DNA of 64,000 bases from Candidatus Saccharimonadota bacterium. GTDB taxonomy: Bacteria; Patescibacteriota; Saccharimonadia; Saccharimonadales; Saccharimonadaceae. Of the stretch, positions 1 to 64,000 are shown piece after piece. The stretch lies in contig JAFXKT010000002.1 of the NCBI GenBank assembly GCA_017531585.1, positions 70,203 to 134,202 of the forward strand, given 5' to 3'. How positions within the stretch are numbered: position 1 is the first letter of the stretch; the number at the start of each line of letters is the position of its first letter. The notes under the pieces are model-generated. The model was not told the origin of the DNA. It did not search any database and worked only from the letters and a program-made list of their open reading frames with translations. A program made the translations under genes and the position numbers.

Positions 1-259
1 TAATAATAGAGCTAATTTCTTCAAATGGAATCGGGTTTAGGCTGTCGCGAAGGTTGGATAATTCATCACAGTATTCCTTTGGTAAGAAATCTGGGCGAAG
101 CGACATGAGCTGACCAATCTTGATATATGTAGGGCCAAGATCGACAAGAACAGCGCAAAGCTTTTCTGGTGTGAAGCCATGCAAAACATCATGCTTGCGC
201 AAAATCCCAAGCATCTCAAACAAGCGGCTGTGGTTCTTAGCCTCGCTGGCTTCTGTCAT
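1..259 (-). CDS. ABC1/UbiB-family atypical kinase, N-terminal part (gene runs off the left edge of the window)
   Basis: Absent from the ORF track because it is open at the edge. Manual translation from ATG at 259-257 gives MTEASEAKNHSRLFEMLGILRKHDVLHGFTPEKLCAVLVDLGPTYIKIGQLMSLRPDFLPKEYCDELSNLRDSLNPIPFEEI. This matches the LGPTFIKxGQ / LSxRxDxLP / ELxxLxD N-terminal signature of ABC1/AarF kinases. Confidence 0.7.
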   Translation of the reverse strand, partial: MTEASEAKNHSRLFEMLGILRKHDVLHGFTPEKLCAVLVDLGPTYIKIGQLMSLRPDFLPKEYCDELSNLRDSLNPIPFEEISSII

Positions 260-306
260 ATGTATCTATTTTATATCAAAAAGCGCTTGTGCTAAAGATA
301 AAATGG

Positions 307-1482
307 TTAATTGCTCTGATCTAATTGACGGATGGCAGTCATGACGAGAAGTGTTTTTTGTAGGCTGCGCTGCGCGTGTATTCTCTTGCGAAAGAGGGTA
401 TTGATACTAGTAAGAGTTTTGAGAACTCTGTCTAATATAGCCGATAAGAAAAGTGACGAGATGGCAATTTCTAGAACGGCTATAGGCATCATCCAGAAGC
501 GATTAAGCACTCTGGGGTTTTCAAGTATGGCAGGATAGAAGATGTCATCGAATATCCAGGATACTAGATAAGCGCCAAGGCAAAGGCTCGATAGATACGC
601 TAGAGCTCGGTTTGCTTTGGCTGGAACCCTTGAGTAGTTTAGATTAATAAAGAAAAGAAAAACCAATGTTGTCAGTGCTACTACGAATGGATTACTGTGT
701 CCGTCGAGACTGCTAGAGACGAACACTTGAGAATATAGTGCTTTAAATACGAAAATGCCAGAAGCTGCCGAAGTAATGATGAGGCAGATGAGGTTCGTTC
801 TGGTTTTTAGTTTTGGTCTGTGCTCTCGAATAAAACATCCAATGAAATAATACATAAAAGGATAAAGACAGCCCCAATAATCTGGCAAAAGCTGTAAGTT
901 TTTTGTGGTATTTAGTATTTTTTCGGCCGTGAAGAATCCCTGAAAGTTAACCACATTAAATATGCTCGGAAGAGATGACAAAAGTACGAGTGTCCCAATG
1001 AGGGCTAGCTGCTGACGCTTATTTTTAAGATTGCGCCAAATGAGATTTAAAAATGGGACAAGAAGGAATAATCCGATATACATCTCAATATACCAGCCAT
1101 ATGGAGCAGCGCTAAAAGAGAAGAATCCGGATATGGATTCATATAGATTTAAGGGTTTTGGAGTAAAGAGATTGCGATATAGCAAGCAGGCTAGTGAGGC
1201 TAATAAATAAATTGCGATAGTGTGGCCGATTTTCTTGTAATAGCTGCGACTAAGCTCTTTGCGATTCATTAAGTATCCGGTCAAAACCATAAAAAGCGGT
1301 ACGCAGATCATGAGAAACTGCCGTATAGCGACGAGGAGTAGCATTTTGCCCCCAGCTACTTTTTGACTATACCAGTCAGTATGAAGAAAAAAGTGGACGC
1401 TGATTACTGTAATTAGAGCAAAAATACGCACTAGGTCTAGTGCTGGATCGCGTTTCTGCACAGCTCGTCCTCCACTTTGCAT
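307..1482 (-). CDS. Acyltransferase family 3 (OafA/YrhL-like) integral membrane protein
   Basis: 391-aa ORF with about 10 hydrophobic segments. The N-terminus DLVRIFALITVISVHFF is typical of acyltransferase_3. A TATAAT box lies 6 nt upstream of the ATG. Confidence 0.8.
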   Translation of the reverse strand: MQSGGRAVQKRDPALDLVRIFALITVISVHFFLHTDWYSQKVAGGKMLLLVAIRQFLMICVPLFMVLTGYLMNRKELSRSYYKKIGHTIAIYLLASLACLLYRNLFTPKPLNLYESISGFFSFSAAPYGWYIEMYIGLFLLVPFLNLIWRNLKNKRQQLALIGTLVLLSSLPSIFNVVNFQGFFTAEKILNTTKNLQLLPDYWGCLYPFMYYFIGCFIREHRPKLKTRTNLICLIITSAASGIFVFKALYSQVFVSSSLDGHSNPFVVALTTLVFLFFINLNYSRVPAKANRALAYLSSLCLGAYLVSWIFDDIFYPAILENPRVLNRFWMMPIAVLEIAISSLFLSAILDRVLKTLTSINTLFRKRIHAQRSLQKTLLVMTAIRQLDQSN

Positions 1483-1488
1483 ACCTCA

Positions 1489-1498
1489 ATTATAAGCA
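1489..1498 (-). promoter_or_regulatory. -10 promoter element (TGCTTATAAT) 6 nt upstream of the acyltransferase ATG
   Basis: The reverse complement of 1483-1498 reads TGCTTATAAT-TGAGGT, followed by ATG at 1482. The geometry predicts a leaderless mRNA. Confidence 0.5.
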
Positions 1499-1571
1499 TG
1501 ACAATTTTTAAAAGTCTAGAAAAACAAGAGTTGGAGATATTTAATTCCTTAGGAATAAAAGTTTGCTTGTG

Positions 1572-2250
1572 CTAAAGATAGACTTTTAGTTTTTCGACAA
1601 TGCTGCTTCTCGAGCCGTCTTTCTCGATAAAATCATGATCTAGGTCGAAATGCTCGATTTGAATTTCGTTTTTTAGCAGAGAATAATCTTTGTTGTTTGG
1701 GATAACGGTATCTCTTGCCGCGTCGAAAATAATTAATTTGGTCTTTGCACCTAGATTGTTGTATTTGTCGGGTAGGTCCGAGATATTGGCATAATCTTCC
1801 CAATAATCTGGCAAGAATAGAGTATAGTATCCGGCACTTCGTTTTCTTAGGATGCTGCCGTCTGGCTGTGGGGTAGATTTTTGATTTTCGAGAGTTATTC
1901 GCCTAGCCTCGTCTCCGCTTTCGTAGCCAATTACTGGGGCGAGCAAGATGGTAGTAGAAACATTCTCGAGCTGAGCAAGAGCGGCAATAATGCAGCCCTG
2001 TGAATGGCAAATAAGATTAATCTCGGCATTAGGATTTGCCTGTCTTAGCTCGGTATATTTTTGGCGAAGCTTTTGGGCTCGACTCGTAAAAGTTGCGGCA
2101 GTTGCCACGGTATTGTCCAGGTTCCAATCATCGTAAGAAAAAAAGCACATGTTCTACGCCTGGAAAGGCATCTATGATAGGGTTAAAAAGACCGTTGTCG
2201 TCGGCATGAGTGCCAAAACCATGGGAATAAAGAAAAATGCGCTTATTCAT
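1572..2250 (-). pseudogene. Alpha/beta-hydrolase (esterase/lipase-like, GxSxG = HSQGC) split by a frameshift in an A7/T7 homopolymer
   Basis: ORF 1572-2150 (MCFFSYDDW..., CHSQGC nucleophile elbow) lacks the N-terminal strand. A 40-codon ORF at 2250-2128 (MNKRIFLYSHGFGTHADDNGLFNPIIDAFPGVEHVLFFLR*) supplies it in another frame. The two frames meet at the A7 run 2138-2144. Removing one base gives ...EHVLFSYDDW..., a continuous 225-aa protein. Confidence 0.6.
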
Positions 2251-2259
2251 ATTAATCCG

Positions 2260-2268
2260 AGTTTAGCA
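2260..2268 (-). promoter_or_regulatory. Extended -10 promoter (TGCTAAACT) for the hydrolase gene
   Basis: The reverse complement reads TGCTAAACT, 9 nt upstream of ATG 2250. The identical nonamer precedes the gene starting at 12809. Confidence 0.45.
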
Positions 2269-2290
2269 TAAAAAATCGCCCATCTGGGCG
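2268..2290 (-). terminator. Intrinsic terminator downstream of tRNA-Gly
   Basis: On the minus strand the sequence is CGCCCAGATGGGCG hairpin followed by ATTTTTTAT. Confidence 0.55.
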
Positions 2291-2302
2291 TCATTCTTTA
2301 GA

Positions 2303-2379
2303 TGGTGCGGGTTAAGAGACTCTAACTCTCGACCTCTTCCTTGGCAAGGAAGCGCTCTAAACAACTGAGCTAAACCCGC
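2303..2379 (-). tRNA. tRNA-Gly (anticodon GCC), CCA encoded
   Basis: Reverse complement GCGGGTT TA GCTC AGTTGTTTA GAGC G CTTCC TTGCCAA GGAAG AGGTC GAGAG TTAGAGT CTCTT AACCCGC A CCA. It forms a full cloverleaf with 7-bp acceptor, 5-bp anticodon and 5-bp T stems. Confidence 0.9.
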
Positions 2380-2496
2380 ATAATTCTTGCGAACTGTCCT
2401 TATTCTAGCAAGAAGTATTACGAATGTCAAACAAAAGTCGCAATAAAAATCGAATAAAAATTGTGATCAAAATGCTTATTTTAAACACGATGCTTA

Positions 2497-2505
2497 TGTT
2501 ATAAT
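2497..2505 (+). promoter_or_regulatory. Extended -10 promoter (TGTTATAAT) of the pilus/adhesin operon
   Basis: TGtTATAAT at 2497-2505, followed by SD AAGAGG and ATG 2528. Confidence 0.55.
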
Positions 2506-2527
2506 TAACCAAAAGAGGTATGTATAA

Positions 2528-5500
2528 ATGAGAGGCCATTTAAGGGGTAGGAAACCCCTAAAAAAGCTGTTTGCGTTTTTGGCTACTTTTTGCATGCTTT
2601 CTGGTGCTTTGGCTTTGGTGAATCTAATTAAGACTGAAGCCGCTGGGGAATACCATATAAACATCACGTCGAATGATACTTCGATGGGTGGTTTTGGTTA
2701 TGGCGGTGACTGTACTGGCACAATGTATGCAGACTATCGTGCGCAGGCAGACTATGATTATGAAAGGCCATTTCCGAATGGTGGGAATGTAATAACTGCC
2801 TGTCCTGCTTCTGGATATTATTTTGACCACTGGCTAGTAAATGGTCAGCGAGCTGGCACGAATCCAACTCAGGCGCAATTTTATAGTTGGTACTCAGATG
2901 TTGTTTACGATTCAAATAATGAGATAAACATCGAGGCGGTATTTATTGATGCCTTCAGTGTTGTTGCGAATGTTGACGCTGGAGTGGGTGGCACTATTCA
3001 GATGGGCTGGATTAATCCTTCTGACTATACTGCAGTACCGATTAATGGTACGGCAACTAATGAAATCACTTTTTCTGTTCCTGATACTGGAAATTCTGTT
3101 ACCACAGACACGATTACCGCGACGCCGGATCAAGGATATATGTTTGCGGGCGTGACTACTTCTGGGACAAATGTTGTCTATAATAATCTAGGAAATAATC
3201 AGTTTACGCTTACTATTAGTGGCGATGGTACGGCGACGGTTCTTTTTGCGCCTATAGCCTATACGGCAACTATCAATGCTGGTACTGGTACGGCTACGGT
3301 TCCGGTTCCTACTGACGCTAACTATACTGTTACAGATAATGGTACGAGCACTGTTTCTGTAACTTCTACGAGCACTAATGTTCAGGTTCCTGTTACGATT
3401 ACGCCAGCAGGCGGATATGAAGCAAACTCGGTTACGACTAGTGGCTCTGTTAGTTATAACAACGATCTTAGCAATAATGCATTTTCGTTTACTATTACTG
3501 GCGATGGCGGCCAAGTTACTGTAAACTATGCGGCTGTTAATACTGCTGAAATATATATATCGAATGGTACTTTGAATGCCTGGGGCAATGACATTACGCT
3601 AACGAACAATCAGACGGCGCACGTTACTGCGACTGCGAGAGGTACGCAGACACTTACAGTACAACCTTCGCCAAGTGGCGGGTATAGAGTTAATGCTGCA
3701 AATCCTGTCTCGACGACTGGTAGTGTTACGTATAACAATGACTATAATGGCAGTCAATTTACTCTCTCGATCGCTGGTGACGGTACTGCAACTGTAAACC
3801 TAGAACAAATTACCTATACCGCAACAATCAATGCTGGCGCTGGTACAGCTACGGTTCCGACAAGCACAAACTATACCGTTACAAATAGCGGCACAAGTAC
3901 CGTAACGGTTACTTCGACAAGTACTAACATTTCTGTTCCTGTTTCTATTACTCCGCCAAGCGGCAACGTAGTAGATTCTGTTTCGGTTACGGGTAGTGCT
4001 GGGTATAATGGTGATCTAAATGGAAATGATTTCTCCTTTACTATTACGGGTGATGGAGGTCAGGTTTCTGTGTCTTATGCTCCAGCATATGTTGTTTCTG
4101 TTGATGCTGGCAGTGGTACATCGGCGGTTTCTGGAAATAATATTACGATTTCAGATAATAATACTGGTCTCGTCGCGATTACGGCTACGGGTAGTAAGAG
4201 CGCAAATATTACAGTAACTCCGCCATCTGGCTATAGTGTTGATTCTTCGAACCCAGTAACTGTAACTGGCGATGTTAGCTATTCGAACTACAATAATAAT
4301 TCCTTCACTATAAACATGACTGGAGCTGGTACGGTGACGGTAAACTATACTGGGCCATACAATGTTCTATTGGATGCTGGTTCTGGCACGGTTTCTGTTG
4401 CTAGTGGAACTGGGTATACTGTCGCTAATAACAACACGAGTCTAGCCACGGTTACTACGTCCGGTAATACTACTACGGGTACCATTACAGTAACTGCGCC
4501 AAGTGGCTATATGCTAAGTCCTAGCAATCCAATTACTTCGACAAATGGCACTACTACGTATAGTAATCTTAGTGGCGATACTCTAACTCTATCGATGGCT
4601 GGCGCCGATACGGTAACCTTTAACTATATTAGTGGTAGTCCATATGTCACTTCGTTCGATGTATCTCCTTCTGCAGGCGGAACTCTAAAACAAGGCTGGA
4701 GCTGTAACGGTTCTACGATCTCTAGCTTGCCATATGTTAGTACTAATACTACGGCTTCTGTTATTTATCCAAGTGATGGTGCTTTGACGGCTTGCCCAGA
4801 AAGCGGCTATGTCTTGGCCGGTTGGAGAATTAGCGGAGACAATATTACTACCTTTGATATTACATCCGGTAATAATCTAGCTTCCTTTCATCAATGGATT
4901 GGCGGCTCTAATGTCTATGATCGCATGTTCGCAAACGATACGCATAATGTTACCGTTACGGCGATGTTTGTTTCAGATCCAGCATATTCTGTAACCTTTG
5001 TTTCTGATGATTCTAGTCATGGTACGGTCAAAATCTCTTCTGGCTCGAACTATACTGCAAATCCAGACGGTACTGCGGCTGCAAGCGTGGTTGTAAGTTC
5101 TGATGGCCAAAGCGGCGACCTTAATGTTGCGCGTGTTGATGGCGTGCCTGCTTCCGGCTACTTCCTTCAGTCATTTACATCGGCAAATAACACTGAGCAG
5201 CAAACCGTTAGCTCCTGGCAGGAACTTAATAATGTTGGCAATGCCTACGGCTTCACTCTTACGGGTGCTGATACGATTACTGCGCATTTTGCTCAGTTTA
5301 CGGATATTGTTTACGAAGTTAGCGTTAATCTTCCATCGGTAGGCTCGATCGATATTCAAAATACCGACTGTAGTACAAGTACAAATCAGACCTTTACGAA
5401 GACCTTGATAGATAACGGTAGCTACTTCCAGCCGGCGCTCGATACGAACGGCCACGATCTAACCGCTTGTGTAGATAATGGTAACTACTACTTTAGTCAC

Positions 5501-7111
5501 TGGGTGATTGATGGCTGGATGAATATTTCCCAGAACGCAACTATCGATGAGGTTGGTTATTGGCCAAAGAATACTAATAATCACACTCTTCAGGCGGTCT
5601 TTGCGCCAAAGGCTACAGTTACGGTTATGCCTGACGATTCTTCGCACGGCTCAGTCTCTGTTCCGAGCGGCGCTGGCTATACGGTAACTACGAGTGGTAA
5701 TAATACTATTATCGAAACGGCTGCCGGCATGAATAAGACTACGGGAACTATAAATCTATCGCCAGCAAACGGTTACGTCTTCTCGTACTTTGAGGTTATG
5801 GACGGTAATGTAACTGTCAATCGTGGCTCTGGTAACAACGATTATACACTTACGATCGACGGTAACGACACGGTGATTGCGCACTTTGAGCCAGCAACAA
5901 ATGTAGTAGTAGATGACAATAGTCATGGCTATATTGCTTATTGGGATAGATATGCTAATCACGGGCAGGGCGCTGAAGTTCATCTAACTAACAATGAGCA
6001 ATATCTTGCTTCTTCTTCGGTCGTAAACGACGCAAGATATATTACAGGTGCAACTGGTGACTTCTGGGCAATGCCACGCAGTGGATATACCTTTGACCAC
6101 TGGGATTTGAACGGTACAACTGTTACTACGGCCGAACGCGGCGTGGTTCGCTCTGGAGATATCGAGTATCAGGCGGGTAGTAGCGGTAATCTTCCGACCC
6201 TTACTGCAAACTTCCGCGAGTATAGCCTCTATCATGTCTTTACTGGCTATAACGATGCGCATGGCTTCTTTGATCATTATCTTCCAGAGACGCAACGCAC
6301 TGGCGGCAATGGCGCACAGGCTGGTGATTATGACCTAGATGACAATCCGTTCCCTCAGGGCGCAACCGCGAAACGTTCTAGCGATACGCATGCGACTGCA
6401 CCAAACGGCTACTACTTCGCTTATTGGATTACGGGCTGCAACTCGAGCTTCATGGCAAGTGAGCAGGTCGAGACGTCTCCGGGCAATTATATAGATATGA
6501 ACGTGCTTGGAAATGAGACTATTATGACCCGCGATACATACTTCCGCCCAACGACCGAGCAGTTCAATGAATGTAGCGAATATGTTGCAGTTTGGTATCG
6601 CGTAAACCAGCAGCGCCTAATTGCAAGTTCAGAAAACGAATCAATTGGTACAGTTCAAACAAGTACCGATACTGGTTCGCCAAACCTTGGACTTTGTGGG
6701 CGTACGGCTGCCGGCACGAGTAGATTGATGCGTACAGTTGCAAACATGGGTGTCTATGATACGGCGAACGGCCTAAGTATTGATTGTTATCCAACTACGG
6801 TTATTACGAATCCGTCCTACGAAGTTGACCACTGGGAGCTAAACGGCAAAACCTTGTACGAGAATGGTAATATCGTGAGATCGGAGCAAATTCGAAAACG
6901 CGTCTATACTCAATCTGATGGCTCGGCACTGTACATTAAAGGTGATTCGTTGAACGACCTTATCGTATACTTCCGCCTCAAAGAGTTGCCACATACAGGC
7001 TCAATCGCAATCTGGTTTATTGTGGGCGGCGGCGTCGCGGCAGTCGCGGTCCCATCGGTAATACTATTAATAAGCGAACGAAAAGAACAAAAGAAAGGAG
7101 GTAAAAAATGA
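2528..7111 (+). CDS. Giant LPXTG-anchored surface protein built from InlB-B-repeat-like / Ig-like modules (candidate pilus tip adhesin)
   Basis: 1527 aa. N-terminal signal peptide (KKLFAFLATFCMLSGALALVNL). Repeated GY(Y/T/V)F(D/A/S)HW..NG motifs typical of B-repeat domains. C-terminal sorting signal LPHTG (6986-7000), then a hydrophobic stretch and ERKEQKKGGKK. Confidence 0.85.
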   Translation: MRGHLRGRKPLKKLFAFLATFCMLSGALALVNLIKTEAAGEYHINITSNDTSMGGFGYGGDCTGTMYADYRAQADYDYERPFPNGGNVITACPASGYYFDHWLVNGQRAGTNPTQAQFYSWYSDVVYDSNNEINIEAVFIDAFSVVANVDAGVGGTIQMGWINPSDYTAVPINGTATNEITFSVPDTGNSVTTDTITATPDQGYMFAGVTTSGTNVVYNNLGNNQFTLTISGDGTATVLFAPIAYTATINAGTGTATVPVPTDANYTVTDNGTSTVSVTSTSTNVQVPVTITPAGGYEANSVTTSGSVSYNNDLSNNAFSFTITGDGGQVTVNYAAVNTAEIYISNGTLNAWGNDITLTNNQTAHVTATARGTQTLTVQPSPSGGYRVNAANPVSTTGSVTYNNDYNGSQFTLSIAGDGTATVNLEQITYTATINAGAGTATVPTSTNYTVTNSGTSTVTVTSTSTNISVPVSITPPSGNVVDSVSVTGSAGYNGDLNGNDFSFTITGDGGQVSVSYAPAYVVSVDAGSGTSAVSGNNITISDNNTGLVAITATGSKSANITVTPPSGYSVDSSNPVTVTGDVSYSNYNNNSFTINMTGAGTVTVNYTGPYNVLLDAGSGTVSVASGTGYTVANNNTSLATVTTSGNTTTGTITVTAPSGYMLSPSNPITSTNGTTTYSNLSGDTLTLSMAGADTVTFNYISGSPYVTSFDVSPSAGGTLKQGWSCNGSTISSLPYVSTNTTASVIYPSDGALTACPESGYVLAGWRISGDNITTFDITSGNNLASFHQWIGGSNVYDRMFANDTHNVTVTAMFVSDPAYSVTFVSDDSSHGTVKISSGSNYTANPDGTAAASVVVSSDGQSGDLNVARVDGVPASGYFLQSFTSANNTEQQTVSSWQELNNVGNAYGFTLTGADTITAHFAQFTDIVYEVSVNLPSVGSIDIQNTDCSTSTNQTFTKTLIDNGSYFQPALDTNGHDLTACVDNGNYYFSHWVIDGWMNISQNATIDEVGYWPKNTNNHTLQAVFAPKATVTVMPDDSSHGSVSVPSGAGYTVTTSGNNTIIETAAGMNKTTGTINLSPANGYVFSYFEVMDGNVTVNRGSGNNDYTLTIDGNDTVIAHFEPATNVVVDDNSHGYIAYWDRYANHGQGAEVHLTNNEQYLASSSVVNDARYITGATGDFWAMPRSGYTFDHWDLNGTTVTTAERGVVRSGDIEYQAGSSGNLPTLTANFREYSLYHVFTGYNDAHGFFDHYLPETQRTGGNGAQAGDYDLDDNPFPQGATAKRSSDTHATAPNGYYFAYWITGCNSSFMASEQVETSPGNYIDMNVLGNETIMTRDTYFRPTTEQFNECSEYVAVWYRVNQQRLIASSENESIGTVQTSTDTGSPNLGLCGRTAAGTSRLMRTVANMGVYDTANGLSIDCYPTTVITNPSYEVDHWELNGKTLYENGNIVRSEQIRKRVYTQSDGSALYIKGDSLNDLIVYFRLKELPHTGSIAIWFIVGGGVAAVAVPSVILLISERKEQKKGGKK
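2954..4627 (+). repeat. Six tandem diverged modules of about 93 aa (about 280 nt) inside the giant LPHTG protein
   Basis: Recurring pattern xxVxxDAGxGT..V....YTV......T.VT......ITVTPPSGY.V....PV..TG.V.Y.N....FT....G.GTVTVNY. YTATINAG starts at about 3259 and about 3814, so two modules per 555 nt. Nucleotide identity is about 70% by eye. Confidence 0.75.
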
Positions 7112-7749
7112 AACGGCTGATAGCATTATTCGCTTTCCTTTCGACAATGTTGGCTAGCACGGGCTGCTATGCGGAAGCCGGCAATATTCATGGAACATAT
7201 GCCTATGACGGAGAGAATATTGACGGCGTAACGGTAGAACTTTACAAAATTGCAGATTATGACGGTGAAAGGTTTAACTTTGAACCGCCATATCTGGGTC
7301 ATGAAGTAGATATTGGATCAATGACAAATTCCGAACTCGGTGAATACGGCCAAGAATTAGCGGAGGTCGAAGCTGAGCCTACCTCTTCTCGGCAAACGAC
7401 GGATGGAAGCTATTACTTTGGCGATATAAGAGAAGGGATTTGGCTTGTAACTTTTAAAGATATAACGATTGGAGATTATACATACTCAGCTTTGCCAATC
7501 GTATTAACGATGCCGGACCTAAATAAAAGCTACCAACTCGAACTTACGGTCAAGATCGAGAAGAGCTGTCCGGACTGTGAGCCTGAGCCGGAACCGGAGC
7601 CAGTTCCGCCAGATGAAGACAACTCGAATACGAGAGATAAGATTTGGTTCTATATCAGATTATTAATAGTATTGATTATTATTGAAACGCTTACGCTTTT
7701 TGTTATAATTAAAGATAAGGAAAAGAAGGGTCAAAATGAAGAAAAATAA
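7108..7749 (+). CDS. Small Cna-B/prealbumin-like surface protein with acidic PE-linker and C-terminal TM anchor (candidate minor/basal pilin, no canonical LPXTG)
   Basis: 213 aa. ATGA start/stop overlap with the upstream gene and SD GGAGG. Signal peptide MKRLIALFAFLSTMLASTGCYA. GVTVELYKIADYDG...DGSYYFGDIREGIWLV resembles Cna-B/SpaA-fold repeats. The tail is PEPEPEPVPPDEDNSNTRD, then a TM segment and KDKEKK. Confidence 0.65.
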   Translation: MKRLIALFAFLSTMLASTGCYAEAGNIHGTYAYDGENIDGVTVELYKIADYDGERFNFEPPYLGHEVDIGSMTNSELGEYGQELAEVEAEPTSSRQTTDGSYYFGDIREGIWLVTFKDITIGDYTYSALPIVLTMPDLNKSYQLELTVKIEKSCPDCEPEPEPEPVPPDEDNSNTRDKIWFYIRLLIVLIIIETLTLFVIIKDKEKKGQNEEK

Positions 7750-9283
7750 AGTATTAGCAGCCATCGGCGCAGCTGCTGCGTCTGCGGTAATCATGGGTGG
7801 TGGCGTAAATGCGGCGCCTGTGACGATTACTACTGACGCCAACGGCGTTGTGACGAATACTGATACTATTCAGGTAAGCAATGTTACAAAATCTGGCGAT
7901 GCTTTTAAGGCTTGTAAAATCGTTGATGTAAAATATGATTCCACATCGAATGTCATTAGCTATGAGTTTACATCTGCTTTTAATGCTGTAAAGAGTAGCT
8001 TATCTTCGGAATTCCAAAGCATTACGATTGCAGACTATATGGGCAATGATTATGCTTCTGGTACAGCTTCCGGTAGTGCGGTTACTGGCAACACGAAGAT
8101 TGATAAACTTGCTGGCGAACTTGCATCTAACTCTACCTTCGTATCTAACTGTACGAACATGACTACTGGTAGCACATCGCCTTATGCTGCTACGGCTAAT
8201 GTTGCCTGGGGTGGCTACTTAATTATTCCGCAGGGTAACAGCTCTGAAATGACTGATGCTTATGGCGCGATGATTGCAAATCTTACTGCTCAGACGGATG
8301 GTAGCGGTTATAACGTAGATACAACACATGCAACCGTGAGCGCCAAAAAGAGTGCGGCTGGCTCTGTTCAGAAAACAACTAATAATACGGATGGCTCTTC
8401 TGACAATAGCTTTGCGATCAATGAGACATTCCGATATGTTGTCACGGCTGTATATCCAACCTACCCATCAAACGCTACGAATAAGAAGTTTATTGTAACG
8501 GATACTCCAGAATCTGGTATTACCCTAGATGATGTTGCTTCAATTGTGGCCGGTGGTACTGCACTTACGATAGATGGTAATAATATTAAGAACGGCGCAA
8601 ATACTGTCGGTACTATCTCGAACAGTAACGGTACAATTACCTTTACCTTTAACGACGTGAGTGCTCTTGGCGGCAATAATAACAATATCGTTATTACCTA
8701 TAATGCTCATTTGAATTCAAATGCTACACTTGGTGATGCAACTGGCGCAAATAGCGTAAACGAAAACTCTGTAACGATTAAGACTCCACAGAATCCATAT
8801 GATGTAAATTCGTCTTGGGAAACAAGTGGCCCGGTAACTACGACAGTTTATACCTATGGCATTAAAATCACGAAGATTAAAGAAAATGACTCTGCGGTTC
8901 TGCTTCCTGGTGCAGAATTTAATCTTTGCCTAGTCGCGGACACTAACTGTTCTAATCCGCTCAATGGTAATACGCCAATTACGACTAATGCGAGCGGTGA
9001 GGCTACTTATGTCTCTGTCGGCAATGGCGAGTATTATCTAAAAGAGATCAAAGCTCCAGCAGGCTATCGTCTTGCAGCAAATACTAGCGTTACGATTACT
9101 GTTAATAGCGGTGCTCAGAATCTAGATAATGGCTACTTCGAGTATACAATCGAAGATCCAGAATCAATCTTCAATCTGCCATTCACTGGTGGTCGTGGCG
9201 TAGTCGTCTATGCAATCCTCGGCGTCGGAATTGTTGGTATTGCATCCGTCTTTTACTATCGCAAGAAAAAGCAACAAGCTTAA
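7736..9283 (+). CDS. LPXTG pilin-like protein (candidate major pilin) with E-box
   Basis: 515 aa with a 14-nt overlap with the upstream gene. Signal peptide. C-terminal Cna-B-like domain with E-box YYLKEIKAPAGY (consensus YxLxExxAPxGY). Sorting signal LPFTG (9176-9190), then a hydrophobic stretch and YYRKKKQQA. Confidence 0.85.
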   Translation: MKKNKVLAAIGAAAASAVIMGGGVNAAPVTITTDANGVVTNTDTIQVSNVTKSGDAFKACKIVDVKYDSTSNVISYEFTSAFNAVKSSLSSEFQSITIADYMGNDYASGTASGSAVTGNTKIDKLAGELASNSTFVSNCTNMTTGSTSPYAATANVAWGGYLIIPQGNSSEMTDAYGAMIANLTAQTDGSGYNVDTTHATVSAKKSAAGSVQKTTNNTDGSSDNSFAINETFRYVVTAVYPTYPSNATNKKFIVTDTPESGITLDDVASIVAGGTALTIDGNNIKNGANTVGTISNSNGTITFTFNDVSALGGNNNNIVITYNAHLNSNATLGDATGANSVNENSVTIKTPQNPYDVNSSWETSGPVTTTVYTYGIKITKIKENDSAVLLPGAEFNLCLVADTNCSNPLNGNTPITTNASGEATYVSVGNGEYYLKEIKAPAGYRLAANTSVTITVNSGAQNLDNGYFEYTIEDPESIFNLPFTGGRGVVVYAILGVGIVGIASVFYYRKKKQQA

Positions 9284-9296
9284 TCAATAATCAAGA

Positions 9297-9321
9297 GTCG
9301 CGGCTACGGTCGCGGCTTTTT
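9297..9321 (+). terminator. Intrinsic terminator after the pilin gene (first of two)
   Basis: GTCGCG/CGCGGC 6-bp GC-rich stem with an 8-nt loop, followed by TTTTT. Confidence 0.55.
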
Positions 9322-9356
9322 GTTGGGCGATATAATATTAGCATTCGAGAGAAAAA

Positions 9357-9377
9357 GCGCACTATGTGCGCATTTTT
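9357..9377 (+). terminator. Second hairpin/terminator between pilin and sortase genes
   Basis: GCGCAC-TAT-GTGCGC hairpin followed by ATTTTT. Confidence 0.5.
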
Positions 9378-9403
9378 CAGAGAATGCGCCATATTAGACC
9401 GAA

Positions 9404-9412
9404 TGGTATAAT
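9404..9412 (+). promoter_or_regulatory. Extended -10 promoter (TGGTATAAT) of the sortase gene
   Basis: TGgTATAAT ends at 9412. The ATG at 9413 abuts it. The second in-frame ATG (9419) lies exactly 6 nt downstream, which is the leaderless geometry. Confidence 0.55.
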
Positions 9413-10249
9413 ATGCTTATGAAAAGATTGGCGTCTATCAAAAACCGTTTGACGACGATTATTTTTGTCGTGTCGGTCACGATCGGTATTTTACTAATAG
9501 TCGCACCCTTGGTTGTTGGCGCAATTAATCAGTCTCGCGCGAATGGCGTAATTCAGTCTTATCAGAATAATGTAGGTCAGACCGAGAATAGAAATGATGA
9601 GCAATTTGCGCTTGCAGATAAGTATAACCAGGCGATTTCTGGGGGCATTGGGGATAGCGAAATATTAAAACAATATAACGACATTCTAAATGTCGAAAAT
9701 GGTGTGATGGGGTATATTGAGATCCCTCGTATTGGTATTCGCAATCCTATATATCACACGGTTGAAGAAGATGCCTTACAAAAAGGTATTGGCCACATGC
9801 AAAATACTTCGTTTCCGGTTGGTGGTTCTGGCACACATGCCGCCCTGTCTGGGCATCGTGGCCTCCCGATGAGTAAGTTATTTACGGATCTTGATCAGGT
9901 TAAGGAAGGGGATATTATCCTAATTAAAATCCTCAATCGTACGCTTGCATACAAAGTCTATAAAATAGAAGTGGTCGAGCCGACGCACGAAGGAGGTTTG
10001 GCGGTTGTTCCGGATAAAGATTTGCTGACTCTTGTCACTTGTACGCCTTATGCGATTAATTCCCATCGGTTGCTGGTCCATGCGGAACGTACGGAATATG
10101 TCGAGGAAATGGCAGAGATTAAGACCGAATTTACGATTTCCGAATCCCAACGAATTCTCTTGATTGCACTCGGTGTTGTTGCTATGATCTTAGCTCTAGA
10201 TATTGTCGTAATTCTAAAACGTCGCAAACGCGAACGCGCGGCGGATTAA
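9413..10249 (+). CDS. srtC: Class C (pilin-polymerising) sortase
   Basis: TLVTCTPYAINSHRLLVHAER catalytic TLxTC motif and HAALSGHRG His region. It has both an N-terminal TM and a C-terminal TM followed by KRRKRER, the class C hallmark. The true start is probably ATG 9419 (MKRLASIK...). Confidence 0.85.
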   Translation: MLMKRLASIKNRLTTIIFVVSVTIGILLIVAPLVVGAINQSRANGVIQSYQNNVGQTENRNDEQFALADKYNQAISGGIGDSEILKQYNDILNVENGVMGYIEIPRIGIRNPIYHTVEEDALQKGIGHMQNTSFPVGGSGTHAALSGHRGLPMSKLFTDLDQVKEGDIILIKILNRTLAYKVYKIEVVEPTHEGGLAVVPDKDLLTLVTCTPYAINSHRLLVHAERTEYVEEMAEIKTEFTISESQRILLIALGVVAMILALDIVVILKRRKRERAAD

Positions 10250-11271
10250 GGCTTATCCCAGTCGAAGCCTTCGCCAAAATGACCATATTCGGCGGTCTTG
10301 GCATAGATTGGACGAAGCAGGTCTAACTTTTGGATTATTCCGCGCGGACTCAAATCGTAGTCTTCTGGTGGTATTATGACTGGCTTGCCATCTACAATAG
10401 CCGTACGTTCAAGTGCTTCGCTAAAGCCGATGGCATAGGCTAGGCGAACAAACACTTCATGAGCTTTGTATTTGCGCAAGTAATCTACTGCGATTTTTCT
10501 TGCAATATAGGCTGCCGATCGGTCGACCTTGCTCGGGTCTTTGCCAGAGAATGCTCCGCCGCCAATTGGGATGCTTGGCCCATAGTTATCTACAGCGAGT
10601 TTTCGCCCAGTTAAACCAGCATCGGCATCGAATCCGCCAATCGTCCAGTCGCCACAAGGGTTAAGATGGTATTCGATATCTTCGGACTGAAAGAATTCGC
10701 TCGCTAACCTTTTGAGTTCTGCCTGGCTGGCGTTTTGAAAGCTCGCCACAACCTTAACTACTTTATCTCCGTCCAAGGTGACCTGGGTTTTGCCGTCAAA
10801 AGGGAACTTGCTATAGATAAATTGGTTGAATCTGCGCGCTAAAACAACTTCTTTTGGTAATAGTTCAGGTGTCTCGTCATTAGCGTAACCAATCATGATG
10901 CCTTGGTCGCCAGCGCCGCCAGTATCGACACCTCGTGCAATTTCTGGACTCTGTTCCTTGATATTAATAATAATCCTTATCTTATTTCCGATAATACTGC
11001 GGATTATTCCCTCGATTTCAGCCTTGCTGATTTTTGTGGTAGAAGAAATTTCGCCAGTGGCAAAGAATTGGCTATGACCGCCAGCGCAATCTACTGCTAC
11101 GCGAGCATAAGGGTCACGGGCAAGATAAGTATCAAGGATTGAATCGGAAACACGATCGCAGAGCTTATCTGGATGTTTCGGAGAGACGGATTCTGCCGTG
11201 CGCAAAAAGCCAGGCGTGGAATTAGCAATTGATAAAGATTTGAGCGCAACGCGCTTTGAAGATTTTGACAT
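10246..11271 (-). CDS. metK: S-adenosylmethionine synthetase, compact 341-aa form
   Basis: HPDKLCDRVSD, GAGDQGIMIGYA, GGGAFSGKDPSKVDRSAAY and TAEYGHFG motifs. Preceded by a SAM riboswitch. Confidence 0.9.
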   Translation of the reverse strand: MSKSSKRVALKSLSIANSTPGFLRTAESVSPKHPDKLCDRVSDSILDTYLARDPYARVAVDCAGGHSQFFATGEISSTTKISKAEIEGIIRSIIGNKIRIIINIKEQSPEIARGVDTGGAGDQGIMIGYANDETPELLPKEVVLARRFNQFIYSKFPFDGKTQVTLDGDKVVKVVASFQNASQAELKRLASEFFQSEDIEYHLNPCGDWTIGGFDADAGLTGRKLAVDNYGPSIPIGGGAFSGKDPSKVDRSAAYIARKIAVDYLRKYKAHEVFVRLAYAIGFSEALERTAIVDGKPVIIPPEDYDLSPRGIIQKLDLLRPIYAKTAEYGHFGEGFDWDKP

Positions 11272-11365
11272 ATCTTTCCTTTCTTGGCTGGAATTACCAC
11301 CTTGCTCGAAGAGTAGGTTGGTAGCAGGTCAAAGGGCCAGTCCCTCGCTGCTTCTTGATATTAGT
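11272..11365 (-). promoter_or_regulatory. SAM-I-clan riboswitch (S-box) in the metK 5' UTR
   Basis: Minus-strand RNA: AUAUCAAGAAGCAGCGAGGGACUGGCCCUUUGACCUGCUACCAACCUACUCUUCGAGCAAGGUGGUAAUUCCAGCCAAGAAAGGAAAGAUAUG. It contains the conserved GAGGGAnUGGCCC, CAACC and GGUGnUAAUUCCAGC blocks. The P1 strands are AUAUC...GAUAU. Confidence 0.8.
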
Positions 11366-11406
11366 TAATGTACTATTTTATTTAAACACAAAAGATTTGC
11401 TCCAGC

Positions 11407-11442
11407 AAGAAAAAGGCCAGTCCCGGGGTGATGGGGCTGGCC
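11407..11442 (-). terminator. Intrinsic terminator of the 105-aa gene
   Basis: Minus strand: GGCCAGCCCC...GGGACUGGCC 10-bp stem followed by TTTTTCTT. Confidence 0.75.
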
Positions 11443-11483
11443 CTCTTTAGGAGATTAACGCCACTCATGGCAAAGAAGCGTCT

Positions 11484-11801
11484 TCATAGGATTGTAGGGA
11501 TGCCGTGCTGATCGAAACGGAACTTTATGGTTCTTGTCTCGAGTTTGACTGAGTAGACTTTTGACCTCCGATAGAAAGGAATCATGCTATGGATACGATT
11601 ATAAGAATTAATCGCATTACTGAATTCTTTTCTGGCGGCGGCGAGAGCGTCTTTTGCTTCGGCGACCCGACGACGCCTTTCCTGCAAGGCGATGGCGTCT
11701 GTCTTGGGCAAGTTTTTAGCCTTGCGTTCAATAGCCTCGAATCTCTCTTCGAGTTGCAAGACTTTTTTGTAAAGCTCTGCTAGTCTGTCAGTGGTCATCA
11801 T
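11484..11801 (-). CDS. Hypothetical small coiled-coil protein
   Basis: 105-aa ORF with SD AAGGAGG 9 nt upstream of ATGATG and its own terminator. No recognisable family. Confidence 0.6.
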   Translation of the reverse strand: MMTTDRLAELYKKVLQLEERFEAIERKAKNLPKTDAIALQERRRRVAEAKDALAAARKEFSNAINSYNRIHSMIPFYRRSKVYSVKLETRTIKFRFDQHGIPTIL

Positions 11802-11891
11802 ACGCTTACACCTCCTTGTGTAATGGGCGAAATCGGATGCGATTTATAAGCTCATAATAACCTAATCTAGTGCAAAGTACAATCGAAGCCA

Positions 11892-11920
11892 ACAAAAAGC
11901 ACCGAGTAGATTCTCGGCGC
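11892..11920 (-). terminator. Intrinsic terminator of the 291-aa gene (hairpin with U-tracts on both strands)
   Basis: GCGCCGAGAATCTACTCGGTGC hairpin followed by TTTTTGTT on the minus strand. Confidence 0.7.
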
Positions 11921-11933
11921 TTTTCTTGTGGTT

Positions 11934-12809
11934 TTATTCTATAATTCCGCCGTCGCAAACGTTTCTGTAGATTAGCTCGCCGTCTTTGGATAGAGTTTCT
12001 TCGCCGTGGAACTCTTCGAGTGTACCCTCAACCTTAAACTCATAGACGAAGCCATCGCGTTCGAACTTGCGTGGACCACGAACCGGGATAATGTCTTTGT
12101 CTTTGCCGACCATGCTAAGAGCAGGGCGCAAAACGGCGTCCATGGCCGCCTCGGACATATCTGGGCGTAGCGTAATGCCGCGGTAGTTCATGCCCCATTT
12201 TGGCGCACCCTCACCGAGGTAAACAACTTCTTCGCCCATAAACTTAACGCCGCCAAAATATGTATCGTGGTAAGCGATACGCTCTTCGCCAAGCTTGGAT
12301 TCGTAATGGTAATCGTTGGAGCCTTCGCGACTTGAAGTAGTCTTGGCTTCGTCGCCACTGGCATAGGTTTGCTTCTTGGCTTCAATTAGGAAATCTGCGA
12401 GCTGTTGAAGATCGAAGCCTTCGTAGCGTGGTAGTTGATGTTCTGGAAGGCCGATGCTAAGAGCGTATTCGCGCATAGCAGAGTAATCTTCGCGGCTCTT
12501 GCGGTTAATCTTGAAGATCTTATTACTAAAGACAACAAAGTGAATATCTGCATTCTTGAAATCGCAGTACCAGTTTCCAATATGTTCGGTGTCAATAGAC
12601 TGGCTTAGGAGTTGGACGGCTTTCTCGATTCTGTCTTCGGAAATCTCGACGTCGTCGCAAGTCCACTGTTCGAGCCAAGGAGTCTCATGGGCTTCCTCGA
12701 CTTTCTCGACTTCTTGATTAGCAATAGATAGTAATCCTTGGCCGGCTAGTTCTTTGACTAGGCCAGGATTCTTTAAGCTTTCTTCAATAATAATTCCGCG
12801 GTAATTCAT
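11934..12809 (-). CDS. Hypothetical protein; the C-terminal half resembles DUF5680-type domains (low-confidence recollection)
   Basis: 291-aa ORF with promoter TGCTAAACT-N6-ATG and its own terminator. Motifs AKKQTYASG...YHDTYFGG.KFMGEEVV....P.WGMNYRG. MNYRGI occurs twice, at the N-terminus and at about residue 207. Confidence 0.65.
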   Translation of the reverse strand: MNYRGIIIEESLKNPGLVKELAGQGLLSIANQEVEKVEEAHETPWLEQWTCDDVEISEDRIEKAVQLLSQSIDTEHIGNWYCDFKNADIHFVVFSNKIFKINRKSREDYSAMREYALSIGLPEHQLPRYEGFDLQQLADFLIEAKKQTYASGDEAKTTSSREGSNDYHYESKLGEERIAYHDTYFGGVKFMGEEVVYLGEGAPKWGMNYRGITLRPDMSEAAMDAVLRPALSMVGKDKDIIPVRGPRKFERDGFVYEFKVEGTLEEFHGEETLSKDGELIYRNVCDGGIIE

Positions 12810-12815
12810 GGCTTT

Positions 12816-12824
12816 AGTTTAGCA
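12816..12824 (-). promoter_or_regulatory. Extended -10 promoter (TGCTAAACT) 6 nt upstream of ATG 12809
   Basis: Reverse complement TGCTAAACT-AAAGCC-ATG, with no SD. Leaderless geometry. Confidence 0.5.
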
Positions 12825-12856
12825 TTATTTTAGTACATGAGATATGCGGCGGCATG

Positions 12857-12887
12857 AAAAAACGCGTCATTGCTGGCGCGTTTTTTT
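12857..12887. terminator. Bidirectional intrinsic terminator
   Basis: AAAAAACGCGTCATTGCTGGCGCGTTTTTTT: a GC stem flanked by an A-run and a T-run. It terminates the minus-strand gene 12904-13458. Confidence 0.75.
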
Positions 12888-12903
12888 AAGGTGTTCGGAG
12901 TGA

Positions 12904-13458
12904 TTATTTCTTGCTAGTCGAAGCCATGGCGAGCTTGAGAATCTCAGCCATGCCGCAATGGTCAACTGATTCGTAGCTATCACCACAGCCATTCACATGG
13001 ACGATACAATCGAACAGGCTATTTATCAGATCCCCGAAGGGATCGCCATACGTATCGACCCAGCTCATATCGCTGTTTGGATTGAAGCAGCGGCCACTAT
13101 TGTCGAGTGAAATGTGAGTGAATGTATTCTCTAGCGACTGCACTGCAATTTTGACGGCAAATTCCTCAGTCCCGAGTTTATTGAGTTCATAGAGCCGATT
13201 GTATTCGCGTTCGATAATGTCGAGATTCTCGATGATCCGTTTTGTCTGCTCTGCGAAGTCAGGTCTTAGTGCAGTGCTAGCCTCAGCGATAGACTTGAGT
13301 GTCTGCACCACATGGCTTACGTCGTCGCTTTCGAATTCTACGTAGAGTGGCAGCACTTTAACGTTAAAGTCTTCGTCAATAGCTAACGACTCATGGTAGA
13401 CATTGTATGCTGCAACGTAAACGTCGAGCAGCTCTTTCGTTCTAGAGATAATGCTCAT
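12904..13458 (-). CDS. Hypothetical protein
   Basis: 184-aa ORF with SD GGAGG 9 nt upstream and a terminator downstream. No recognisable motifs. Confidence 0.6.
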   Translation of the reverse strand: MSIISRTKELLDVYVAAYNVYHESLAIDEDFNVKVLPLYVEFESDDVSHVVQTLKSIAEASTALRPDFAEQTKRIIENLDIIEREYNRLYELNKLGTEEFAVKIAVQSLENTFTHISLDNSGRCFNPNSDMSWVDTYGDPFGDLINSLFDCIVHVNGCGDSYESVDHCGMAEILKLAMASTSKK

Positions 13459-13581
13459 AGGGGTCGCCTCCGAAAAGATACTCTAGTCTAACGACTAGGC
13501 TGTAATATTATAGCATAAACAAGATAAAATGTCAATAAAGCGGATAAGGTGCGCTCTCGTCTCATCTCGGAATACATCAAT

Positions 13582-13608
13582 AAAAAAGAACCGCAAGGGT
13601 TCGTTTTT
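13582..13608 (-). terminator. Intrinsic terminator downstream of tRNA-Leu
   Basis: GAACCCTTGCGGTTC hairpin followed by TTTTTTA on the minus strand. Confidence 0.6.
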
Positions 13609-13614
13609 ATTGCT

Positions 13615-13701
13615 TGGTGCCCAAGATGAGACTCGAACTCATAATCCGGTAAGGGAAGCGGATTTTAAGTCCGCCGCGTATACCAATTCCGCCACTTGGG
13701 C
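13615..13701 (-). tRNA. tRNA-Leu (anticodon UAA), long variable arm, CCA encoded
   Basis: Reverse complement GCCCAAG TG GCG GAATTGGTATA CGC G GCGGA CTTAAAA TCCGC TTCCCTTACCGGATT ATGAG TTCGAGT CTCAT CTTGGGC A CCA. Confidence 0.9.
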
Positions 13702-13819
13702 ATATTATAAAAAATTTCTGAGGAATTTTCGCTTAGCTTGGTCTTTGAGAAATCTCAACGCTATTACTGATAGAGTGAAATTTCGAAAAGGCTAAGATAA
13801 GTGAAAATCACCAGAAATA

Positions 13820-13893
13820 TGGAGGTGCGTACCAGAGTTGCACTGGTCTACGAGGTTTTGCAGACCTCTGCGTAACTGCTCCGCCAACGCACC
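13820..13893 (-). tRNA. tRNA-Cys (anticodon GCA), U73 discriminator, CCA encoded; atypical T-loop
   Basis: Reverse complement GGTGCGT TG GCGG AGCAGTT ACGC A GAGGT CTGCAAA ACCTC GTAG ACCAG TGCAACT CTGGT ACGCACC T CCA. Confidence 0.8.
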
Positions 13894-14066
13894 ATATCAG
13901 TATTTTAGCATCTTGCGCTTAATATAATCAAGCTATCTTGAAATTTTTAAAACAAGAGAAACCCCGCTCGGATGAGCGGGGTGTCAGGAGAAGATTTGCA
14001 GTGTATTTTGTCAATATCATTCATGCTAATGCTTTCTTTTTAAGTGGAAAAGAGCATACTGTCTTC

Positions 14067-16337
14067 ATGAAAAATCTGGAGGCCAAGAAACAGCAAAAAT
14101 ATATCCCAAAATCCCAAATTAGCGGGCTTCGCCTGGGGTGGCTTCGAGAAATCTTCAGAAAAATCCATAACTTTGTATTTGTAAATCGTGCAAAAAGACG
14201 CGGTTTAAGGCTCGGCGCAATGAGTCTAGATAGGCAACAGACCGAGGCGGTGGTCGCTTGCGAGGATGCTCAATTGGTTTTGGCTTCGGCCGGGAGTGGC
14301 AAAACTATGAGCCTCTTGGCTAAGGTGGAGTATCTGGTTAATGAACTAAAGCTCCGCTCGGAGAACATCTTGGTTATTTCTTTTACGAGCAAAACCGTTA
14401 AGGAGTTGGTCGAGCGTTGCTCGGTTAAGGGCGTGCAGATTCGCACCTTTCATTCGCTAGGCAACCAGATAATCTCGGAGCAAAGCTCTGGCGACCTGGG
14501 CAAGAAAAAGCTAATTTCGCCTGAAGAAACTTCGAAGTTTATTAAAGATTCGATCCTAAAACATGCGAAATACTCTTCGGATTTTGCTAGAAAACTCAAT
14601 GATTATATCTTGTTCTATCTTTCGGCTCCTGCGGCTCCTGGGCAAGGCTTAAGCCTTAAGGATTTTGTGAGTTATAACCGCCTTTATCTTCGTCTGAGCC
14701 TAAGAGATGAGTTTCGGAAAGAGCTTATCGAGAAGGGCAAAATCAAAGGAGATTTTATTCGTAGTAAAGAAGAGCAGATTTTGGCTAATTGGTTAACTAT
14801 TCATGGCGTTAATTACAAATATAGGCAAAACTTCAAAGATTTGAACTATAAGCCCAGTTTTACTTGTGGAGATATTTATATAGATTTTGCCGCCATAGAT
14901 AAACGCGGCAAATCTATGCTCGGCAAAAGCTACTACAAAGACCTATGCTGGCGCCGCAAAATTCATATGTATTATAAGACGAAATATCTGGAGCTCGAAT
15001 CTTGGCGCTGGGCGGAGTGTGAACTGTTGGGCTACGCAAAAGAAAAGCTGGAAGGAATGGGTTTAAAGTGCGAGCGCCTAGACGAAGATAAGATATTTTG
15101 GCTAATTCGGAAGTACTATAGTCAGGATTTTGAATCTTTTCTAAAACAACTCGAAACCTTTTTGTCGCTTTTTAAAAACAGCATGCTTGGGTTTAAGGAT
15201 TTAAGAAAACGTGCTAAGAAGCCTAAGACGAAGTATGAGAGGTATCGGGCGGAGTTATTCTTGGATATTTTTGAAGTCATATACAAAGATTATGAAGAAT
15301 ATCTGGAGTTAAGCCGCCTCTACGATTTTGCCGACATGATAAACGAGGCTACTTGGCTGGTTCGCTCTGAGCCTAGCTGTATGCGCGGCTATGAATATAT
15401 TTTGGTTGACGAAGTGCAGGATTTGTCACCAAATCGCCAGCAGCTAATCCGCGCAATTCTGGACAAGAATCCAAAATGCCGACTCTTTGCCGTTGGTGAC
15501 GACTGGCAATCTATCTATCGTTTTACGGGTAGTAATCTTGAGCTGATCAATAAATTCGAGCAATATTTTTGTAGGTATACAAGGCGGAGTCTAATTGAAA
15601 CAACGCATCGTTTTGGCGCGCCAACCTTGCAAAAGAGCTGCGCGTTCGTGGAAAGAAATCCTCTTCAGATTCACAAAAGAGCGCGCAGTTCTAAAAAGAC
15701 TGCAACTCCAATCGAGATTGTCTTGAATGATGAGAACTCGGAACGTTTCTCGGATGTGTCGGCTTTCGAAAAAGTCATTAAGAAACTCCATGAGAAATAT
15801 GGCTATGAAAAACTGAGCAAAATGGAACTGCAGATTATCTCGCGCTTTAACTCGGATATTAATCGGCTAAAAGCAGAGAATATTGAGATTAAGGATCAGC
15901 AAGTTGTCTGGCGGAATAATAATGGTGAGGAGCTGAAGTTCGAATTCTGTTCCATGCACAAGTCTAAAGGCATAACGCGAGATATTGTGATTGTCCTAAA
16001 TATGAATTCGGATATTATGGGGATGCCGGCGCAAAGGGAAAATGATCCGCTACTGGATATGCTACTCTCAAAAGAGGAACAGTTTGCTTTCGCAGAGGAG
16101 CGGCGCCTGTTTTATGTTGCGATTACTCGCGCTAGACTTGCGACAATCCTGCTAACTAGTCCAAAGAATCCTTCGCCGTTTCTGCTCGAGCTATCATCTA
16201 AGCTGGCAAGCCTAAAAGGCGAGCTATGCCCGCGCTGTGAAACGGGGCAACTGATCAAGAAAAACGGCAAGAAAGGTATCCTGTGGTATTGTTCAAATTT
16301 TCCTTACGGCTGCAACTTTATCCGAAGGGCTAGATAA
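14067..16337 (+). CDS. UvrD/Rep/HelD-like superfamily 1 DNA helicase with C-terminal topoisomerase-type C4 zinc ribbon
   Basis: Walker A LASAGSGKT, motif II YILVDEVQD, FAVGDDWQSIYRFTG, MHKSKGITRD, RRLFYVAITRAR. C-terminal CPRCETGQ...WYCSNFPYGCNF. The ORF track starts at TTG 13938. I prefer ATG 14067 (CATACT-N6-ATG) because the 43 upstream codons look non-coding. The start remains uncertain. Confidence 0.85.
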   Translation: MKNLEAKKQQKYIPKSQISGLRLGWLREIFRKIHNFVFVNRAKRRGLRLGAMSLDRQQTEAVVACEDAQLVLASAGSGKTMSLLAKVEYLVNELKLRSENILVISFTSKTVKELVERCSVKGVQIRTFHSLGNQIISEQSSGDLGKKKLISPEETSKFIKDSILKHAKYSSDFARKLNDYILFYLSAPAAPGQGLSLKDFVSYNRLYLRLSLRDEFRKELIEKGKIKGDFIRSKEEQILANWLTIHGVNYKYRQNFKDLNYKPSFTCGDIYIDFAAIDKRGKSMLGKSYYKDLCWRRKIHMYYKTKYLELESWRWAECELLGYAKEKLEGMGLKCERLDEDKIFWLIRKYYSQDFESFLKQLETFLSLFKNSMLGFKDLRKRAKKPKTKYERYRAELFLDIFEVIYKDYEEYLELSRLYDFADMINEATWLVRSEPSCMRGYEYILVDEVQDLSPNRQQLIRAILDKNPKCRLFAVGDDWQSIYRFTGSNLELINKFEQYFCRYTRRSLIETTHRFGAPTLQKSCAFVERNPLQIHKRARSSKKTATPIEIVLNDENSERFSDVSAFEKVIKKLHEKYGYEKLSKMELQIISRFNSDINRLKAENIEIKDQQVVWRNNNGEELKFEFCSMHKSKGITRDIVIVLNMNSDIMGMPAQRENDPLLDMLLSKEEQFAFAEERRLFYVAITRARLATILLTSPKNPSPFLLELSSKLASLKGELCPRCETGQLIKKNGKKGILWYCSNFPYGCNFIRRAR

Positions 16338-16345
16338 CGCTAGAA

Positions 16346-16354
16346 TGATATAAT
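16346..16354 (+). promoter_or_regulatory. Extended -10 promoter (TGATATAAT) 6 nt upstream of ATG 16361
   Basis: TGATATAAT-AATTAT-ATG with no SD. Confidence 0.55.
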
Positions 16355-16360
16355 AATTAT

Positions 16361-19460
<3,100 letters not shown>

Positions 19461-19465
19461 AATAA

Positions 19466-19494
19466 CTCCCGTCAGAGACTGGCGGGAGTTTTTG
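19466..19494 (+). terminator. Intrinsic terminator of ligA
   Basis: CTCCCGTCA-GAGAC-TGGCGGGAG stem-loop followed by TTTTT. Confidence 0.8.
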
Positions 19495-19515
19495 GGGTGG
19501 TGGGGTGGATAGAAA

Positions 19516-19851
19516 TCAGGTTGTTGCTGCGATGGCTGCTTCAAGGCGTTTAGCGCCATTGATATGCATGTTGCCCATCTGTACAACGCCCATGTCACAC
19601 AGCTCGGTGCTTGCATTGAAAGCGAATACGCGGCCGCCCTCCTCAAGTGCCTTGCTGATGCGCAGCTGGTGACGTTCCTCGAGCTCTTCGAACTTCATGC
19701 TCTCAGCACTGGTGTGACAGCAGAAGCCGCCGAGCTTATGAACCAGTACGGAAATCATGTTTGCGACTCTCCGGTCATCACTGCGGAAGCTTGAAGGGAT
19801 AAGCACGAGAATATTCTCCGCATTCATGACCTGCTTCTTCATCTTTTTCAT
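19516..19851 (-). CDS. Hypothetical protein
   Basis: 111-aa ORF with SD GAGGTG 5 nt upstream of the ATG. No family recognised. A shadow ORF lies on the plus strand. Confidence 0.5.
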   Translation of the reverse strand: MKKMKKQVMNAENILVLIPSSFRSDDRRVANMISVLVHKLGGFCCHTSAESMKFEELEERHQLRISKALEEGGRVFAFNASTELCDMGVVQMGNMHINGAKRLEAAIAATT

Positions 19852-19990
19852 ATGTACACCTCATTTACTGCTATTTTTGAATTTGGGCGTTTGCGCCAAA
19901 TAGCAGTCTTTCTAAAGAACGATTTTCCTATTTTAACAGATAATAACAGATATGTCAATAGTTAAAATGCTAAAGTTTGAAAATAGTATA

Positions 19991-20017
19991 TTAGCACTCT
20001 TGACACCCGAGTGCTAA
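19991..20017 (+). promoter_or_regulatory. CIRCE element (HrcA operator) overlapping the clpC promoter
   Basis: TTAGCACTC-TTGACACCC-GAGTGCTAA, an exact match to the consensus TTAGCACTC-N9-GAGTGCTAA. TTGACA (-35, 20000-20005) sits in the spacer, and TACAAT (-10) is at 20024-20029. Confidence 0.85.
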
Positions 20018-20087
20018 ACTATATACAATAGAATACAGTTAAGCTTGCCGAAAAAATTCCCCCTACAAGCTGACTAGATTGGAGAAA

Positions 20088-22562
20088 ATGATGGACGAAT
20101 TTAGTGAAATTATGAATCATCTAAGCGAAAACGCACGTTTCGCTTTACAAAAAGCTGACTACTATAGCAAGCGCTATGGTCAGGGTTATATGGGCACAGA
20201 ACACCTCCTCATGGGTATCCTTGCTCAGGATACTTCGACTGGTGCGCGCGTGCTTCGCGAGCAGGGTGTAAATCTAAACGAAGTCGAAAAGGTTCATGGC
20301 AAGCAAGCGGTAGATGTTCCAGCTTCGCCAATGGCTATGATGTCTTTGTCCGAGGCTGCCGTTCTTACCCTCCGCATGTCTATGAACTTTGCTAGGGAAA
20401 ACGGCCTAGACGTCATTGGCACCGAGCATCTCGTTCATTCTCTCGTTCGCCAGCCAAATTCTCGCGCCGCAATTCTTCTCGGCAAGCTAAATGTCGATCT
20501 TAATGAAGTTGCAAAGAATATCGAGGATATCGTTGAACAGGAAGCTGACGAGGCAAAAATCGAGGAACAAAAGCGCAAAGCTGGCAAGCGCGCTGGTTAT
20601 CGCTTCCTATCTAAATATGGTACAGATTTGACCGAGGAGGCTCGTGCCGGTCACCTAGATACGGTTATTGGCCGCGATAAAGAAATCGAGCGCGCTGTTA
20701 CGGTCCTTTGCCGCCGCACAAAGAGCAATCCAGTTCTCATCGGTGAGGCTGGTGTTGGTAAGACTGCTATTGTTGAAGGTCTTGCCATGCGCATCGTAAA
20801 GAATGATGTTCCAGAAAAGCTTATCGGCAAGCGCATCTTTCAGATTGATCTCAGTGCTGTGGTTGCTGGTACGAAGTTCCGTGGCGAGTTCGAGGAACGC
20901 ATTAAGGGTATTATTGACGAGGCTGTCGATGATGATACTGTAATCCTATTTATCGATGAGCTTCATCTATTAAACGGTGCTGGTTCTTCCGAGGGTAGCA
21001 TGGATGCTGCAAATATCTTGAAGCCGGCTCTAGCTCGCAATAAGCTCAAGCTTATCGGTGCAACCACTCTTGATGAATATCGTAAATATATCGAGAAGGA
21101 TAAGGCGCTTGCTCGCCGCTTCCAGACTGTTATGGTTGACGAGCCAAGCGCGACTGTTACTCTTCGCATCTTGAAGGGTATCAAGGGTCATTACGAAAAG
21201 CATCATGTTGTTACGATTTCCGACGAGATTCTAGAAGAGGCTATCAACTTATCGCAGCGCTATATCTCTGATCGCTTTATGCCAGATAAGGTCATCGATG
21301 TTATTGATGAAGCTTCTGCGATTGCGCGCGTATCTTTGGATAAGCGTGGCGGTAGCGATTATAAGAAGGCAAAGATTGAGCTTTCTGACTTGCAACGTAA
21401 GATTGAGGAAGCTGCTGATGCTGAGAAATACGAGGATGCCGCAAAGCTCAAGACTCGCGCCGCTCAGCTCGAAGAAAAGCTTGCTGAACTAGAAAAACAG
21501 AATAAGGATCTTGATAAAATCCCAGCTGTCACGAGCGAAGATCTTGCTGCAGCTATTAGCCTAAAGACTGGTATTCCTGTTAGCCGTGTTCATGGTTCCG
21601 AGCAGGAGCTATTGCTCCATCTTGAAGATCACCTACAAAAAGAAATCATTGGCCAGAATGACGCTATCAAGGCAATTAGTAAGGCAATTCGCCGCGGTCG
21701 CTCTGGTATCTCGGACGAAAACCGCCCAATCGGTAGCTTTATCTTTATGGGTCCTACGGGTGTAGGTAAGACTGAGCTCGCCAAGGTTCTTGCAAGGGAA
21801 GTCTTTGGTGGTGATGACTCGCTTGTAAAGATCGATATGTCCGAGTTTGGCGAGAAGCATAACGTCAGTCGCCTTGTCGGTGCTCCTGCGGGTTATGTTG
21901 GCTATGATGATGGCGGTAAGCTTACTGAGCAGATTCGTCGCCATCCATACTCTGTTGTGTTGTTTGACGAGATCGAGAAGGCTCACCCAGACGTCTTTAA
22001 TATCTTGCTTGAGATTCTCGAAGATGGCGTCTTGACGGATGGTCAGGGCACGAAGGTTAAGTTCAATAATACTATTGTGATTCTAACCAGCAACCTTGGC
22101 GCCGAAGAAATGTATCGCGAGTCCGAGCTTGGCTTCACAGTAAAGACAAAGAAGGATGCGAAGGCGCTCGAGGCAGAGCATGCCGCAAATGAAGCTTCCG
22201 CGATGAAGGCTCTCAGAAAGCTTATGCGCCCAGAGCTCATTAATCGCTTTGACGCAATCGTTACCTTTAATGCTTTGACCGAAAAGGATGTCAGTCGTAT
22301 CTTTGATAATCTTATTGCTAGACTCAAGAAGCGCCTCGCTGCTCAGTCTATTGGTATCGAAATCGAGGAAGGCGCAAAGAAGTATCTTATCGATAAGGGC
22401 TACGATCCAAAGAATGGTGCCCGCCCACTTCGCCGCGAGATAGAGGATGAGTTAGAATCGCTTGTTGCAGATAATATCTTGGCTGGCAAGCTTGTTAAAG
22501 GTGATATCGCAAAGATTAGCCTCAAAGACAAAGAGCTAACTCTTACCAAAGCTAAAGAATAA
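20088..22562 (+). CDS. clpC: ATP-dependent Clp protease ATP-binding subunit ClpC
   Basis: Two Clp_N repeats ([20 protein letters not shown]). Two Walker A motifs ([18 protein letters not shown]). Short UVR-like middle domain ([19 protein letters not shown]). LGF ClpP-docking tripeptide. The ORF-track start TTG 20079 is replaced by ATG 20088/20091 after SD GGAG. Confidence 0.9.
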
Positions 22563-22570
22563 AAAGCCCG

Positions 22571-22579
22571 TGCTATACT
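22571..22579 (+). promoter_or_regulatory. Extended -10 promoter (TGCTATACT) 6 nt upstream of ATG 22586
   Basis: TGCTATACT-AAAACC-ATG with no SD. Confidence 0.5.
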
Positions 22580-22585
22580 AAAACC

Positions 22586-23590
22586 ATGAGAAAAACGACT
22601 CATGGTTTTGGTTTTCTTGGGCTAATTATTAGCCTGGCTATCATTGGCTTAGTATTGTTCTTAATCTTTGGCGTAGACTATACTGCGCTGTCTGACATCT
22701 TCGCTGCGCAAGATTACGAACCGACTCCAGAAATGGCGAAGCTGCTCGAAAAAGACGATCTAACTTCTACTGGCAAACGTATTTTTAATGCCTCGAGACC
22801 AGAGCTGCAGGACGCGGCGGAGTTTAATCAGAACTGTTATTCGAGCCAAGAGAGCAATTCCTCGGTGCTTGGTTGCTATACAAAGAAAAGAGTCTATGTC
22901 TATAATATTACGGATTCTGAGCTAGACGGTATTAGAGAAACGGTCCTAGCGCATGAGCTACTTCATGCGGTCTGGGCACGCTTGTCCTCTCGCGAGAAAG
23001 AGAATCTTCAGGACGACCTAGAAAGTGTCTATAAGGCCAACAAAGACGCCTTGGCAGCGCATATGAAGACCTATAGCTCGGACGAATATTACGATGAACT
23101 CCATTCGGTGATTGGTTCGCAAATTCCAGAATCATCATTAACCTTGGATCTCTCGAAGCATTATGCGAAATACTTCAATAATCGAGAAACAATTGTCGGT
23201 TACTTTAATAAATACAACGGCAAGTTTGAGAAGCTCGAGCAGGAGGCGAGCAGCTTGGCTGGTCAAATCGACGAGAAACGCGCCGAAATCGAACAGAGGA
23301 CTGCGAAGTATAAAGCAGATTTTAATAGCCTCTCGACTGATATTGAGAACTTCAATAATCGTGCGGCTAGCGGTTCGTTTGCTAGCCAGTCAGAGTTTCA
23401 AGCCGAGCGCGCTGAGCTACTAAAAAGGCAGAATCAGCTAAATGCAGATTATGATGCTTTGTCTAATATAATCGACGAAACAAATGCGTTGATTGAGAGA
23501 TATAACGACAACGTTACGGCCAGTAACAAGCTCTACGACACTATTAATAGCAAGGTTGACCATACCGAAGACCAGATTACGAGCGAATAA
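22586..23590 (+). CDS. Membrane-anchored HExxH protein with C-terminal coiled coil (putative zinc metallopeptidase-like)
   Basis: 334 aa. N-terminal TM (FGFLGLIISLAIIGLVLFLIF), LAHELLHAVWARL (HExxH), later YYDELHS. The C-terminal roughly 130 aa is heptad-rich. Confidence 0.65.
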   Translation: MRKTTHGFGFLGLIISLAIIGLVLFLIFGVDYTALSDIFAAQDYEPTPEMAKLLEKDDLTSTGKRIFNASRPELQDAAEFNQNCYSSQESNSSVLGCYTKKRVYVYNITDSELDGIRETVLAHELLHAVWARLSSREKENLQDDLESVYKANKDALAAHMKTYSSDEYYDELHSVIGSQIPESSLTLDLSKHYAKYFNNRETIVGYFNKYNGKFEKLEQEASSLAGQIDEKRAEIEQRTAKYKADFNSLSTDIENFNNRAASGSFASQSEFQAERAELLKRQNQLNADYDALSNIIDETNALIERYNDNVTASNKLYDTINSKVDHTEDQITSE

Positions 23591-23594
23591 ACAA

Positions 23595-23621
23595 TTAGCA
23601 CTCTTGACATTAGAGTGCTAA
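23595..23621 (+). promoter_or_regulatory. CIRCE element (HrcA operator) overlapping the clpP promoter
   Basis: TTAGCACTC-TTGACATTA-GAGTGCTAA, an exact consensus match. TTGACA again sits in the spacer (23604-23609), and TATGAT (-10) is at 23628-23633. Confidence 0.85.
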
Positions 23622-23651
23622 TAAAGTTATGATTATAGTAAGGAGGAAAAC

Positions 23652-24236
23652 ATGAAAGATTATTTAGTTCCTACGGTTGTCGAAGAGACGAATCGTGGCG
23701 AACGCGCCTATGATATTTATTCCCGTCTTTTGAAAGAACGCGTAATTTTCTTGGGCGACGAAGTTAACTCTGCGACTGCTAATATTGTTATTGCTCAGCT
23801 ACTTCATCTAGCCTACGAAGATCCAAAGAAGGATATTAAGTTGTATATTAACTCTCCAGGCGGTTCCGTCTATGATGGTCTTGGTATTATCGATACCATG
23901 AACTATATCGAGCCAGATGTCCAGACGATTGGTATTGGTCTTCAGGCTTCGATGGGTGCCATGCTTCTATCTAGCGGCACAAAAGGTAAACGCTTTGCTT
24001 TGCCGAACGCTCGTATCATGATTCATCAGCCAAGCTCTGGTACCGAGGGCAAGATTACAGATCAGGAAATCGCACTTCGCGAAGGTATTTATCTCAAGAA
24101 GGTGCTTGCCGAGATGATGGCAAAGAATACTGGCCAAAGCCTTGAGAAGATTGAAAAAGATATGGACCGAGATAACTGGATGTCCGCAGAAGAAGCCAAA
24201 AAATATGGCATTGTGGACGAAGTAATCGGCGCGTAA
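23652..24236 (+). CDS. clpP: ATP-dependent Clp protease proteolytic subunit
   Basis: 194 aa. [26 protein letters not shown] (Ser), IMIHQP (His). SD AAGGAGG. Confidence 0.95.
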
Positions 24237-24241
24237 CAACT

Positions 24242-24273
24242 AATCCCCTAGCAAAGCTGGGGGATTTTTGTTT
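24242..24273 (+). terminator. Intrinsic terminator of clpP
   Basis: AATCCCC-TAGCAAAGCT-GGGGATT followed by TTTGTTT. Confidence 0.8.
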
Positions 24274-24276
24274 GCA

Positions 24277-24303
24277 AGAAAAATCCCCGGATAATCCGGG
24301 GGA
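24277..24303 (-). terminator. Intrinsic terminator of the minus-strand 167-aa gene
   Basis: Minus strand TCCCCCGGATTATCCGGGGA followed by TTTTTCTT. Confidence 0.75.
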
Positions 24304-24316
24304 GATAAAGGATTAA

Positions 24317-24820
24317 TCATGCATGGTCAACCAGATAACTAAGGCCGGTTTTCTGTACCTTGCCGAAATTAGTCTTGATCATCTTCGTGATGGTGTAGGC
24401 CATATCAGGGTCGGCTTTTATGAACCGCTTGTTTGTTATGCGAAGGTAGCAATATTCGCGGTCGCTTCGGCGCATTTTGAGGTCGCCGATTTTGAGCAGC
24501 TCTACGCGTTCATCGCTGCCTATTTCGAGCTCGATTTCGGGCGCACGGGATCCTGGACAAATAATGATGTGATATGGATCGCTGCGGTCAACCTTGTCGT
24601 TCTCGAAGTTGCGCAAATCAACGACTACTGGAAACAGCATGCCAATTATTCTATCGATACAGTGCCAGATGGAATAGACGCACATCGATATTGCGACTGC
24701 AACGAAGATAGTCTTGCCGTTATTCTCGGCTCCTTTGTGGATGTAGTAAGCGGTGAGTATAGCGCCAAGCAAGGCGCAAATACGTTGCCGATTCTTCTTG
24801 AACTTTTCTCTACTAAGCAT
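24317..24820 (-). CDS. Hypothetical membrane protein
   Basis: 167 aa with two N-terminal TM segments. SD AAGGAGG 10 nt upstream and a correctly oriented terminator downstream. Preferred over the overlapping plus-strand ORF 24323-24847. Confidence 0.55.
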   Translation of the reverse strand: MLSREKFKKNRQRICALLGAILTAYYIHKGAENNGKTIFVAVAISMCVYSIWHCIDRIIGMLFPVVVDLRNFENDKVDRSDPYHIIICPGSRAPEIELEIGSDERVELLKIGDLKMRRSDREYCYLRITNKRFIKADPDMAYTITKMIKTNFGKVQKTGLSYLVDHA

Positions 24821-24932
24821 GAGAAATATCCCTCCTTAAAGATCTAGCGGATTTCCGTACTTGTTAATTATAGCATAAATTCAATGAAAAGTCAATCAAA
24901 CTGCTTAAGCTTGCTCTTAAAAACGCCTCAGG

Positions 24933-24941
24933 TGTTACACT
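24933..24941 (+). promoter_or_regulatory. Extended -10 promoter (TGTTACACT) 6 nt upstream of the radA ATG
   Basis: TGTTACACT-TAATAT-ATG with no SD. Confidence 0.45.
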
Positions 24942-24947
24942 TAATAT

Positions 24948-26309
24948 ATGGCAAAACTAAAGACGAGGTATCAGTGCCAGAATTGTGGCGCGAATTATGC
25001 AAAATGGGCAGGACGCTGCGAAAACTGTGGCGAGTGGAATACTCTTCTAGAGCAGGCGGCTTCGGTTGAGGCTGAGGCGAAGTCTGCACTTGCGAAAGGT
25101 TCGGTTTCTGGCAAGCGACTTGATGCGGTCTCGATTAATACTATCGAGCCTTCTGATGCTGGTAGTCGTCTAACTACTGGTTTTGCGGATCTTGATCTGG
25201 TGCTCGGCGGCGGCATTCTGCTTGGCGGTGTGGCGCTCCTAGCGGGTCAGCCTGGTATGGGTAAGTCTACAATCTTGATGCAAATCTGCGCCACGATTTC
25301 TGGTGCTGGGCATAAGGTTCTTTATGTTTCTGGCGAGGAATCCGCGGGTCAGGTAAAGATGCGCGCGGTTCGTCTTGGCGCTAGCTCGGATGATTTGCAT
25401 TTTGCTAGCTCGTCTTCCGCGAATGATATCGCAAAGACTATCGAAGGTGGCGAGTATGACCTTGTAATTGTCGACTCTATTCAGACGCTCAGTATGGCAG
25501 AGATTAGTTCTGCGCCTGGCACAGTTAGTCAGGTTAGTAACTGTGGTAACCTTATTATTCGTGCCGCGAAGGGCAGTAATGCTGCAGTAATTATCGTTGG
25601 TCATGTTACAAAGGAGGGCACGCTTGCTGGTCCGAAAGTTTTGGAACATCTTGTCGATGTTGTTCTTAACTTTGAGGGCGACCGTTATGGTGGCTTCAAG
25701 ACGATTCGTGCTGTAAAAAACCGCTTTGGCTCTACGACCGAGATGGCTATCTTTGAGATGGCGAGTGGAGGCTTGGTTGAAGTAAAGAATCCAAGCGAAG
25801 CTTTGCTTTCTGAACGTCAAAACACTGACGGCAGTATTATTATGGCGACAATCGAGGGCGCGCGTCCGCTCCTCGTAGAGATTCAGGCGCTTGTAAACCC
25901 GACAAACTTTGGCTACCCAAAACGTACTGCTTCTGGCTTTGATTTGAATCGCCTAAACCTCCTGATTGCGGTTCTTGAAAAACGCACTAAACTCAACCTT
26001 CAGGATAAGGATATCTTTATTAATGTTGTTGGTGGTCTAAAATTAAATGATTCCGCGGCAGATTTAGCGATTTGTATGGCCATCGCCAGCGCAGCGGCTG
26101 GCAGGAAGCTAGACGAAGATATGGTGGTCTTTGGCGAGATTGGTCTTGGTGGCGAAATTCGCTCCGTTATTGCTCCTGACCGTCGTATTGCTGAAGCAAA
26201 GAAACTTGGTTTTAAAGGTGCAATCGCGCCTTCGACTGTTCGCGACAAATTCGTGATGCCGGTCAAAGATTTGCGCTCGGCGCTCGTAAAATATATGAAT
26301 AATAAATAA
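24948..26309 (+). CDS. radA: DNA repair protein RadA/Sms
   Basis: N-terminal zinc finger CQNCGANYAKWAGRCENCGEW, Walker A GQPGMGKST, KNRFG motif, Lon-like C-terminal domain. Confidence 0.95.
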   Translation: MAKLKTRYQCQNCGANYAKWAGRCENCGEWNTLLEQAASVEAEAKSALAKGSVSGKRLDAVSINTIEPSDAGSRLTTGFADLDLVLGGGILLGGVALLAGQPGMGKSTILMQICATISGAGHKVLYVSGEESAGQVKMRAVRLGASSDDLHFASSSSANDIAKTIEGGEYDLVIVDSIQTLSMAEISSAPGTVSQVSNCGNLIIRAAKGSNAAVIIVGHVTKEGTLAGPKVLEHLVDVVLNFEGDRYGGFKTIRAVKNRFGSTTEMAIFEMASGGLVEVKNPSEALLSERQNTDGSIIMATIEGARPLLVEIQALVNPTNFGYPKRTASGFDLNRLNLLIAVLEKRTKLNLQDKDIFINVVGGLKLNDSAADLAICMAIASAAAGRKLDEDMVVFGEIGLGGEIRSVIAPDRRIAEAKKLGFKGAIAPSTVRDKFVMPVKDLRSALVKYMNNK

Positions 26310-26320
26310 CCATAAACTCG

Positions 26321-26350
26321 TTGACACTAAACCATTAGCGCTTTTATAAT
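26321..26350 (+). promoter_or_regulatory. Near-consensus sigma-70-type promoter of the 1928-aa surface protein gene
   Basis: TTGACA (26321-26326), 18-nt spacer, TATAAT (26345-26350). Confidence 0.65.
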
Positions 26351-26388
26351 AGAATGTGAATAGCATTTTGAGAGAGTGCTGAGATAAA

Positions 26389-29300
26389 GTGAGAGATAAT
26401 ATAAAAAAGTTTTTGGGATTATTTTTATGTACTGTTCTCGCTTTGGGTGGATTTTCGAACGTTTTTGCTTCGTCTAATGTTTTGCATATAAGCTCGGTTG
26501 AGATTACGAGTAAAAGTGCAGGTGTGGAAGCGGAGACTCCAAGCATCGAAAATGACCATGTCCAAGGCGACGTTGTTTTTAATGCTCAGGGTGATCATAT
26601 TGAATACCTCTTTGCGATTGAAAACACGGACGATTATGCGTATAGAATCGACAGCATAACAGATAACAACTCGACAGAAAAGCTGGCGATCACTTATTCG
26701 CACGGCGAAAAAATCGAGGCCAAGAGCACGGTTAGCTTTACGATGCTCATGGAGTATTCTGAGCAGCTCGTGAACCAGGAAAAACTGGATCTTAGTGACC
26801 TGCAAATCAAGATCCGCTTCACGCGCATTGGCGGCTCTGAAGACGAAGAAAAAGAAGAAGACATTGATGTAAACCCAGATACTGAGTCTTCAAGCGTTAC
26901 GAACGTTGTGGCTAATGGCGCACTTGCGTCTTCGGCCGTTATTTTGGTTATCGTCTTCGCTCTTCACGGCACGCTACCAAAGCAGCTCAGGTATGCTGGT
27001 ATTGGTACTGCTTTGCTTCTTGCTGGTAGCGCGATTAGCCTAAACATTGCAAGCGCAGCGCAGAGCGAAGAGATTGATGTTTGGTTCTCGAATATTGAAC
27101 TAGTCGGCATCTTTGAAAACTATACGGTTACTATTGATACTGGTAATGGCCCAGTCGAGCATCATTACGATTATGGCACGCCACTTTCAGAAATTCTTAG
27201 CCGCCCAAGCAAGACTGGCTACCACTTCGACAAGTGGGTCGACGGCGATGGCAACACTATCGATGAAAACGGTACGATTACTGGCCCAATCGATATTGTG
27301 GCTGTCATGGAGGCTAATAAATATCATGTGGTCTTTGATGCGAACGGCGGAACCGGTTCGATGGACAGTCAAGAGTTTACTTATGATGAGGCCGCAAAGA
27401 AACTAAGCAAGAATACCTTTGAGCGCCCTGGATATAACTTTGCTGGCTGGGCAACTACTGCTATTGGCCGCGCAAAAGCTTATGATGACGAGGAAGAGGT
27501 TCGGAACCTAGTCGATACAACTGAAGATGTAAATCTTTATGCAACGTGGACTAAACTTACGGATATTGCTTACACCGTTAAGCATCGTTATGCGGATCTA
27601 ACGGGTGGCTATGATGAAGTTGAAAGAGAAGAGGCTGGTCCAGTTGACGAGGATGTTTATCCGCCAGTTCTAGAACGCGATGGCTTCAATGATCCAGCAA
27701 CAATCGCGCCGATTCGTATTAATCCTGATGGTAGTACGGTTGTTGTCCTTGAGTATTCTCGCAAGAGCTATGCTTTCGCATATGGCGATTCTGAATATAT
27801 TGATACGAACGAATCGACGAGTGCTGGAGATTATGCATTTGAAACGCCAATTACAGCAAAAGCCAAGAATCGCGACGGCTACCAGTTTACCGGTTGGTCT
27901 GATGGCTCAAATATTGTATCGACTAATAATCCATATACTTTCGATTTGCCGCTTGATGGCATCACACTAACTCCTACTTATGAAGCTAATACTTATCATG
28001 TCGCCTTCCACGCTAACGGTGGTACTGGCGATATGGCCAAGCAAGAGTTTACTTTTGACGATGAATCGAAGGCGCTAAGCAAGAATCTCTTTGAACGCCC
28101 TGGATATAGCTTTGCTGGCTGGGCAACGAGCGCTGACGACGAGGTTGTCTATGCGGACAAAGCAGAGGTTAGAAATCTAACGGATGGCACCGAAGATGTC
28201 GATCTATATGCAAAGTGGACAGCGAATACTTATAGTGTTGTATTTCACGCCAATGAAGGTACCGGTTCAATGGATGACCAGACATTTGCGTACGACGAGG
28301 CTCCAAAGGCACTAGCTAAGAATACTTTCGAGCGTGTTGGTTATAGCTTTGCTGGCTGGGCAAAGACTGCCGCAGGTGAAGTTGAGTATACGGACGAACA
28401 GGAGGTTCAGAATCTAATTCAAACTGCTGGAACTGTTGATCTTTACGCAAAGTGGACTGCAAATACTTACTACGCACACTTCCATGCGAATGGTGGTGAC
28501 GGCTCGATGGATGATCAATCATTTACTTATGGCGAAGCTGCTAAGGCTTTGGCCGCCAACACCTTTACTCGTGCTGGCTACAGCTTTGCTGGTTGGGCAA
28601 CGACAGCTGGTGGCGAGGTTGAATATGCAGATGGTGCTTCGGTTCAGAACTTAACCAGCGATATTGATCTTTATGCTAAATGGACAGCTAATACTTATCG
28701 TGTTATCTTCCATTCTAATGACGGCAATGATTCGACGGAAAGCCAGGAATTTGTATTTGATGAGGCTGCAAAGGCGCTCAGGGCTAATAGTTTCTCTCGC
28801 GAGGGTTACAGCTTCGCTGGTTGGGCGGAGAGCGCTAGCGGTGAAGTAGTTTATACCGACGAAGCTCAGGTTCAGAATCTAACCACAACTACAAACGATG
28901 TAGATCTTTACGCAAAGTGGACTGCAAATACTTATTATGTAACTTTCCATGCCAATAACGGCGCTGGTTCGATGGAAAATCAGCCATTTACCTACGGCGA
29001 AGCTGCTAAGGCTTTGATGGCCAATGCCTTTACTTGTACTGGTTACAGCTTCGCTGGCTGGGCAGAGAGTGATAGCGGTGAAGTAGTTTATGCCGACGAA
29101 GCTCAGGTTCAGAACCTAACTAGCGATATTGATCTTTACGCCAAATGGGTAGCAAATACATATACGGTTGTCTTCCATTCCAATGAAGGCTCAGGTCTAA
29201 CTGAAAGCCAAGAATTTACTTACGATGAAGGCCCAAAGGCTCTAAGAAAGAATACCTTTACTTATGCTGGTTATAGCTTCGCTGGCTGGGCGGAGAGCGC

Positions 29301-32175
29301 TAGTGGTCAAGTCGTCTATGATGATGAAGAAGAAATCGAGAATCTTGTAGAGACTACCGAAGATGTAAATCTCTATGCAAAATGGGAAGCACGAACGGAT
29401 ATTCCTTATCTCGTTATTCATCACTACGAAAAGCTGATAGAGGGCTACGACGATGTAGAAGATCCTCGCGAAGATGGTAGGGTAGACCAAGATGTTCAGC
29501 TCCCAATACAGCACGTTGATGGCTTTGTGGATCCTGCTATTCGCACGGTTCCGATTGCTGCTGATGGCACAACAGTCGAACATTATTACTATCTCCGTGA
29601 ACGAGTAGGCTTTACGCTAAATGATCCAGATAACCATGTAACAACCGAAACTGGTACTGGTGAATATAAGTATGGCGCAACTATTTCCTTGGTTGCCGAG
29701 GATGTTCCGGGCTACGGCTTTACGGGCTGGTCCGACGGCCAAAGTATCGTCTCGACTAATGCAAGCTACAGCTTTGAAATTACTACGGACGTTACCTTGA
29801 CGCCATCCTATGTGGCAAACACCTACAATGTAATCTTTAACGCTAACGGCGGTATTGGTTCGATGGATGCTCAGGCATTTACGTATGATGCACAAGCTAC
29901 GGCTCTAACTGCAAATACCTTCACGCGCGCAGGCTATATCTTTGCCGGTTGGGCGACAAATCCAAATGGTGAGATTGTCTATAGAGATGAGCAGCAGGTT
30001 CAAAACCTAACTACGACTACTGACGACTTTAATCTTTATGCTAAGTGGGCTTTGCGTACGGATATTAAATATACAGTTCATCACCGCTACGAAAATGTTG
30101 GGTCTGGCTTTACTGAAGTTAATACGACAGAGTATGGCTCGGTGGATACAGATATTACTCCTCCAACTGCGCCAGAAGCTGGCTTCGGTGATCCTGTTGC
30201 GGATGCCTCTACTCCAGTGCCTACCCACATTTCGGCTAACGGAACTTCGGAGGTAATCTATAACTACTATCGCCTCTATAAGAACCTTACGATAGTTGAT
30301 GGTGCGGATGTATCGGGAGCTACGTCGGGCAGTTATAAATACGGTACGCAATTTGAGCTAACTGCTGCTAATCGTCAAGGATACGAGTTTGCCGGCTGGA
30401 CTATAGATGGCGGCGAAAGTATTATTTCTACAAACAAAACCTACGGCTTCGTATTGACGGACAACGTTACGATTCAACCTGTATATGACGAGGCGCAGTT
30501 CTATGACGTCTTTAGGCATGACGGTGCTTGTGTGTTTGACGGTAATGGCAATGTGACCGGTGATGACTGTGGCGATAATCCTGGCTATATCAATACGAAC
30601 GTTAAGCTCTATGATGCGGCGAACTATGAAGGCGACTACGAAATTGGTTTTACGATTGATGCTCTCGGCAGTACTCAAGTCAATCAGGCGACCATTGTAA
30701 ACTCGAAGCTCGAGAGTAACTCTGCTAACTATCCTGGTGTTGCGGCAAGAAAGGTTAGTAATGGAAACGATATCGAGATTACGCAGAGGATAAATGGTGG
30801 AAATCCTGGCGGAAGCCCTACGAACAAAACTGCATGGGCTGCTCCTAAGACAATCAAGATTATTCGCTATAAGAATGTTGTTTATACTCAGGTAGGCAAT
30901 GAAACGCCAAAGAGGCTTCAGTCAATGGCTGGGACGAGCAATTATCATGACATTCCGGTTTGGTTTGGTGCGACTTATGTTCCTCCGAGCGGAGGCAATG
31001 AGGGGTATGCGGATCGTCTCTTTAACGGAACCCTCTCTCATATGTATATTAAACAGGGTGAATATGACGGCGCAACGGTAACAATGACCTTTGACATGAA
31101 CGGCGATACTGGTACCGCGCCTGATCCTATTTCGGTGCTGAGCGGCACGGCGATTGCTACTCTACCCGATGAAGTAGATAGTGGTAGTGATCAGGTCTTC
31201 ATGGGTTGGTATAGGGATAAGGACATCTGGCTTGATCGTGTAACTAAGAATGATGCCTTGACGCAAGACGTTACGGTCTATGCGCGCTGGGCTAGCTCGG
31301 CAGATGTCTGTTTGGTTAAAGATGTGGTTGGGCAAAATGATGAGATTAGCGATGTAACAAAAACCAAGCTTAAAGATTGTGTTGATATCATTAATAATAA
31401 TGCGGACATGCCTTCTGGTGAGATTGTAATTCTACACGACATTAATCCGGCGACGGAAGCTGGAGGAAATAACGATATACGTATTAGTTCTGGTAAAGAC
31501 ATTACTATAACCGGTGACGGATACAGACTAACAGCAAACTCGTCTCAGCCAATCTTTAGAAACGATAGAGGTGGTACCTTGCGGCTTGACAATATAAAAA
31601 TGAATACTAAGGCAGGTCAAGCTATAGTTAATAATGAGGCTTATAACGGAATAAGTTCTAACCTTTATGTAAATAGCTGCGAGTTTAACGTCGGAGACAA
31701 TAGCTCGAAGGGTACTGTCAAGCAGGCAATCTATAACGTGGGTAGCGCCGTGGAGATTACAGGCAATACCGTGATTGAGAGTTATTCAACTATAAGGGCG
31801 GCCATAACTAGCGATGGCGGTTCAGTGCACATTAAAAGCGCGACAGTTACTGCGCATAATATATCGACTATAGTTGTTTCGAATAATGCTTCTATAACTA
31901 TCGGTGTCGATGACGGCACGGTTAGGAACGATAGTCCGATCATAATTTCAGATAAGAACTATGCGGTTTCTGGTAGAGTAGGAATAAACTTCTATGATGG
32001 AACGCTGATTGCTAAAGGTAGCAATAGTAACCATTCACCTCTCGATAATGGGTCTACTACGACTGCGACTGTTGCGGATTATCCTGCTGGTACTGTCCCG
32101 ATGACGACCCCATGGACAACGGATTACGACAATACCTACTACTGGCTGTATTATGGCACCAGTAGTGGGCCGTAA
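26389..32175 (+). CDS. Giant secreted/surface protein with Listeria-Bacteroides (Flg_new) repeats, MucBP-like modules, a LamG/ConA-like lectin region and a C-terminal beta-helix-like region
   Basis: 1928 aa with a GTG start. Signal peptide MRDNIKKFLGLFLCTVLALGGFSNVFA. Nine copies of Y.V.F.ANGG.GSM..Q.F.Y......L..N.F.R.GY.FAGWA.......Y.D...V.NL.....DLYAKW. Three TDI.Y.V.H.Y modules. FNGTLSHMYIKQG lectin-like segment. The C-terminal ITITGDGYRLTAN.../NNEAYNG... region has beta-helix character. There is no C-terminal LPXTG. Confidence 0.85.
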   Translation: MRDNIKKFLGLFLCTVLALGGFSNVFASSNVLHISSVEITSKSAGVEAETPSIENDHVQGDVVFNAQGDHIEYLFAIENTDDYAYRIDSITDNNSTEKLAITYSHGEKIEAKSTVSFTMLMEYSEQLVNQEKLDLSDLQIKIRFTRIGGSEDEEKEEDIDVNPDTESSSVTNVVANGALASSAVILVIVFALHGTLPKQLRYAGIGTALLLAGSAISLNIASAAQSEEIDVWFSNIELVGIFENYTVTIDTGNGPVEHHYDYGTPLSEILSRPSKTGYHFDKWVDGDGNTIDENGTITGPIDIVAVMEANKYHVVFDANGGTGSMDSQEFTYDEAAKKLSKNTFERPGYNFAGWATTAIGRAKAYDDEEEVRNLVDTTEDVNLYATWTKLTDIAYTVKHRYADLTGGYDEVEREEAGPVDEDVYPPVLERDGFNDPATIAPIRINPDGSTVVVLEYSRKSYAFAYGDSEYIDTNESTSAGDYAFETPITAKAKNRDGYQFTGWSDGSNIVSTNNPYTFDLPLDGITLTPTYEANTYHVAFHANGGTGDMAKQEFTFDDESKALSKNLFERPGYSFAGWATSADDEVVYADKAEVRNLTDGTEDVDLYAKWTANTYSVVFHANEGTGSMDDQTFAYDEAPKALAKNTFERVGYSFAGWAKTAAGEVEYTDEQEVQNLIQTAGTVDLYAKWTANTYYAHFHANGGDGSMDDQSFTYGEAAKALAANTFTRAGYSFAGWATTAGGEVEYADGASVQNLTSDIDLYAKWTANTYRVIFHSNDGNDSTESQEFVFDEAAKALRANSFSREGYSFAGWAESASGEVVYTDEAQVQNLTTTTNDVDLYAKWTANTYYVTFHANNGAGSMENQPFTYGEAAKALMANAFTCTGYSFAGWAESDSGEVVYADEAQVQNLTSDIDLYAKWVANTYTVVFHSNEGSGLTESQEFTYDEGPKALRKNTFTYAGYSFAGWAESASGQVVYDDEEEIENLVETTEDVNLYAKWEARTDIPYLVIHHYEKLIEGYDDVEDPREDGRVDQDVQLPIQHVDGFVDPAIRTVPIAADGTTVEHYYYLRERVGFTLNDPDNHVTTETGTGEYKYGATISLVAEDVPGYGFTGWSDGQSIVSTNASYSFEITTDVTLTPSYVANTYNVIFNANGGIGSMDAQAFTYDAQATALTANTFTRAGYIFAGWATNPNGEIVYRDEQQVQNLTTTTDDFNLYAKWALRTDIKYTVHHRYENVGSGFTEVNTTEYGSVDTDITPPTAPEAGFGDPVADASTPVPTHISANGTSEVIYNYYRLYKNLTIVDGADVSGATSGSYKYGTQFELTAANRQGYEFAGWTIDGGESIISTNKTYGFVLTDNVTIQPVYDEAQFYDVFRHDGACVFDGNGNVTGDDCGDNPGYINTNVKLYDAANYEGDYEIGFTIDALGSTQVNQATIVNSKLESNSANYPGVAARKVSNGNDIEITQRINGGNPGGSPTNKTAWAAPKTIKIIRYKNVVYTQVGNETPKRLQSMAGTSNYHDIPVWFGATYVPPSGGNEGYADRLFNGTLSHMYIKQGEYDGATVTMTFDMNGDTGTAPDPISVLSGTAIATLPDEVDSGSDQVFMGWYRDKDIWLDRVTKNDALTQDVTVYARWASSADVCLVKDVVGQNDEISDVTKTKLKDCVDIINNNADMPSGEIVILHDINPATEAGGNNDIRISSGKDITITGDGYRLTANSSQPIFRNDRGGTLRLDNIKMNTKAGQAIVNNEAYNGISSNLYVNSCEFNVGDNSSKGTVKQAIYNVGSAVEITGNTVIESYSTIRAAITSDGGSVHIKSATVTAHNISTIVVSNNASITIGVDDGTVRNDSPIIISDKNYAVSGRVGINFYDGTLIAKGSNSNHSPLDNGSTTTATVADYPAGTVPMTTPWTTDYDNTYYWLYYGTSSGP
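27988..29395 (+). repeat. Six consecutive Flg_new (Listeria-Bacteroides) repeats of 228-237 nt
   Basis: Repeat starts (AATACnTAT...) at about 27988, 28225, 28462, 28690, 28926 and 29154. Isolated extra copies at about 27304, 29815 and 31078. Sub-blocks reach about 91% nucleotide identity (28804-28884 vs 29041-29121, 7 mismatches in 81). Confidence 0.85.
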
Positions 32176-32193
32176 GGTCCGAGAGTATAACCC

Positions 32194-32222
32194 TTGCAAC
32201 TCTTCTCAAACTGTGGTAGAAT
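32194..32222 (+). promoter_or_regulatory. Near-consensus promoter of rpsO
   Basis: TTGCAA (32194-32199), 17-nt spacer, TGgTAGAAT (32214-32222). The ATG at 32233 is only 10 nt downstream with no SD. The TTG start in the ORF track is the -35 box itself. Confidence 0.65.
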
Positions 32223-32232
32223 TAGTTGTAAT

Positions 32233-32499
32233 ATGATTACTAAAGATAACAAAGCTAAGGCAATTGCGAAGCTTGCTCGCAGCGACAAAGATGTTGGCTC
32301 CCCTGAAGTACAGGTTTCAGTTCTAACTGAACGTATCAAGGAAGTCACTGAGCATGTCAAGGCTAACAAGCATGATTACATGGCAAAGCGCGGCCTAATT
32401 CAGATGGTTGGTAAGCGCAAAAAGTTGCTAAAGCACCTAGAACAGAGCGACTTCGAGAGCTACAAAGCAACTGTCGCAAAGCTTGGTCTTCGCAAATAA
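32233..32499 (+). CDS. rpsO: 30S ribosomal protein S15
   Basis: MITKDNKAKAIAKLARSDKDVGSPEVQVSVLTERIKEVTEHVKANKHDYMAKRGL..MVGKRKKLLKHL, 88 aa, canonical S15. Confidence 0.9.
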   Translation: MITKDNKAKAIAKLARSDKDVGSPEVQVSVLTERIKEVTEHVKANKHDYMAKRGLIQMVGKRKKLLKHLEQSDFESYKATVAKLGLRK

Positions 32500-32504
32500 C
32501 AAAA

Positions 32505-32532
32505 AATTACGTCTTCAAGGCGTAATTTTTTT
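32505..32532 (+). terminator. Intrinsic terminator of rpsO
   Basis: AATTACG...CGTAATT hairpin followed by TTTTTTA. Confidence 0.75.
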
Positions 32533-32551
32533 ATCTCAAAATTAAAACCAT

Positions 32552-32582
32552 AAAAAATCCCGGTCACTCTGCGGTGGCCGGG
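32552..32582 (-). terminator. Intrinsic terminator of the minus-strand 189-aa gene
   Basis: Minus strand CCCGGCCAC-CGCAGA-GTGACCGGG followed by ATTTTTTAT. Confidence 0.75.
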
Positions 32583-32591
32583 CGTGGCAAT

Positions 32592-33161
32592 TTACGAAGT
32601 TGCTAATGCTTCACTGAGCAGCATAGAGATCTCGTCCATCTTTCTTGCCGGTGTAAAACTACGTATGTCTGCCTGTTCGTAGTTCTCGACGAAAAGCTGG
32701 ATGATCTTCTTGTAGCAGTAGGAAAAAGCTCTCTCTCCGTCACCTTTCTCGATAGCACGTGAATCTGTACCGAGGAAAACATAAACCTGTCCGTCCTCTT
32801 TGCGCTTCAGGATAGAAAGGCAACAAGCTTTGTTGACTGCTTTCTTGATGGCCATGAAATGCTCCTCGATGAAGTCATCGATGCTGCCGTTGAAGCCGGG
32901 CATGTAGAGCTGGGCCATGGTGGGCTTATCTTCGGGGCTGAGGGTGTAGGTGAAGGGAAGAATGGTTGCTGTGACAATGTTCTTGCTTTTGATCTCAGCG
33001 ATCGAGATGCTGAAACCGTCATGCTTGATTTTGTCCCAAGCTGCCTGAATCTCTTCTGGGGTCTTTGCTCTGAAGATGAGCTTGCTTCTGCTCACGGAAA
33101 CAGTGGTTGTCTCGCGGTTCTTTTTGGAGGAACCTGACTCTGTGGTATCCATATTTGCCAT
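32592..33161 (-). CDS. Hypothetical protein inserted antisense between rpsO and pnp
   Basis: The ORF track gives 223 aa from 33263. I prefer ATG 33161 (MANMDTTESG..., 189 aa), preceded by SD AAAGGGG. No family recognised. Confidence 0.55.
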   Translation of the reverse strand: MANMDTTESGSSKKNRETTTVSVSRSKLIFRAKTPEEIQAAWDKIKHDGFSISIAEIKSKNIVTATILPFTYTLSPEDKPTMAQLYMPGFNGSIDDFIEEHFMAIKKAVNKACCLSILKRKEDGQVYVFLGTDSRAIEKGDGERAFSYCYKKIIQLFVENYEQADIRSFTPARKMDEISMLLSEALATS

Positions 33162-33343
33162 TGTAGATACCCCTTTCTTTATAAAGTACAACTTTCTCAT
33201 CTCTCCAATCGGAAACAAAAAAGAAGTCCAATAATATTTTAACATAATAATAGTAAAAGTCAAAGCAGTTATATCATCCTAGCTAATCTATGCGTTTGAG
33301 AGGACAATTAAAGTAGCTACAACTTCCGAACGAAGCGCCACCG

Positions 33344-33352
33344 TGGTATAAT
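33344..33352 (+). promoter_or_regulatory. Extended -10 promoter (TGGTATAAT) of pnp
   Basis: TGgTATAAT. It predicts a leader of about 90 nt containing a 15-bp helix (33370-33384 pairing with 33417-33431). Confidence 0.55.
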
Positions 33353-33447
33353 AAAGATAGTAAATAATATCGAGAAAATGATAGATATTTACCGCTTTAA
33401 GCAAGGCGCTAGATACTTATTATTTTCTCGAAGAAAGGTAGTTTTTG

Positions 33448-35634
33448 ATGGAAATCATTAATCCAAGCGGCAAGAAAACTCTGAAGCTTGAGACTGATTT
33501 TTGTGGTCGCAAACTTGGCCTCGAAGTTAACCGCGTTGGCTTCCGTACCACTTCTTCAGTTCTCGTTACCTACGGCGATACTGTCGTTCTCGGCTCGGTC
33601 GTTGTCGGCAATAAGCCAATCATGCAGGATTTCTTCCCGCTAACAATTGAATACCAGGAACGCTACTATGCTTCTGGTAAGATTTCTAGTAGTAAGTTTA
33701 TTAAGCGCGAAGGCAAACCTTCTGAAGAGGCTGTTTTGGTTGCTCGTCTTATCGATCGCCCAATTCGCCCACTATTTCCAAAGGGTTATCGTCAGGAAAT
33801 TCAGGTCGTATCGACCGTGCTTTCTATGGACCCAAACTTCCGCCCAGATGTAATTGCTATGATTGCGGCATCTAGTGCACTGATGCTTGCTGGTGTTCCA
33901 TTTGATGGTCCGATTGCTGGTCTCCGCATTGGTCGCGTAAATGGCGAATATAAGGCATTCTTAAGTCCAGAAGAGCGTGAAGCTTCTGACCTTGATCTTG
34001 TTGTAGCAGGTAAGGACTCTGGTATTACGATGGTCGAGGCTGGTGCTAATGAGGTTCCAGAAGACGTCATCATTGATGGCATGGCATGGGGCCTAGAGCA
34101 GCTACAGTCTGCTATTAAGCTCCAGAACGAGCTACGCGAAAAGGTTGGTGTTGTTGAGCAAGAATATACCCTTATGCTTCCTAGTGAAGAAGTCAAGAAT
34201 CAGGTTGATGCTTGGATGGTCGGTAAGCTCGATGAGAAATTCCGCATCAGTAACACTGTTGAGCGCAACCAGCTTATCTCTGATCTAAAGTATGCTATGC
34301 ATGATGAATTCTGCCAGAAGATTGTTTCTGACGAAGAAGCCGGCGTTACGGACAAGATGAGCGACGAAGAAAAGATGACCGTCCGCACGAAGTATTATGA
34401 TGAACACTTCCGTGATGAATATGGTGAAGCTTTTGAGCTAGCCGTTAAGCGCGATGTTCGCAAGAATATTATCGAGAAGGGTGTCCGTCCGGATGGTCGT
34501 AAGCTTGACGAGGTTCGCCCACTAAGCTCACAGGTTGGCATTTTGCCACGCGTTCATGGCTCCAGCTTGTTTACTCGTGGTGTAACTCAGGCTCTAAACG
34601 CTGTTACTTTGGCACCACTCAGCTATGCTCAGCTAGTTGATACTATGGAGACTACTGACGGCTCTCGCCGTTATATGCATCACTATAACGCCCCTGGCTA
34701 TACTGTCGGTGAATGTTCTCGCATGGGTAGCCCAGGTCGTCGCGAGATTGGCCATGGCTACTTGGCAGAGCGCGCGCTTCTTCCAGTTCTTCCTAGTGAA
34801 GAAGAGTTCCCATATGCAATCCGTAGCGTAACTGACATTATGTCTCAGAACGGTTCTACTTCTATGGCTGCAACTTGTAGCTCTTGTCTGGCTCTTATGG
34901 ATGCAGGCGTTCCACTCAAACGCCCAGTCTCTGGTGTTGCCATGGGTCTTATGATGGATGGCGATAAGCCATACGTCTTAACTGATCTTATGGATGCGGA
35001 AGATTTTGCTGGTGATATGGACTTCAAGGTTACTGGTACTACTGAAGGTGTCACTGCAATGCAAATGGACATGAAGGTTCATGGTCTTCCTATCTCTGTC
35101 TTGTCTGAAGCTATCAAGAAGGCTCATGCTGGTCGTATGTTTATTCTTGAACATATGCTTAGTGTCTTGCCTGGTCCACGCGATCATCTCAGCCCATATG
35201 CTCCTCATATCGAGAAGCTCATGATTAATCCAGATAAGATTGGCCTAGTTATTGGTAAGGGCGGTGAAACGATCAACAAGATCACTACCGAGACTGGTGC
35301 AGAAATCAATATCGAAGAGAATGGTCTAATCACAATCGCATCTTCTGATGGCGAAAAGATCAAGAAGGCTCTTGATTGGATCAAAGGCCTCGTAGAAGAA
35401 CCAGAAGTTGGCAAAATCTACAACGGCAAAGTCGTTACCATTAAAGACTTTGGCGCATTTGTAAATATTATGCCAAATGTTGACGGTATGCTTCATATCT
35501 CCCAGATCTCCGAAAAGAGAATTGCGAAGGTCGAAGACGTATTGAAGCTTGGTCAAGAAATTAAGGTTCGCCTTGATTCTATTGACGAAAAAGGTCGTCT
35601 CAGCCTATCAATGCGCGGCGTAAAACAGGATTAA
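33448..35634 (+). CDS. pnp: Polyribonucleotide nucleotidyltransferase (PNPase)
   Basis: Two RNase PH domains plus KH (IGLVIGKGGETINKI) and S1 (GKIYNGKVVTIKDFGAFVNI). ATG 33448 is preferred over TTG 33445. Confidence 0.95.
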   Translation: MEIINPSGKKTLKLETDFCGRKLGLEVNRVGFRTTSSVLVTYGDTVVLGSVVVGNKPIMQDFFPLTIEYQERYYASGKISSSKFIKREGKPSEEAVLVARLIDRPIRPLFPKGYRQEIQVVSTVLSMDPNFRPDVIAMIAASSALMLAGVPFDGPIAGLRIGRVNGEYKAFLSPEEREASDLDLVVAGKDSGITMVEAGANEVPEDVIIDGMAWGLEQLQSAIKLQNELREKVGVVEQEYTLMLPSEEVKNQVDAWMVGKLDEKFRISNTVERNQLISDLKYAMHDEFCQKIVSDEEAGVTDKMSDEEKMTVRTKYYDEHFRDEYGEAFELAVKRDVRKNIIEKGVRPDGRKLDEVRPLSSQVGILPRVHGSSLFTRGVTQALNAVTLAPLSYAQLVDTMETTDGSRRYMHHYNAPGYTVGECSRMGSPGRREIGHGYLAERALLPVLPSEEEFPYAIRSVTDIMSQNGSTSMAATCSSCLALMDAGVPLKRPVSGVAMGLMMDGDKPYVLTDLMDAEDFAGDMDFKVTGTTEGVTAMQMDMKVHGLPISVLSEAIKKAHAGRMFILEHMLSVLPGPRDHLSPYAPHIEKLMINPDKIGLVIGKGGETINKITTETGAEINIEENGLITIASSDGEKIKKALDWIKGLVEEPEVGKIYNGKVVTIKDFGAFVNIMPNVDGMLHISQISEKRIAKVEDVLKLGQEIKVRLDSIDEKGRLSLSMRGVKQD

Positions 35635-35644
35635 TAATCCATGA

Positions 35645-35676
35645 AAAATCCACCAGATTATATGGTGGATTTTTTG
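35645..35676 (+). terminator. Intrinsic terminator of pnp
   Basis: AAAATCCACCA-GATTATAT-GGTGGATTTTTT. Confidence 0.85.
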
Positions 35677-35760
35677 TATTTCACGAAAAGCTTCTGCTAG
35701 ACATTATTTAAAAAAATGTTTATTATTAAATTGTAATATAATTTTTCTAAAAGGAGAAAA

Positions 35761-36462
35761 ATGATGGCGGAAGCCAACCATACTTCACAAGCACCTGTAG
35801 TGGAGCAGGTGAAAATGCCAAAAATGAAAGTTGACGGAAGCAAGATTGCTTATGTTAATGCATTTGCAACAGCAGGCGCAATTTTCTTTGGCGTAGCAGC
35901 AATCTTCAACGCAATCGCTGGTTTTACAAAGGGTAAATGGATTTTCGAAATTCCATTCGATGGCATCCTTGGTAGTTTCAGTAATAGTATGTACTCATAC
36001 TTCTTCATGGGTATCCTAACATTTGTGCTAGGTCTTGTAAGCTTCCTAACTGTAAGCAAGATTACAGATGCAGGCGCAATTACAAAGGCATGGAAGTGCA
36101 TCTTTAAGGTAAACCTAGTACTTCTAGTACTATTTGCTATCGATATGATTAGCATGATTCTTACCTCCCTCATCGGTATTGGTAAGACTTCTGGTGTTGT
36201 TCAGGGCACTCTATGGCTAAGCGGCTTCCTACCAACCGCAATCATGGCTCTAGTAGCTGGCGTTATCGCATTCGTTGCTAAGTCCATTGCAAGCGGCAAG
36301 ACTCAGCTTCTACGCATTATGACTCTAGTTGCTCTCGGTGTTGGCTCCGTTGCTATGATCATGGTCTTCATCAGCCAAATCGTTGGTATGTATGGCAAGA
36401 AGAGCAGCAGCTACAGCGATTATCTAGATGAAGTCGACGATTACCTTGATTGGCTAAAGTAG
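35761..36462 (+). CDS. Hypothetical polytopic membrane protein
   Basis: 233 aa with 5-6 TM segments, SD AAGGAG and a terminator downstream. Confidence 0.65.
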   Translation: MMAEANHTSQAPVVEQVKMPKMKVDGSKIAYVNAFATAGAIFFGVAAIFNAIAGFTKGKWIFEIPFDGILGSFSNSMYSYFFMGILTFVLGLVSFLTVSKITDAGAITKAWKCIFKVNLVLLVLFAIDMISMILTSLIGIGKTSGVVQGTLWLSGFLPTAIMALVAGVIAFVAKSIASGKTQLLRIMTLVALGVGSVAMIMVFISQIVGMYGKKSSSYSDYLDEVDDYLDWLK

Positions 36463-36484
36463 TTAACTAATATAAGGTTGCAGT

Positions 36485-36513
36485 AAAGACCTCTCCTCGG
36501 AGAGGTCTTTTTG
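36485..36513 (+). terminator. Intrinsic terminator
   Basis: AAAGACCTCTCC-TCG-GAGAGGTCTTTTT. Confidence 0.85.
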
Positions 36514-36527
36514 CTTATCTAAAAATA

Positions 36528-36536
36528 TGGTATAAT
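36528..36536 (+). promoter_or_regulatory. Extended -10 promoter (TGGTATAAT) 6 nt upstream of the ftsK ATG
   Basis: TGGTATAAT-ACCCTT-ATG with no SD. Confidence 0.6.
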
Positions 36537-36542
36537 ACCCTT

Positions 36543-38798
36543 ATGGCTAAAAAGAGAGGTAGAAAGAAAAAAGCCCCAGAGGCTAAAAATACATACGAAG
36601 TGCCAAATGTTTTCTGGAAGCAAGTTGGCGCGGTGTTTATGATGCTCCTAGCTGTTATTTTGACGGCAGCTTGGTTTAAACCGAAGGGCGCAGCATTATT
36701 GACACCATTACAAGAAGGCTTGATGTATGTATTTGGTTATGCAACCTATCTTCTACCTTTCATTCTTATTTATCTTGCAGTAAAAATCTTCCGTGCGGAA
36801 GGTAATAATCTTCCTACGGTCGTATGGATTGCCTCGGTATTATTACTTCTCTTGTTCTGCGGCGTATTCGGTGCGCCAAGCTATGGCTCTACCAATCATA
36901 CTGGTGGTGTTATTGGTAACTTTATGAGCGAATATACCGTAAAGAATATAGGTGCCCCTCTTTCCATTCTTATTTATGTTGTCTTGATTGTTATTACGGC
37001 TCTATTTATGTATGCCGAGACTCCAGCTCAGTTATTTCATAAGATTCAGGATATATTCCGCGGAACCAGAAACGAGGAAGATTCTGAGAATGCTCGCATC
37101 ATGCGCCGCAATTCCGGCATCGAGGATGACGAAGATCGTCCACGCCGCCACTTAGGCCTTAAGGTCAATAATTCTAATGCTCTCGCCGCCGAAGAAGAGA
37201 AACCGAAGGTTGCTCGTGGTTTGCTTCGCAAGAAAGATAATACTAAGGTCGAGGAAACTCCGGCTCCAGCTCCTGCTGCCGCTCCAGAACCAACCGCTCT
37301 TGTTGCTGTAAATGACATTAACTGGAAGATGCCTCCATTAACGCTTCTAAGCAAGAAACGCTCCCCAGCGGATCCTGGTGATACGGATAAAATCGCTCAT
37401 ATTATTGAGGATACTTTGAAGCAGTTCAATATCGACGTCGATGTTGAAGAGGCAAATGTTGGCCCACGTATTACGCAGTATACTTTGCGTCCGCCTCAGG
37501 GTGTTAAGATTTCCAAGATTGCTACCTATGATAAAGAGCTTGCGTTGAACCTTGCAAAGAGTAAAATTCGTATCGAGGCTCCAATTCCTGGTACTCGTGC
37601 CGTTGGTGTTGAGGTTGAGAACGAAAAGCAGGGTAGTGTTGGTCTACATGAGCTTTTGCAGTCTAGTGAATGGCAAAAGATGATTGCGGATAAACCGCTT
37701 GCCTTTACGCTCGGCAAAGATATTTCTGGTAAAACCGTTGTCGGCAACCTTGCAAAGATGCCTCACTTGCTCATCGCAGGTACTACTGGTTCTGGTAAGT
37801 CCGTCATGACTAATACTTTGATTGCTTCCATGCTATATCACAACTCGCCATCCGATCTTCGCTTGATTATTGTCGACCCTAAGCAGGTTGAAATGGCGGC
37901 ATATCAGGATATTCCACATCTTTTGACGCCAATTATTACTGATGCGCCAAAATCTTTGAGTGCTTTGAAGTGGGCGGTCAATGAGATGGAACGCCGCTAT
38001 ACGGTTATGGCCGAAGAGCGCGTCAAGAATATCGTCGACTATAACGCAAAGATGCAGAGAAATGGCGGCAAGGTTACTATTCCTGATGAAGATGGTAATC
38101 CTCAGCAACACAACGAAGGCAAGATGCCGTATATTGTCGTTATTGTAGATGAGATGGCGGACCTTATGATGCAGGTTGGCAAGGAACTCGAAATGATGAT
38201 TGTTCGTATCGCTCAGAAGGGTCGTGCTGCGGGTATTCATCTAGTGCTTGCAACGCAGCGTCCAGAAGTTAAGGTTGTCACTGGCCTTATTAAGGCTAAT
38301 ATTCCAGGCCGTATTGCCTTCGCTGTAAATAACAATATGGACTCTCGCGTTATGCTCGATATGGGCGGCGCCGAGAAACTTCTTGGTATGGGTGATATGC
38401 TCTACCTAACTACCGAGATGATGGGCAAGCCAAAACGTGTTCAGGGTGCCTATGTAAGTGACGAAGAGATCGAAAACCTCACGAACTATCTCCGTGAGCA
38501 AGCTCCGCCAAACTATAACGACGAAGTTATCTCCCAAGATGTCGAAGCTAAAGGCGTTATGGGTATGGGTGGCGACTCTGGCATGGGTGGCGGCGATATC
38601 GAACGTCAGGCTGCTGAAATTGGTATTCGTGCAAGAAAGATGTCCACTTCGCTACTTCAGAGGCAGCTACATATTGGTTATGGCCGTGCAGCAGCCATTA
38701 TTGATCACTTGGAAGAGATCGGCGTAGTTGGTCCTGCGCCAGGTGGCAGTAAGCCACGCGAGGTCCTAATTACCTCTATGGATGAATATCCGGGCTAA
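36543..38798 (+). CDS. ftsK: DNA translocase FtsK/SpoIIIE
   Basis: N-terminal TM segments, a P/A-rich linker, Walker A GTTGSGKS, VVIVDEMADL, and a C-terminal winged-helix gamma domain. Confidence 0.9.
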   Translation: MAKKRGRKKKAPEAKNTYEVPNVFWKQVGAVFMMLLAVILTAAWFKPKGAALLTPLQEGLMYVFGYATYLLPFILIYLAVKIFRAEGNNLPTVVWIASVLLLLLFCGVFGAPSYGSTNHTGGVIGNFMSEYTVKNIGAPLSILIYVVLIVITALFMYAETPAQLFHKIQDIFRGTRNEEDSENARIMRRNSGIEDDEDRPRRHLGLKVNNSNALAAEEEKPKVARGLLRKKDNTKVEETPAPAPAAAPEPTALVAVNDINWKMPPLTLLSKKRSPADPGDTDKIAHIIEDTLKQFNIDVDVEEANVGPRITQYTLRPPQGVKISKIATYDKELALNLAKSKIRIEAPIPGTRAVGVEVENEKQGSVGLHELLQSSEWQKMIADKPLAFTLGKDISGKTVVGNLAKMPHLLIAGTTGSGKSVMTNTLIASMLYHNSPSDLRLIIVDPKQVEMAAYQDIPHLLTPIITDAPKSLSALKWAVNEMERRYTVMAEERVKNIVDYNAKMQRNGGKVTIPDEDGNPQQHNEGKMPYIVVIVDEMADLMMQVGKELEMMIVRIAQKGRAAGIHLVLATQRPEVKVVTGLIKANIPGRIAFAVNNNMDSRVMLDMGGAEKLLGMGDMLYLTTEMMGKPKRVQGAYVSDEEIENLTNYLREQAPPNYNDEVISQDVEAKGVMGMGGDSGMGGGDIERQAAEIGIRARKMSTSLLQRQLHIGYGRAAAIIDHLEEIGVVGPAPGGSKPREVLITSMDEYPG

Positions 38799-38860
38799 TA
38801 TTGACAAGAAATCAAAATATTTTCTTGCAATAAAATATTAGCTGTTCTAAGATAGAAAGT

Positions 38861-40108
38861 ATGAAACGCAGTGAATCATTCGTAAAAACCCTCAAAAATG
38901 CACCAAGCGACGAAGTAAGTCGCAGTGCACAATTGCTTTTGCGTGCTGGTTATATCTATAAGGAGATGGCTGGCGTCTATGATTTTCTGCCCTTGGGTCG
39001 CAAGGTTCTAAATAATATTATTGATATTATTCGCGAAGAAATGGTCGCTCTTGGTGGTCAAGAGGTCGAGATGTCTAGCTTGCAGCCAAAGGATGCTTGG
39101 GTAAAGTCTGGTCGTTGGGACGACGATGTCGTCGACGACTGGTTCAAGACAAAACTTCATGCTGGAGGTGAGCTTGGTCTTGCTTTGACACACGAAGAAG
39201 CTATTACGAATATGCTAACTAGCTATGTCTCTAGCTATAAGGACCTTCCGCTTTATGTCTTCCAGTTCCAGAAGAAGTTCCGTAACGAGCTTCGTGCAAA
39301 ATCCGGCATTATGCGCACGCGCGAATTTATTATGAAGGATCTATATTCTTTCTGCGCAACGCGCGAACAGCATGAAGAATTCTACGAAAAAGCCGCAATT
39401 AGTTATACGAATATTTTTAAGCGCCTAGGTATTGGCGATAGCACGTATCGTACCTTTGCAAGCGGCGGTAGCTTTAGTCGTTTTAGTGATGAATTCCAGA
39501 CCATCTGCGATGCAGGTGAGGATATTATCTATATCGATCACGAAAAGAATATCGCCATTAACGAAGAAGTCTATAATGAAGAAACCTTCAAGATGCTAGA
39601 CGTCGACCCGGCTAAGCTAGACAAGCAAAAGGCATCTGAAGTTGGTAATATTTTCACGCTCGGTACTAAGTACTCCGAAGCTCTTGATTTGTGCTTTAAT
39701 GATGAAAATGGTGTAAGAACACCAGTATTTATGGGTAGCTATGGCATTGGCCCAGCTCGTTCTATGGGTGTTATTGCAGAGAAGACCTGCGATGATAAAG
39801 GTCTAAACTGGCCAGAAGAAATTGCCCCATATAAGTACTATCTCATTGGTATTGGCGAAAAAGGCATGAAAGAAGCTGAAAAGCTATATAACTTGAATCC
39901 AGAACAATTCGTCTTTGATGACCGCGAAAAGGTCCGTAATGGCGAGAAATTTGCTGACGCAGAACTTATGGGTATCCCATATCGTGTTATTGTTAGCGAC
40001 AAGACTCTAGAGAATGATCAGGTCGAAATTCTATCTAGAAAAACGGGTAAAAGCGAGCTATTGACAACAAAAGAGTTCATTAGTAAAATACCAAAAGTAT
40101 TAAAATAA
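38861..40108 (+). CDS. proS: Prolyl-tRNA synthetase, short form lacking the INS editing domain
   Basis: Class II motif 2 FRNELRAKSGIMRTREFIMKD and motif 3 region. Only about 100 aa separates motif 2 from GNIFTLGTKYS. 415 aa in total. Confidence 0.85.
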   Translation: MKRSESFVKTLKNAPSDEVSRSAQLLLRAGYIYKEMAGVYDFLPLGRKVLNNIIDIIREEMVALGGQEVEMSSLQPKDAWVKSGRWDDDVVDDWFKTKLHAGGELGLALTHEEAITNMLTSYVSSYKDLPLYVFQFQKKFRNELRAKSGIMRTREFIMKDLYSFCATREQHEEFYEKAAISYTNIFKRLGIGDSTYRTFASGGSFSRFSDEFQTICDAGEDIIYIDHEKNIAINEEVYNEETFKMLDVDPAKLDKQKASEVGNIFTLGTKYSEALDLCFNDENGVRTPVFMGSYGIGPARSMGVIAEKTCDDKGLNWPEEIAPYKYYLIGIGEKGMKEAEKLYNLNPEQFVFDDREKVRNGEKFADAELMGIPYRVIVSDKTLENDQVEILSRKTGKSELLTTKEFISKIPKVLK

Positions 40109-40148
40109 GTGGTGATTTTCCACGATTGACAGAAAATAGGAGGTATTT

Positions 40149-40595
40149 ATGCCTAATGTTGTTAAAATTACCGCAGCTGGTAAAAAAGACTTACAAGAAG
40201 AACTAAAAGCGCTCAAAGCGCGTCGTCCAGAAATTGCGGAAAAAATTGCTCTAGCACGTTCTTATGGCGATTTAAGTGAAAACGAAGATTATAGTGCTGC
40301 TCGCAGTGAACAGAATACCGTAGAAGGTCGTATTCAAGAGATCGAAGATATTTTGCTTCATGCAAAAATTATCGAAAACAAGAAAACGGATAAAGTTGCT
40401 CTTGGTAGCACAGTTACTTTGGATGTAGAAGGCAAAAGCCGCTCATATATCCTTGTTGGTGCAACCGAAGCAGATCCTTTGAATGGCAAAATTAGCGATG
40501 TTTCGCCAATCGGCAAACAGCTAATGGGTCAAAAGGTTGGTTTTGAGGGTGAACTACCAAATAAAAAGAAATTTTCAATTAAAACAATAGAATAA
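40149..40595 (+). CDS. greA: Transcription elongation factor GreA
   Basis: N-terminal coiled coil (YGDLSENEDYSAARSEQ) and C-terminal FKBP-like domain (ISDVSPIGKQLMG). SD AGGAGG. Confidence 0.9.
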   Translation: MPNVVKITAAGKKDLQEELKALKARRPEIAEKIALARSYGDLSENEDYSAARSEQNTVEGRIQEIEDILLHAKIIENKKTDKVALGSTVTLDVEGKSRSYILVGATEADPLNGKISDVSPIGKQLMGQKVGFEGELPNKKKFSIKTIE

Positions 40596-40637
40596 TCATC
40601 TGAGAATAATCTCTCGGGTGGTTATTAAAGGGAGATT

Positions 40638-42464
40638 ATGAAAAAAGAAAGAAAGGGCGAGAAGCGTAAACTTACGCGAAGGACGCTCCATTACTATTGG
40701 CAGGCAACAAAGAAGCATAAAGGCCTCTTTGCTACCGGCATTATCGTGACGCCAATTGTGACGGCGTGTCGCACGGCATTGGCTCCATATTTTACTGCCG
40801 ATATTATCGGCAAAGTTTCTGCTGGAATTAATCCAGTCGAGAACTGGTCTGCTTTTATGTGGCCAGTAATTGGGCTTCTAGCATGTTATCTAATCGGTTC
40901 TGAGCTTCTAGGTCACATCCGTATTTGGGCTATTTGGAAGCTAGAACTAAAGGTCGCATATGATCTTGCGACTTACTGTTTCGACAAGGTTTGTACGCAG
41001 TCTATGCGATTCCATAGCAACCGCTTTTCGGGTTCGCTTGTATCTCAGACGAACAAATTCGTGGGTGGTTATGAACGTTTGTTTGATACCTTGATATTCC
41101 AGATTCTTTGGTTGGCCTTTACGATTCTCTCGACCATCGGTATCTTGGCTTTCAAGGCGCCGCTATTCGCATTAATTCTAGTTGCAGTTGTAATTCTTTA
41201 CACGATTATTGCTACGGTTAGCTTCAAGAAAGTCGGAAAGTTAAGCGAGAAGTATGCAAGTGCCGAAACCAAGCAGACTGGTCAGCTTGCCGACTCTATG
41301 TCTAACATCTTGGCTGTTAAATCTTATGGTCGCGAAGCGCACGAGCATCGCCGCTATGCAAACTTTAGTACTGCAACTTACAACGCAGGTATGAATCAGA
41401 TGCGCGCGGTTATCTTCCGCGATATTTGCTTCGGCTTTGTTATTATTGGCTGTGTTGTTGCTTCGACGATGTTTGTAATCTTTGGTAAGAATCTTGGCAT
41501 CGAAATCGCAACTCTAATCCTCATCTCGGATTACGCTATTACGATTGTTGGTAATCTTTGGGATGTAAACAATATTCTAAAGTCCGTAAACCGCGTCTTT
41601 GGTGATGCTCACGACATGACGGCAATTCTTGATACCGAGGATTCTGTTAAGGATATTTCCAGTGCCAAGTCTATCGAAGTTAAGAAGGGCAACATTGAAT
41701 TTGATAATATTACCTTCAAACATGCCGATGCGCCTCGCGCGATCTTCAATGACTTCAACTTGAAGGTTAAGGCTGGCGAACGCGTTGGTCTAGTTGGTCT
41801 ATCTGGTTCTGGTAAAACAACTTTGACGAAGCTCCTCTTGCGATTTGCTGACGTCGATAAGGGTAAAATTACTGTTGATGGCCACGACATTAGTAAGATT
41901 CGCCAGATTTCACTTCGCGAAAACATTGCGTATGTTCCACAAGATACGGCTCTGTTCCATCGCTCGATCGCAGAGAATATTGCCTATGGCAGGCCTGATG
42001 CAAGCCGCGAAGAAATCATTCATGCCGCCAAGCTAGCACACGCAGACGAATTTATCTCTGAGATGCCAGATGGCTACGATACTCTCGTCGGCGAACGTGG
42101 CGTCAAATTGTCCGGCGGTCAGAGACAGCGTATCTCGATTGCTCGCGCAATCTTGAAAGATGCTCCAATTCTAGTTCTTGATGAGGCAACCTCTGCGCTC
42201 GACTCTGAATCTGAAGCTTTAATCCAGGATGCCTTGGATAAGCTCATGAAGGGTCGCACGAGCATCGTGGTGGCCCACCGTCTATCTACGATTGCCGGTA
42301 TGGACAAGATTGTTGTCTTGGAAGATGGCAAGATTCTCGAGCAAGGTAGCCACGAGGATCTACTCAGGAATCGTGGTTCCTACTACCGCCTATGGTCGCG
42401 CCAATCCGGTGCATTCTTGAATAAGGAAATTGACGACGTAGTAGAATGCGAAGAAGAAGAGTAA
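40638..42464 (+). CDS. ABC exporter, fused permease/ATPase (MsbA/type I exporter-like)
   Basis: Six-TM domain, Walker A GLSGSGKTT, signature LSGGQRQR, Walker B ILVLDEATS. Confidence 0.9.
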   Translation: MKKERKGEKRKLTRRTLHYYWQATKKHKGLFATGIIVTPIVTACRTALAPYFTADIIGKVSAGINPVENWSAFMWPVIGLLACYLIGSELLGHIRIWAIWKLELKVAYDLATYCFDKVCTQSMRFHSNRFSGSLVSQTNKFVGGYERLFDTLIFQILWLAFTILSTIGILAFKAPLFALILVAVVILYTIIATVSFKKVGKLSEKYASAETKQTGQLADSMSNILAVKSYGREAHEHRRYANFSTATYNAGMNQMRAVIFRDICFGFVIIGCVVASTMFVIFGKNLGIEIATLILISDYAITIVGNLWDVNNILKSVNRVFGDAHDMTAILDTEDSVKDISSAKSIEVKKGNIEFDNITFKHADAPRAIFNDFNLKVKAGERVGLVGLSGSGKTTLTKLLLRFADVDKGKITVDGHDISKIRQISLRENIAYVPQDTALFHRSIAENIAYGRPDASREEIIHAAKLAHADEFISEMPDGYDTLVGERGVKLSGGQRQRISIARAILKDAPILVLDEATSALDSESEALIQDALDKLMKGRTSIVVAHRLSTIAGMDKIVVLEDGKILEQGSHEDLLRNRGSYYRLWSRQSGAFLNKEIDDVVECEEEE

Positions 42465-42473
42465 TCTGTAAAA

Positions 42474-42503
42474 TAGGGCCCGCCTAAAACGGGCTCTATT
42501 TTT
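42474..42503 (+). terminator. Intrinsic terminator of the ABC exporter gene
   Basis: TAGGGCCCG-CCTAAAA-CGGGCTCTA followed by TTTTTA. Confidence 0.75.
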
Positions 42504-42523
42504 ATGCTAGAATTAAAATTAGC

Positions 42524-43585
42524 ATGAGTAAGTTCGAAGATAGGCAAGTTATTCTAGAAAAAATCAAAAACGGTGTCTATAGCACGAAAACCAGTAACAA
42601 TTTAGGTGTCGCGCTTTTTATTGTAATGACTCTATTTGCTTTTACGATTTTCTTTTCGACGATTGTGGCGATACTTGTAAAAAGCACGCTGAACGGCAAT
42701 AAGGGTTTTGCTGTACTTGGTACAACAATCGTATTTATAATCATTGTTGCAATTACAATGATATTTATTATCATTCCGAAGCTTAGTAAAAGCTCAAAAA
42801 CTAGCAAAAAAGACATTAGTCTAATTGAAACCGGGACAGAGCTTGAGGTTCATATTGAGAACTCTTACAAGACAAATTCCGGATATCAGCTAGAATGTAC
42901 GAGTGATAAATATCCAGGCATGGTCTTCAGGAGCAAACTCCTTCAAGAAGAGCCTATTATCGATAAAGATAGGAAAACTAGAGTCTTTATTGATCCTCAG
43001 AATCCAAATAATTACTTTGTTGATATCTATAGCGTTTTGCCTCGTCAGGCTGGCCCTGTCTTGATGGATAGAAGCGAGCTAAAGCATGAGACGAATGTTA
43101 ATGTTACGGCTAATAATTTTGCCATCGTTCGTATATTTTTGTTTATTTTCTTGGCGCCATTCTTTATAACGGGTGTAGGGACCGCAATCGGCGGCTTGCT
43201 TACTGGGCATTTTATTACTGCTATAATTAGCGCCCTTATCATTTTTGGCTTTGCGACGATTATTAATAAGATTGGTGACGGTGACAGCGAAAAGAAAGCT
43301 ATGCTAGCTCAAGGTTACTATCTCGAAGCTACTGGTACGAGATATTGGGTTACGACTAGTGACGATTCTACGACTCATCATTTATCTTGTCGCTACATTG
43401 TTCCTGGTACGCATGACGCATATAACTTCTATACGACGGCCGTAGATGCTCGTGCAAAGATTCTCGTCGGCGCAAAGGTTCGCGTCTATGTAAACCCGGA
43501 CAAAATGAGCGTTTATCTTATCGATGCTAAATATTCTTTGTCTAATTTTGGCTTTACTGCCAAGCAAGAAACCGACGAAGCTTAA
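42524..43585 (+). CDS. Hypothetical membrane protein with two TM-flanked beta-rich modules (DUF3592-like pattern, low confidence)
   Basis: 353 aa with two modules ending ...TRVFIDPQNPNNYFVD and ...VRVYVNPDKMSVYLID, each bracketed by TM segments. Confidence 0.6.
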   Translation: MSKFEDRQVILEKIKNGVYSTKTSNNLGVALFIVMTLFAFTIFFSTIVAILVKSTLNGNKGFAVLGTTIVFIIIVAITMIFIIIPKLSKSSKTSKKDISLIETGTELEVHIENSYKTNSGYQLECTSDKYPGMVFRSKLLQEEPIIDKDRKTRVFIDPQNPNNYFVDIYSVLPRQAGPVLMDRSELKHETNVNVTANNFAIVRIFLFIFLAPFFITGVGTAIGGLLTGHFITAIISALIIFGFATIINKIGDGDSEKKAMLAQGYYLEATGTRYWVTTSDDSTTHHLSCRYIVPGTHDAYNFYTTAVDARAKILVGAKVRVYVNPDKMSVYLIDAKYSLSNFGFTAKQETDEA

Positions 43586-43629
43586 GGCATTAGATAAAAG
43601 CCAGAATTATGATATAATATAAGATAATT

Positions 43630-45063
43630 ATGGCTACACTAAAAGATTTTCGTGATGAGCGCGTGCGAAAGCTCAATGAGATTCGCGAAGCTGGTATTGA
43701 TCCGTATCCAGCCCATTCGAACCGCGACACTAAAATAAAAGATATTCTAGATAACTTCGATAATTTTGATGGCAAGGATGTTTGTGTTGCTGGCCGTATT
43801 GCTGGTATCCGCAGCTTTGGCAAGCTTGCCTTCGTAGTTCTTAAAGATGATTCTGGCAAAGTTCAGATTTTCTTGAAGGATGAAGCTGCTAAGTTTACAA
43901 AGAAGCTTGATTCTGGAGATTTTCTTGAAGCAGCTGGTAAAGTTGGTAAGAGTAAAACTGGCGAAATTTCAATTTTCTGTGATGCGCCAAGATTACTTGG
44001 CAAGGCTTTGCGTCCACTTCCTGGCCGTGATGGCTTTACAAACAAGGAAGAGCGCCTACGTCGCCGCTATGTAGATATGGCTGTAAACCCAGAAGTTCGC
44101 GAACGCTTCATTCGCCGTAGTAAATTTTGGACTGCAACCCGTGAATTCTTGAACGCACATGGTTTCGTAGAAGTTAATATTCCAGTTCTCGAGGTTACGA
44201 CCGGTGGTGCAGATGCAAACCCATTTGTAACCCACATGGATGCGCTTGATCAGGATTACTACCTACGTATTTCGCACGAGTTGCCATTGAAGCGCTTGAT
44301 TGGTGGTGGTTTTGAACGTGTTTACGATATTGGTCCACGCTTCCGCAATGAAGGTATGGATGAAGAACACTTGCCAGAACACATCGCTATGGAAAGCTAT
44401 GCAGCTTACCAGGATTACGAAGATGGCATGAAGCTTTACGAAGAAATGATCAAATATGTCTGTAAAGAAACTTGGGGTACGCTCCAGTTCGAACATGACG
44501 GTATGAAGGTAGATTTGGATTGTGAGTGGCCACGCAAGACTTATGCGGATCTTCTAAAAGAGCATTTTAATATCGACGTCTTTAATCCAGATATTGAGCA
44601 AATCAAGGGAATCTTGCGCGAGCATAAGATGAAGTTTGACGAAAATGCATCTGCTTCACGCCTCTTGGACTATGCTTGGAAGATTATTCGTAAAGAATCT
44701 GCTGGTCCATACTGGTTGATTCATGAACCTGTTGAGGTCTCTCCGCTTGCAAAGAAACATGCCGAAGACCCTCGCGTTACTGAACGCTTCCATCCGATTA
44801 TCTTTGGTACGGAGATGGGTAACGGCTACTCTGAGCTGAACGATCCAATCGATCAGCTAGAGCGCTTCGAAAAGCAGCAGGCAATGCGCGATGCTGGTGA
44901 CGATGAAGCTCAGATGTTGGATATGGATTTCGTAGAGATGCTAGAGTATGGCATGCCACCAACATGCGGTTGGGGCAACTCCGAACGTAATTTCTGGCTA
45001 TTTGAAGGCGTTTCTGCCCGCGAAGGCGTTCCATTCCCACCAATGCGCAAGAGCGAAGATTAA
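43630..45063 (+). CDS. lysS: Lysyl-tRNA synthetase, class II
   Basis: OB anticodon-binding N-domain and class II core (YLRISHELPLKRL, FRNEGMD, GWGNSERN). 477 aa. Confidence 0.95.
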   Translation: MATLKDFRDERVRKLNEIREAGIDPYPAHSNRDTKIKDILDNFDNFDGKDVCVAGRIAGIRSFGKLAFVVLKDDSGKVQIFLKDEAAKFTKKLDSGDFLEAAGKVGKSKTGEISIFCDAPRLLGKALRPLPGRDGFTNKEERLRRRYVDMAVNPEVRERFIRRSKFWTATREFLNAHGFVEVNIPVLEVTTGGADANPFVTHMDALDQDYYLRISHELPLKRLIGGGFERVYDIGPRFRNEGMDEEHLPEHIAMESYAAYQDYEDGMKLYEEMIKYVCKETWGTLQFEHDGMKVDLDCEWPRKTYADLLKEHFNIDVFNPDIEQIKGILREHKMKFDENASASRLLDYAWKIIRKESAGPYWLIHEPVEVSPLAKKHAEDPRVTERFHPIIFGTEMGNGYSELNDPIDQLERFEKQQAMRDAGDDEAQMLDMDFVEMLEYGMPPTCGWGNSERNFWLFEGVSAREGVPFPPMRKSED

Positions 45064-45069
45064 TACTTA

Positions 45070-45101
45070 AACTTCCACTTAAGATAAGTGGAAGTTTTTT
45101 G
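45070..45101 (+). terminator. Intrinsic terminator of lysS
   Basis: AACTTCCACTT-AAGAT-AAGTGGAAGTTTTTT. Confidence 0.85.
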
Positions 45102-45222
45102 TAAACCAAGCAGGTTTGTGGCGGATAAGAAGAGTATCAAGACGACGCCGTGAGCTGCCTCTGTATCTGTAATTATTAAGCTTCCGCTTTTAATAATTCT
45201 CGTATTCTACTAGCTTGTTGCT

Positions 45223-46101
45223 ATGAAATATAGAAGAACGGATTTAAGCGAACAATTTTTACAAAACTTATATAATGAAGATTCGAAGCATTGGGAAAAT
45301 AAGCCACCAAAAGAGCTTTGGCAATATGGTAATTTTCCGAAGCGTGTGGATAAAAAGGTAGTTGCTATAGTCGGTAGTCGAAACTGTACGGATTACGGCA
45401 AGAATATCGCATATAAGACCGCTAAAACGCTCGCGGAGCATGGTTTTGTGGTTGTGAGTGGCCTCGCCTATGGCATAGATAGCTTCGCGCATCGTGGATG
45501 TATTGATGGCGGCGGCCAAACAGTTGCTGTGCTTGGAACTCCAATAGATAGAATCTATCCAGTTAGCAATTATTCTTTAGCACAGAGAATCGTCGAGACC
45601 GGCGGTGCAATCATTTCTGAGCATGCGCCAGGATCAAAAGTTCATCCATTTAATTTTATATATCGAAATCGGATTGTTTCTGGATTGGCGGACGCGCTAA
45701 TAATTGTTGAAGCCTCGGATAAATCTGGTACGATTCATACCGCGCAGTATGCGGTCGAGCAAGATAGAGAGCTATACGTTGTGCCGGGGGATATCAATCG
45801 ACCGATGTCTTCTGGTGCGAATAGGTTAATTATGGACGGCGGGCAGCCGTTTCTTGGCACGGATTGGTTTATGGACTGTATGGATCCGCTCTGGCGTACG
45901 AAAGAGAAAAAGCAAAAGAAGAAAACCCTTGGTGCGCTTGCGGACTCTATCTTGAGTTTCTTGTCTGGCAAAAGCGCTGATGCTGGTAGTATTGCGGAAT
46001 CTATCGGGCAGGATTTAAGTAAAGTATTGGTGCAATTGTCTCTGCTAGAATTGGACGGGACATTATGCTCCGACTCGGAAGGCAAATGGTCTTTTGCTTA
46101 A
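45223..46101 (+). CDS. dprA: DNA-processing protein DprA/Smf
   Basis: VAIVGSRNCTDYG...VVSGLAYGIDSFAHRG...GTIHTA, a Rossmann-like DprA core. Confidence 0.85.
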   Translation: MKYRRTDLSEQFLQNLYNEDSKHWENKPPKELWQYGNFPKRVDKKVVAIVGSRNCTDYGKNIAYKTAKTLAEHGFVVVSGLAYGIDSFAHRGCIDGGGQTVAVLGTPIDRIYPVSNYSLAQRIVETGGAIISEHAPGSKVHPFNFIYRNRIVSGLADALIIVEASDKSGTIHTAQYAVEQDRELYVVPGDINRPMSSGANRLIMDGGQPFLGTDWFMDCMDPLWRTKEKKQKKKTLGALADSILSFLSGKSADAGSIAESIGQDLSKVLVQLSLLELDGTLCSDSEGKWSFA

Positions 46102-46151
46102 AGTTTTATGCTAAAATATAAGCATAAGAAATAAAAGAGGGCATCATTTTA

Positions 46152-47066
46152 ATGGCAAATAAAGTTATGATTGTCGGCACTGGTAATGTCGGCATGAGCT
46201 TTGGTTATGCACTTGTGCATCAGCGCACAAATGTTAACGAGCTAATTCTTGTAGATATTAATAAGGAAGACGCAGAAGGCGAAGCAATTGATCTTCGTGA
46301 TACTTTGGCTGTCGCTCCAGCTTATCTAAAAGTTCGCGCAGGCGAGTATTCTGATGCTGGCGATTGCGATATTATCGTTATTACTGCGGGTATTCCTCAG
46401 AAACCGGGCGAATCCCGTATGGATCTTCTAAAGAAAAACGCTGCAATCTTCAAAGATATGATTGGCCAAATCATGGAGGCTGGCTTCAATGGTATCTTTG
46501 TTGTCGCAAGTAATCCAATGGATGTTCTAACATATCTAACCTGGCGCTATTCTGGTCTTCCAGCAGAGCATGTAATTGGTTCTGGCACGGTCTTGGATTC
46601 TGCAAGGCTTCGCTATCGTATCGCTCAGCGTTTGCATGTTCATCCAAAAGCCATTCATGCTTACCAGGTCGGCGAACACGGAGATTCTGAATTTGCTCTT
46701 TGGAGCTGCGCAAGTGTTGGTGGTCAGGATGTTCGCGATCTTATCGATGCTCAGGCTCGCGCCGAAATCGAAGATTATGCTAGGAAAGAAGCCTACACAA
46801 TCATCGAGAAGAAGGGTGCTACATATTACGGTATTGGTAGCTGCTTGGCAACAATCGTAAACTGTATCTTGAATGATGAAAATCGCATTTTGCCAGTCAG
46901 TAACTATGACGAATTTAGTGGCACATATAATGGCTTCCCAGCCGTTCTCGGCGCTAATGGTATTGTTCGTCGTATTGGTTTAAGAATCAACGAAGAAGAG
47001 CAAATCAAATTCAATGCAAGCATCCAGGTTCTTAAGGATGCAATCGCAGAAGCTGAACAAGCTTAA
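46152..47066 (+). CDS. ldh: L-lactate dehydrogenase
   Basis: VMIVGTGNVGMSFGYAL NAD-binding fold, ITAGIPQKPGESR (Gln at the substrate-specificity position indicates LDH rather than MDH), GEHGDSE. Confidence 0.9.
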   Translation: MANKVMIVGTGNVGMSFGYALVHQRTNVNELILVDINKEDAEGEAIDLRDTLAVAPAYLKVRAGEYSDAGDCDIIVITAGIPQKPGESRMDLLKKNAAIFKDMIGQIMEAGFNGIFVVASNPMDVLTYLTWRYSGLPAEHVIGSGTVLDSARLRYRIAQRLHVHPKAIHAYQVGEHGDSEFALWSCASVGGQDVRDLIDAQARAEIEDYARKEAYTIIEKKGATYYGIGSCLATIVNCILNDENRILPVSNYDEFSGTYNGFPAVLGANGIVRRIGLRINEEEQIKFNASIQVLKDAIAEAEQA

Positions 47067-47083
47067 CAAATAAGAGATGCCCT

Positions 47084-47114
47084 AAAAAGAGGAGTGTAAT
47101 AACTCCTCTTTTTT
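47084..47114 (+). terminator. Intrinsic terminator of ldh
   Basis: AAGAGGAGT-GTAATA-ACTCCTCTT followed by TTTT. Confidence 0.85.
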
Positions 47115-47148
47115 GCTTATGTCTATAATTTGAAAAAATAGCAAAAAA

Positions 47149-47157
47149 TGATATAAT
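47149..47157 (+). promoter_or_regulatory. Extended -10 promoter (TGATATAAT) 6 nt upstream of ATG 47164
   Basis: TGATATAAT-ATAGGA-ATG. Confidence 0.55.
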
Positions 47158-47163
47158 ATAGGA

Positions 47164-47952
47164 ATGAACTTATTTATATTAATATTAAGCTCTCTAGTAT
47201 TCGTAGAGACTAGTGCTTTGTGTGCTAAGAGTTTCTCGAAGAAAGAGTTAAAATTCGGCAAGAATGAGCGCCGCAAGATATTTGTAGATACTTCTACGCT
47301 CATGGATGGTCGTATCTTGTCGTTTGCGAGAACGGGTTTCCTTGGTGATGAAATCCTTATTACGCGTAGTGTGGTAAGAGAATTGCAGCTACTAGCAGAT
47401 GGCTCCGACGCAGACAAAAGAACTCGTGCTAGGTTTGGACTAGACATTGTAAACGAACTCAAGAATCTTGAGAAAATTACAGTAACGATCTATCCGGATG
47501 AACTTGGTCACGTAAAAGTCGATGAGAGGCTCCTAGAGCTTGCAAAAAGCGAGAAAGCACTTATTATGACTAATGACTACAATCTAATTAAAGTCGCTGG
47601 CACAGAAGGCGTAGAAGCACTAAATATTAACGAACTAGCGCAGAGCCTCCGCAGTGAATATCTTCCAGGAGATAAGATTGACGTTAAGGTTGTTGGTGTA
47701 GGTAGTAATCCTCATCAAGGCGTAGCTTATCTATCCGACGGTACGATGGTTGTAATCGATGGCGCAGATAAGCTTGCTGGCAAGAATGAAACTACTCGTG
47801 TTGAATTTGTTCGTTACTTGCAGACAAGCGCCGGCAAAATGATGTTCGCTCGCCTAGATAATACTCTAGCTCCAAAACAGAACAAATCTACTGGCAGAAA
47901 GCGCATCACGAAAGATAATAAGAATCGCAAAAACAATAAGAAAATCAAGTAG
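47164..47952 (+). CDS. PIN/TRAM domain protein (YacL-like)
   Basis: N-terminal hydrophobic segment. PIN-like IFVDTSTLMDGRI...VVRELQLLADG...MTNDYNL. C-terminal TRAM-like DKIDVKVVGVGSNPHQGVAYLSDGTMVVIDGA. Confidence 0.75.
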   Translation: MNLFILILSSLVFVETSALCAKSFSKKELKFGKNERRKIFVDTSTLMDGRILSFARTGFLGDEILITRSVVRELQLLADGSDADKRTRARFGLDIVNELKNLEKITVTIYPDELGHVKVDERLLELAKSEKALIMTNDYNLIKVAGTEGVEALNINELAQSLRSEYLPGDKIDVKVVGVGSNPHQGVAYLSDGTMVVIDGADKLAGKNETTRVEFVRYLQTSAGKMMFARLDNTLAPKQNKSTGRKRITKDNKNRKNNKKIK

Positions 47953-47954
47953 TA

Positions 47955-47985
47955 AAAAACCTCGGTTTAAGGACCGAGGTTTTTG
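47955..47985. terminator. Bidirectional intrinsic terminator between convergent genes
   Basis: AAAAACCTCGGT-TTAAGG-ACCGAGGTTTTT. Confidence 0.85.
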
Positions 47986-47991
47986 AGGAAA

Positions 47992-48492
47992 CTAAAACGT
48001 CTCATCGACATATTCTTGAAATGAGTCATAGATACTGCCTTTGAGAACGCCCAATACATTTAGGTTTTCTAGTAAACTTTTGGCGAAAAACTTGCATTGA
48101 CTAGCTTTTAGATAGAGCTCTATTAATTCGAGCTTATAAGAGTTGCTATAAGCGATACACTTAAAGAGAAACTCATCTATATCTTTGTCGACATTTTCTA
48201 ATCTTTCGGGGCGATCGAAGCTGGATTCGTCTATCTTTTTGTCGTCAAGGAAAAGATCTCTACCTATTAGCTTGTACTTGTGAAAAATGGGCCTTTGTCT
48301 GTTGAATGCTTTCAGGCAAAACGGTCGCAACATTTCTATAAAAGTTGCCACTGCTGTGGCCTTCCTCCCGCCCCAATAAGTCCAGGCCGGAGAGTCGGCG
48401 AGTCGGAGTGCCGATGGATCTTTGCTTGATTCTAGTTCAACGATTGTTTCGCTTGCGCTTTTCACCATTTCGTCAAATTTCATATTTCCCAT
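47992..48492 (-). CDS. Hypothetical protein
   Basis: 166-aa ORF with SD AAGAGGTG and upstream TTGACA (reverse complement of 48579-48584). No family recognised. Confidence 0.55.
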   Translation of the reverse strand: MGNMKFDEMVKSASETIVELESSKDPSALRLADSPAWTYWGGRKATAVATFIEMLRPFCLKAFNRQRPIFHKYKLIGRDLFLDDKKIDESSFDRPERLENVDKDIDEFLFKCIAYSNSYKLELIELYLKASQCKFFAKSLLENLNVLGVLKGSIYDSFQEYVDETF

Positions 48493-48602
48493 TAAAGAAC
48501 ACCTCTTTTGCGCTTGCGCGCGAAAATCTCACGCAACTAATGCATGGCAGGTATAATTACAGCATAAACGTATCAATTTGTCAAGAGCAGGGGATTGCTG
48601 AC

Positions 48603-48634
48603 AAAAAATATCCACCGTTTTCCGGTGGATATTT
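48603..48634 (-). terminator. Intrinsic terminator of the PBP gene
   Basis: Minus strand AAAATATCCACCG-GAAAA-CGGTGGATATTTTTT. Confidence 0.85.
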
Positions 48635-48637
48635 TGT

Positions 48638-51385
48638 CTATTCGTTATAGGTTGTACTTTCAGTTGCGGTATAGCCTGCGCTATCTGTAACTGTGACTGT
48701 AATCTTGCCTGGTTTAGACTTTGCTTTTGCTGAGGCACTACCAGATGCGATTGAACCGCTAGCTAGGGTTTGGCCATCAACTTCGATTGTATAGTTTTCT
48801 AGGCTATGAGTACCTTTCCCGGCGGAAATCTTAATTGTGTATCCTGAGCTATTATCCACGACGATCGAGTTGATTGTAGGTTTTGCGTCGCTACAAGAGT
48901 GAACGTCGTCTTCTGCTTCTGGGTCGTAACCGTCGGCGGATAAGGCATCTTTCTTCGTCATAGGATCGTAAGTCTTTGTGACTTCGACATCTACGCGAGT
49001 TTCGGCAGGAGTACAATCAGTTGCTTTCTTCTTGCTGATTCTATCGAATGCCATAGTTTCTTTGGAGATACCAGACTTCTTGCTGTTATACCAGCTTGGC
49101 CAGATATCTGTCTTACCGCCAACTGTGAGGGTTTGTAGACCTTCTGGCTGGACGAATTGCTGACCAGGGGTCCATTTGCCATCTACTGCGTAAACTTCAT
49201 CGTGGACACGGTCTTGATATGCTGCGTTAATTCTGAAACATGCATCGTGCGAGTCTGTTGCGAGCGGAGAACCATCATGGTTTCCGTTCCAAATTGCAGT
49301 TGCGAGTACTGGAGATGCGGACATTGTCCAGGAGTCCTTTGCAGAACCCATACCGTTTTCTGTAGTACCAGTCTTTACGGCATATGGAGTGTGTTCGCTA
49401 TAGAAACCGGCCTGTGCTGCCCAACCATAGCCCCAAAGGGAAGCGCGAGCTTCAAGCTTTGTGAGGATATCGATTGTCATGTAAGCGACCTGTGGATCAA
49501 CGATACGTTCACCTTCGGTATCGGTCCAAGATTCAATAACGTCACCATCGGAGTTCTTAACTTCTAGGACATATGCAATGTCTTTATATGTACCACCGCG
49601 AGCAAGTGTTGCGTATGCGTTTGCATGTTCGACTGGACGTACGGAACAGCCACCACCGATAGCCATAGATAGACCAGCGGTTTCGCCGTTAGCGCAGTAG
49701 GACTTATCGCCAAGCTTGTGTGCAATTTCTAGGCTGTTTTCGATGCCATTTATATATAGAGCTTTAACAGCAGGAATGTTCTGAGATGTAGATAGAGCCT
49801 GGCGAATTGTAATGTTGCCATAGTATCTATCTGTAGAGTTTGCAAGGTGGCAGCGACCATAAGTACCAGCACAGTAAATAGAGTCGATGTTTTCATCCTT
49901 TAGGACTGAGCCTGGGCCATAGTTCACGCCATCGCGCTCCATAAATAGTGGCGTGTAGTCCAAGATTGGCTTAATAGAAGAACCCGGCTCAAGTAGTGAC
50001 GTTGCGGCATTGAGCTGACCGTAACCTTCGCGGTTCCAGTCTACGCTACCAACCATTGCGATAACCTGAGATGTTTCGACGTCAACGGAAACTAGGGTTG
50101 CGTTGTCTGAACCGTTTCTATAGAAGATTTCGGCGCCAGCAGCAACAGCATCTTCTGCGATTTGCTGAGCGCGTAGATCGATAGTGGTCTTGATTGTGAA
50201 GCCACCTTCGCGCATAACCTTTAGGCCATAGCGAGATTCAAGTTCGGCCTTAGCTTCAAGGACTGCCCATGGGGCCTTGATATTTTCGTACTGACTCTGT
50301 TCTGGCTGAACGCGTGCAAGAACATCAACGGCCATAGCTTCATCGGCCTGTTCTCGAGTAATGTAACCCATCTCGACCATAGCATTAAGCGTTTTATGCT
50401 GGCGAGCAATCAAAGCCTCATTACCATCAATATTGTATGGATTATATAGGCCTGGGTTGTTTGGAATAGAAGCAAGAAGGGCGGACTCTGCGAGATCAAG
50501 ATCTTTAGCGCTCTTCTTGAAATATGTCTGTGCGGCACTTTCTACACCGTTACGGCGACCACCATATGGTGACTCGTTAAGGTATAGAGTAATAATCTGC
50601 TCTTTGTCGTACATCTTTTCTACTTCGATAGAAAGGATCATTTCCTTAATCTTACGAGGGATACCAGACATTGAGCGGTCTTTTGCTTCTTCAGAGAAAT
50701 AGACCTGCTTGATAAGCTGCTGTGTCAAAGTAGAACCACCCTGAACGGCGCCACCGCCAAGGGTAACCCATGCCGCGCGAACGAGCGCCATGAAATCTAC
50801 GCCTGGGTGATTATAGAAGTTCTTGTCCTCGATAGCGACCGTAGCTTGACGCATATAGGTAGAAATGTCTTCGCCATCAACTACCAAACGATAATCGCCA
50901 GAACCTTTGTCTTCCCAAAGTAGCTGGCCATTGCGATCGAGATAAGTATTAACCGTGTTTTGAACGCGATTAGCAAGTTCTTCTGGGTTAATTTCTTTAA
51001 GATCCTTCTTGTAATAAAGGAATAGGCCGCCGATACCAATAATCATAATAAGCACAAGCGCCAAAAAGACCTTCAAAATACGAAGCTGACCCTTCTTGGA
51101 AAACCACGCCTTGAAGAAACGATCCGGACGTAGCTTTGCAAAGAAACGCAAAATTGGATTTTTTGGTAGCTTAGCCTCATCTTCGGCGCGCTTGCGGGCC
51201 TTCTGGTCCTGTTTGACGCGACGCTTGTAGGCTAGGTTTGAATATAGTGAAATGTTGCCACTTTTCTTCTTCTTGGAGGAGCTTTTTTCACTCTTCTTTG
51301 GAAGTTTGCTCAAAAGATTTTTGGCTGAAGCACCAAAATCTTTCTTCGTGGCAGATTTTTTACTCGCAGTTTTATTATTTGCCAT
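48638..51385 (-). CDS. Bifunctional class A penicillin-binding protein (PBP1A-type glycosyltransferase/transpeptidase) with C-terminal Ig-like extension
   Basis: GT51 motifs EDKNFYNHPGVD and GGSTLTQQ. Transpeptidase SSIKP (SxxK) and KTGTT. N-terminal basic tail followed by a TM. The GTG 51400 start in the ORF track lies inside GTGTATAAT; ATG 51385 is 6 nt downstream of that box. Confidence 0.9.
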   Translation of the reverse strand: MANNKTASKKSATKKDFGASAKNLLSKLPKKSEKSSSKKKKSGNISLYSNLAYKRRVKQDQKARKRAEDEAKLPKNPILRFFAKLRPDRFFKAWFSKKGQLRILKVFLALVLIMIIGIGGLFLYYKKDLKEINPEELANRVQNTVNTYLDRNGQLLWEDKGSGDYRLVVDGEDISTYMRQATVAIEDKNFYNHPGVDFMALVRAAWVTLGGGAVQGGSTLTQQLIKQVYFSEEAKDRSMSGIPRKIKEMILSIEVEKMYDKEQIITLYLNESPYGGRRNGVESAAQTYFKKSAKDLDLAESALLASIPNNPGLYNPYNIDGNEALIARQHKTLNAMVEMGYITREQADEAMAVDVLARVQPEQSQYENIKAPWAVLEAKAELESRYGLKVMREGGFTIKTTIDLRAQQIAEDAVAAGAEIFYRNGSDNATLVSVDVETSQVIAMVGSVDWNREGYGQLNAATSLLEPGSSIKPILDYTPLFMERDGVNYGPGSVLKDENIDSIYCAGTYGRCHLANSTDRYYGNITIRQALSTSQNIPAVKALYINGIENSLEIAHKLGDKSYCANGETAGLSMAIGGGCSVRPVEHANAYATLARGGTYKDIAYVLEVKNSDGDVIESWTDTEGERIVDPQVAYMTIDILTKLEARASLWGYGWAAQAGFYSEHTPYAVKTGTTENGMGSAKDSWTMSASPVLATAIWNGNHDGSPLATDSHDACFRINAAYQDRVHDEVYAVDGKWTPGQQFVQPEGLQTLTVGGKTDIWPSWYNSKKSGISKETMAFDRISKKKATDCTPAETRVDVEVTKTYDPMTKKDALSADGYDPEAEDDVHSCSDAKPTINSIVVDNSSGYTIKISAGKGTHSLENYTIEVDGQTLASGSIASGSASAKAKSKPGKITVTVTDSAGYTATESTTYNE

Positions 51386-51391
51386 TACTTT

Positions 51392-51399
51392 ATTATACA
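51392..51399 (-). promoter_or_regulatory. -10 promoter (GTGTATAAT) 6 nt upstream of PBP ATG 51385
   Basis: Reverse complement GTGTATAAT-AAAGTA-ATG. The same nonamer precedes the class B sortase gene. Confidence 0.5.
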
Positions 51400-51470
51400 C
51401 TATTATGCTTATATTGTATTAACTTTAGCATTTTACACCCCTAAGATTATAGGGTAAAATATATAGCATT

Positions 51471-53861
51471 ATGAGTCATTATGAGCCGTTAAAAATCGAA
51501 GAAAAGTGGCAGGCGATTTGGGAAAAAGAAAAGCCATTCGCTGCCAAGGACGATGATAAGCGTCCAAAAAAGTTTGTCGCGGAAATGTTTCCGTATCCAT
51601 CAGGTGCTGGCCTTCATGTTGGTCACGTACGTAATTTTTCAATCGTAGACTGCGTAGCACGCTTCTATGCTCAAAATGATTTTAATGTCCTTCGTCCATT
51701 CGGCTATGATACTTTCGGTCTCCCAGCAGAGAATTACGCAATCAAAACTGGCACCGCTCCTCAGGATGTTACTCTTGTAAACATCGAAAACTTCCGCAAG
51801 CAAGCAAAGCGCCTAGGCTATGCTATTGACTGGTCTCGCGAAATTAATACTTCTGATCCTAAATATTATAAATGGACTCAGTGGTGCTTCTTGCAGCTCT
51901 TTAAGAAAGGCCTTGCTTATCAGGCAGAGAGCTATCAGTGGTGGTGTCCAGTAGATCAGACTGTTCTTGCTAACGAACAGGTTGAGAACGGTCATTGCTG
52001 GCGCTGCGGCTGCGAAGTTGAAAAGAAGAAGATGAAGCAGTGGTTCTTCAAGATTACTGCCTATGCAGATGAGCTTCTTGACGAAATCGATTCTCTCGAC
52101 TGGCCAGATAAAATCAAGACCATGCAGAAGAACTGGATTGGTCGCAGTGAAGGCGCTGAAGTTAAGTTCAAGATCAAAGACAGTAAAGAAGAAATTACGG
52201 TCTTCACGACTCGTCCAGATACTCTTTACGGCGCAACCTTCATGGTTCTTGCTCCAGAACATCCAATGATTTCAAAGATTATGACAGAGGATGTCCGCAA
52301 GAAGGTTAAGCAGTACTGCGATGACGCTATTAAGAAGAGCGAAATCGAACGTCAGGAAAACAAGGAAAAGACAGGTGTCTTTACTGGAGCTTATGCGATC
52401 AATCCTTTGACAAAGAAAGAAATTCCAATTTGGGTTTCGGATTATGTCCTTATGGGTTATGGTACAGGCGCAATCATGGCCGTTCCTGCCCATGACGAAC
52501 GCGACTTTGCTTTTGCAGAGAAGTTCGATCTTCCAATCGTAAAAGTTATTGAAAAACCAGAAGATTCCGATGATGACTCTAAGTGTTACCATGACGAAGG
52601 TACGCTCGTAAACTCCGAATCCTTCAACGGCATGAACAGTGCCGAGGCTCGCGAAAAGATTGTCGAATGGCTCGAAAAAGAAAAGATTGGCCAGAAGAAG
52701 GTTACTTATCGTATGCGCGACTGGCTCATTTCTCGCCAGCGCTACTGGGGCTGCCCAATTCCTATCGCTTATGACAAGAATGGTAATCCTCATGCAATTC
52801 CAGAAGATCAGCTTCCTGTCATGCTTCCAAAGGTTGACGATTATAAGCCGGACAAATCTGGTCGCAGCGCACTCGCGAAGTGTGAAGATTTCTTGAAAGT
52901 TACGATTGATGGCGAGGAAATGACTCGCGAAACTGATACGCTTGATGGTTACGCATGTTCTAGCTGGTACCTCTGGCGCTATACTGATCCTCATAATGAT
53001 AAAGAAGCTTGGGGTAAGGACAAGGTAAACTACTGGGCTCCAACCGATGTTTATGTCGGTGCAGACCATGCTGTCGCTCACTTGCTCTATGTACGCTTCT
53101 GGTGCAAGTTCTTTGCTGACGAAGGCTATCTAAGCTTCCGTGAGCCAGTCAAGAAGTTGCTATACAACGGCTATATTAATGCTCCTGATGGTAAGAAGAT
53201 GAGCAAGTCCAAGGGTAATGTCATTGACCCGCTTGATGTTATTAATCAGGGTTACGGTGCGGACACTCTACGTACTTACGAGCTCTTTATTGGCCCATAC
53301 GATCAGAAGGCAAACTGGAATACTAGCGCAATCGGCGGCGTTTATCGCTTCTTGAATCGCTGCTGGAGTCTTGCCTTTGAGGCTAAGTACAACAAGGAAG
53401 ACAAGAATAAGGTCATCCGCAACCGCACTATCAAGAAAGTTACGGATTACATGTATAGTAATGGCTACAACACGGCTGTCGCTGCCATGATGGAATTTGT
53501 AAACGAATTGTACAAGGAAGGCGCAAAGAAGGAAGACGTCGACGTACTTGCTCGTATGCTCAAGCCATTTGCTCCGCACCTTGCTTGCGAAATGCTCGAA
53601 AAGCTAGGCGCTAAAGATGATTTGTGGCCAAGCTATGACGAATCCGCACTTGTTGCCGATGAAGTCGAGGTGGTAGTTCAGGTTAACGGTAAGCTTCGCG
53701 CTCGCGTAAATGTCCCAGCAGAAGATGCTGAAGATAAAGAAAAGCTAGAAGCCGCTGCAAAGTCCGACGAAAAGATTAAGCAGATCCTAAGCGACCATCC
53801 AGAAATTAAGACGATCGTAATTCCACGAACTCATCTTGTAAACATTGTTGTAAAACAGTAA
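51471..53861 (+). CDS. leuS: Leucyl-tRNA synthetase
   Basis: HIGH motif (GLHVGHVRN), KMSKS (KMSKSKGN), CP1 editing domain. 796 aa. Confidence 0.95.
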   Translation: MSHYEPLKIEEKWQAIWEKEKPFAAKDDDKRPKKFVAEMFPYPSGAGLHVGHVRNFSIVDCVARFYAQNDFNVLRPFGYDTFGLPAENYAIKTGTAPQDVTLVNIENFRKQAKRLGYAIDWSREINTSDPKYYKWTQWCFLQLFKKGLAYQAESYQWWCPVDQTVLANEQVENGHCWRCGCEVEKKKMKQWFFKITAYADELLDEIDSLDWPDKIKTMQKNWIGRSEGAEVKFKIKDSKEEITVFTTRPDTLYGATFMVLAPEHPMISKIMTEDVRKKVKQYCDDAIKKSEIERQENKEKTGVFTGAYAINPLTKKEIPIWVSDYVLMGYGTGAIMAVPAHDERDFAFAEKFDLPIVKVIEKPEDSDDDSKCYHDEGTLVNSESFNGMNSAEAREKIVEWLEKEKIGQKKVTYRMRDWLISRQRYWGCPIPIAYDKNGNPHAIPEDQLPVMLPKVDDYKPDKSGRSALAKCEDFLKVTIDGEEMTRETDTLDGYACSSWYLWRYTDPHNDKEAWGKDKVNYWAPTDVYVGADHAVAHLLYVRFWCKFFADEGYLSFREPVKKLLYNGYINAPDGKKMSKSKGNVIDPLDVINQGYGADTLRTYELFIGPYDQKANWNTSAIGGVYRFLNRCWSLAFEAKYNKEDKNKVIRNRTIKKVTDYMYSNGYNTAVAAMMEFVNELYKEGAKKEDVDVLARMLKPFAPHLACEMLEKLGAKDDLWPSYDESALVADEVEVVVQVNGKLRARVNVPAEDAEDKEKLEAAAKSDEKIKQILSDHPEIKTIVIPRTHLVNIVVKQ

Positions 53862-53864
53862 CAG

Positions 53865-53896
53865 AAAAGCCACCGAATTGACCGGTGGCTTTTTGT
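53865..53896. terminator. Bidirectional intrinsic terminator (leuS / sortase B convergent pair)
   Basis: AAAAGCCACCG-AATTGA-CCGGTGGCTTTTT. Confidence 0.85.
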
Positions 53897-53907
53897 TGAA
53901 AGCGATT

Positions 53908-54735
53908 TTAATATCTTGGCGCGCGCTTGATAAGTTTTGCGTGTAGAACCATGCGTTCTGTATCGCTATAGCAAGTAGAAAGCGTAAGAATATGATCGCT
54001 GCTGCTTACGGTAGTTTGGAAATCGTGCGAGCTACGAGCCTTAAGCATGTTTACAAAGTTTTGGAAATCTGTATCGTTTGCAAACGAAGTGCGGATATAG
54101 TCCGAAGTGGTTGGTAGATGGTAAGTACTAAAGACCTGCCACATAGACGTCTGCTTGTCGGTGACAGTGCGAACGATGTAATTATCGGAATTGTTTAGCC
54201 AACCATTCGTCTCTGCCGTGCGAAGCGTTCCAAACATTGTGCCGTCATAGCGACCATGCGCATAGATAATAGTATTTCTGTCGGTATTATCTAGTCTTAA
54301 TCTATAATCTGCGAATACCCAACCAGCACTGTTATAGCTTTTGTCTAGCGAATGAGTTAGATAATATTCGTTATCGCTGGTCTGCATGAAAGGATAATTA
54401 ATATTCGTGCCGCCAACTTTGATCCAACCGACAACATCTGGGTTGGTCTTGCGTAGCTCGTTCAAATCTACATCGAGAAGGCTCATGTTTAAGAACTTCC
54501 AATAAGGCGATTCTGGTGCGTCGTCCGACTCTATGACCTCGGTGTTTTCGTCGTCTTCGACCTCGGTGACATTGGCTGCTTCGGTAGCTTCTTGAGCTAC
54601 GACCTTTGTGTTCATGGAATCGATTAGCCAAGTAATAATCTTGTATCCAGAATAAAGCACGCCGCCAGCGCAGACGAGGGCAATAACACAGCAGATTCCC
54701 AACTTGACGCGAAACTTCGCCTTTTTTATTCTCAT
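53908..54735 (-). CDS. srtB: Class B sortase
   Basis: NPDVVGWIKVGGTNINYPFMQ, NTIIYAHGR, QVFSTY...DYIRTSF, ILTLSTC. Collinear by eye with S. aureus SrtB (DIVGWIKLSGTSLNYPVLQ...IMTLSTC). N-terminal TM. Confidence 0.85.
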   Translation of the reverse strand: MRIKKAKFRVKLGICCVIALVCAGGVLYSGYKIITWLIDSMNTKVVAQEATEAANVTEVEDDENTEVIESDDAPESPYWKFLNMSLLDVDLNELRKTNPDVVGWIKVGGTNINYPFMQTSDNEYYLTHSLDKSYNSAGWVFADYRLRLDNTDRNTIIYAHGRYDGTMFGTLRTAETNGWLNNSDNYIVRTVTDKQTSMWQVFSTYHLPTTSDYIRTSFANDTDFQNFVNMLKARSSHDFQTTVSSSDHILTLSTCYSDTERMVLHAKLIKRAPRY

Positions 54736-54742
54736 GCTTATT

Positions 54743-54750
54743 ATTATACA
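54743..54750 (-). promoter_or_regulatory. -10 promoter (GTGTATAAT) 7 nt upstream of the sortase B ATG
   Basis: Reverse complement GTGTATAAT-AATAAGC-ATG with no SD. Confidence 0.5.
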
Positions 54751-54879
54751 CTATGTAAGCATATGCAGAACCCGCACAAAAAGCCAAAATATTATAGAGC
54801 TCTCCCTTGATAAAAACATCTAATTATAGTAAAATATATACCAAGTAATCTATTATTAAGGAAAAAGGAGCATTTTTAC

Positions 54880-55089
54880 ATGCCTGAACCAAAAAAGCAA
54901 AGTAGCCCAAGAAAGACTGGTCTACGCCGTAGCCATTTGCGTTTGAAGCTTGCTCGTAGTGTCAACAAGCACTCTCCAGTTAAAGCTTTTGAGACCGCAA
55001 AATCTACACCAAATCTAAAACTAAAAGCCTGCAAAGCTTGTGGCTCTAAGCCATGCGCATGCAAAAAAGAAGCTAAAAAGACAAAATAA
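54880..55089 (+). CDS. rpmF: 50S ribosomal protein L32 with Cys-rich C-terminal extension
   Basis: MPEPKKQSSPRKTGLRRSHLRLK resembles the L32 N-terminus (PKRKTS..R...RR.H). CKACGSKPCAC. SD AAGGAG 9 nt upstream. Confidence 0.7.
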   Translation: MPEPKKQSSPRKTGLRRSHLRLKLARSVNKHSPVKAFETAKSTPNLKLKACKACGSKPCACKKEAKKTK

Positions 55090-55107
55090 AAAGGGAGGTA
55101 ATCTAAA

Positions 55108-55623
55108 GTGGCAAGTAATCGACATCTCGGCCGCATTATCGTGTTGCAGAGTTTATATGAGTGGGAATTCCGAACTAAAGCCGGCGATAAAAACGTCGAT
55201 ATGGATAGTATTGTCGCAAAGAATATCGAACCCTACGCCAAAGCCCTCGGCGACGTCGAATTCGTTCATGACCTCGCTAGGGGTGTTTTAAGTGAGTCCG
55301 AAGCTCTTGATAAAGAGCTCCAGCCTATGGCGCCTGAATGGCCAATCGCTAGCATTTCGTCTGTAGACCGTAATGTGCTTAGGATTGGCCTTTTTGAGCT
55401 TACGCGCCGTGCAAAGCAAGTTCCACCAAAAGTTGCTATTAATGAAGCAGTAGAGCTCGCAAAGGCATTCGGATCGGATAACTCTTCGAAGTTTATCAAC
55501 GGCGTATTGGGTACGGCATATCGTAACATGGGGGGAGAGGAAAAACCGAATGCAGAACCAAAAGAAGCAGCTGAAGCGTCGTCTGAATCAGCAGATTCCA
55601 AGAAAGAATCAGGCGAAGCCTAA
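55108..55623 (+). CDS. nusB: Transcription antitermination factor NusB with acidic C-terminal tail
   Basis: GTG start after [46 protein letters not shown]. About 30 extra acidic C-terminal residues. Confidence 0.85.
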
Positions 55624-56233
55624 AGCTAAAAACGGCTCTAGGGCCGGCAGAAGTTCGGCTCAAAGAAACGTACCAGCAAAGCGCAACGGATATAAAGTTC
55701 CGGAGGCTTTGCCAACAAAAAGATACAAAGAACCTAGCTTTTCAAAACTACGCCAAGTAGTTTTTCGTAAAAAACCAGAAATTCGTGAAATCGTACGCGA
55801 ACCAACCGCTGGCGGCATTGTTTTTCGTCCAACCGCTGATGGTAAGGATATTGAAATTCTTTTAATCCAAGATAGCAAAAACCGTTGGACAATTCCAAAG
55901 GGCCATATTGAACCAGGAGAAACTGCGAAAGTTACTGCAGTTCGCGAAATCGGTGAAGAGTCTGGCCTAAAGGATGTCGAAGTATTGTGCTGGCTTGGCA
56001 AGATTCATTTCAAATATCGCCGCGCCGAAAAACTTGTTCTTATGACAACTCAGGTATATCTCGTTGAGTCCATGGACAAGAATGAAAGGCCAACCAAGGA
56101 AAAATGGATGAATGGTATCCGTTGGTTTAGCTTTAGTGAAGCACTTGATGCGATCGAATATGCGGATATTGAAAAGCTAATGCTTATTGCAAAACGCAAA
56201 ATTCGTAACGGAGAATTTGATGGACAAAAGTAG
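55550..56233 (+). CDS. NUDIX hydrolase with about 75-aa K/R-rich N-terminal extension
   Basis: Nudix box [23 protein letters not shown]. The only ATG (55550) is preceded by SD GGAGAGG at 9 nt and lies 74 nt inside nusB. Confidence 0.8.
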
Positions 56234-56987
56234 CTTAGATGAATACAAAAGTTTCGCTAAGGAAAAACTGGGAATCCAATTTTCAAATATCGACCTATTA
56301 GTTACCGCACTTACGCACCGTTCCTATGTAAACGAACACAAGAAGACAACCGTCATTCACAACGAGCGCCTAGAATTCTTGGGCGATGCCGTCCTGGAGC
56401 TCGTTGTGTCAGACTTTCTATTTCACTCGTTTGATCAGCCAGAAGGTATTATGACTAGCTGGCGTGCCGCACTTGTTAATACGGAAGCTAACGCCGCTGC
56501 GGGCGAAAGACTTGGATATAATCCGCTAGTCCGCCTCAGTAAGGGTGAAAAGAATGGCTCCGAACGCGCTCGTCACGTTATCTTGGCAGACTGCTATGAA
56601 GCTATTATCGGTGCAATCTACGAAGATAAAGGTTACGAAGAGGCGGAGAAGTTTATCTATAAAAACAGCCTCGTTCCAGCTATTGATAAGATTTTGAACG
56701 AAGAAAGCTGGCGAGATCCAAAGTCTCATCTTCAGGAACTTGCGCAGAAGATTGATGGGGTTACTCCAATCTATCGCGTCATGAAGGAAGAAGGTCCAGA
56801 TCACGATAAGCTCTTCACGCTTGGTGTATATATCGGCGAGCATCTAAAAGCTACAGGTGTAGGCCATAGCAAACAGGAAGCTCAGGTGAATGCGGCTGCT
56901 GAAACTATTAGAAAATACCGCAAAACTCATCCAAGTGCTGCTCAGCCAATTGTTCCAGAACGAAAACCATATAAATGGGCAAAATAA
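56220..56987 (+). CDS. rnc: Ribonuclease III
   Basis: ERLEFLGDAVLELVV signature and C-terminal dsRBD. ATG 56220 after SD GGAG is preferred over 56187. 14-nt overlap with the NUDIX gene. Confidence 0.9.
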   Translation: MDKSSLDEYKSFAKEKLGIQFSNIDLLVTALTHRSYVNEHKKTTVIHNERLEFLGDAVLELVVSDFLFHSFDQPEGIMTSWRAALVNTEANAAAGERLGYNPLVRLSKGEKNGSERARHVILADCYEAIIGAIYEDKGYEEAEKFIYKNSLVPAIDKILNEESWRDPKSHLQELAQKIDGVTPIYRVMKEEGPDHDKLFTLGVYIGEHLKATGVGHSKQEAQVNAAAETIRKYRKTHPSAAQPIVPERKPYKWAK

Positions 56988-56996
56988 TAAAATAAA

Positions 56997-57032
56997 GAGA
57001 GTTCATGTAGTTTCATGACTCCCTTTGTTTTT
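56997..57032 (+). terminator. Intrinsic terminator of rnc
   Basis: GAGAGTTCATG-TAGTTT-CATGACTCCC imperfect stem followed by TTTGTTTTT. Confidence 0.65.
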
Positions 57033-57060
57033 AGCTAAGTAAAGTACCTGGAATATAGGC

Positions 57061-57204
57061 TTTAACTTGCCATTTTGGAAAGTTTATACGCTAGAGCGGA
57101 ATAGTCTAATCTGTTTAAACTTGCCAATTTGGAAAGCTAATGAGTATATAGAAAAACGAATAGAGTTCGAACCGATAGGCATCTCTTGAAAATTTGGCCA
57201 AAAT
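57061..57204 (+). repeat. Three copies of a -35-plus-spacer-like motif TTGmmA(A/T)TTTGG upstream of rpsP
   Basis: TTTAACTTGCCATTTTGGAAAG (57061-57082), TTTAAACTTGCCAATTTGGAAAG (57114-57136), CTTGAAAATTTGGCCAAAAT (57185-57204). Confidence 0.6.
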
Positions 57205-57214
57205 TTGATATAAT
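57186..57214 (+). promoter_or_regulatory. Consensus-like promoter of rpsP
   Basis: TTGAAA, 17-nt spacer, TGaTATAAT (TATAAT at 57209-57214). The leader carries SD AGGAG. Confidence 0.7.
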
Positions 57215-57246
57215 ATAAGAATATTATTAATTATTAGGAGAGATTA

Positions 57247-57594
57247 ATGCTCGCGATTCGCTTACAGCGTAATGGTCGTAAAGCTTTGCCGCTTTATCGA
57301 ATAGTCGTCCAAGAAGCGCAACGCCACCCTCTTTCGGGTCGTATTGTTGCTCAGGTCGGCAGCTACAACCCACATACAAAAGCAACCACTTTGGATAAGG
57401 AAGCCGCTCAGAAATATTTGAACAACGGCGCCCAGCCAAGCACTCGTGTTGCTCGCATCCTTGAAGCCGAAGGTATCAAGATGCCAAAATGGTACAAGAA
57501 AGCTGGTGAAAAGCATGCTACTGCAAAGCACGCAGACAAGCTACGCAAGAACCAGCCAAAAGAAGAAGCTGAAGAAGCCCCAGCTGAGGCTTAA
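57247..57594 (+). CDS. rpsP: 30S ribosomal protein S16 with basic/acidic C-terminal extension
   Basis: MLAIRLQRNGRKALPLYRIVVQEAQRHPLSGRIVAQVGSYNP, canonical S16. Confidence 0.9.
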   Translation: MLAIRLQRNGRKALPLYRIVVQEAQRHPLSGRIVAQVGSYNPHTKATTLDKEAAQKYLNNGAQPSTRVARILEAEGIKMPKWYKKAGEKHATAKHADKLRKNQPKEEAEEAPAEA

Positions 57595-57605
57595 TAAGTT
57601 CAAAG

Positions 57606-57637
57606 AATATGCTCTACGTAACGGAGCATATTTTTTG
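57606..57637 (+). terminator. Intrinsic terminator of rpsP
   Basis: AATATGCTC-TACGTAACG-GAGCATATTTTTT. Confidence 0.85.
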
Positions 57638-57695
57638 TGGCAAAAAATAACCCCGAGCGACTGACATAACAGTCTAAGTGCTAAAATAAAAGCAT

Positions 57696-58061
57696 ATGGC
57701 ACAACCAGAAGTATTTAAAGAAAAAACAAAAACTCCAGCCAAAACATTGATGGTTATAGGTGCGACACCATTCGTACTATTACTTGCTTACGCTACGATG
57801 AGTGCATTCGGTGGCATTACGGTTCCGTTCTTCGGCAATCAGAAGCCAAGCTTCGGTATGGATGCGTTTCAATTTGCTTTTATGTTTCCACTAATCTTTA
57901 TGTGGCCAATCTTTGTTGTTGCGGCTGCAATATTTATTCTTGGGTTAGTCCGTCATATTTTAGATAAACGTAAGAGCTCAAATAATGGTGAACATAGAGT
58001 TTACTATAGCGAAAAGGGCTCAAAAGAAAAATCGCATAAGGTGTACTATCGCAAGAAATAA
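57696..58061 (+). CDS. Hypothetical small membrane protein
   Basis: 121 aa with 2-3 TM segments. TGCTAAAAT box 8 nt upstream of the ATG. Confidence 0.5.
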   Translation: MAQPEVFKEKTKTPAKTLMVIGATPFVLLLAYATMSAFGGITVPFFGNQKPSFGMDAFQFAFMFPLIFMWPIFVVAAAIFILGLVRHILDKRKSSNNGEHRVYYSEKGSKEKSHKVYYRKK

Positions 58062-58133
58062 AGAGTAGACTCACATTTTTAAGCAAAACCATATATAATA
58101 TCCTTATAAAAACTAAAATTTAATGGAGAACCT

Positions 58134-58520
58134 ATGGCTACTATAGACCAGCAATTTGTCGAGTATATCGTAAAGACCCTCGTCAACAATCCAGACAAAG
58201 TTAAGATCGACCGCACAATCGACGAAAAAGGTGTATTGCTAAGCTTGGAAGTTGATCCTGAAGATGTAGGCCGCATTATTGGTCGCCGTGGTGCAACCGC
58301 ACAAAGCATCCGTACATTGCTTCGTGCCCTTGGTACAAAGAACGATGCTCGTTACAACCTAAAGATTATAAACAACGATGGTTTCGAAGGCAAAGAAAAG
58401 GCAGACGATACCGCTGCTGATGACAGCTTTGCAAGCGATGAAGAAGCTACAGAGGAAACCAGCGAACTTGCAAAAAAGACGCGTCAAGAACTTGCAGACT
58501 TGGACGATCTTGATATATAA
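58134..58520 (+). CDS. KH-domain RNA-binding protein (YlqC/UPF0109-like) with acidic C-terminal tail
   Basis: LVNNPDKVKID...LEVDPEDVGRIIGRRGATAQSIRTLL (GxxG KH motif). SD GGAG. Confidence 0.8.
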   Translation: MATIDQQFVEYIVKTLVNNPDKVKIDRTIDEKGVLLSLEVDPEDVGRIIGRRGATAQSIRTLLRALGTKNDARYNLKIINNDGFEGKEKADDTAADDSFASDEEATEETSELAKKTRQELADLDDLDI

Positions 58521-58605
58521 TACTGTTAATGCTTAACAACAACGAGCATTAAGCTAACTGCGAGGTCAGCTTTACATATACATAAAGTTGAGAGCTTATA
58601 TGCTT

Positions 58606-58637
58606 AAAAACCACCCACCTACCCAATGGGTGGTTTT
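58606..58637 (+). terminator. Intrinsic terminator of the KH-protein gene
   Basis: AAAAACCACCCA-CCTACCCA-ATGGGTGGTTTTT. Confidence 0.8.
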
Positions 58638-58662
58638 TAGGGTCTTAAAATTTTCGAAGCAC

Positions 58663-58694
58663 AAAAATACTCCCCGTAATTCGAGGAGTATTTT
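58663..58694 (-). terminator. Intrinsic terminator of the 692-aa membrane protein gene
   Basis: Minus strand AATACTCC-TCGAATTACG-GGGAGTATT followed by TTTGTG. Confidence 0.75.
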
Positions 58695-58697
58695 GCT

Positions 58698-60776
58698 TTA
58701 AGCCTGTGGTTGATTCTGGTTCGGGTCTTGCGGCTGGGCTGGCGTCTGGTTATTTTCTTTGTTTGCTAGTCTGTAGAAGCCGATAATTACCGCCACGATA
58801 ATAACAAGACCAAGGATAATGAACCAAAGCGCGGTGTTGCTGCCAGTAATAGATAGTAGTTGTAGCAAGATAGTAGCGATTGCGAAACCCTGCAAAACTT
58901 TCCATTTGCGCATCATACCTACGATCAATACGCCGAGGTTCACTAAAACGCCTACAAGTGCCACTACGGCTAGTCCGCCATTCTCATAGCTTGTGTCGAC
59001 CATGTTTGGGAAATAGATGAGCTCAAACAATACATATGCCGTAATTAACAAAGCATTTGGCGTTGTTTCTTTCTTTGAAATGGTATTTAGTGAACCGTGC
59101 GCGAGCATTGCGATTGGGATTGCTTCTGCGGCAAGGAATGAAAGCATGACGGATGTATTTTTCTCGAACGTTGCTGCGGTGTGAAGAAGCATGATTGCTA
59201 GCTGATAGAACATCAGCTTAATAATGGCTAGCTCATTAGTGATGCATGCCAAAATCATTAACGAAATCAAGCTCATGCCTGTAGGGATAAGGAAAAATGC
59301 ATTTTGTTGATCGATGCTTGCCTGAATCATGAAATTGGATAAACAAAGAGCTAGAAGTAATCCGACTACGCCAAATAGAGCTTCCTGCTTGTCTTTCTTG
59401 TGATTCGTGAAGTAAATGAATGGCGCAAGGAAGCAAAGGACCGAGAAGGCGATAATGAAAATAGGCGCAAGTCCAACATCGCTACTGCGAAGATTGAAGA
59501 ACGATACAATAAATAACACGGTAGGGCTAAGCCATAAACTTGACTTATCCAAGAAGAACATTGCGATACCGACGAGACTACATAGGGTTAGTGCTATTCC
59601 GCCCAAAGTTAGGTCGAAGCTGCTATATGAGCCAACCCACTTCATTACGTTGTCGAAATATTTGTAGGCAACAAATGAGCTAGCTACTGCGGAAAGACAA
59701 ATAATTGAGCGCTCTAGTGTGCGGCTATGCTCGTCTTTGTTTGCGACCATCATTATTCCGGAGATGATGCACTGGATAAGCGACGAAGCAAGAACGACGA
59801 CGGAAATTACGTTTGTTTGATCGCGGTACGGGTCGCATGTTGCACAAATATCTATTGATATAACAATTGCGGCAACCTGAGCGAGTGCGCGAAGCACTGG
59901 GATGGATGCTTTTTCTTTTCCGATAAACTTCGAGAAGACATAGTTAAAGAATAGGAAGCAGATAGCAGTAGTGGCGGAAAAATGTGAAGCTGCTAGGAGG
60001 CTAGGAATCATAACCAAAGGAACAATCTGGTAGATGAAAGCGAAGTTCATTACGCTACGGCGCATTGATTGCGGAACAAAGAGAGCTTTGCTCTTCCAGA
60101 GATATATTAATAGGGTCGAAAGCAGCGAGAAGATGATGGTAAGGATAAGCAGCGCAGGTTCGATTTTGAGCCCATCGTCTAGATCTTCAAAGAAAGCGAT
60201 GATTGACGTAATTAGGAAGCCAAAGAACGCAAAAACGCAGTGCCAATACTTGGAATCATTGAATATAATAGCGGAAATCAGTGAAACAAAAGTGATGCTT
60301 GCAAAGATTATGAGACTGGAACTTGCGACAGAAATATCATAGGCGTCGAGAGATGGCCACCAGAACAAGAACATTATAAGAGCAGAGATATTGAATGCTA
60401 TTGCTGCCGGCTTTAAGAAATTGACGTATTTGTACATTAAGATGCTTGCTAGCGCCGTTAATAATGTAATAGTAATAACGGTTGGTGGAACAAGCATTGT
60501 GTCGATACTAGAAAGGTAAGCAGTAACGGCAGAAATAAAAATGAATGAGCCTATATATAGAAATATATTCAAAGACCTATATTTGGACTTCAATTGAGCC
60601 TCTTCTGGAGAAAGCTGCGCTTGGGCACTATTATTATTTCTCCTAAGAGTCAAAGAATTCTTGGCTCGATCGAATAATTCTGCAATAATACCCGATTGTC
60701 CATTATTGCTTCGCTGATTTAAATATATGGTAATCAGCACCACCATGATACTTGCTATAAAGACAGCAAAACCCAT
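58698..60776 (-). CDS. Large polytopic membrane protein, unknown function
   Basis: 692 aa with more than 18 hydrophobic segments and a C-terminal NNQTPAQPQDPNQNQPQA tail. SD GGGAGAG. Confidence 0.7.
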   Translation of the reverse strand: MGFAVFIASIMVVLITIYLNQRSNNGQSGIIAELFDRAKNSLTLRRNNNSAQAQLSPEEAQLKSKYRSLNIFLYIGSFIFISAVTAYLSSIDTMLVPPTVITITLLTALASILMYKYVNFLKPAAIAFNISALIMFLFWWPSLDAYDISVASSSLIIFASITFVSLISAIIFNDSKYWHCVFAFFGFLITSIIAFFEDLDDGLKIEPALLILTIIFSLLSTLLIYLWKSKALFVPQSMRRSVMNFAFIYQIVPLVMIPSLLAASHFSATTAICFLFFNYVFSKFIGKEKASIPVLRALAQVAAIVISIDICATCDPYRDQTNVISVVVLASSLIQCIISGIMMVANKDEHSRTLERSIICLSAVASSFVAYKYFDNVMKWVGSYSSFDLTLGGIALTLCSLVGIAMFFLDKSSLWLSPTVLFIVSFFNLRSSDVGLAPIFIIAFSVLCFLAPFIYFTNHKKDKQEALFGVVGLLLALCLSNFMIQASIDQQNAFFLIPTGMSLISLMILACITNELAIIKLMFYQLAIMLLHTAATFEKNTSVMLSFLAAEAIPIAMLAHGSLNTISKKETTPNALLITAYVLFELIYFPNMVDTSYENGGLAVVALVGVLVNLGVLIVGMMRKWKVLQGFAIATILLQLLSITGSNTALWFIILGLVIIVAVIIGFYRLANKENNQTPAQPQDPNQNQPQA

Positions 60777-60995
60777 ATCTCTCCCATCAATTAACTAATT
60801 AAATTCTAATGCTTAATTCGTAAACTTTCAAGCCACAGACAGGCCCAAAATCTACTTGAAGTATTCAAAAAAATACTGTAAAATCTTACCAAGAAGTAGT
60901 GTGCTCCGAGTTATTTTTATGCAAGTCCTGGCAAGATTAGTGCAGGGCTCGGGGCGGTAATCTTCGCGCCAAGAAAGATATCAAACACTAAATAA

Positions 60996-63900
60996 ATGCG
61001 AGGGAATGTGGCAGAAGTAAAAACTGCAAAGAGTGGTGGCCGCGTGAGTTTCACCGAAGGCGACCAAGTTCTTCCAATACCAAACCTAATCGAACATCAA
61101 ACAAAATCCTGGAAAGAGTTCGTAGACTACGGGCTTCGGGAAGTTTTTGAGGAATTGAATCCTATCGAAGACTACACCGGAACCAAGTTTAGTCTTAGCT
61201 TCAAAGATTATTACTTCAAGGATCCAGTAGAAACTGATCGCGAAGCAAAAGATAATCTTACTACCTACGAAGCTGCTCTACATGTTAATGTTGAGCTCAA
61301 GAACAAAGTTACTGGCGAAGTAAAAGAGCAGGACATCTATTTTGGTGACTATCCATGGATGACTGACCGCGCTAGCTTTGTTATTAAAGGTACCGAACGC
61401 GTCATCGTTTCTCAGCTAATTCGTTCTGCTGGTGTTTTCTTCCAGGCAGATAAAGTTGGCCTAAAGAAATATTATGGTGCCAAAATCATTCCTGGCCGTG
61501 GTGCATGGCTAGAATTTGAGACCGATACCAAGGGCGTAATCTATGTTAAGATTGACCGCCGCAAGAAGGTCCCAGTAACAACTCTTCTTCGTGCTCTAGG
61601 CCGCAAAAAGAGCGAAATCGTCAAGGATTTCAAAGACATTGATAATGGCGAAGTCCACTACATCGAGAACACACTAGAAAAAGATCCATCCGACAGCCAG
61701 AGCTCAGCTCTTCTTGAGATCTTCAAGCGTCTTCGCCCAGGCGATCTTGCTACTGTCGAGAACGCACGCGAGCTTATCAAGAAGACTTTCTGGGATTACA
61801 AGCGCTATGATTACAGCCGTGTTGGCCGCTATAAAATCAACCAGCGCCTAGGTTTTGATACTCCAAACGAACCAGAGTTCCGTACTCTTCAGATGAATGA
61901 CCTTATTGCTATTATTAGCGAAATCATTCGCCTCAATAATACTCAGGATCCAGAAGACGATATCGACTCCCTAGCAAACCGCCGCGTCAAACTCGTTGGT
62001 GAGCTTGTTCAGCGCCAGTTCCGCCTTGGCATGCTTCGCTTGCAGCGTAATATCTTGGACCGCATGTCTATGAGCGATCCAGCGACAGTTACTCCTTCGC
62101 AACTCGTTAACTCTCGCCCAGTCGTTGCTGCAGTTAAGGAATTCTTCTCCAGCTCACAGCTAAGCCAGCTCATGAATGATACCAACCCATTCGCAGAGCT
62201 TTCTCACAAGCGCCGTCTATCCAGCATGGGTCCTGGTGGTCTTACTCGTGAACGCGCTGGTCTTGAAGTACGCGATACGCACCCAACTCACTATGGTCGT
62301 ATTTGTACTGTTGAGACTCCAGAAGGTCAGAACGTCGGCCTCGTGCTTAACATTGCAACTTATGCCAAGATTAACGAATATGGCTTCCTCGAAGCTCCAT
62401 ATCGTGTCGTTAAGGATGGTAAGGTTACTGACGAAGTAGTTTACGTTGATGCTGCTGAAGAAGAAAAGATGGTTATTGCTGATACTAGCGCAAAGCTAGA
62501 CAAAGATGGCCGCTTCGTTGATCAGTACGTATCTGCTCGTAAAGCTCTACAGCCAACTCAGGTTGAAGCCTCGGAAGTTACTCACATGGATGCCGCACAC
62601 AAGGAAATTCTTGGTGTTGCCGCTTCTATGATTCCATTCGTAGAGAAGTCTCGTGTTGACCGCTCTCTCATGGCCTGCGCTATGCAGAAACAGGCAGTCC
62701 CACTAATCAAGACTGAAGCTGCTCGCGTATCTACCGGTATCGACGCAGAGGTTGTAAAGAACCTATCTCAGGTTGTCTTCGCTGAAGCTGACGGTACCGT
62801 TACAAAGGCAGATTCTAATGTTGTTGAAGTTAAATACGGTAAAGAAACCAAGAGCTACCCACTAACTCACTTCGAAAAGACAAACGATGATCGTTGTTAT
62901 GACGAGCATTGTGTTGTTGATCGCGGTCAGAAAGTTAAGAAGGGTGATGTTCTCATCGAGGGCGCTTCCATTGATCATGGCGAGCTCGCACTTGGTAAGA
63001 ATATGCTTGTTGCCTTTATGCCATGGCATGGTTTCAATATGGATGACGCTATCGTTATCTCTCGCCGCCTAGTCGAAGACGATACTCTTACAAGTATCAA
63101 TATTCGCGACTACGATGTAGAGGTTCGCGAAACTAAGCTTGGCCCAGAACAGGTTACTCGTGATATTCCTAACGTCTCTGAAGCAACTCTTCGCCACCTT
63201 GGTGAAGACGGTATCGTAATGATCGGTTCCGAAGTACGCAACGGTGATGTTCTCGTTGGTAAGATTACGCCAAAGGGTGAACAGGAACTCAGCTCTGAGG
63301 AACGCCTCCTTCGCGCAATCTTCGGCGAAAAGGCTAAGGATGTCCGCGATACTTCCGTTCGCATGAATGGTTCTGATACTGGTAAAGTTGTCGGTGTTAA
63401 GATCTTCACTCGCGAAAACGGCGATGAACTCAAATCTGGCGTTTTGATGCAGATCAAGATCTATGTTGCCGAAATGCGCAAGATCAGCGTTGGCGATAAG
63501 ATTGCTGGTCGCTACGGTAACAAGGGTGTTGTCGCACGCATTCTTCCTGTAGAAGATATGCCATTCATGGAAGATGGTACTCCAGTTGATGTAGTTCTAA
63601 ACCCTATGGGCGTACCAAGCCGCATGAACCTCGGTCAGCTTTACGAAACTCACCTTGGTATGGCAGCTCGCGCACTTGGCTACAATGTTACGACTCCATC
63701 TTTCAACTCTGTATCAGATGAAACCATCTCCGAACAGCTCGAAAAGGCTGGTATCGCACGTGATGGTCGCGTCAAGCTTTATGATGGCCAGACTGGCGAA
63801 CCATTCGAGGAACGCATCACCGTCGGTGTCATGTATATGCTCAAGCTACACCACATGGTAGCAGACAAGATTCACGCTCGTTCTACTGGTCCATACACAA

Positions 63901-64000
63901 TGGTTACTCAGCAGCCACTTGGTGGTAAGGCTCAGAACGGTGGTCAGCGCTTTGGTGAGATGGAGGTGTGGACACTCGAAGCTTATGGTGCTGCATCTAC
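60996..64000 (+). CDS. rpoB: DNA-directed RNA polymerase beta subunit, N-terminal roughly 1000 aa (gene runs off the right edge)
   Basis: Absent from the ORF track because it is open at the edge. Manual translation gives (MRGN)VAEVKTAKSGGRVSFTEGDQVLPIPNLIEHQTKSWKEF... and ends ...GGQRFGEMEVWTLEAYGAAS. The start is ATG 60996 or GTG 61008, with a stop codon immediately upstream at 60993. Confidence 0.95.
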   Translation, partial: MRGNVAEVKTAKSGGRVSFTEGDQVLPIPNLIEHQTKSWKEFVDYGLREVFEELNPIEDYTGTKFSLSFKDYYFKDPVETDREAKDNLTTYEAALHVNVELKNKVTGEVKEQDIYFGDYPWMTDRASFVIKGTERVIVSQLIRSAGVFFQADKVGLKKYYGAKIIPGRGAWLEFETDTKGVIYVKIDRRKKVPVTTLLRALGRKKSEIVKDFKDIDNGEVHYIENTLEKDPSDSQSSALLEIFKRLRPGDLATVENARELIKKTFWDYKRYDYSRVGRYKINQRLGFDTPNEPEFRTLQMNDLIAIISEIIRLNNTQDPEDDIDSLANRRVKLVGELVQRQFRLGMLRLQRNILDRMSMSDPATVTPSQLVNSRPVVAAVKEFFSSSQLSQLMNDTNPFAELSHKRRLSSMGPGGLTRERAGLEVRDTHPTHYGRICTVETPEGQNVGLVLNIATYAKINEYGFLEAPYRVVKDGKVTDEVVYVDAAEEEKMVIADTSAKLDKDGRFVDQYVSARKALQPTQVEASEVTHMDAAHKEILGVAASMIPFVEKSRVDRSLMACAMQKQAVPLIKTEAARVSTGIDAEVVKNLSQVVFAEADGTVTKADSNVVEVKYGKETKSYPLTHFEKTNDDRCYDEHCVVDRGQKVKKGDVLIEGASIDHGELALGKNMLVAFMPWHGFNMDDAIVISRRLVEDDTLTSINIRDYDVEVRETKLGPEQVTRDIPNVSEATLRHLGEDGIVMIGSEVRNGDVLVGKITPKGEQELSSEERLLRAIFGEKAKDVRDTSVRMNGSDTGKVVGVKIFTRENGDELKSGVLMQIKIYVAEMRKISVGDKIAGRYGNKGVVARILPVEDMPFMEDGTPVDVVLNPMGVPSRMNLGQLYETHLGMAARALGYNVTTPSFNSVSDETISEQLEKAGIARDGRVKLYDGQTGEPFEERITVGVMYMLKLHHMVADKIHARSTGPYTMVTQQPLGGKAQNGGQRFGEMEVWTLEAYGAAS

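Follow-up and report, generated by a model that had tools for sequence, protein, structure and literature searches.

A sortase-pilus operon with a giant first gene in a Candidatus Nanosyncoccaceae Saccharibacterium

A sortase-pilus operon of four consecutive genes lies on the plus strand of the window, the whole 64-kb stretch of DNA that was analyzed, which belongs to a Candidatus Nanosyncoccaceae (Saccharibacteria/TM7) genome. Gene 1 (positions 2528–7111) encodes a presumptive tip adhesin of 1527 amino acids (aa), gene 2 (7108–7749) a 213-aa single-domain basal/terminator pilin, gene 3 (7736–9283) a major pilin of 515 aa that falls in the SpaH/EbpB family and would form the shaft, and gene 4 (9413–10249, with a conserved start at 9419) a 278-aa class C sortase. 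Genes 1 and 2 share an ATGA overlap (7108–7111), and genes 2 and 3 overlap by 14 nt (7736–7749). On these open reading frames (ORFs), coordinates and overlaps the sequence agrees with an initial annotation that had been made from the DNA letters. The same annotation suspected an epibiotic or reduced-genome host, and this was borne out: the host is a tiny, parasitic Saccharibacterium with an epibiotic lifestyle and a reduced genome, and the locus recurs in Candidatus Nanosyncoccaceae MAGs with pilin identities of 96% and 75%. The gene order (a giant protein, a protein of ~212 aa, a protein of ~515 aa, and a sortase) was found in seven independent Saccharibacteria-like loci. No publication on sortase pili of Saccharibacteria turned up in a literature search.

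Upstream of the pilin genes lies the extended −10 element TGTTATAAT (2497–2505, plus strand), just where the initial annotation had placed a promoter. It is conserved in sister genomes, the block GCTTATGTTA(T/A)AAT being kept in five of six aligned loci (the window, L004, L010, L005, and L011) while L007 has a partial match. A consensus promoter scan missed this element because it has no −35 element. Translation of gene 1 starts at the ATG at 2528, preceded by the Shine-Dalgarno sequence AGAGG (2514–2518). The spacer that follows gene 3 (9284–9412) contains two hairpins and folds as RNA with −51 kcal/mol (z = −6.1). The tandem hairpins described earlier are both present in the fold, but only the first is conserved across lineages. 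This first hairpin (9293–9325, plus strand) is a terminator/attenuator with a 12-bp stem and a T-run after it; its stem is also present in L005, L007, and L013, where the differing stem sequences amount to compensatory changes. The second (GCGCACTATGTGCGC, 9357–9371, plus a T-run) sits inside an 82-nt insertion (9337–9418, plus strand), delimited by alignment, terminator scan and folding, which occurs in the window and L004 only and is absent from L010, L005, L007, and L013. The insertion also duplicates the TATAATAT box, and no further copy of it was found elsewhere in the window.

The sortase gene has an extended −10 element of its own, TGGTATAAT (9404–9412, plus strand), identified by alignment and from the sequence. 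The proposal that the sortase is separately promoted was right in this respect, but it is ATG 9419 that is conserved as the start codon, and not the ORF start at 9413. All aligned loci share the arrangement of TATAAT, a 6-nt spacer and ATG, and five of the six also have the TG extension (TGnTATAAT). Since the ATG lies only 6 nt after the −10 box and no Shine-Dalgarno sequence precedes ATG 9419, the sortase mRNA is probably leaderless.

Curated models and PDB matches place gene 4 among the class C sortases. It scored 230.1 bits against NF033745 (class C; cutoff 160), and scores for sortase classes D, E, and GN (33–81 bits) stayed below the respective cutoffs. The top 21 PDB matches are all class C enzymes (E = 1e-51 to 1e-32), with class A at about 1e-11. 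The catalytic residues H148 (GHRGL), C210 (TLVTC), and R219 (SHRLLV), in the numbering of the 278-aa protein, align with those of solved class C enzymes. Two hydrophobic segments (aa 9–39 and 242–268, numbered from ATG 9419) correspond to an N-terminal transmembrane (TM) anchor and a C-terminal TM segment with a conserved Asp263. The initial assignment to class C, which had relied on TLVTC and on TM segments at both ends, is upheld, and the enzyme belongs to none of classes A, D, and E. It shares 43–44% identity with the class C sortases of syntenic Firmicutes operons. Relative to these orthologs, gene 4 has a 10-aa deletion in the lid region that removes their VDAF motif, and the lid motif DP[WFY] (D-P/A-[FWY]) is absent; gene 4 may have a short, non-canonical lid. 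The best PDB match, 8gr6, is also without DPW in the aligned stretch.

The major pilin was identified through curated models and PDB homology. Gene 3 scored 103.7 bits against NF033902 (cutoff 95), 55 bits against TIGR04226 (cutoff 30) and 50.2 bits against Pfam SpaA. In fact, NCBI automatic annotation already calls the exact protein, listed for a Candidatus Saccharibacteria bacterium, a SpaH/EbpB major pilin. Its closest match is CppA of C. perfringens (PDB 5xcc/9vo4; E = 2e-15, residues 141–460), and it is homologous to the major pilin of the clostridial Cpp-type loci (CppA, SrtC; PDB 5xcc, 6ixy, 6ixz, 9vo4). The pilin-motif lysine is K204 (nt 8345–8347) at the end of domain D1, a residue that all 34 homologs share and that aligns with the lysine of the CppA motif INPKDN. 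Its context is ATVSAKKS and not the canonical YPKN. The initial annotation had offered AVYPTYPSNATNKK as the nearest candidate for a pilin motif; this was rejected, as it is the conserved start of domain D2. Two isopeptide triads are conserved or co-vary among the homologs, and the bonds themselves are predicted from these residues. The residues of the D2 triad (K213/D256/N344) are each kept in 24 to 33 of 34 homologs, and the D3 triad (K380/E437/D474) is present in 23, lost together in 10 and mixed in one. Pilin fold, linking lysine and isopeptide triads, for all of which gene 3 was checked, were thus recovered in the SpaH/EbpB model, the CppA homology, K204 and the triads. The E-box and the LPFTG signal were correctly recognized from the start: the former, YYLKEIKAPAGY, spans aa 433–444, and LPFTGG (aa 481–486, nt 9176–9193) is invariant in the homologs and precedes a TM segment and the tail RKKKQQA. 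The sorting signal scored 22.6 bits against TIGR01167 (cutoff 15.9).

In gene 2, a signal peptide precedes a D1-like pilin domain (aa 25–153); then come CPDC (aa 154–157), a PEPEPEPVPP linker, a decayed signal NSNTRD (aa 172–177, nt 7621–7638), a TM helix (aa 179–204) and a basic tail. The window protein matched no Pfam or NCBIfam family, and an exhaustive profile search assembled a family of 921 representatives. The family profile matches the D1 domain of SpaD (E = 4e-10) and places Lys149 (nt 7552–7554), which is invariant across the family, on the YPK lysine of SpaD, Spa2, SpaA, and CppA. An AF2 model (pLDDT 75.6) matched SpaD, EbpB, CppA, GBS52, and SpaB in Foldseek. From the model and the profile, gene 2 is predicted to combine a pilin fold with an acceptor lysine, as a basal pilin would; the LPXTG-type signal by which a housekeeping sortase would attach such a pilin to the wall is missing. 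Of the earlier description as a Cna-B-like minor pilin, the pilin fold and the pilin-motif lysine were retained, but the protein has a single D1-like domain and no LPXTG. A membrane-tethered protein without LPXTG and outside every curated family could instead be an assembly accessory that stays outside the fibre, e.g. a chaperone or a sortase decoy, and in lying between the genes for tip and shaft it is reminiscent of SipA in the operons of S. pyogenes. This is very unlikely, as the predicted fold is that of a pilin D1 domain and not that of a signal peptidase, and the sole Lys that is invariant family-wide sits exactly at the nucleophile position of the pilin motif. Gene 2 is small and resembles FctB of S. 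pyogenes in its pilin Ig-like fold, its one acceptor lysine and the Pro-rich tail that precedes the anchor. What sets gene 2 apart from FctB, GBS52, SpaB, EbpB, and FimB is that it is made up of nothing but a D1 domain of the major-pilin kind, with a pilin motif, and is probably not cleaved.

The Firmicutes homologs of gene 2 end in [VIS]PxTxD, a TM segment and a basic tail, and they adjoin sortases of classes B and C in three of three loci; one locus without gene 2 has no class B sortase either. The co-occurrence in these three loci suggests a link between the class B sortase and PxTxD, although the C-termini stay below the srtB_target cutoff. In Saccharibacteria, where the motif has become NSNTRD in gene 2, its Pro is gone from nearly all copies; no copy deviates at Thr175, and hardly any at Asn174 and Asp177. 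Moreover, the CPDC sequence has been gained, as has Glu193 inside the TM helix, which is invariant in the Saccharibacterial copies and restricted to them; such a residue points to a helix that is retained and interacts. Each Saccharibacterial operon has a single sortase, and none has one of class B (for the window genome, the view is 64 kb), and no housekeeping sortase lies within the 64-kb window. The C-terminus scored below the LPXTG_anchor and srtB_target cutoffs, and no curated sorting-signal model matched. With no LPXTG, a decayed signal and no class B sortase in the operon, gene 2 is probably a membrane-retained, uncleaved basal pilin. A conventional basal pilin, cut after Thr175 and linked to peptidoglycan by the class C enzyme or by a sortase encoded elsewhere, appears rather less likely. 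It would account for the tripartite C-terminus (motif, TM segment, basic tail) and for the conservation of Thr175 and its neighbors, and a further sortase could lie outside the window. Non-canonical signals are also common in pilus proteins: FimB, the base pilin of the C. perfringens NE pilus, has a sortase B signal and sets an example of a base pilin whose signal is other than class A (PMC8088525). Set against this are the lost Pro of the ancestral PxTxD, the absence of the class B sortase found in the Firmicutes loci, the Glu unique to the Saccharibacterial TM helix and the lack of any curated match.

Gene 1 was delimited as an ORF. It carries a signal peptide (about aa 1–38), a body of about 15 tandem beta-modules of ~95 aa each (aa 42–1471; 14 were recovered with an iterated HMM) and a sorting signal composed of LPHTG (aa 1487–1491, nt 6986–7000), a TM segment (aa 1490–1517) and an ERKEQKKGGKK tail, as the initial reading of LPHTG, TM and KKGGKK had it. 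The last module abuts LPHTG directly, with no intervening stalk. Pfam and NCBIfam found no CnaB, SpaA stalk, vWFA, thioester, or collagen-binding domain, which for vWFA and collagen-binding domains had already been stated. The resemblance of the modules to InlB B-repeats is marginal: Pfam Flg_new_2 (PF18998) matched in three stretches, just above its cutoff (25.2 bits, cutoff 23.6), and hhalign to the Flg_new repeats of the ORF at 26389–32175 gave 43% probability over 22 columns around GYxFxxW. An AF2 model of a module (pLDDT 71) had no PDB match. Only eight homologs were found, every one a giant of 1180–1536 aa. Between the window and L010, gene 1 is 45% identical while its neighbors are 85–99% and housekeeping genes 92–99% identical, and the signal peptide and sorting signal are conserved despite the divergence elsewhere. 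By this comparison gene 1 is hypervariable and evolves fast between strains.

In keeping with a tip pilin, gene 1 is an LPXTG substrate, is coupled to gene 2 and holds the first position in seven of seven Saccharibacteria-like loci; a vWFA, thioester, or collagen-binding head on a CnaB-type stalk is not among its features. Given that no such stalk or head domain is seen, that the module fold matches nothing solved, and that the sorting signal (LPHTGS with the ERKEQKKGGKK tail, conserved in six loci) is of another type than that of gene 3, the protein might be a fibrillar adhesin that a sortase anchors separately and that is only transcribed together with the pilin genes, leaving genes 3 and 2 to form the pilus. 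This is unlikely in view of the ATGA overlap with gene 2 and the constant first position, and the only nearby sortase is of the pilus-type class C. The Firmicutes counterpart, with B-repeats, a SpaA domain and LPNTG, is moreover what would be expected of a tip pilin. A place for gene 1 at the tip of the fibre is therefore preferred.

The Firmicutes counterparts belong to syntenic, uncharacterised loci of spore-forming species (L008, L009, and L012), whose pilins are 31–36% identical to gene 3. Common to both groups is the order of a B-repeat LPXTG protein, a D1-only pilin of ~215 aa, a pilin of ~500 aa and a class C sortase. The Firmicutes loci additionally contain a vWFA protein, which the Saccharibacterial version lacks along with the class B sortase. 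The first protein, without its SpaA stalk, is 1.6–2.2 times longer in Saccharibacteria. The initial statement that it is several times larger than known tip pilins was overstated, as gene 1 is ~2.2 times the size of its Firmicutes positional counterpart (682–698 aa). The layout common with clostridial loci suggests that the operon was acquired by an old transfer. Measured against the Firmicutes loci, the genes for the vWFA protein and the class B sortase have been lost, as have the Pro in the motif of gene 2, the sortase's lid motif and the tip stalk domain, and a decaying relic of the transfer that no longer makes any structure could be imagined. This is extremely unlikely: the four ORFs are intact in all seven independent loci across a pilin identity range of 37–96%, conservation extends to the residues for catalysis and linkage, to the two sorting signals and to the regulatory elements, and 7.7 kb of dead genes would hardly persist in a genome of <1 Mb.

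Among characterized systems, the SpaA/SpaB/SpaC/SrtA set of Corynebacterium diphtheriae and SpaCBA of Lacticaseibacillus rhamnosus GG have the same four roles (tip, base, shaft, and class C sortase) that are predicted here. The Saccharibacterial locus resembles Spa-type pili in its pilin-motif lysine, E-box, CnaA/CnaB-type domains with isopeptide triads, and LPXTG signals, although its pilin motif reads A-K where theirs is YPKN. It differs in a base without an LPXTG-type signal, a tip without vWFA or thioester domains and the lack of a visible housekeeping sortase. The hosts of Spa-type pili are Gram-positive, whereas the present host is a CPR epibiont.

Taken together, it is likely that the locus encodes a streamlined sortase-assembled (Spa/Fim-type) covalent pilus of a Nanosyncoccaceae Saccharibacterium, rooted in the membrane and with gene 1 at its tip. 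Genes 1–3 would be expressed from one promoter as translationally coupled, Sec-exported precursors, and, beyond the conserved attenuator hairpin, the sortase would be made at a lower level from a separate transcript that is probably leaderless. Bound to the membrane, this class C enzyme would cut gene 1 at LPHT|G and join Thr1490 to Lys204 of gene 3, which would put gene 1 at the tip. It would then repeatedly cut gene 3 at LPFT|GG and transfer Thr484 to Lys204 of the next subunit. The resulting shaft would consist of three-domain subunits stabilized by internal Lys-Asn and Lys-Asp isopeptide bonds. Growth would stop once Lys149 of gene 2 accepts the polymer. The finished fibre would probably be held in the cytoplasmic membrane by the TM helix of gene 2, with its Pro/Glu-rich linker crossing a thin wall. 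The hypervariable rod of ~15 modules at the tip would be the likely binding and specificity element for a host bacterium or another surface, and the strain-level hypervariability of gene 1 gives a role in host attachment its only, and indirect, support. A fuller scenario is possible, though tentative: after the gain of a clostridial operon, the class B sortase would have been lost, gene 2 would have become an uncleaved anchor with CPDC and an intramembrane Glu, a lid-less class C sortase would build the membrane-rooted pilus, and a hypervariable tip of 1100–1500 aa would set the host of each strain.

The filaments known from Saccharibacteria/CPR are type IV pili (PMC11623550) and Pam donor-strand-exchange pili (bioRxiv 10.64898/2026.03.03.709456), and sortase pili are described in neither of these works. 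Like the type IV and Pam pili, for which host contact has been proposed or shown, the putative sortase pilus would be a surface filament of a CPR epibiont. It has no sequence relationship to them, and its assembly would proceed by covalent sortase transpeptidation, in contrast to the non-covalent assembly of type IV pili and to donor-strand exchange. As a putative covalent pilus, it is a good candidate for the means by which TM7 epibionts choose and grip their host cells.

The operon comprises four genes on the forward strand, namely gene 1 (2528-7111), gene 2 (7108-7749), gene 3 (7736-9283) and gene 4 (9413-10249), which encode proteins of 1527, 213, 515 and 278 aa, respectively. These ORFs were read at the positions given in the initial annotation, as were an extended -10 element (TGTTATAAT, 2497-2505) with an AGAGG ribosome-binding site, an ATGA overlap at 7108 and a 14-nt overlap at 7736-7749. 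The motifs reported for the proteins were all found as well: LPHTG in gene 1 (aa 1487), LPFTG (aa 481) and the E-box YYLKEIKAPAGY (aa 433) in gene 3, and TLVTC in the sortase (C210). The evidence is best explained by a sortase pilus with four parts, in which gene 1 would be loaded first as the tip, gene 3 would be polymerised into the shaft via Thr484-Lys204 bonds, and Lys149 of gene 2 would terminate the chain. A matching locus in MAGs of Candidatus Nanosyncoccaceae, a family within Candidatus Saccharimonadota, bore out the supposition of an epibiotic, reduced-genome host. The locus recurs in two species-representative MAGs of this family (pilin identity 96% and 75%), and the exact gene 3 pilin is present on contigs of up to 947 kb. 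The operon matches the remaining window in G+C content (0.43-0.45), so there is no sign of recent transfer, and this origin was dropped as unsupported.

Gene 4 was proposed to be a class C sortase, and this assignment held. It scored 230 bits against the NCBIfam class C model (cutoff 160), while classes D, E, and GN fell far under their cutoffs. The 21 best solved-structure matches are all class C sortases (E = 1e-51 to 1e-32), with class A at ~1e-11. His148, Cys210, and Arg219 align on the catalytic residues, and hydrophobic segments were confirmed at the N- and C-terminal ends. The D-P-[WFY] lid motif, a defining class C feature, is absent from gene 4. Moreover, alignment revealed a 10-residue deletion common to six of six Saccharibacterial sortases, which takes out the VDAF motif of their Firmicutes orthologs. 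Such losses might be read as the decay of a relic operon; set beside the aligned catalytic residues and the recurrence of the locus, that explanation is extremely improbable.

The shaft pilin is equally recognizable. Gene 3 scored 103.7 against the SpaH/EbpB major-pilin model (curated cutoff 95), and matches to the isopeptide D2 model and Pfam SpaA were obtained as well. Among solved structures its nearest relatives are PDB 5xcc, described in the PDB as the C. perfringens pili protein CppA, and 9vo4 (E = 2e-15 across residues 141-460). Across 34 aligned homologs, K204 (ATVSAKKS) never varies and lines up with CppA INPKDN, which identifies it as the pilin-motif lysine. The nearest pilin motif had earlier been sought in AVYPTYPSNATNKK; this candidate was ruled out, as it represents the conserved VPxYPxNATNK start of D2, whose lysines vary. 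Residues of the D2 triad K213/D256/N344 are retained in 24 to 33 of the 34 sequences. The D3 triad is K-E-(N/D) in 23 sequences, lost entirely in 10, and mixed in one. Retention or loss as a unit is what a genuine isopeptide bond should produce; in gene 3 such a bond would join Lys380 to Asp474 with Glu437 as the catalytic residue.

Gene 2 is the point where the locus departs from the textbook. It lacks an LPXTG motif, gave no family match in Pfam or NCBIfam, and has few relatives at >50% identity. An exhaustive profile search with gene 2 recovered 921 cluster representatives, many of them full-length at 210-250 aa. The AF2 model (pLDDT 75.6) combines a beta-sandwich and a single helix with a disordered linker and a TM helix, and pilins are its closest structural matches: SpaD, EbpB (a basal pilin), CppA D1-D2, and GBS52. 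In agreement, the family profile matches the N-terminal D1 of SpaD (E = 4e-10), a C. perfringens pilin, Spa2, and SpaA. K149, the single lysine invariant family-wide, falls exactly on the pilin-motif lysine of these proteins (…VAYPK, …TINPK, …HVYPK). K47, tried as the isopeptide or linking lysine, was dropped for want of conservation across the wider family. The D1 match and the position of K149 show gene 2 to be just the D1 domain of a major pilin together with the nucleophile lysine, which is what a chain-terminating basal pilin would need. That gene 2 is instead an accessory factor would suit its missing LPXTG motif; next to the pilin matches and K149 it is very unlikely.

The family to which gene 2 belongs provides a possible explanation for its unusual C-terminus. 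The C-terminus of distant members carries [VIS]-P-x-T-x-D ahead of a TM helix and a basic tail. In Firmicutes, pilin homologs (31-36% identity) were found in genomes that also have SpoVA genes and genes for sporulation sigma factors, where the operon order is a vWFA protein, a Flg_new_2/SpaA LPNTG protein (682-698 aa), a gene 2 homolog, a ~500-aa pilin, and two sortases. The gene 2 homologs have 217-227 aa (pairwise E = 1e-18 with gene 2). Of the two sortases, the first belongs to class C, with 43-44% identity to gene 4, and the second to class B (TIGR03064, 154-191 bits, cutoff 153.75). In a Firmicutes locus that lacks a gene 2 homolog, both sortases belong to class C and none to class B. Class B sortases act on non-LPXTG signals. 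There is also precedent in the NE pilus of C. perfringens, where FimB, the putative base pilin, has a sortase B signal (PMC8088525). From the co-occurrence in three loci and this precedent, we infer that the D1-only basal-pilin family uses [VIS]PxTxD as its class B sortase signal, noting that the C-termini all scored under the cutoffs of TIGR03063 (srtB_target) and LPXTG_anchor. The family itself (P0117-P0213 and the Firmicutes loci L008, L009, and L012) is widespread and uncurated; its 210-250-aa D1-only pilins, with [VIS]PxTxD, TM helix and basic tail, have no dedicated model in Pfam or NCBIfam. Its gene, inspected in three loci, is flanked there by those for the tip and shaft pilins and adjoins class C and class B sortases.

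The Saccharibacterial loci differ from the Firmicutes loci in the gene 2 motif as well as in the sortase, which is without VDAF. At the motif site the Saccharibacterial gene 2 copies read N-S-N-T-R-D, with Pro lost in nearly all. New in these copies are a CPDC motif, a PEPEPEP linker, and, within the TM helix, an invariant Glu. The decay of [VIS]PxTxD appears to go with loss of the class B sortase; no second sortase or further LPXTG protein was found within the 64-kb window. Cleavage and wall linkage of gene 2 are doubtful. Because gene 2 has no LPXTG and no second sortase is available, the pilus fibre would rather be rooted by retention through the gene 2 TM helix. A 692-aa multi-pass membrane protein (58698-60776, reverse strand), which gave no Pfam match, is not an LPXTG protein; its C-terminal SITGS is only loosely signal-like.

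Several further features of these proteins were observed. The CPDC (CxxC) motif of gene 2 (7567-7578, aa 154-157) directly follows the pilin domain, is nearly invariant in the Saccharibacterial clade, and is present in one outgroup protein, P0117; whether it serves as a disulfide staple or in a redox function are the candidate roles. In two related loci (L007 and L010), genes for DsbA-like thioredoxins are found close to the operon. Acidic residues occur within the TM helix of gene 2 (Glu193, 7684-7686) and the C-terminal TM helix of the sortase (Asp263, 10199-10201); both are kept in all Saccharibacterial copies and missing from the Firmicutes homologs. An Arg has been gained directly after LPFTGG (GGRG) in the gene 3 sorting signal. 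That these three residues may reflect intramembrane recognition is pure speculation.

Gene 1 contains 14 related modules of ~95 aa each between residues 42 and 1471, as detected by an HMM iterated on gene 1 itself (~15 counting gaps). The proposed InlB-B-repeat make-up found marginal support: Pfam Flg_new_2 was just over its cutoff, and profile-profile comparison with genuine Flg_new repeats, those of a second giant encoded in the window, gave 43% probability over 22 columns around GYxFxxW. A model of the module (14 internal repeats as alignment, pLDDT 71) matched nothing in the PDB below E = 0.14. The link to InlB B-repeats is therefore thin. BLASTP of gene 1 gave no significant match to the second giant or to the Firmicutes tip protein. 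That second giant (26389-32175, forward strand) is a secreted protein of 1928 aa with a signal peptide and without LPXTG or TM anchor; Pfam found 10 Flg_new (Listeria-Bacteroides) repeats (E = 3e-109) and 3 Flg_new_2 repeats (E = 3e-31), and it may be another adhesin.

Only eight homologs of gene 1 were found, every one a giant of 1180-1536 aa. Between the window and the sister strain L010, gene 1 is 45% identical, compared with 99% for LigA, 98% for a neighbouring hypothetical protein, 95% for gene 2 and the sortase, and 85% for the pilin. The ends of gene 1 are conserved across six loci (signal peptide, first ~60 residues, and sorting signal LP[HFY]TG[SA]…ERKEQKKGGKK). A fast-changing passenger between conserved export and anchoring ends fits an exposed binding protein shaped by diversifying selection or by exchange of alleles. 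Gene 1 has no domain of the CnaB, vWFA, or thioester type, and its last module leads straight into LPHTG. This architecture would also suit an independent adhesin, which is an unlikely reading for the first gene of a pilin operon; a tip position is preferred.

The gene 1 promoter block is kept in most sister loci. In the gene 3-gene 4 spacer strong hairpins were predicted (-51 kcal/mol, z = -6.1), with 0 of 200 shuffles equally stable. Both of the hairpin terminators proposed earlier are in the window, but only the first, directly after gene 3, is conserved, with compensatory stem changes. The second belongs to an 82-nt insertion (9337-9418, forward strand) between the pilin terminator and the sortase start, present in the window and L004 only and missing from four other lineages. 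The insertion holds a perfect GC-rich hairpin flanked by T-runs, and hence terminator-like in both directions, and a duplicated TATAATAT box; with no other copies in the window, a repeated mobile element was rejected. Downstream of the conserved hairpin, TATAAT is followed after exactly 6 nt by a conserved ATG (9404-9421 in the window; also in L004, L005, L007, L010, and L013), with TG before TATAAT in five of six loci and no Shine-Dalgarno sequence before the ATG in the aligned loci. The true sortase start is thus probably 9419, not 9413. Together with the conserved hairpin, this arrangement suggests attenuation after the pilin genes and, probably, a separate leaderless sortase transcript.

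Part of this was already known, as automatic annotation labels both pilin and sortase; the NCBI pipeline names the exact gene 3 protein SpaH/EbpB major pilin, Candidatus Saccharibacteria bacterium. Shaft pilin and sortase are canonical, and sortases are common in CPR bacteria (PMC6744442), so the finding is not surprising in kind. What sets the locus apart is a base pilin without LPXTG, a sortase without the lid motif, a tip without a known stalk or head domain, and the setting of a CPR epibiont. In the literature searched, with incomplete coverage, no description of sortase-assembled pili in Saccharibacteria, Patescibacteria, or Nanosyncoccus was found. How Saccharibacteria recognize and hold their hosts has so far been approached only through type IV pili, credited with host contact (PMC11623550), and recently Pam pili, to which host contact is ascribed in another lineage (bioRxiv 10.64898/2026.03.03.709456). 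The operon would add a third filament system, chemically unlike both, in a major human- and animal-associated family; Nanosyncoccus made up ~18% of Saccharibacteria genomes in one survey (PMC11659515). Its tip protein, sharply different between otherwise near-identical strains, is a testable candidate determinant of host specificity. As a minimal model of pilus anchoring, the system could reveal how termination and anchoring of such pili are achieved without a housekeeping sortase. It also brings to light the uncurated D1-only pilin family, linked in Firmicutes to class B sortases.

The surroundings of the operon were also surveyed. Directly upstream, on the opposite strand, lies tRNA-Gly(GCC) (2303-2379), with a near-consensus TTGACA-17-TAGAAT promoter bearing a TG extension ~23 nt upstream of the tRNA gene (2402-2430, reverse strand); it is divergent from the pilus promoter, and the TTGTCAAAC block is kept in sister loci. 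A 192-aa alpha/beta-hydrolase fragment (1572-2150, reverse strand), conserved upstream of the operon in several loci, weakly matches the T6SS Tle3 phospholipase effector (26.7 bits, just below the cutoff of 27). Just downstream, a SAM (S-box) riboswitch (11267-11364, reverse strand) precedes a short metK (341 aa, 10246-11271) that converges on the sortase gene, its stop overlapping that gene's stop region. Beside the operon, a 105-aa protein without family (11484-11801, reverse strand) is locally hypervariable like gene 1: its identity is 50% in L004, where the neighbours reach 93-98%, but 93% in L010.

Follow-up and report, generated by a model that had tools for sequence, protein, structure and literature searches.

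A conserved N-terminal cassette of giant InlB B-repeat proteins as a candidate anchoring and processing module

Described sorting signals and the locus

Sortases attach proteins by their C-termini, and sorting signals are C-terminal by definition; the signal considered here is internal. To our knowledge, the streptococcal Zmp proteases, with their N-terminal LPXTG, have long been the only described exception, and how they work is poorly understood; the Zmp model was reportedly set out by Bender and Weiser in 2006. The streptococcal IgA1 protease and ZmpB, ZmpC and ZmpD carry a signal peptide, an LPXTG motif, two hydrophobic segments plus a putative second site for signal peptidase (PMC3518915), and the N-terminus of the mature IgA1 protease lies 56 residues downstream of its LPXTG (PMC9637739). 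For class B sortases, SrtB of B. anthracis requires NPKTG together with an Asp at P2', C. difficile SrtB substrates read PPKTGDS and the Listeria one NPKSSDS, and N or S at P1' is tolerated in known SrtB substrates (NPQTN, NPKSS) (PMC11987632).

The window, a stretch of 64,000 nucleotides, encodes a 1928-aa surface protein that shows the Zmp-type order of elements, with a motif of the NPxT class and not LPXTG (Table 1). Pfam finds only Flg_new and Flg_new_2 in this protein (PF09479/PF18998, 357.8 and 107.7 bits, above gathering score), with neither M26 nor G5, and has no match for the C-terminal ~500 aa of the passenger, which are presumed to form the distal tip. Residues 1-228 match no significant family in Pfam or NCBIfam, and the N-termini of relatives match DUF7619, DUF7507 and TIGR01451 weakly. 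The linker, the NPDTE at 26872-26886, the helix, HGTLPKQLR and the second segment with AQSEE all lie where the first-pass annotation had placed them, and the missing C-terminal LPXTG to which it pointed is borne out, as the protein ends in ...YYGTSSGP. It had further described the two parts as joined with no stop and no in-frame ATG: residues 150-228 indeed contain neither a stop codon nor a Met, but in-frame GTG/TTG codons are present at V174, L186 and L210, with no sign of their use as starts. An independent internal translation start was rejected, the loop having no conserved Met in an alignment of 31 sequences. The gene occupies a strain-variable slot between radA and rpsO.

Table 1. Elements of the 1928-aa protein and the class B sortase gene, in nucleotide positions of the window
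Element	Residues	Positions	Strand	Remarks
Whole gene, 1928-aa surface protein		26389..32175	+	GTG start; 11 Flg_new and 3 Flg_new_2 (InlB B-repeat) domains; no C-terminal anchor
Signal peptide SP1, ...SNVFA/SSN	1-27	26389..26469	+	A27 (-1) invariant in family; AF2 helix 2-21
Ig-like beta-sandwich N-domain, DUF11/CARDB/HYDIN-VesB type	28-149	26470..26835	+	AF2 pLDDT about 95; Foldseek against PDB gives generic Ig-like matches only
Acidic disordered linker	150-161	26836..26871	+	SEDEEKEEDID at residues 150-160 (26836-26868); AF2 pLDDT <50 at residues 151-169
NPDTE	162-166	26872..26886	+	Degenerate copy of family N-P-x-T-G-D, class B sortase type
TM helix 1 (TM1), AF2 helix	169-192	26893..26964	+	Predicted stop-transfer part of sorting signal; hydrophobic core GALASSAVILVIVFAL at residues 177-192 (26917-26964)
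Short loop HGTLPKQLR, predicted cytoplasmic	193-201	26965..26991	+	
TM helix 2 (TM2) = SP2, internal signal-peptide-like segment YAGIGTALLLAGSAISLNIASA	202-223	26992..27057	+	Ends ASA/AQSEE
Conserved beta-strand directly after SP2, EIDVWFSNIELVG	226-238	27064..27102	+	Predicted pairing with Ig-like N-domain
Passenger: B-repeat stalk, then ~500 aa C-terminal part		27118..32172	+	First B-repeat fold from residue 244
Class B sortase, catalytic TLSTC motif		53908..54735	-	TIGR03064 168.3 bits (cut-off 153.75)

With the M26 metalloproteases of streptococci and Gemella (ZmpA, ZmpB, ZmpC, ZmpD) the protein shares the order of its elements, their place at the N-terminus of a surface protein of ~2000 aa and the absence of a C-terminal anchor. 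The present family carries a class B motif (NPxTGD), and Zmp an LPXTG of the SrtA type; the passenger is an InlB B-repeat stalk here and G5 with an M26 protease there; and the hosts of the present family are uncultured gut Firmicutes and Saccharibacteria. The segment before the motif is presumably much shorter in the IgA1 protease than the ~120-aa Ig-like domain that precedes it here. The distance from motif to mature start, 56 residues in the IgA1 protease, is predicted at 58 in the window protein, counted from Thr165 to Ala223, and its predicted median across the family is 50. The first-pass annotation knew of no precedent for processing one polypeptide into a wall-linked module and a separate giant, which is mistaken: the IgA1 protease and ZmpB/C/D have such an arrangement (PMC3518915, PMC9637739).

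Among class B substrates, IsdC (NPQTN/NPKTG), C. difficile CD0386 (PPKTG) and Listeria Lmo2186 (NPKSS) have the Asn-Pro-x-Thr core, hydrophobic helix and basic tail in common with the window protein, and a sortase of the cognate type is encoded in the window. The acidic P2' of the family consensus NPxTGD likewise recurs in DNPKTGDE, PPKTGDS and NPKSSDS (PMC11987632). The signals of these substrates are C-terminal, whereas 1705 residues follow the one in the window, whose copy also lacks the G and the D and any heme or NEAT-domain context. LPXTG fibrillar adhesins and InlB B-repeat proteins have the giant PF09479/PF18998 repeat stalk in common with it; compared with them its polarity is reversed, the candidate anchor being N-terminal and the non-repeat, presumably adhesive domains C-terminal.

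Conservation of the cassette and its candidate sortase

An exhaustive HMMER search with residues 1-239 as query returned 492 representative clusters at E<=1e-3 and 79 at E<=1e-10, nearly all matching at the N-terminus of proteins 500-3800 aa long. A word-indexed protein search with the same residues gave zero matches, and one with a 31-sequence profile only 4. The NPDTE/TM/basic/signal arrangement, whose absence from orthologues the first-pass annotation would have counted against its reading, is conserved in relatives: at least 113 of the 150 best matches among the 492 clusters fit a strict regular expression that spans the entire cassette. The layout runs from a signal peptide through an Ig-like domain of ~120 aa, the motif (I/V)3-N-P-x-T-G-D, a TM helix, a loop rich in K/R and a second helix that resembles a signal peptide, with Pro at -6 and Ala at -1, to a giant passenger, which consists of InlB B-repeats in every member whose domains were examined. 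Its hosts, uncultured gut Firmicutes and some Saccharibacteria, represent two phyla, and look-ups of 20 clusters returned a single name, "InlB B-repeat-containing protein [Bacilli bacterium]". At the cassette some database entries are broken in two, apparently by sequencing frameshifts; P0114, for example, is followed by an overlapping 1677-aa gene.

Of the 113 cassette-positive sequences 99 have the N of the motif, all 113 the P, 109 the T, 68 the G and 97 the D. In the 31-sequence alignment, which covers relatives 21-51% identical, P163 and T165 are invariant, and conservation is at least 90% at N162, at D167 and at the Ala in position -1 of SP2. Divergent Saccharibacteria genes in the same radA/rpsO slot have the same layout with the motifs NPKTND and PNTGD, and relatives within the lineage retain the N-P-x-T core (NPDT, NPNT, SPNT) while the surrounding linker changes completely. 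Moreover, an identical 1928-aa product is encoded on 18 independent contigs from separate assemblies. A chance motif was rejected in view of this conservation in the alignment, in the best database matches and on the 18 contigs. Our literature search returned nothing on the present family, and nothing on sortases in Saccharibacteria. We propose, with moderate confidence, that the cassette is a conserved module for the anchoring and probable processing of the N-terminus in giant surface proteins that make up a large and so far undescribed family.

The first-pass annotation took the cassette for a SrtB-like sorting signal with every element in place. The N-P-x-T core, the hydrophobic helix and the positive tail are there, followed by a signal-peptide-like segment, but the copy is degenerate. 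The family consensus NPxTGD is a class B sortase signature, P2' Asp included, whereas the window motif (NPDTES) has E and S in place of Gly, Asn or Ser at P1' and an acidic residue at P2' (DIDVNPDTESSS, against the family consensus peptide IINPKTGDSI). Its tail, HGTLPKQLR, is only weakly basic, having 2 K/R where the family median is 5. No curated sorting-signal model, TIGR01167, TIGR03063 and NF033846 included, matches the window cassette at E<=0.1 in the whole protein or at E<=0.01 in the cassette segment. Two N-termini of relatives score above the TIGR01167 cut-off (18.6 and 16.9 bits against 15.9), and of 81 cassette segments from the family 24 match TIGR01167, 12 NF033846 (NPXTG anchor), 6 IsdC and 4 srtB_target (TIGR03063). 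When the window protein is compared with its closest relative (L003), all five amino acid changes within residues 150-176 fall at P1'-P6', right after NPDT, and these positions are therefore unconstrained here; TM1, loop and TM2 are 98% identical between the two.

TM2 was judged by pattern, for a basic n-region, an h-region of about 10-15 residues and small residues at -3 and -1, and presents KQLR, then YAGIGTALLLAGSAI, then SLNIASA/A, as a signal peptidase I substrate would, starting at residue 202 instead of at the N-terminus. Across the family, the loop between the helices has a median of 8 aa with 5 K/R and ~0 D/E, and the uncharged stretch of SP2 a median of 19 aa, with Pro at -6 in 61 of 94 sequences and Ala at -1 in 78 of 94. 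At -3 the site rule allowed only A/V/I/L/S/T/G/C, so the V/A/I/T/S/L observed there are not independent evidence. The window SP2 has no Pro at -6 and keeps the canonical ASA/A site.

The class B sortase of the window is a candidate enzyme for the NPxT motif. Its best solved relatives are the SrtB enzymes of B. anthracis, S. aureus, Listeria and C. difficile, those of the first two species being closest, and are enzymes of the NPKTG/NPQTN type, not the ones that polymerise pili. The only other sortase substrates recognised in the window are two LPxTG pilins. Scanning 80 Saccharibacteria radA loci gave no C-terminal NPxT signal, and four family members on Firmicutes contigs had no sortase gene within 10 kb.

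Proposed processing and competing readings

The first-pass annotation had offered a hairpin tether and dual processing, and we build on the second, the more probable of the two. From the anatomy of the cassette, its conservation, the sortase gene and the predicted hairpin, we infer a topology, two cleavages and a wall linkage as follows. SP1 would start Sec export, so that the Ig-like N-domain (residues 28-149) is translocated, after which NPxT(G)(D) together with TM1 and the basic loop would act as a sorting signal of the class B sortase type and as a stop-transfer, with the loop staying in the cytoplasm. The signal-peptide-like TM2 would then restart translocation and bring the ~1700-aa passenger outside as well. 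Signal peptidase I would cut after ...ASA (residue 223), the class B sortase of the window would cut after Thr165 and join the N-domain to peptidoglycan, and the ~58-aa TM hairpin would be discarded. The proposed mechanism is the arrangement put forward for the IgA1 protease and ZmpB/C/D, by analogy, with NPxTGD replacing LPXTG and with a folded domain placed upstream of it. Taken as a whole, we regard dual processing of the N-terminal module as an evenly balanced proposal, of which the sortase step is the least certain because the window motif has degenerated to NPDTES. If both cuts are made, the passenger is left with no covalent link to the cell, and a further retention mechanism is therefore needed.

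Structure models suggest what such a mechanism might be. AF2 predicts a confident beta-sandwich, a disordered linker that bears the motif and two antiparallel helices. Residues 226-238 are predicted as a beta-strand with a pLDDT of 92 when modelled together with the N-domain, and as coil with a pLDDT of about 59-74 when it is left out, although the next B-repeat is present. Moreover, the alignment columns of these residues covary more with the N-domain than with the repeat next to them (pairs above the 99th percentile make up 1.5% in the first case and 0.24% in the second). The pairing partner was assigned by elimination, not from model coordinates. On these predictions we tentatively suggest, as a reading that is somewhat doubtful, that the TM hairpin sits as an excisable insert within the final loop of the Ig-like domain, of which residues 226-238 would be the last strand. 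In this model, a class B sortase would attach the body of the domain to peptidoglycan via Thr165, signal peptidase would free the N-terminus of the passenger, and the two chains would stay joined by strand complementation.

The degeneration of the motif also gives room to a reading in which signal peptidase acts alone. NPxT would then be vestigial in this lineage, TM1 would keep the N-domain as a membrane stub anchored at its C-terminus, and the passenger, cleaved at SP2, would be held non-covalently by the stub or released. The missing G and P2' Asp, the freedom of P1'-P6' to vary among close relatives, the lack of a match to any curated sorting-signal model, the canonical site of SP2 and the near identity of TM1-loop-TM2 to the closest relative are all consistent with this account. 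However, a vestigial motif sits poorly with an N-P-x-T core that all lineage relatives keep in an otherwise changing linker, and known SrtB substrates accept N or S at P1' (NPQTN, NPKSS; PMC11987632). Furthermore, the class B sortase would be left with no other candidate substrate in the window. We consider this account rather unlikely.

The hairpin tether, in which the cassette is never cut and the two helices permanently hold both ectodomains to the membrane, would be the simplest account of passenger retention, and the antiparallel helical hairpin in the AF2 model, a short basic loop that agrees with the positive-inside rule and the lack of any other anchor in the protein speak for it. It leaves unexplained both the near-invariant N-P-x-T-G-D just outside TM1 and the likeness of TM2 to a signal peptide (its short h-region, with Pro at -6 and Ala at -1), and in the analogous IgA1 protease the mature enzyme begins downstream of the motif, at the 56-residue distance given above (PMC9637739). 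We think a permanent hairpin unlikely. A recent fusion or lost stop, both raised by the first-pass annotation, or a frameshift or misassembly that linked a small sortase substrate with a secreted adhesin has nothing but the look of the sequence in its favour and can be dismissed for practical purposes: the identical ORF on 18 contigs led us to reject an assembly error, the layout is kept in relatives 21-51% identical from two phyla, and the separate ~200-aa sortase substrate that the first-pass annotation had envisaged finds no convincing stand-alone counterpart with a true C-terminal signal, the short matches looking truncated or frameshifted.

Meaning for giant adhesins and their hosts

Standard annotation pipelines miss a sorting signal or a signal peptide that lies inside a protein, and the only name given to these proteins is "InlB B-repeat-containing protein". 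The hundreds of protein clusters found in uncultured gut Firmicutes and Saccharibacteria suggest that a Zmp-like N-terminal logic is widespread, combined here with a signature of the class B sortase type and with a folded domain as partner. Dual processing of the cassette is a concrete model, open to test, of how giant adhesins could be anchored to the wall at their N-terminus. If the split-domain reading is true, a sortase could fix a giant adhesin to the wall N-terminally, and the same principle might also explain the poorly understood anchors of the Zmp and IgA1 proteases. Saccharibacteria are generally described as epibionts attached to host bacteria, and their cassette-bearing proteins are candidates for host attachment.

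Gene, locus and parts of the giant surface protein

The 1928-aa giant surface protein of the window is encoded from a GTG start (26389..32175, +) between radA and rpsO-pnp. Pfam returned 11 Flg_new and 3 Flg_new_2 (InlB B-repeat) domains for it and nothing else, and aa 1-228 gave no significant Pfam or NCBIfam match. The first-pass annotation had described an internal sorting-signal-like cassette followed by a second signal peptide, and in the ORF translation each listed element lies where it was placed, with neither a stop codon nor a methionine between the two parts and no C-terminal anchor.

Features of the window (a slash marks a cut site)
Feature	Residues	Position	Strand	Remark
Tip-like protein		2528-7111	+	1527 aa, ends in LPHTG
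213-aa protein inside pilus cluster		7108-7749	+	signal peptide
SpaH/EbpB-type major pilin		7736-9283	+	LPFTG
Class C sortase		9413-10249	+	
Strain-variable slot between radA and rpsO-pnp		26310-32590		compared with loci L003-L041 downstream of radA
Signal peptide (SP1)	1-27	26389-26469	+	VFA/SS
Domain (N-domain)	28-149	26470-26835	+	
Acidic linker	150-160	26836-26868	+	
NPDTE	162-166	26872-26886	+	
Hydrophobic helix (TM1)	177-192	26917-26964	+	
HGTLPKQLR	193-201	26965-26991	+	
Second hydrophobic segment (TM2, SP2)	202-223	26992-27057	+	ends IASA/AQSEE
Class B sortase		53908-54735	-	TLSTC catalytic motif; TIGR03064 168.3 bits, cut-off 153.75

The neighbouring radA picks out Candidatus Nanosyncoccaceae / Saccharibacteria MAGs, with identities reaching 99%, and many of these MAGs were recovered from the guts of ruminants or other animals. 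Of the 80 radA loci collected, 34 were read at this slot; most of these relatives have either no gene there, the commonest case, or unrelated ones, which are large at L012 (1339 aa) and L014 (1640 aa). A module-bearing giant homologue sits in the slot at three of the 80, L003, L021 and L028. The L003 protein shares 92% identity with the window protein over the N-terminal 240 aa, and the L028 protein is about 24% identical to it; that of L021 fell under the tblastn threshold and was detected solely by the family profile. Both L021 and L028 keep the part order of the window protein, namely signal peptide, ~130-aa domain, motif (NPKTND and PNTGD, respectively), TM helix, basic loop (RRGKNKAK or KRNKKHAK) and a second helix ending VFA/D or VHA/A, beyond which the L028 sequence is B-repeat-like. 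Nearby, no family matches a pair of overlapping ORFs in opposite orientation (167 and 174 aa, 24317-24847) that lie between clpP and radA, or an ORF of 223 aa (32592-33263, -) that separates rpsO from pnp.

A family with a conserved N-terminal cassette

An exhaustive HMMER search of representative protein clusters with aa 1-239 matched 492 clusters at E<=1e-3 (79 at E<=1e-10), nearly always N-terminally in proteins 500-3800 aa long. Of these 492 matches, 113 of the best 150 carry the motif, TM, basic loop and second helix in a strict full-cassette pattern, and many of the remainder are truncated or slightly altered in the cassette. The consensus is (I/V)(I/V)(I/V)-N-P-x-T-G-D; all 113 have the P, 109 the T, 99 the N, 97 the D and 68 the G. 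Across 114 cassettes the median motif-to-loop distance is 21 aa, the loop has a median of 8 aa with 5 K/R and ~0.1 D/E, and the second uncharged stretch has a median of 19 aa. Over 94 predicted cut sites, SP2 has Pro at -6 in 61 and Ala at -1 in 78, the -3 residue being V/A/I/T/S/L under a scoring rule that itself restricts that position; in a 31-sequence alignment the -1 Ala of both SP1 and SP2 is invariant or nearly so. The predicted cut follows the motif Thr by a median of 50 aa in the family and by 58 aa in the window protein.

Few members could be placed (one "Bacilli bacterium" MAG, one contig with sporulation genes). Where surroundings were read, the passengers, the giant regions after SP2, have Flg_new repeats, accompanied in some by Y_phosphatase3, DUF285 or DUF6273. 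Since the layout is widespread and conserved, and the family matches include no convincing case of the N-terminal part standing alone, the cassette is, as judged from sequence, an old architecture under selection and no recent fusion. On the Bacilli MAG contig L083 (10001-19888) adjacent paralogues of 2370 and 896 aa both bear the module, and the family has therefore expanded by tandem duplication. On another contig, L084 (7906-13954), one member is called as overlapping genes of 357 and 1677 aa that break shortly past the cassette, probably through an assembly frameshift; such splits could mislead searches for "two-gene" versions.

A putative class B sortase signal and its precedent

The family consensus NPxTGD matches, at the level of the motif, known class B sortase signals: B. 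anthracis SrtB requires NPKTG with P2' Asp, and other substrates include C. difficile PPKTGDS and Listeria NPKSSDS (PMC11987632). Typical members score 18.6 and 16.9 bits against TIGR01167 (cut-off 15.9), and 81 cassette segments gave matches to TIGR01167 (24), NF033846 (NPXTG anchor; 12), LPXTG_double (10), IsdC (6) and srtB_target (4). The closest solved relatives of the window's class B sortase are the B. anthracis, S. aureus, Listeria and C. difficile enzymes, with pilus-polymerising class B sortases farther away. The second sortase is of class C and lies with LPxTG pilins in a sortase-dependent pilus cluster of this Saccharibacterium (2528-10249, +). The 213-aa protein of that cluster, which has no Pfam or NCBIfam match, ends in an unusual signal (NSNTRD, a motif without Pro, then a TM helix and KDKEKK) and is a candidate minor or basal pilin whose sorting motif would be non-canonical.

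Sortase processing of the window protein itself is clearly less certain than for the consensus, because its motif, like those of its nearest relatives, is degenerate, its loop is weakly basic and its cassette matched none of the sorting-signal models scanned; it also lacks the -6 Pro. It is nevertheless plausible, because the N-P-x-T core is kept and P1' varies among known SrtB substrates (PMC11987632). Near relatives retain this core although the surrounding linker is rewritten (NPDTES in the window, NPDTAT in L003, and NPNTAT, NPNTND and SPNTSD); the five amino-acid changes that separate the window protein from that of L003 in aa 150-176 all lie right behind NPDT, and TM1-loop-TM2 is 98% identical between the two.

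Dual processing had been thought to lack any described precedent, incorrectly, as the IgA1 protease-type anchor has a signal peptide followed by an atypically N-terminal LPXTG, then two hydrophobic stretches and a putative second site for signal peptidase (PMC3518915), with the mature protease starting 56 residues past the motif (PMC9637739). The present family would work alike yet is no member of that group, differing in motif class (NPxTGD/SrtB versus LPXTG), in the folded domain ahead of the motif, in its unrelated passenger and in its hosts. Our literature search found no paper on this module or on sortases in Saccharibacteria. The cassette is real and conserved, the first-pass interpretation of it holds in part, and it amounts to a new version of a rare anchor type already described.

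Proposed processing and the predicted hairpin

The best-supported reading, which we hold with middling confidence, is a full dual-processing sequence; its anatomy and conservation, the hairpin prediction and the sortase gene are established, and from them we infer the topology and both cleavages. SP1 would drive export of the N-domain, TM1 would stop transfer, leaving the basic loop cytoplasmic, and TM2 would restart translocation; signal peptidase I would then cut SP2 and the class B sortase would cut behind Thr165, linking the N-domain to the wall, with loss of a ~58-aa hairpin. That signal peptidase acts alone on a protein whose motif is vestigial seems improbable, and a permanent hairpin escaping all processing slightly more so. 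A recent fusion, lost stop codon or assembly error, also once considered, is ruled out by the family-wide layout and by the identical protein on 18 contigs of separate assemblies, which therefore reflects no assembly or sequencing error.

In the AlphaFold2 model of aa 1-239 (31-sequence alignment, mean pLDDT 81.5, pTM 0.66), aa 30-148 fold confidently as a beta-sandwich (pLDDT ~95), aa 151-169 form a disordered linker around NPDTE, and helices at aa 169-192 and 198-224 are followed by a beta-strand at aa 226-238 (pLDDT 92). Foldseek matched generic Ig-like sandwiches only (MSP, adaptin ear/GAE, FixG-related protein, VesB Ig domain, HYDIN), consistent with relatives' weak Pfam/NCBIfam matches to DUF11/CARDB-type families. 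A second model, of aa 166-330 with the N-domain omitted, kept both helices and folded the first B-repeat (aa 244 onward, pLDDT ~95), and aa 227-243 became coil (pLDDT ~59-74). By elimination, the conserved strand directly past the predicted SP2 cut would pair with the N-domain, because it is ordered solely in the model containing that domain. Covariation (APC-corrected mutual information, 110 sequences, global 99th percentile) hints the same way, faintly because subfamily structure confounds it, with 1.5% of strand-to-N-domain against 0.24% of strand-to-B-repeat pairs above threshold, about sixfold. We tentatively suggest that the TM hairpin might be an excisable insertion in the last loop of the Ig-like domain; once both cuts were made, strand complementation would keep the giant passenger on the wall-linked domain.
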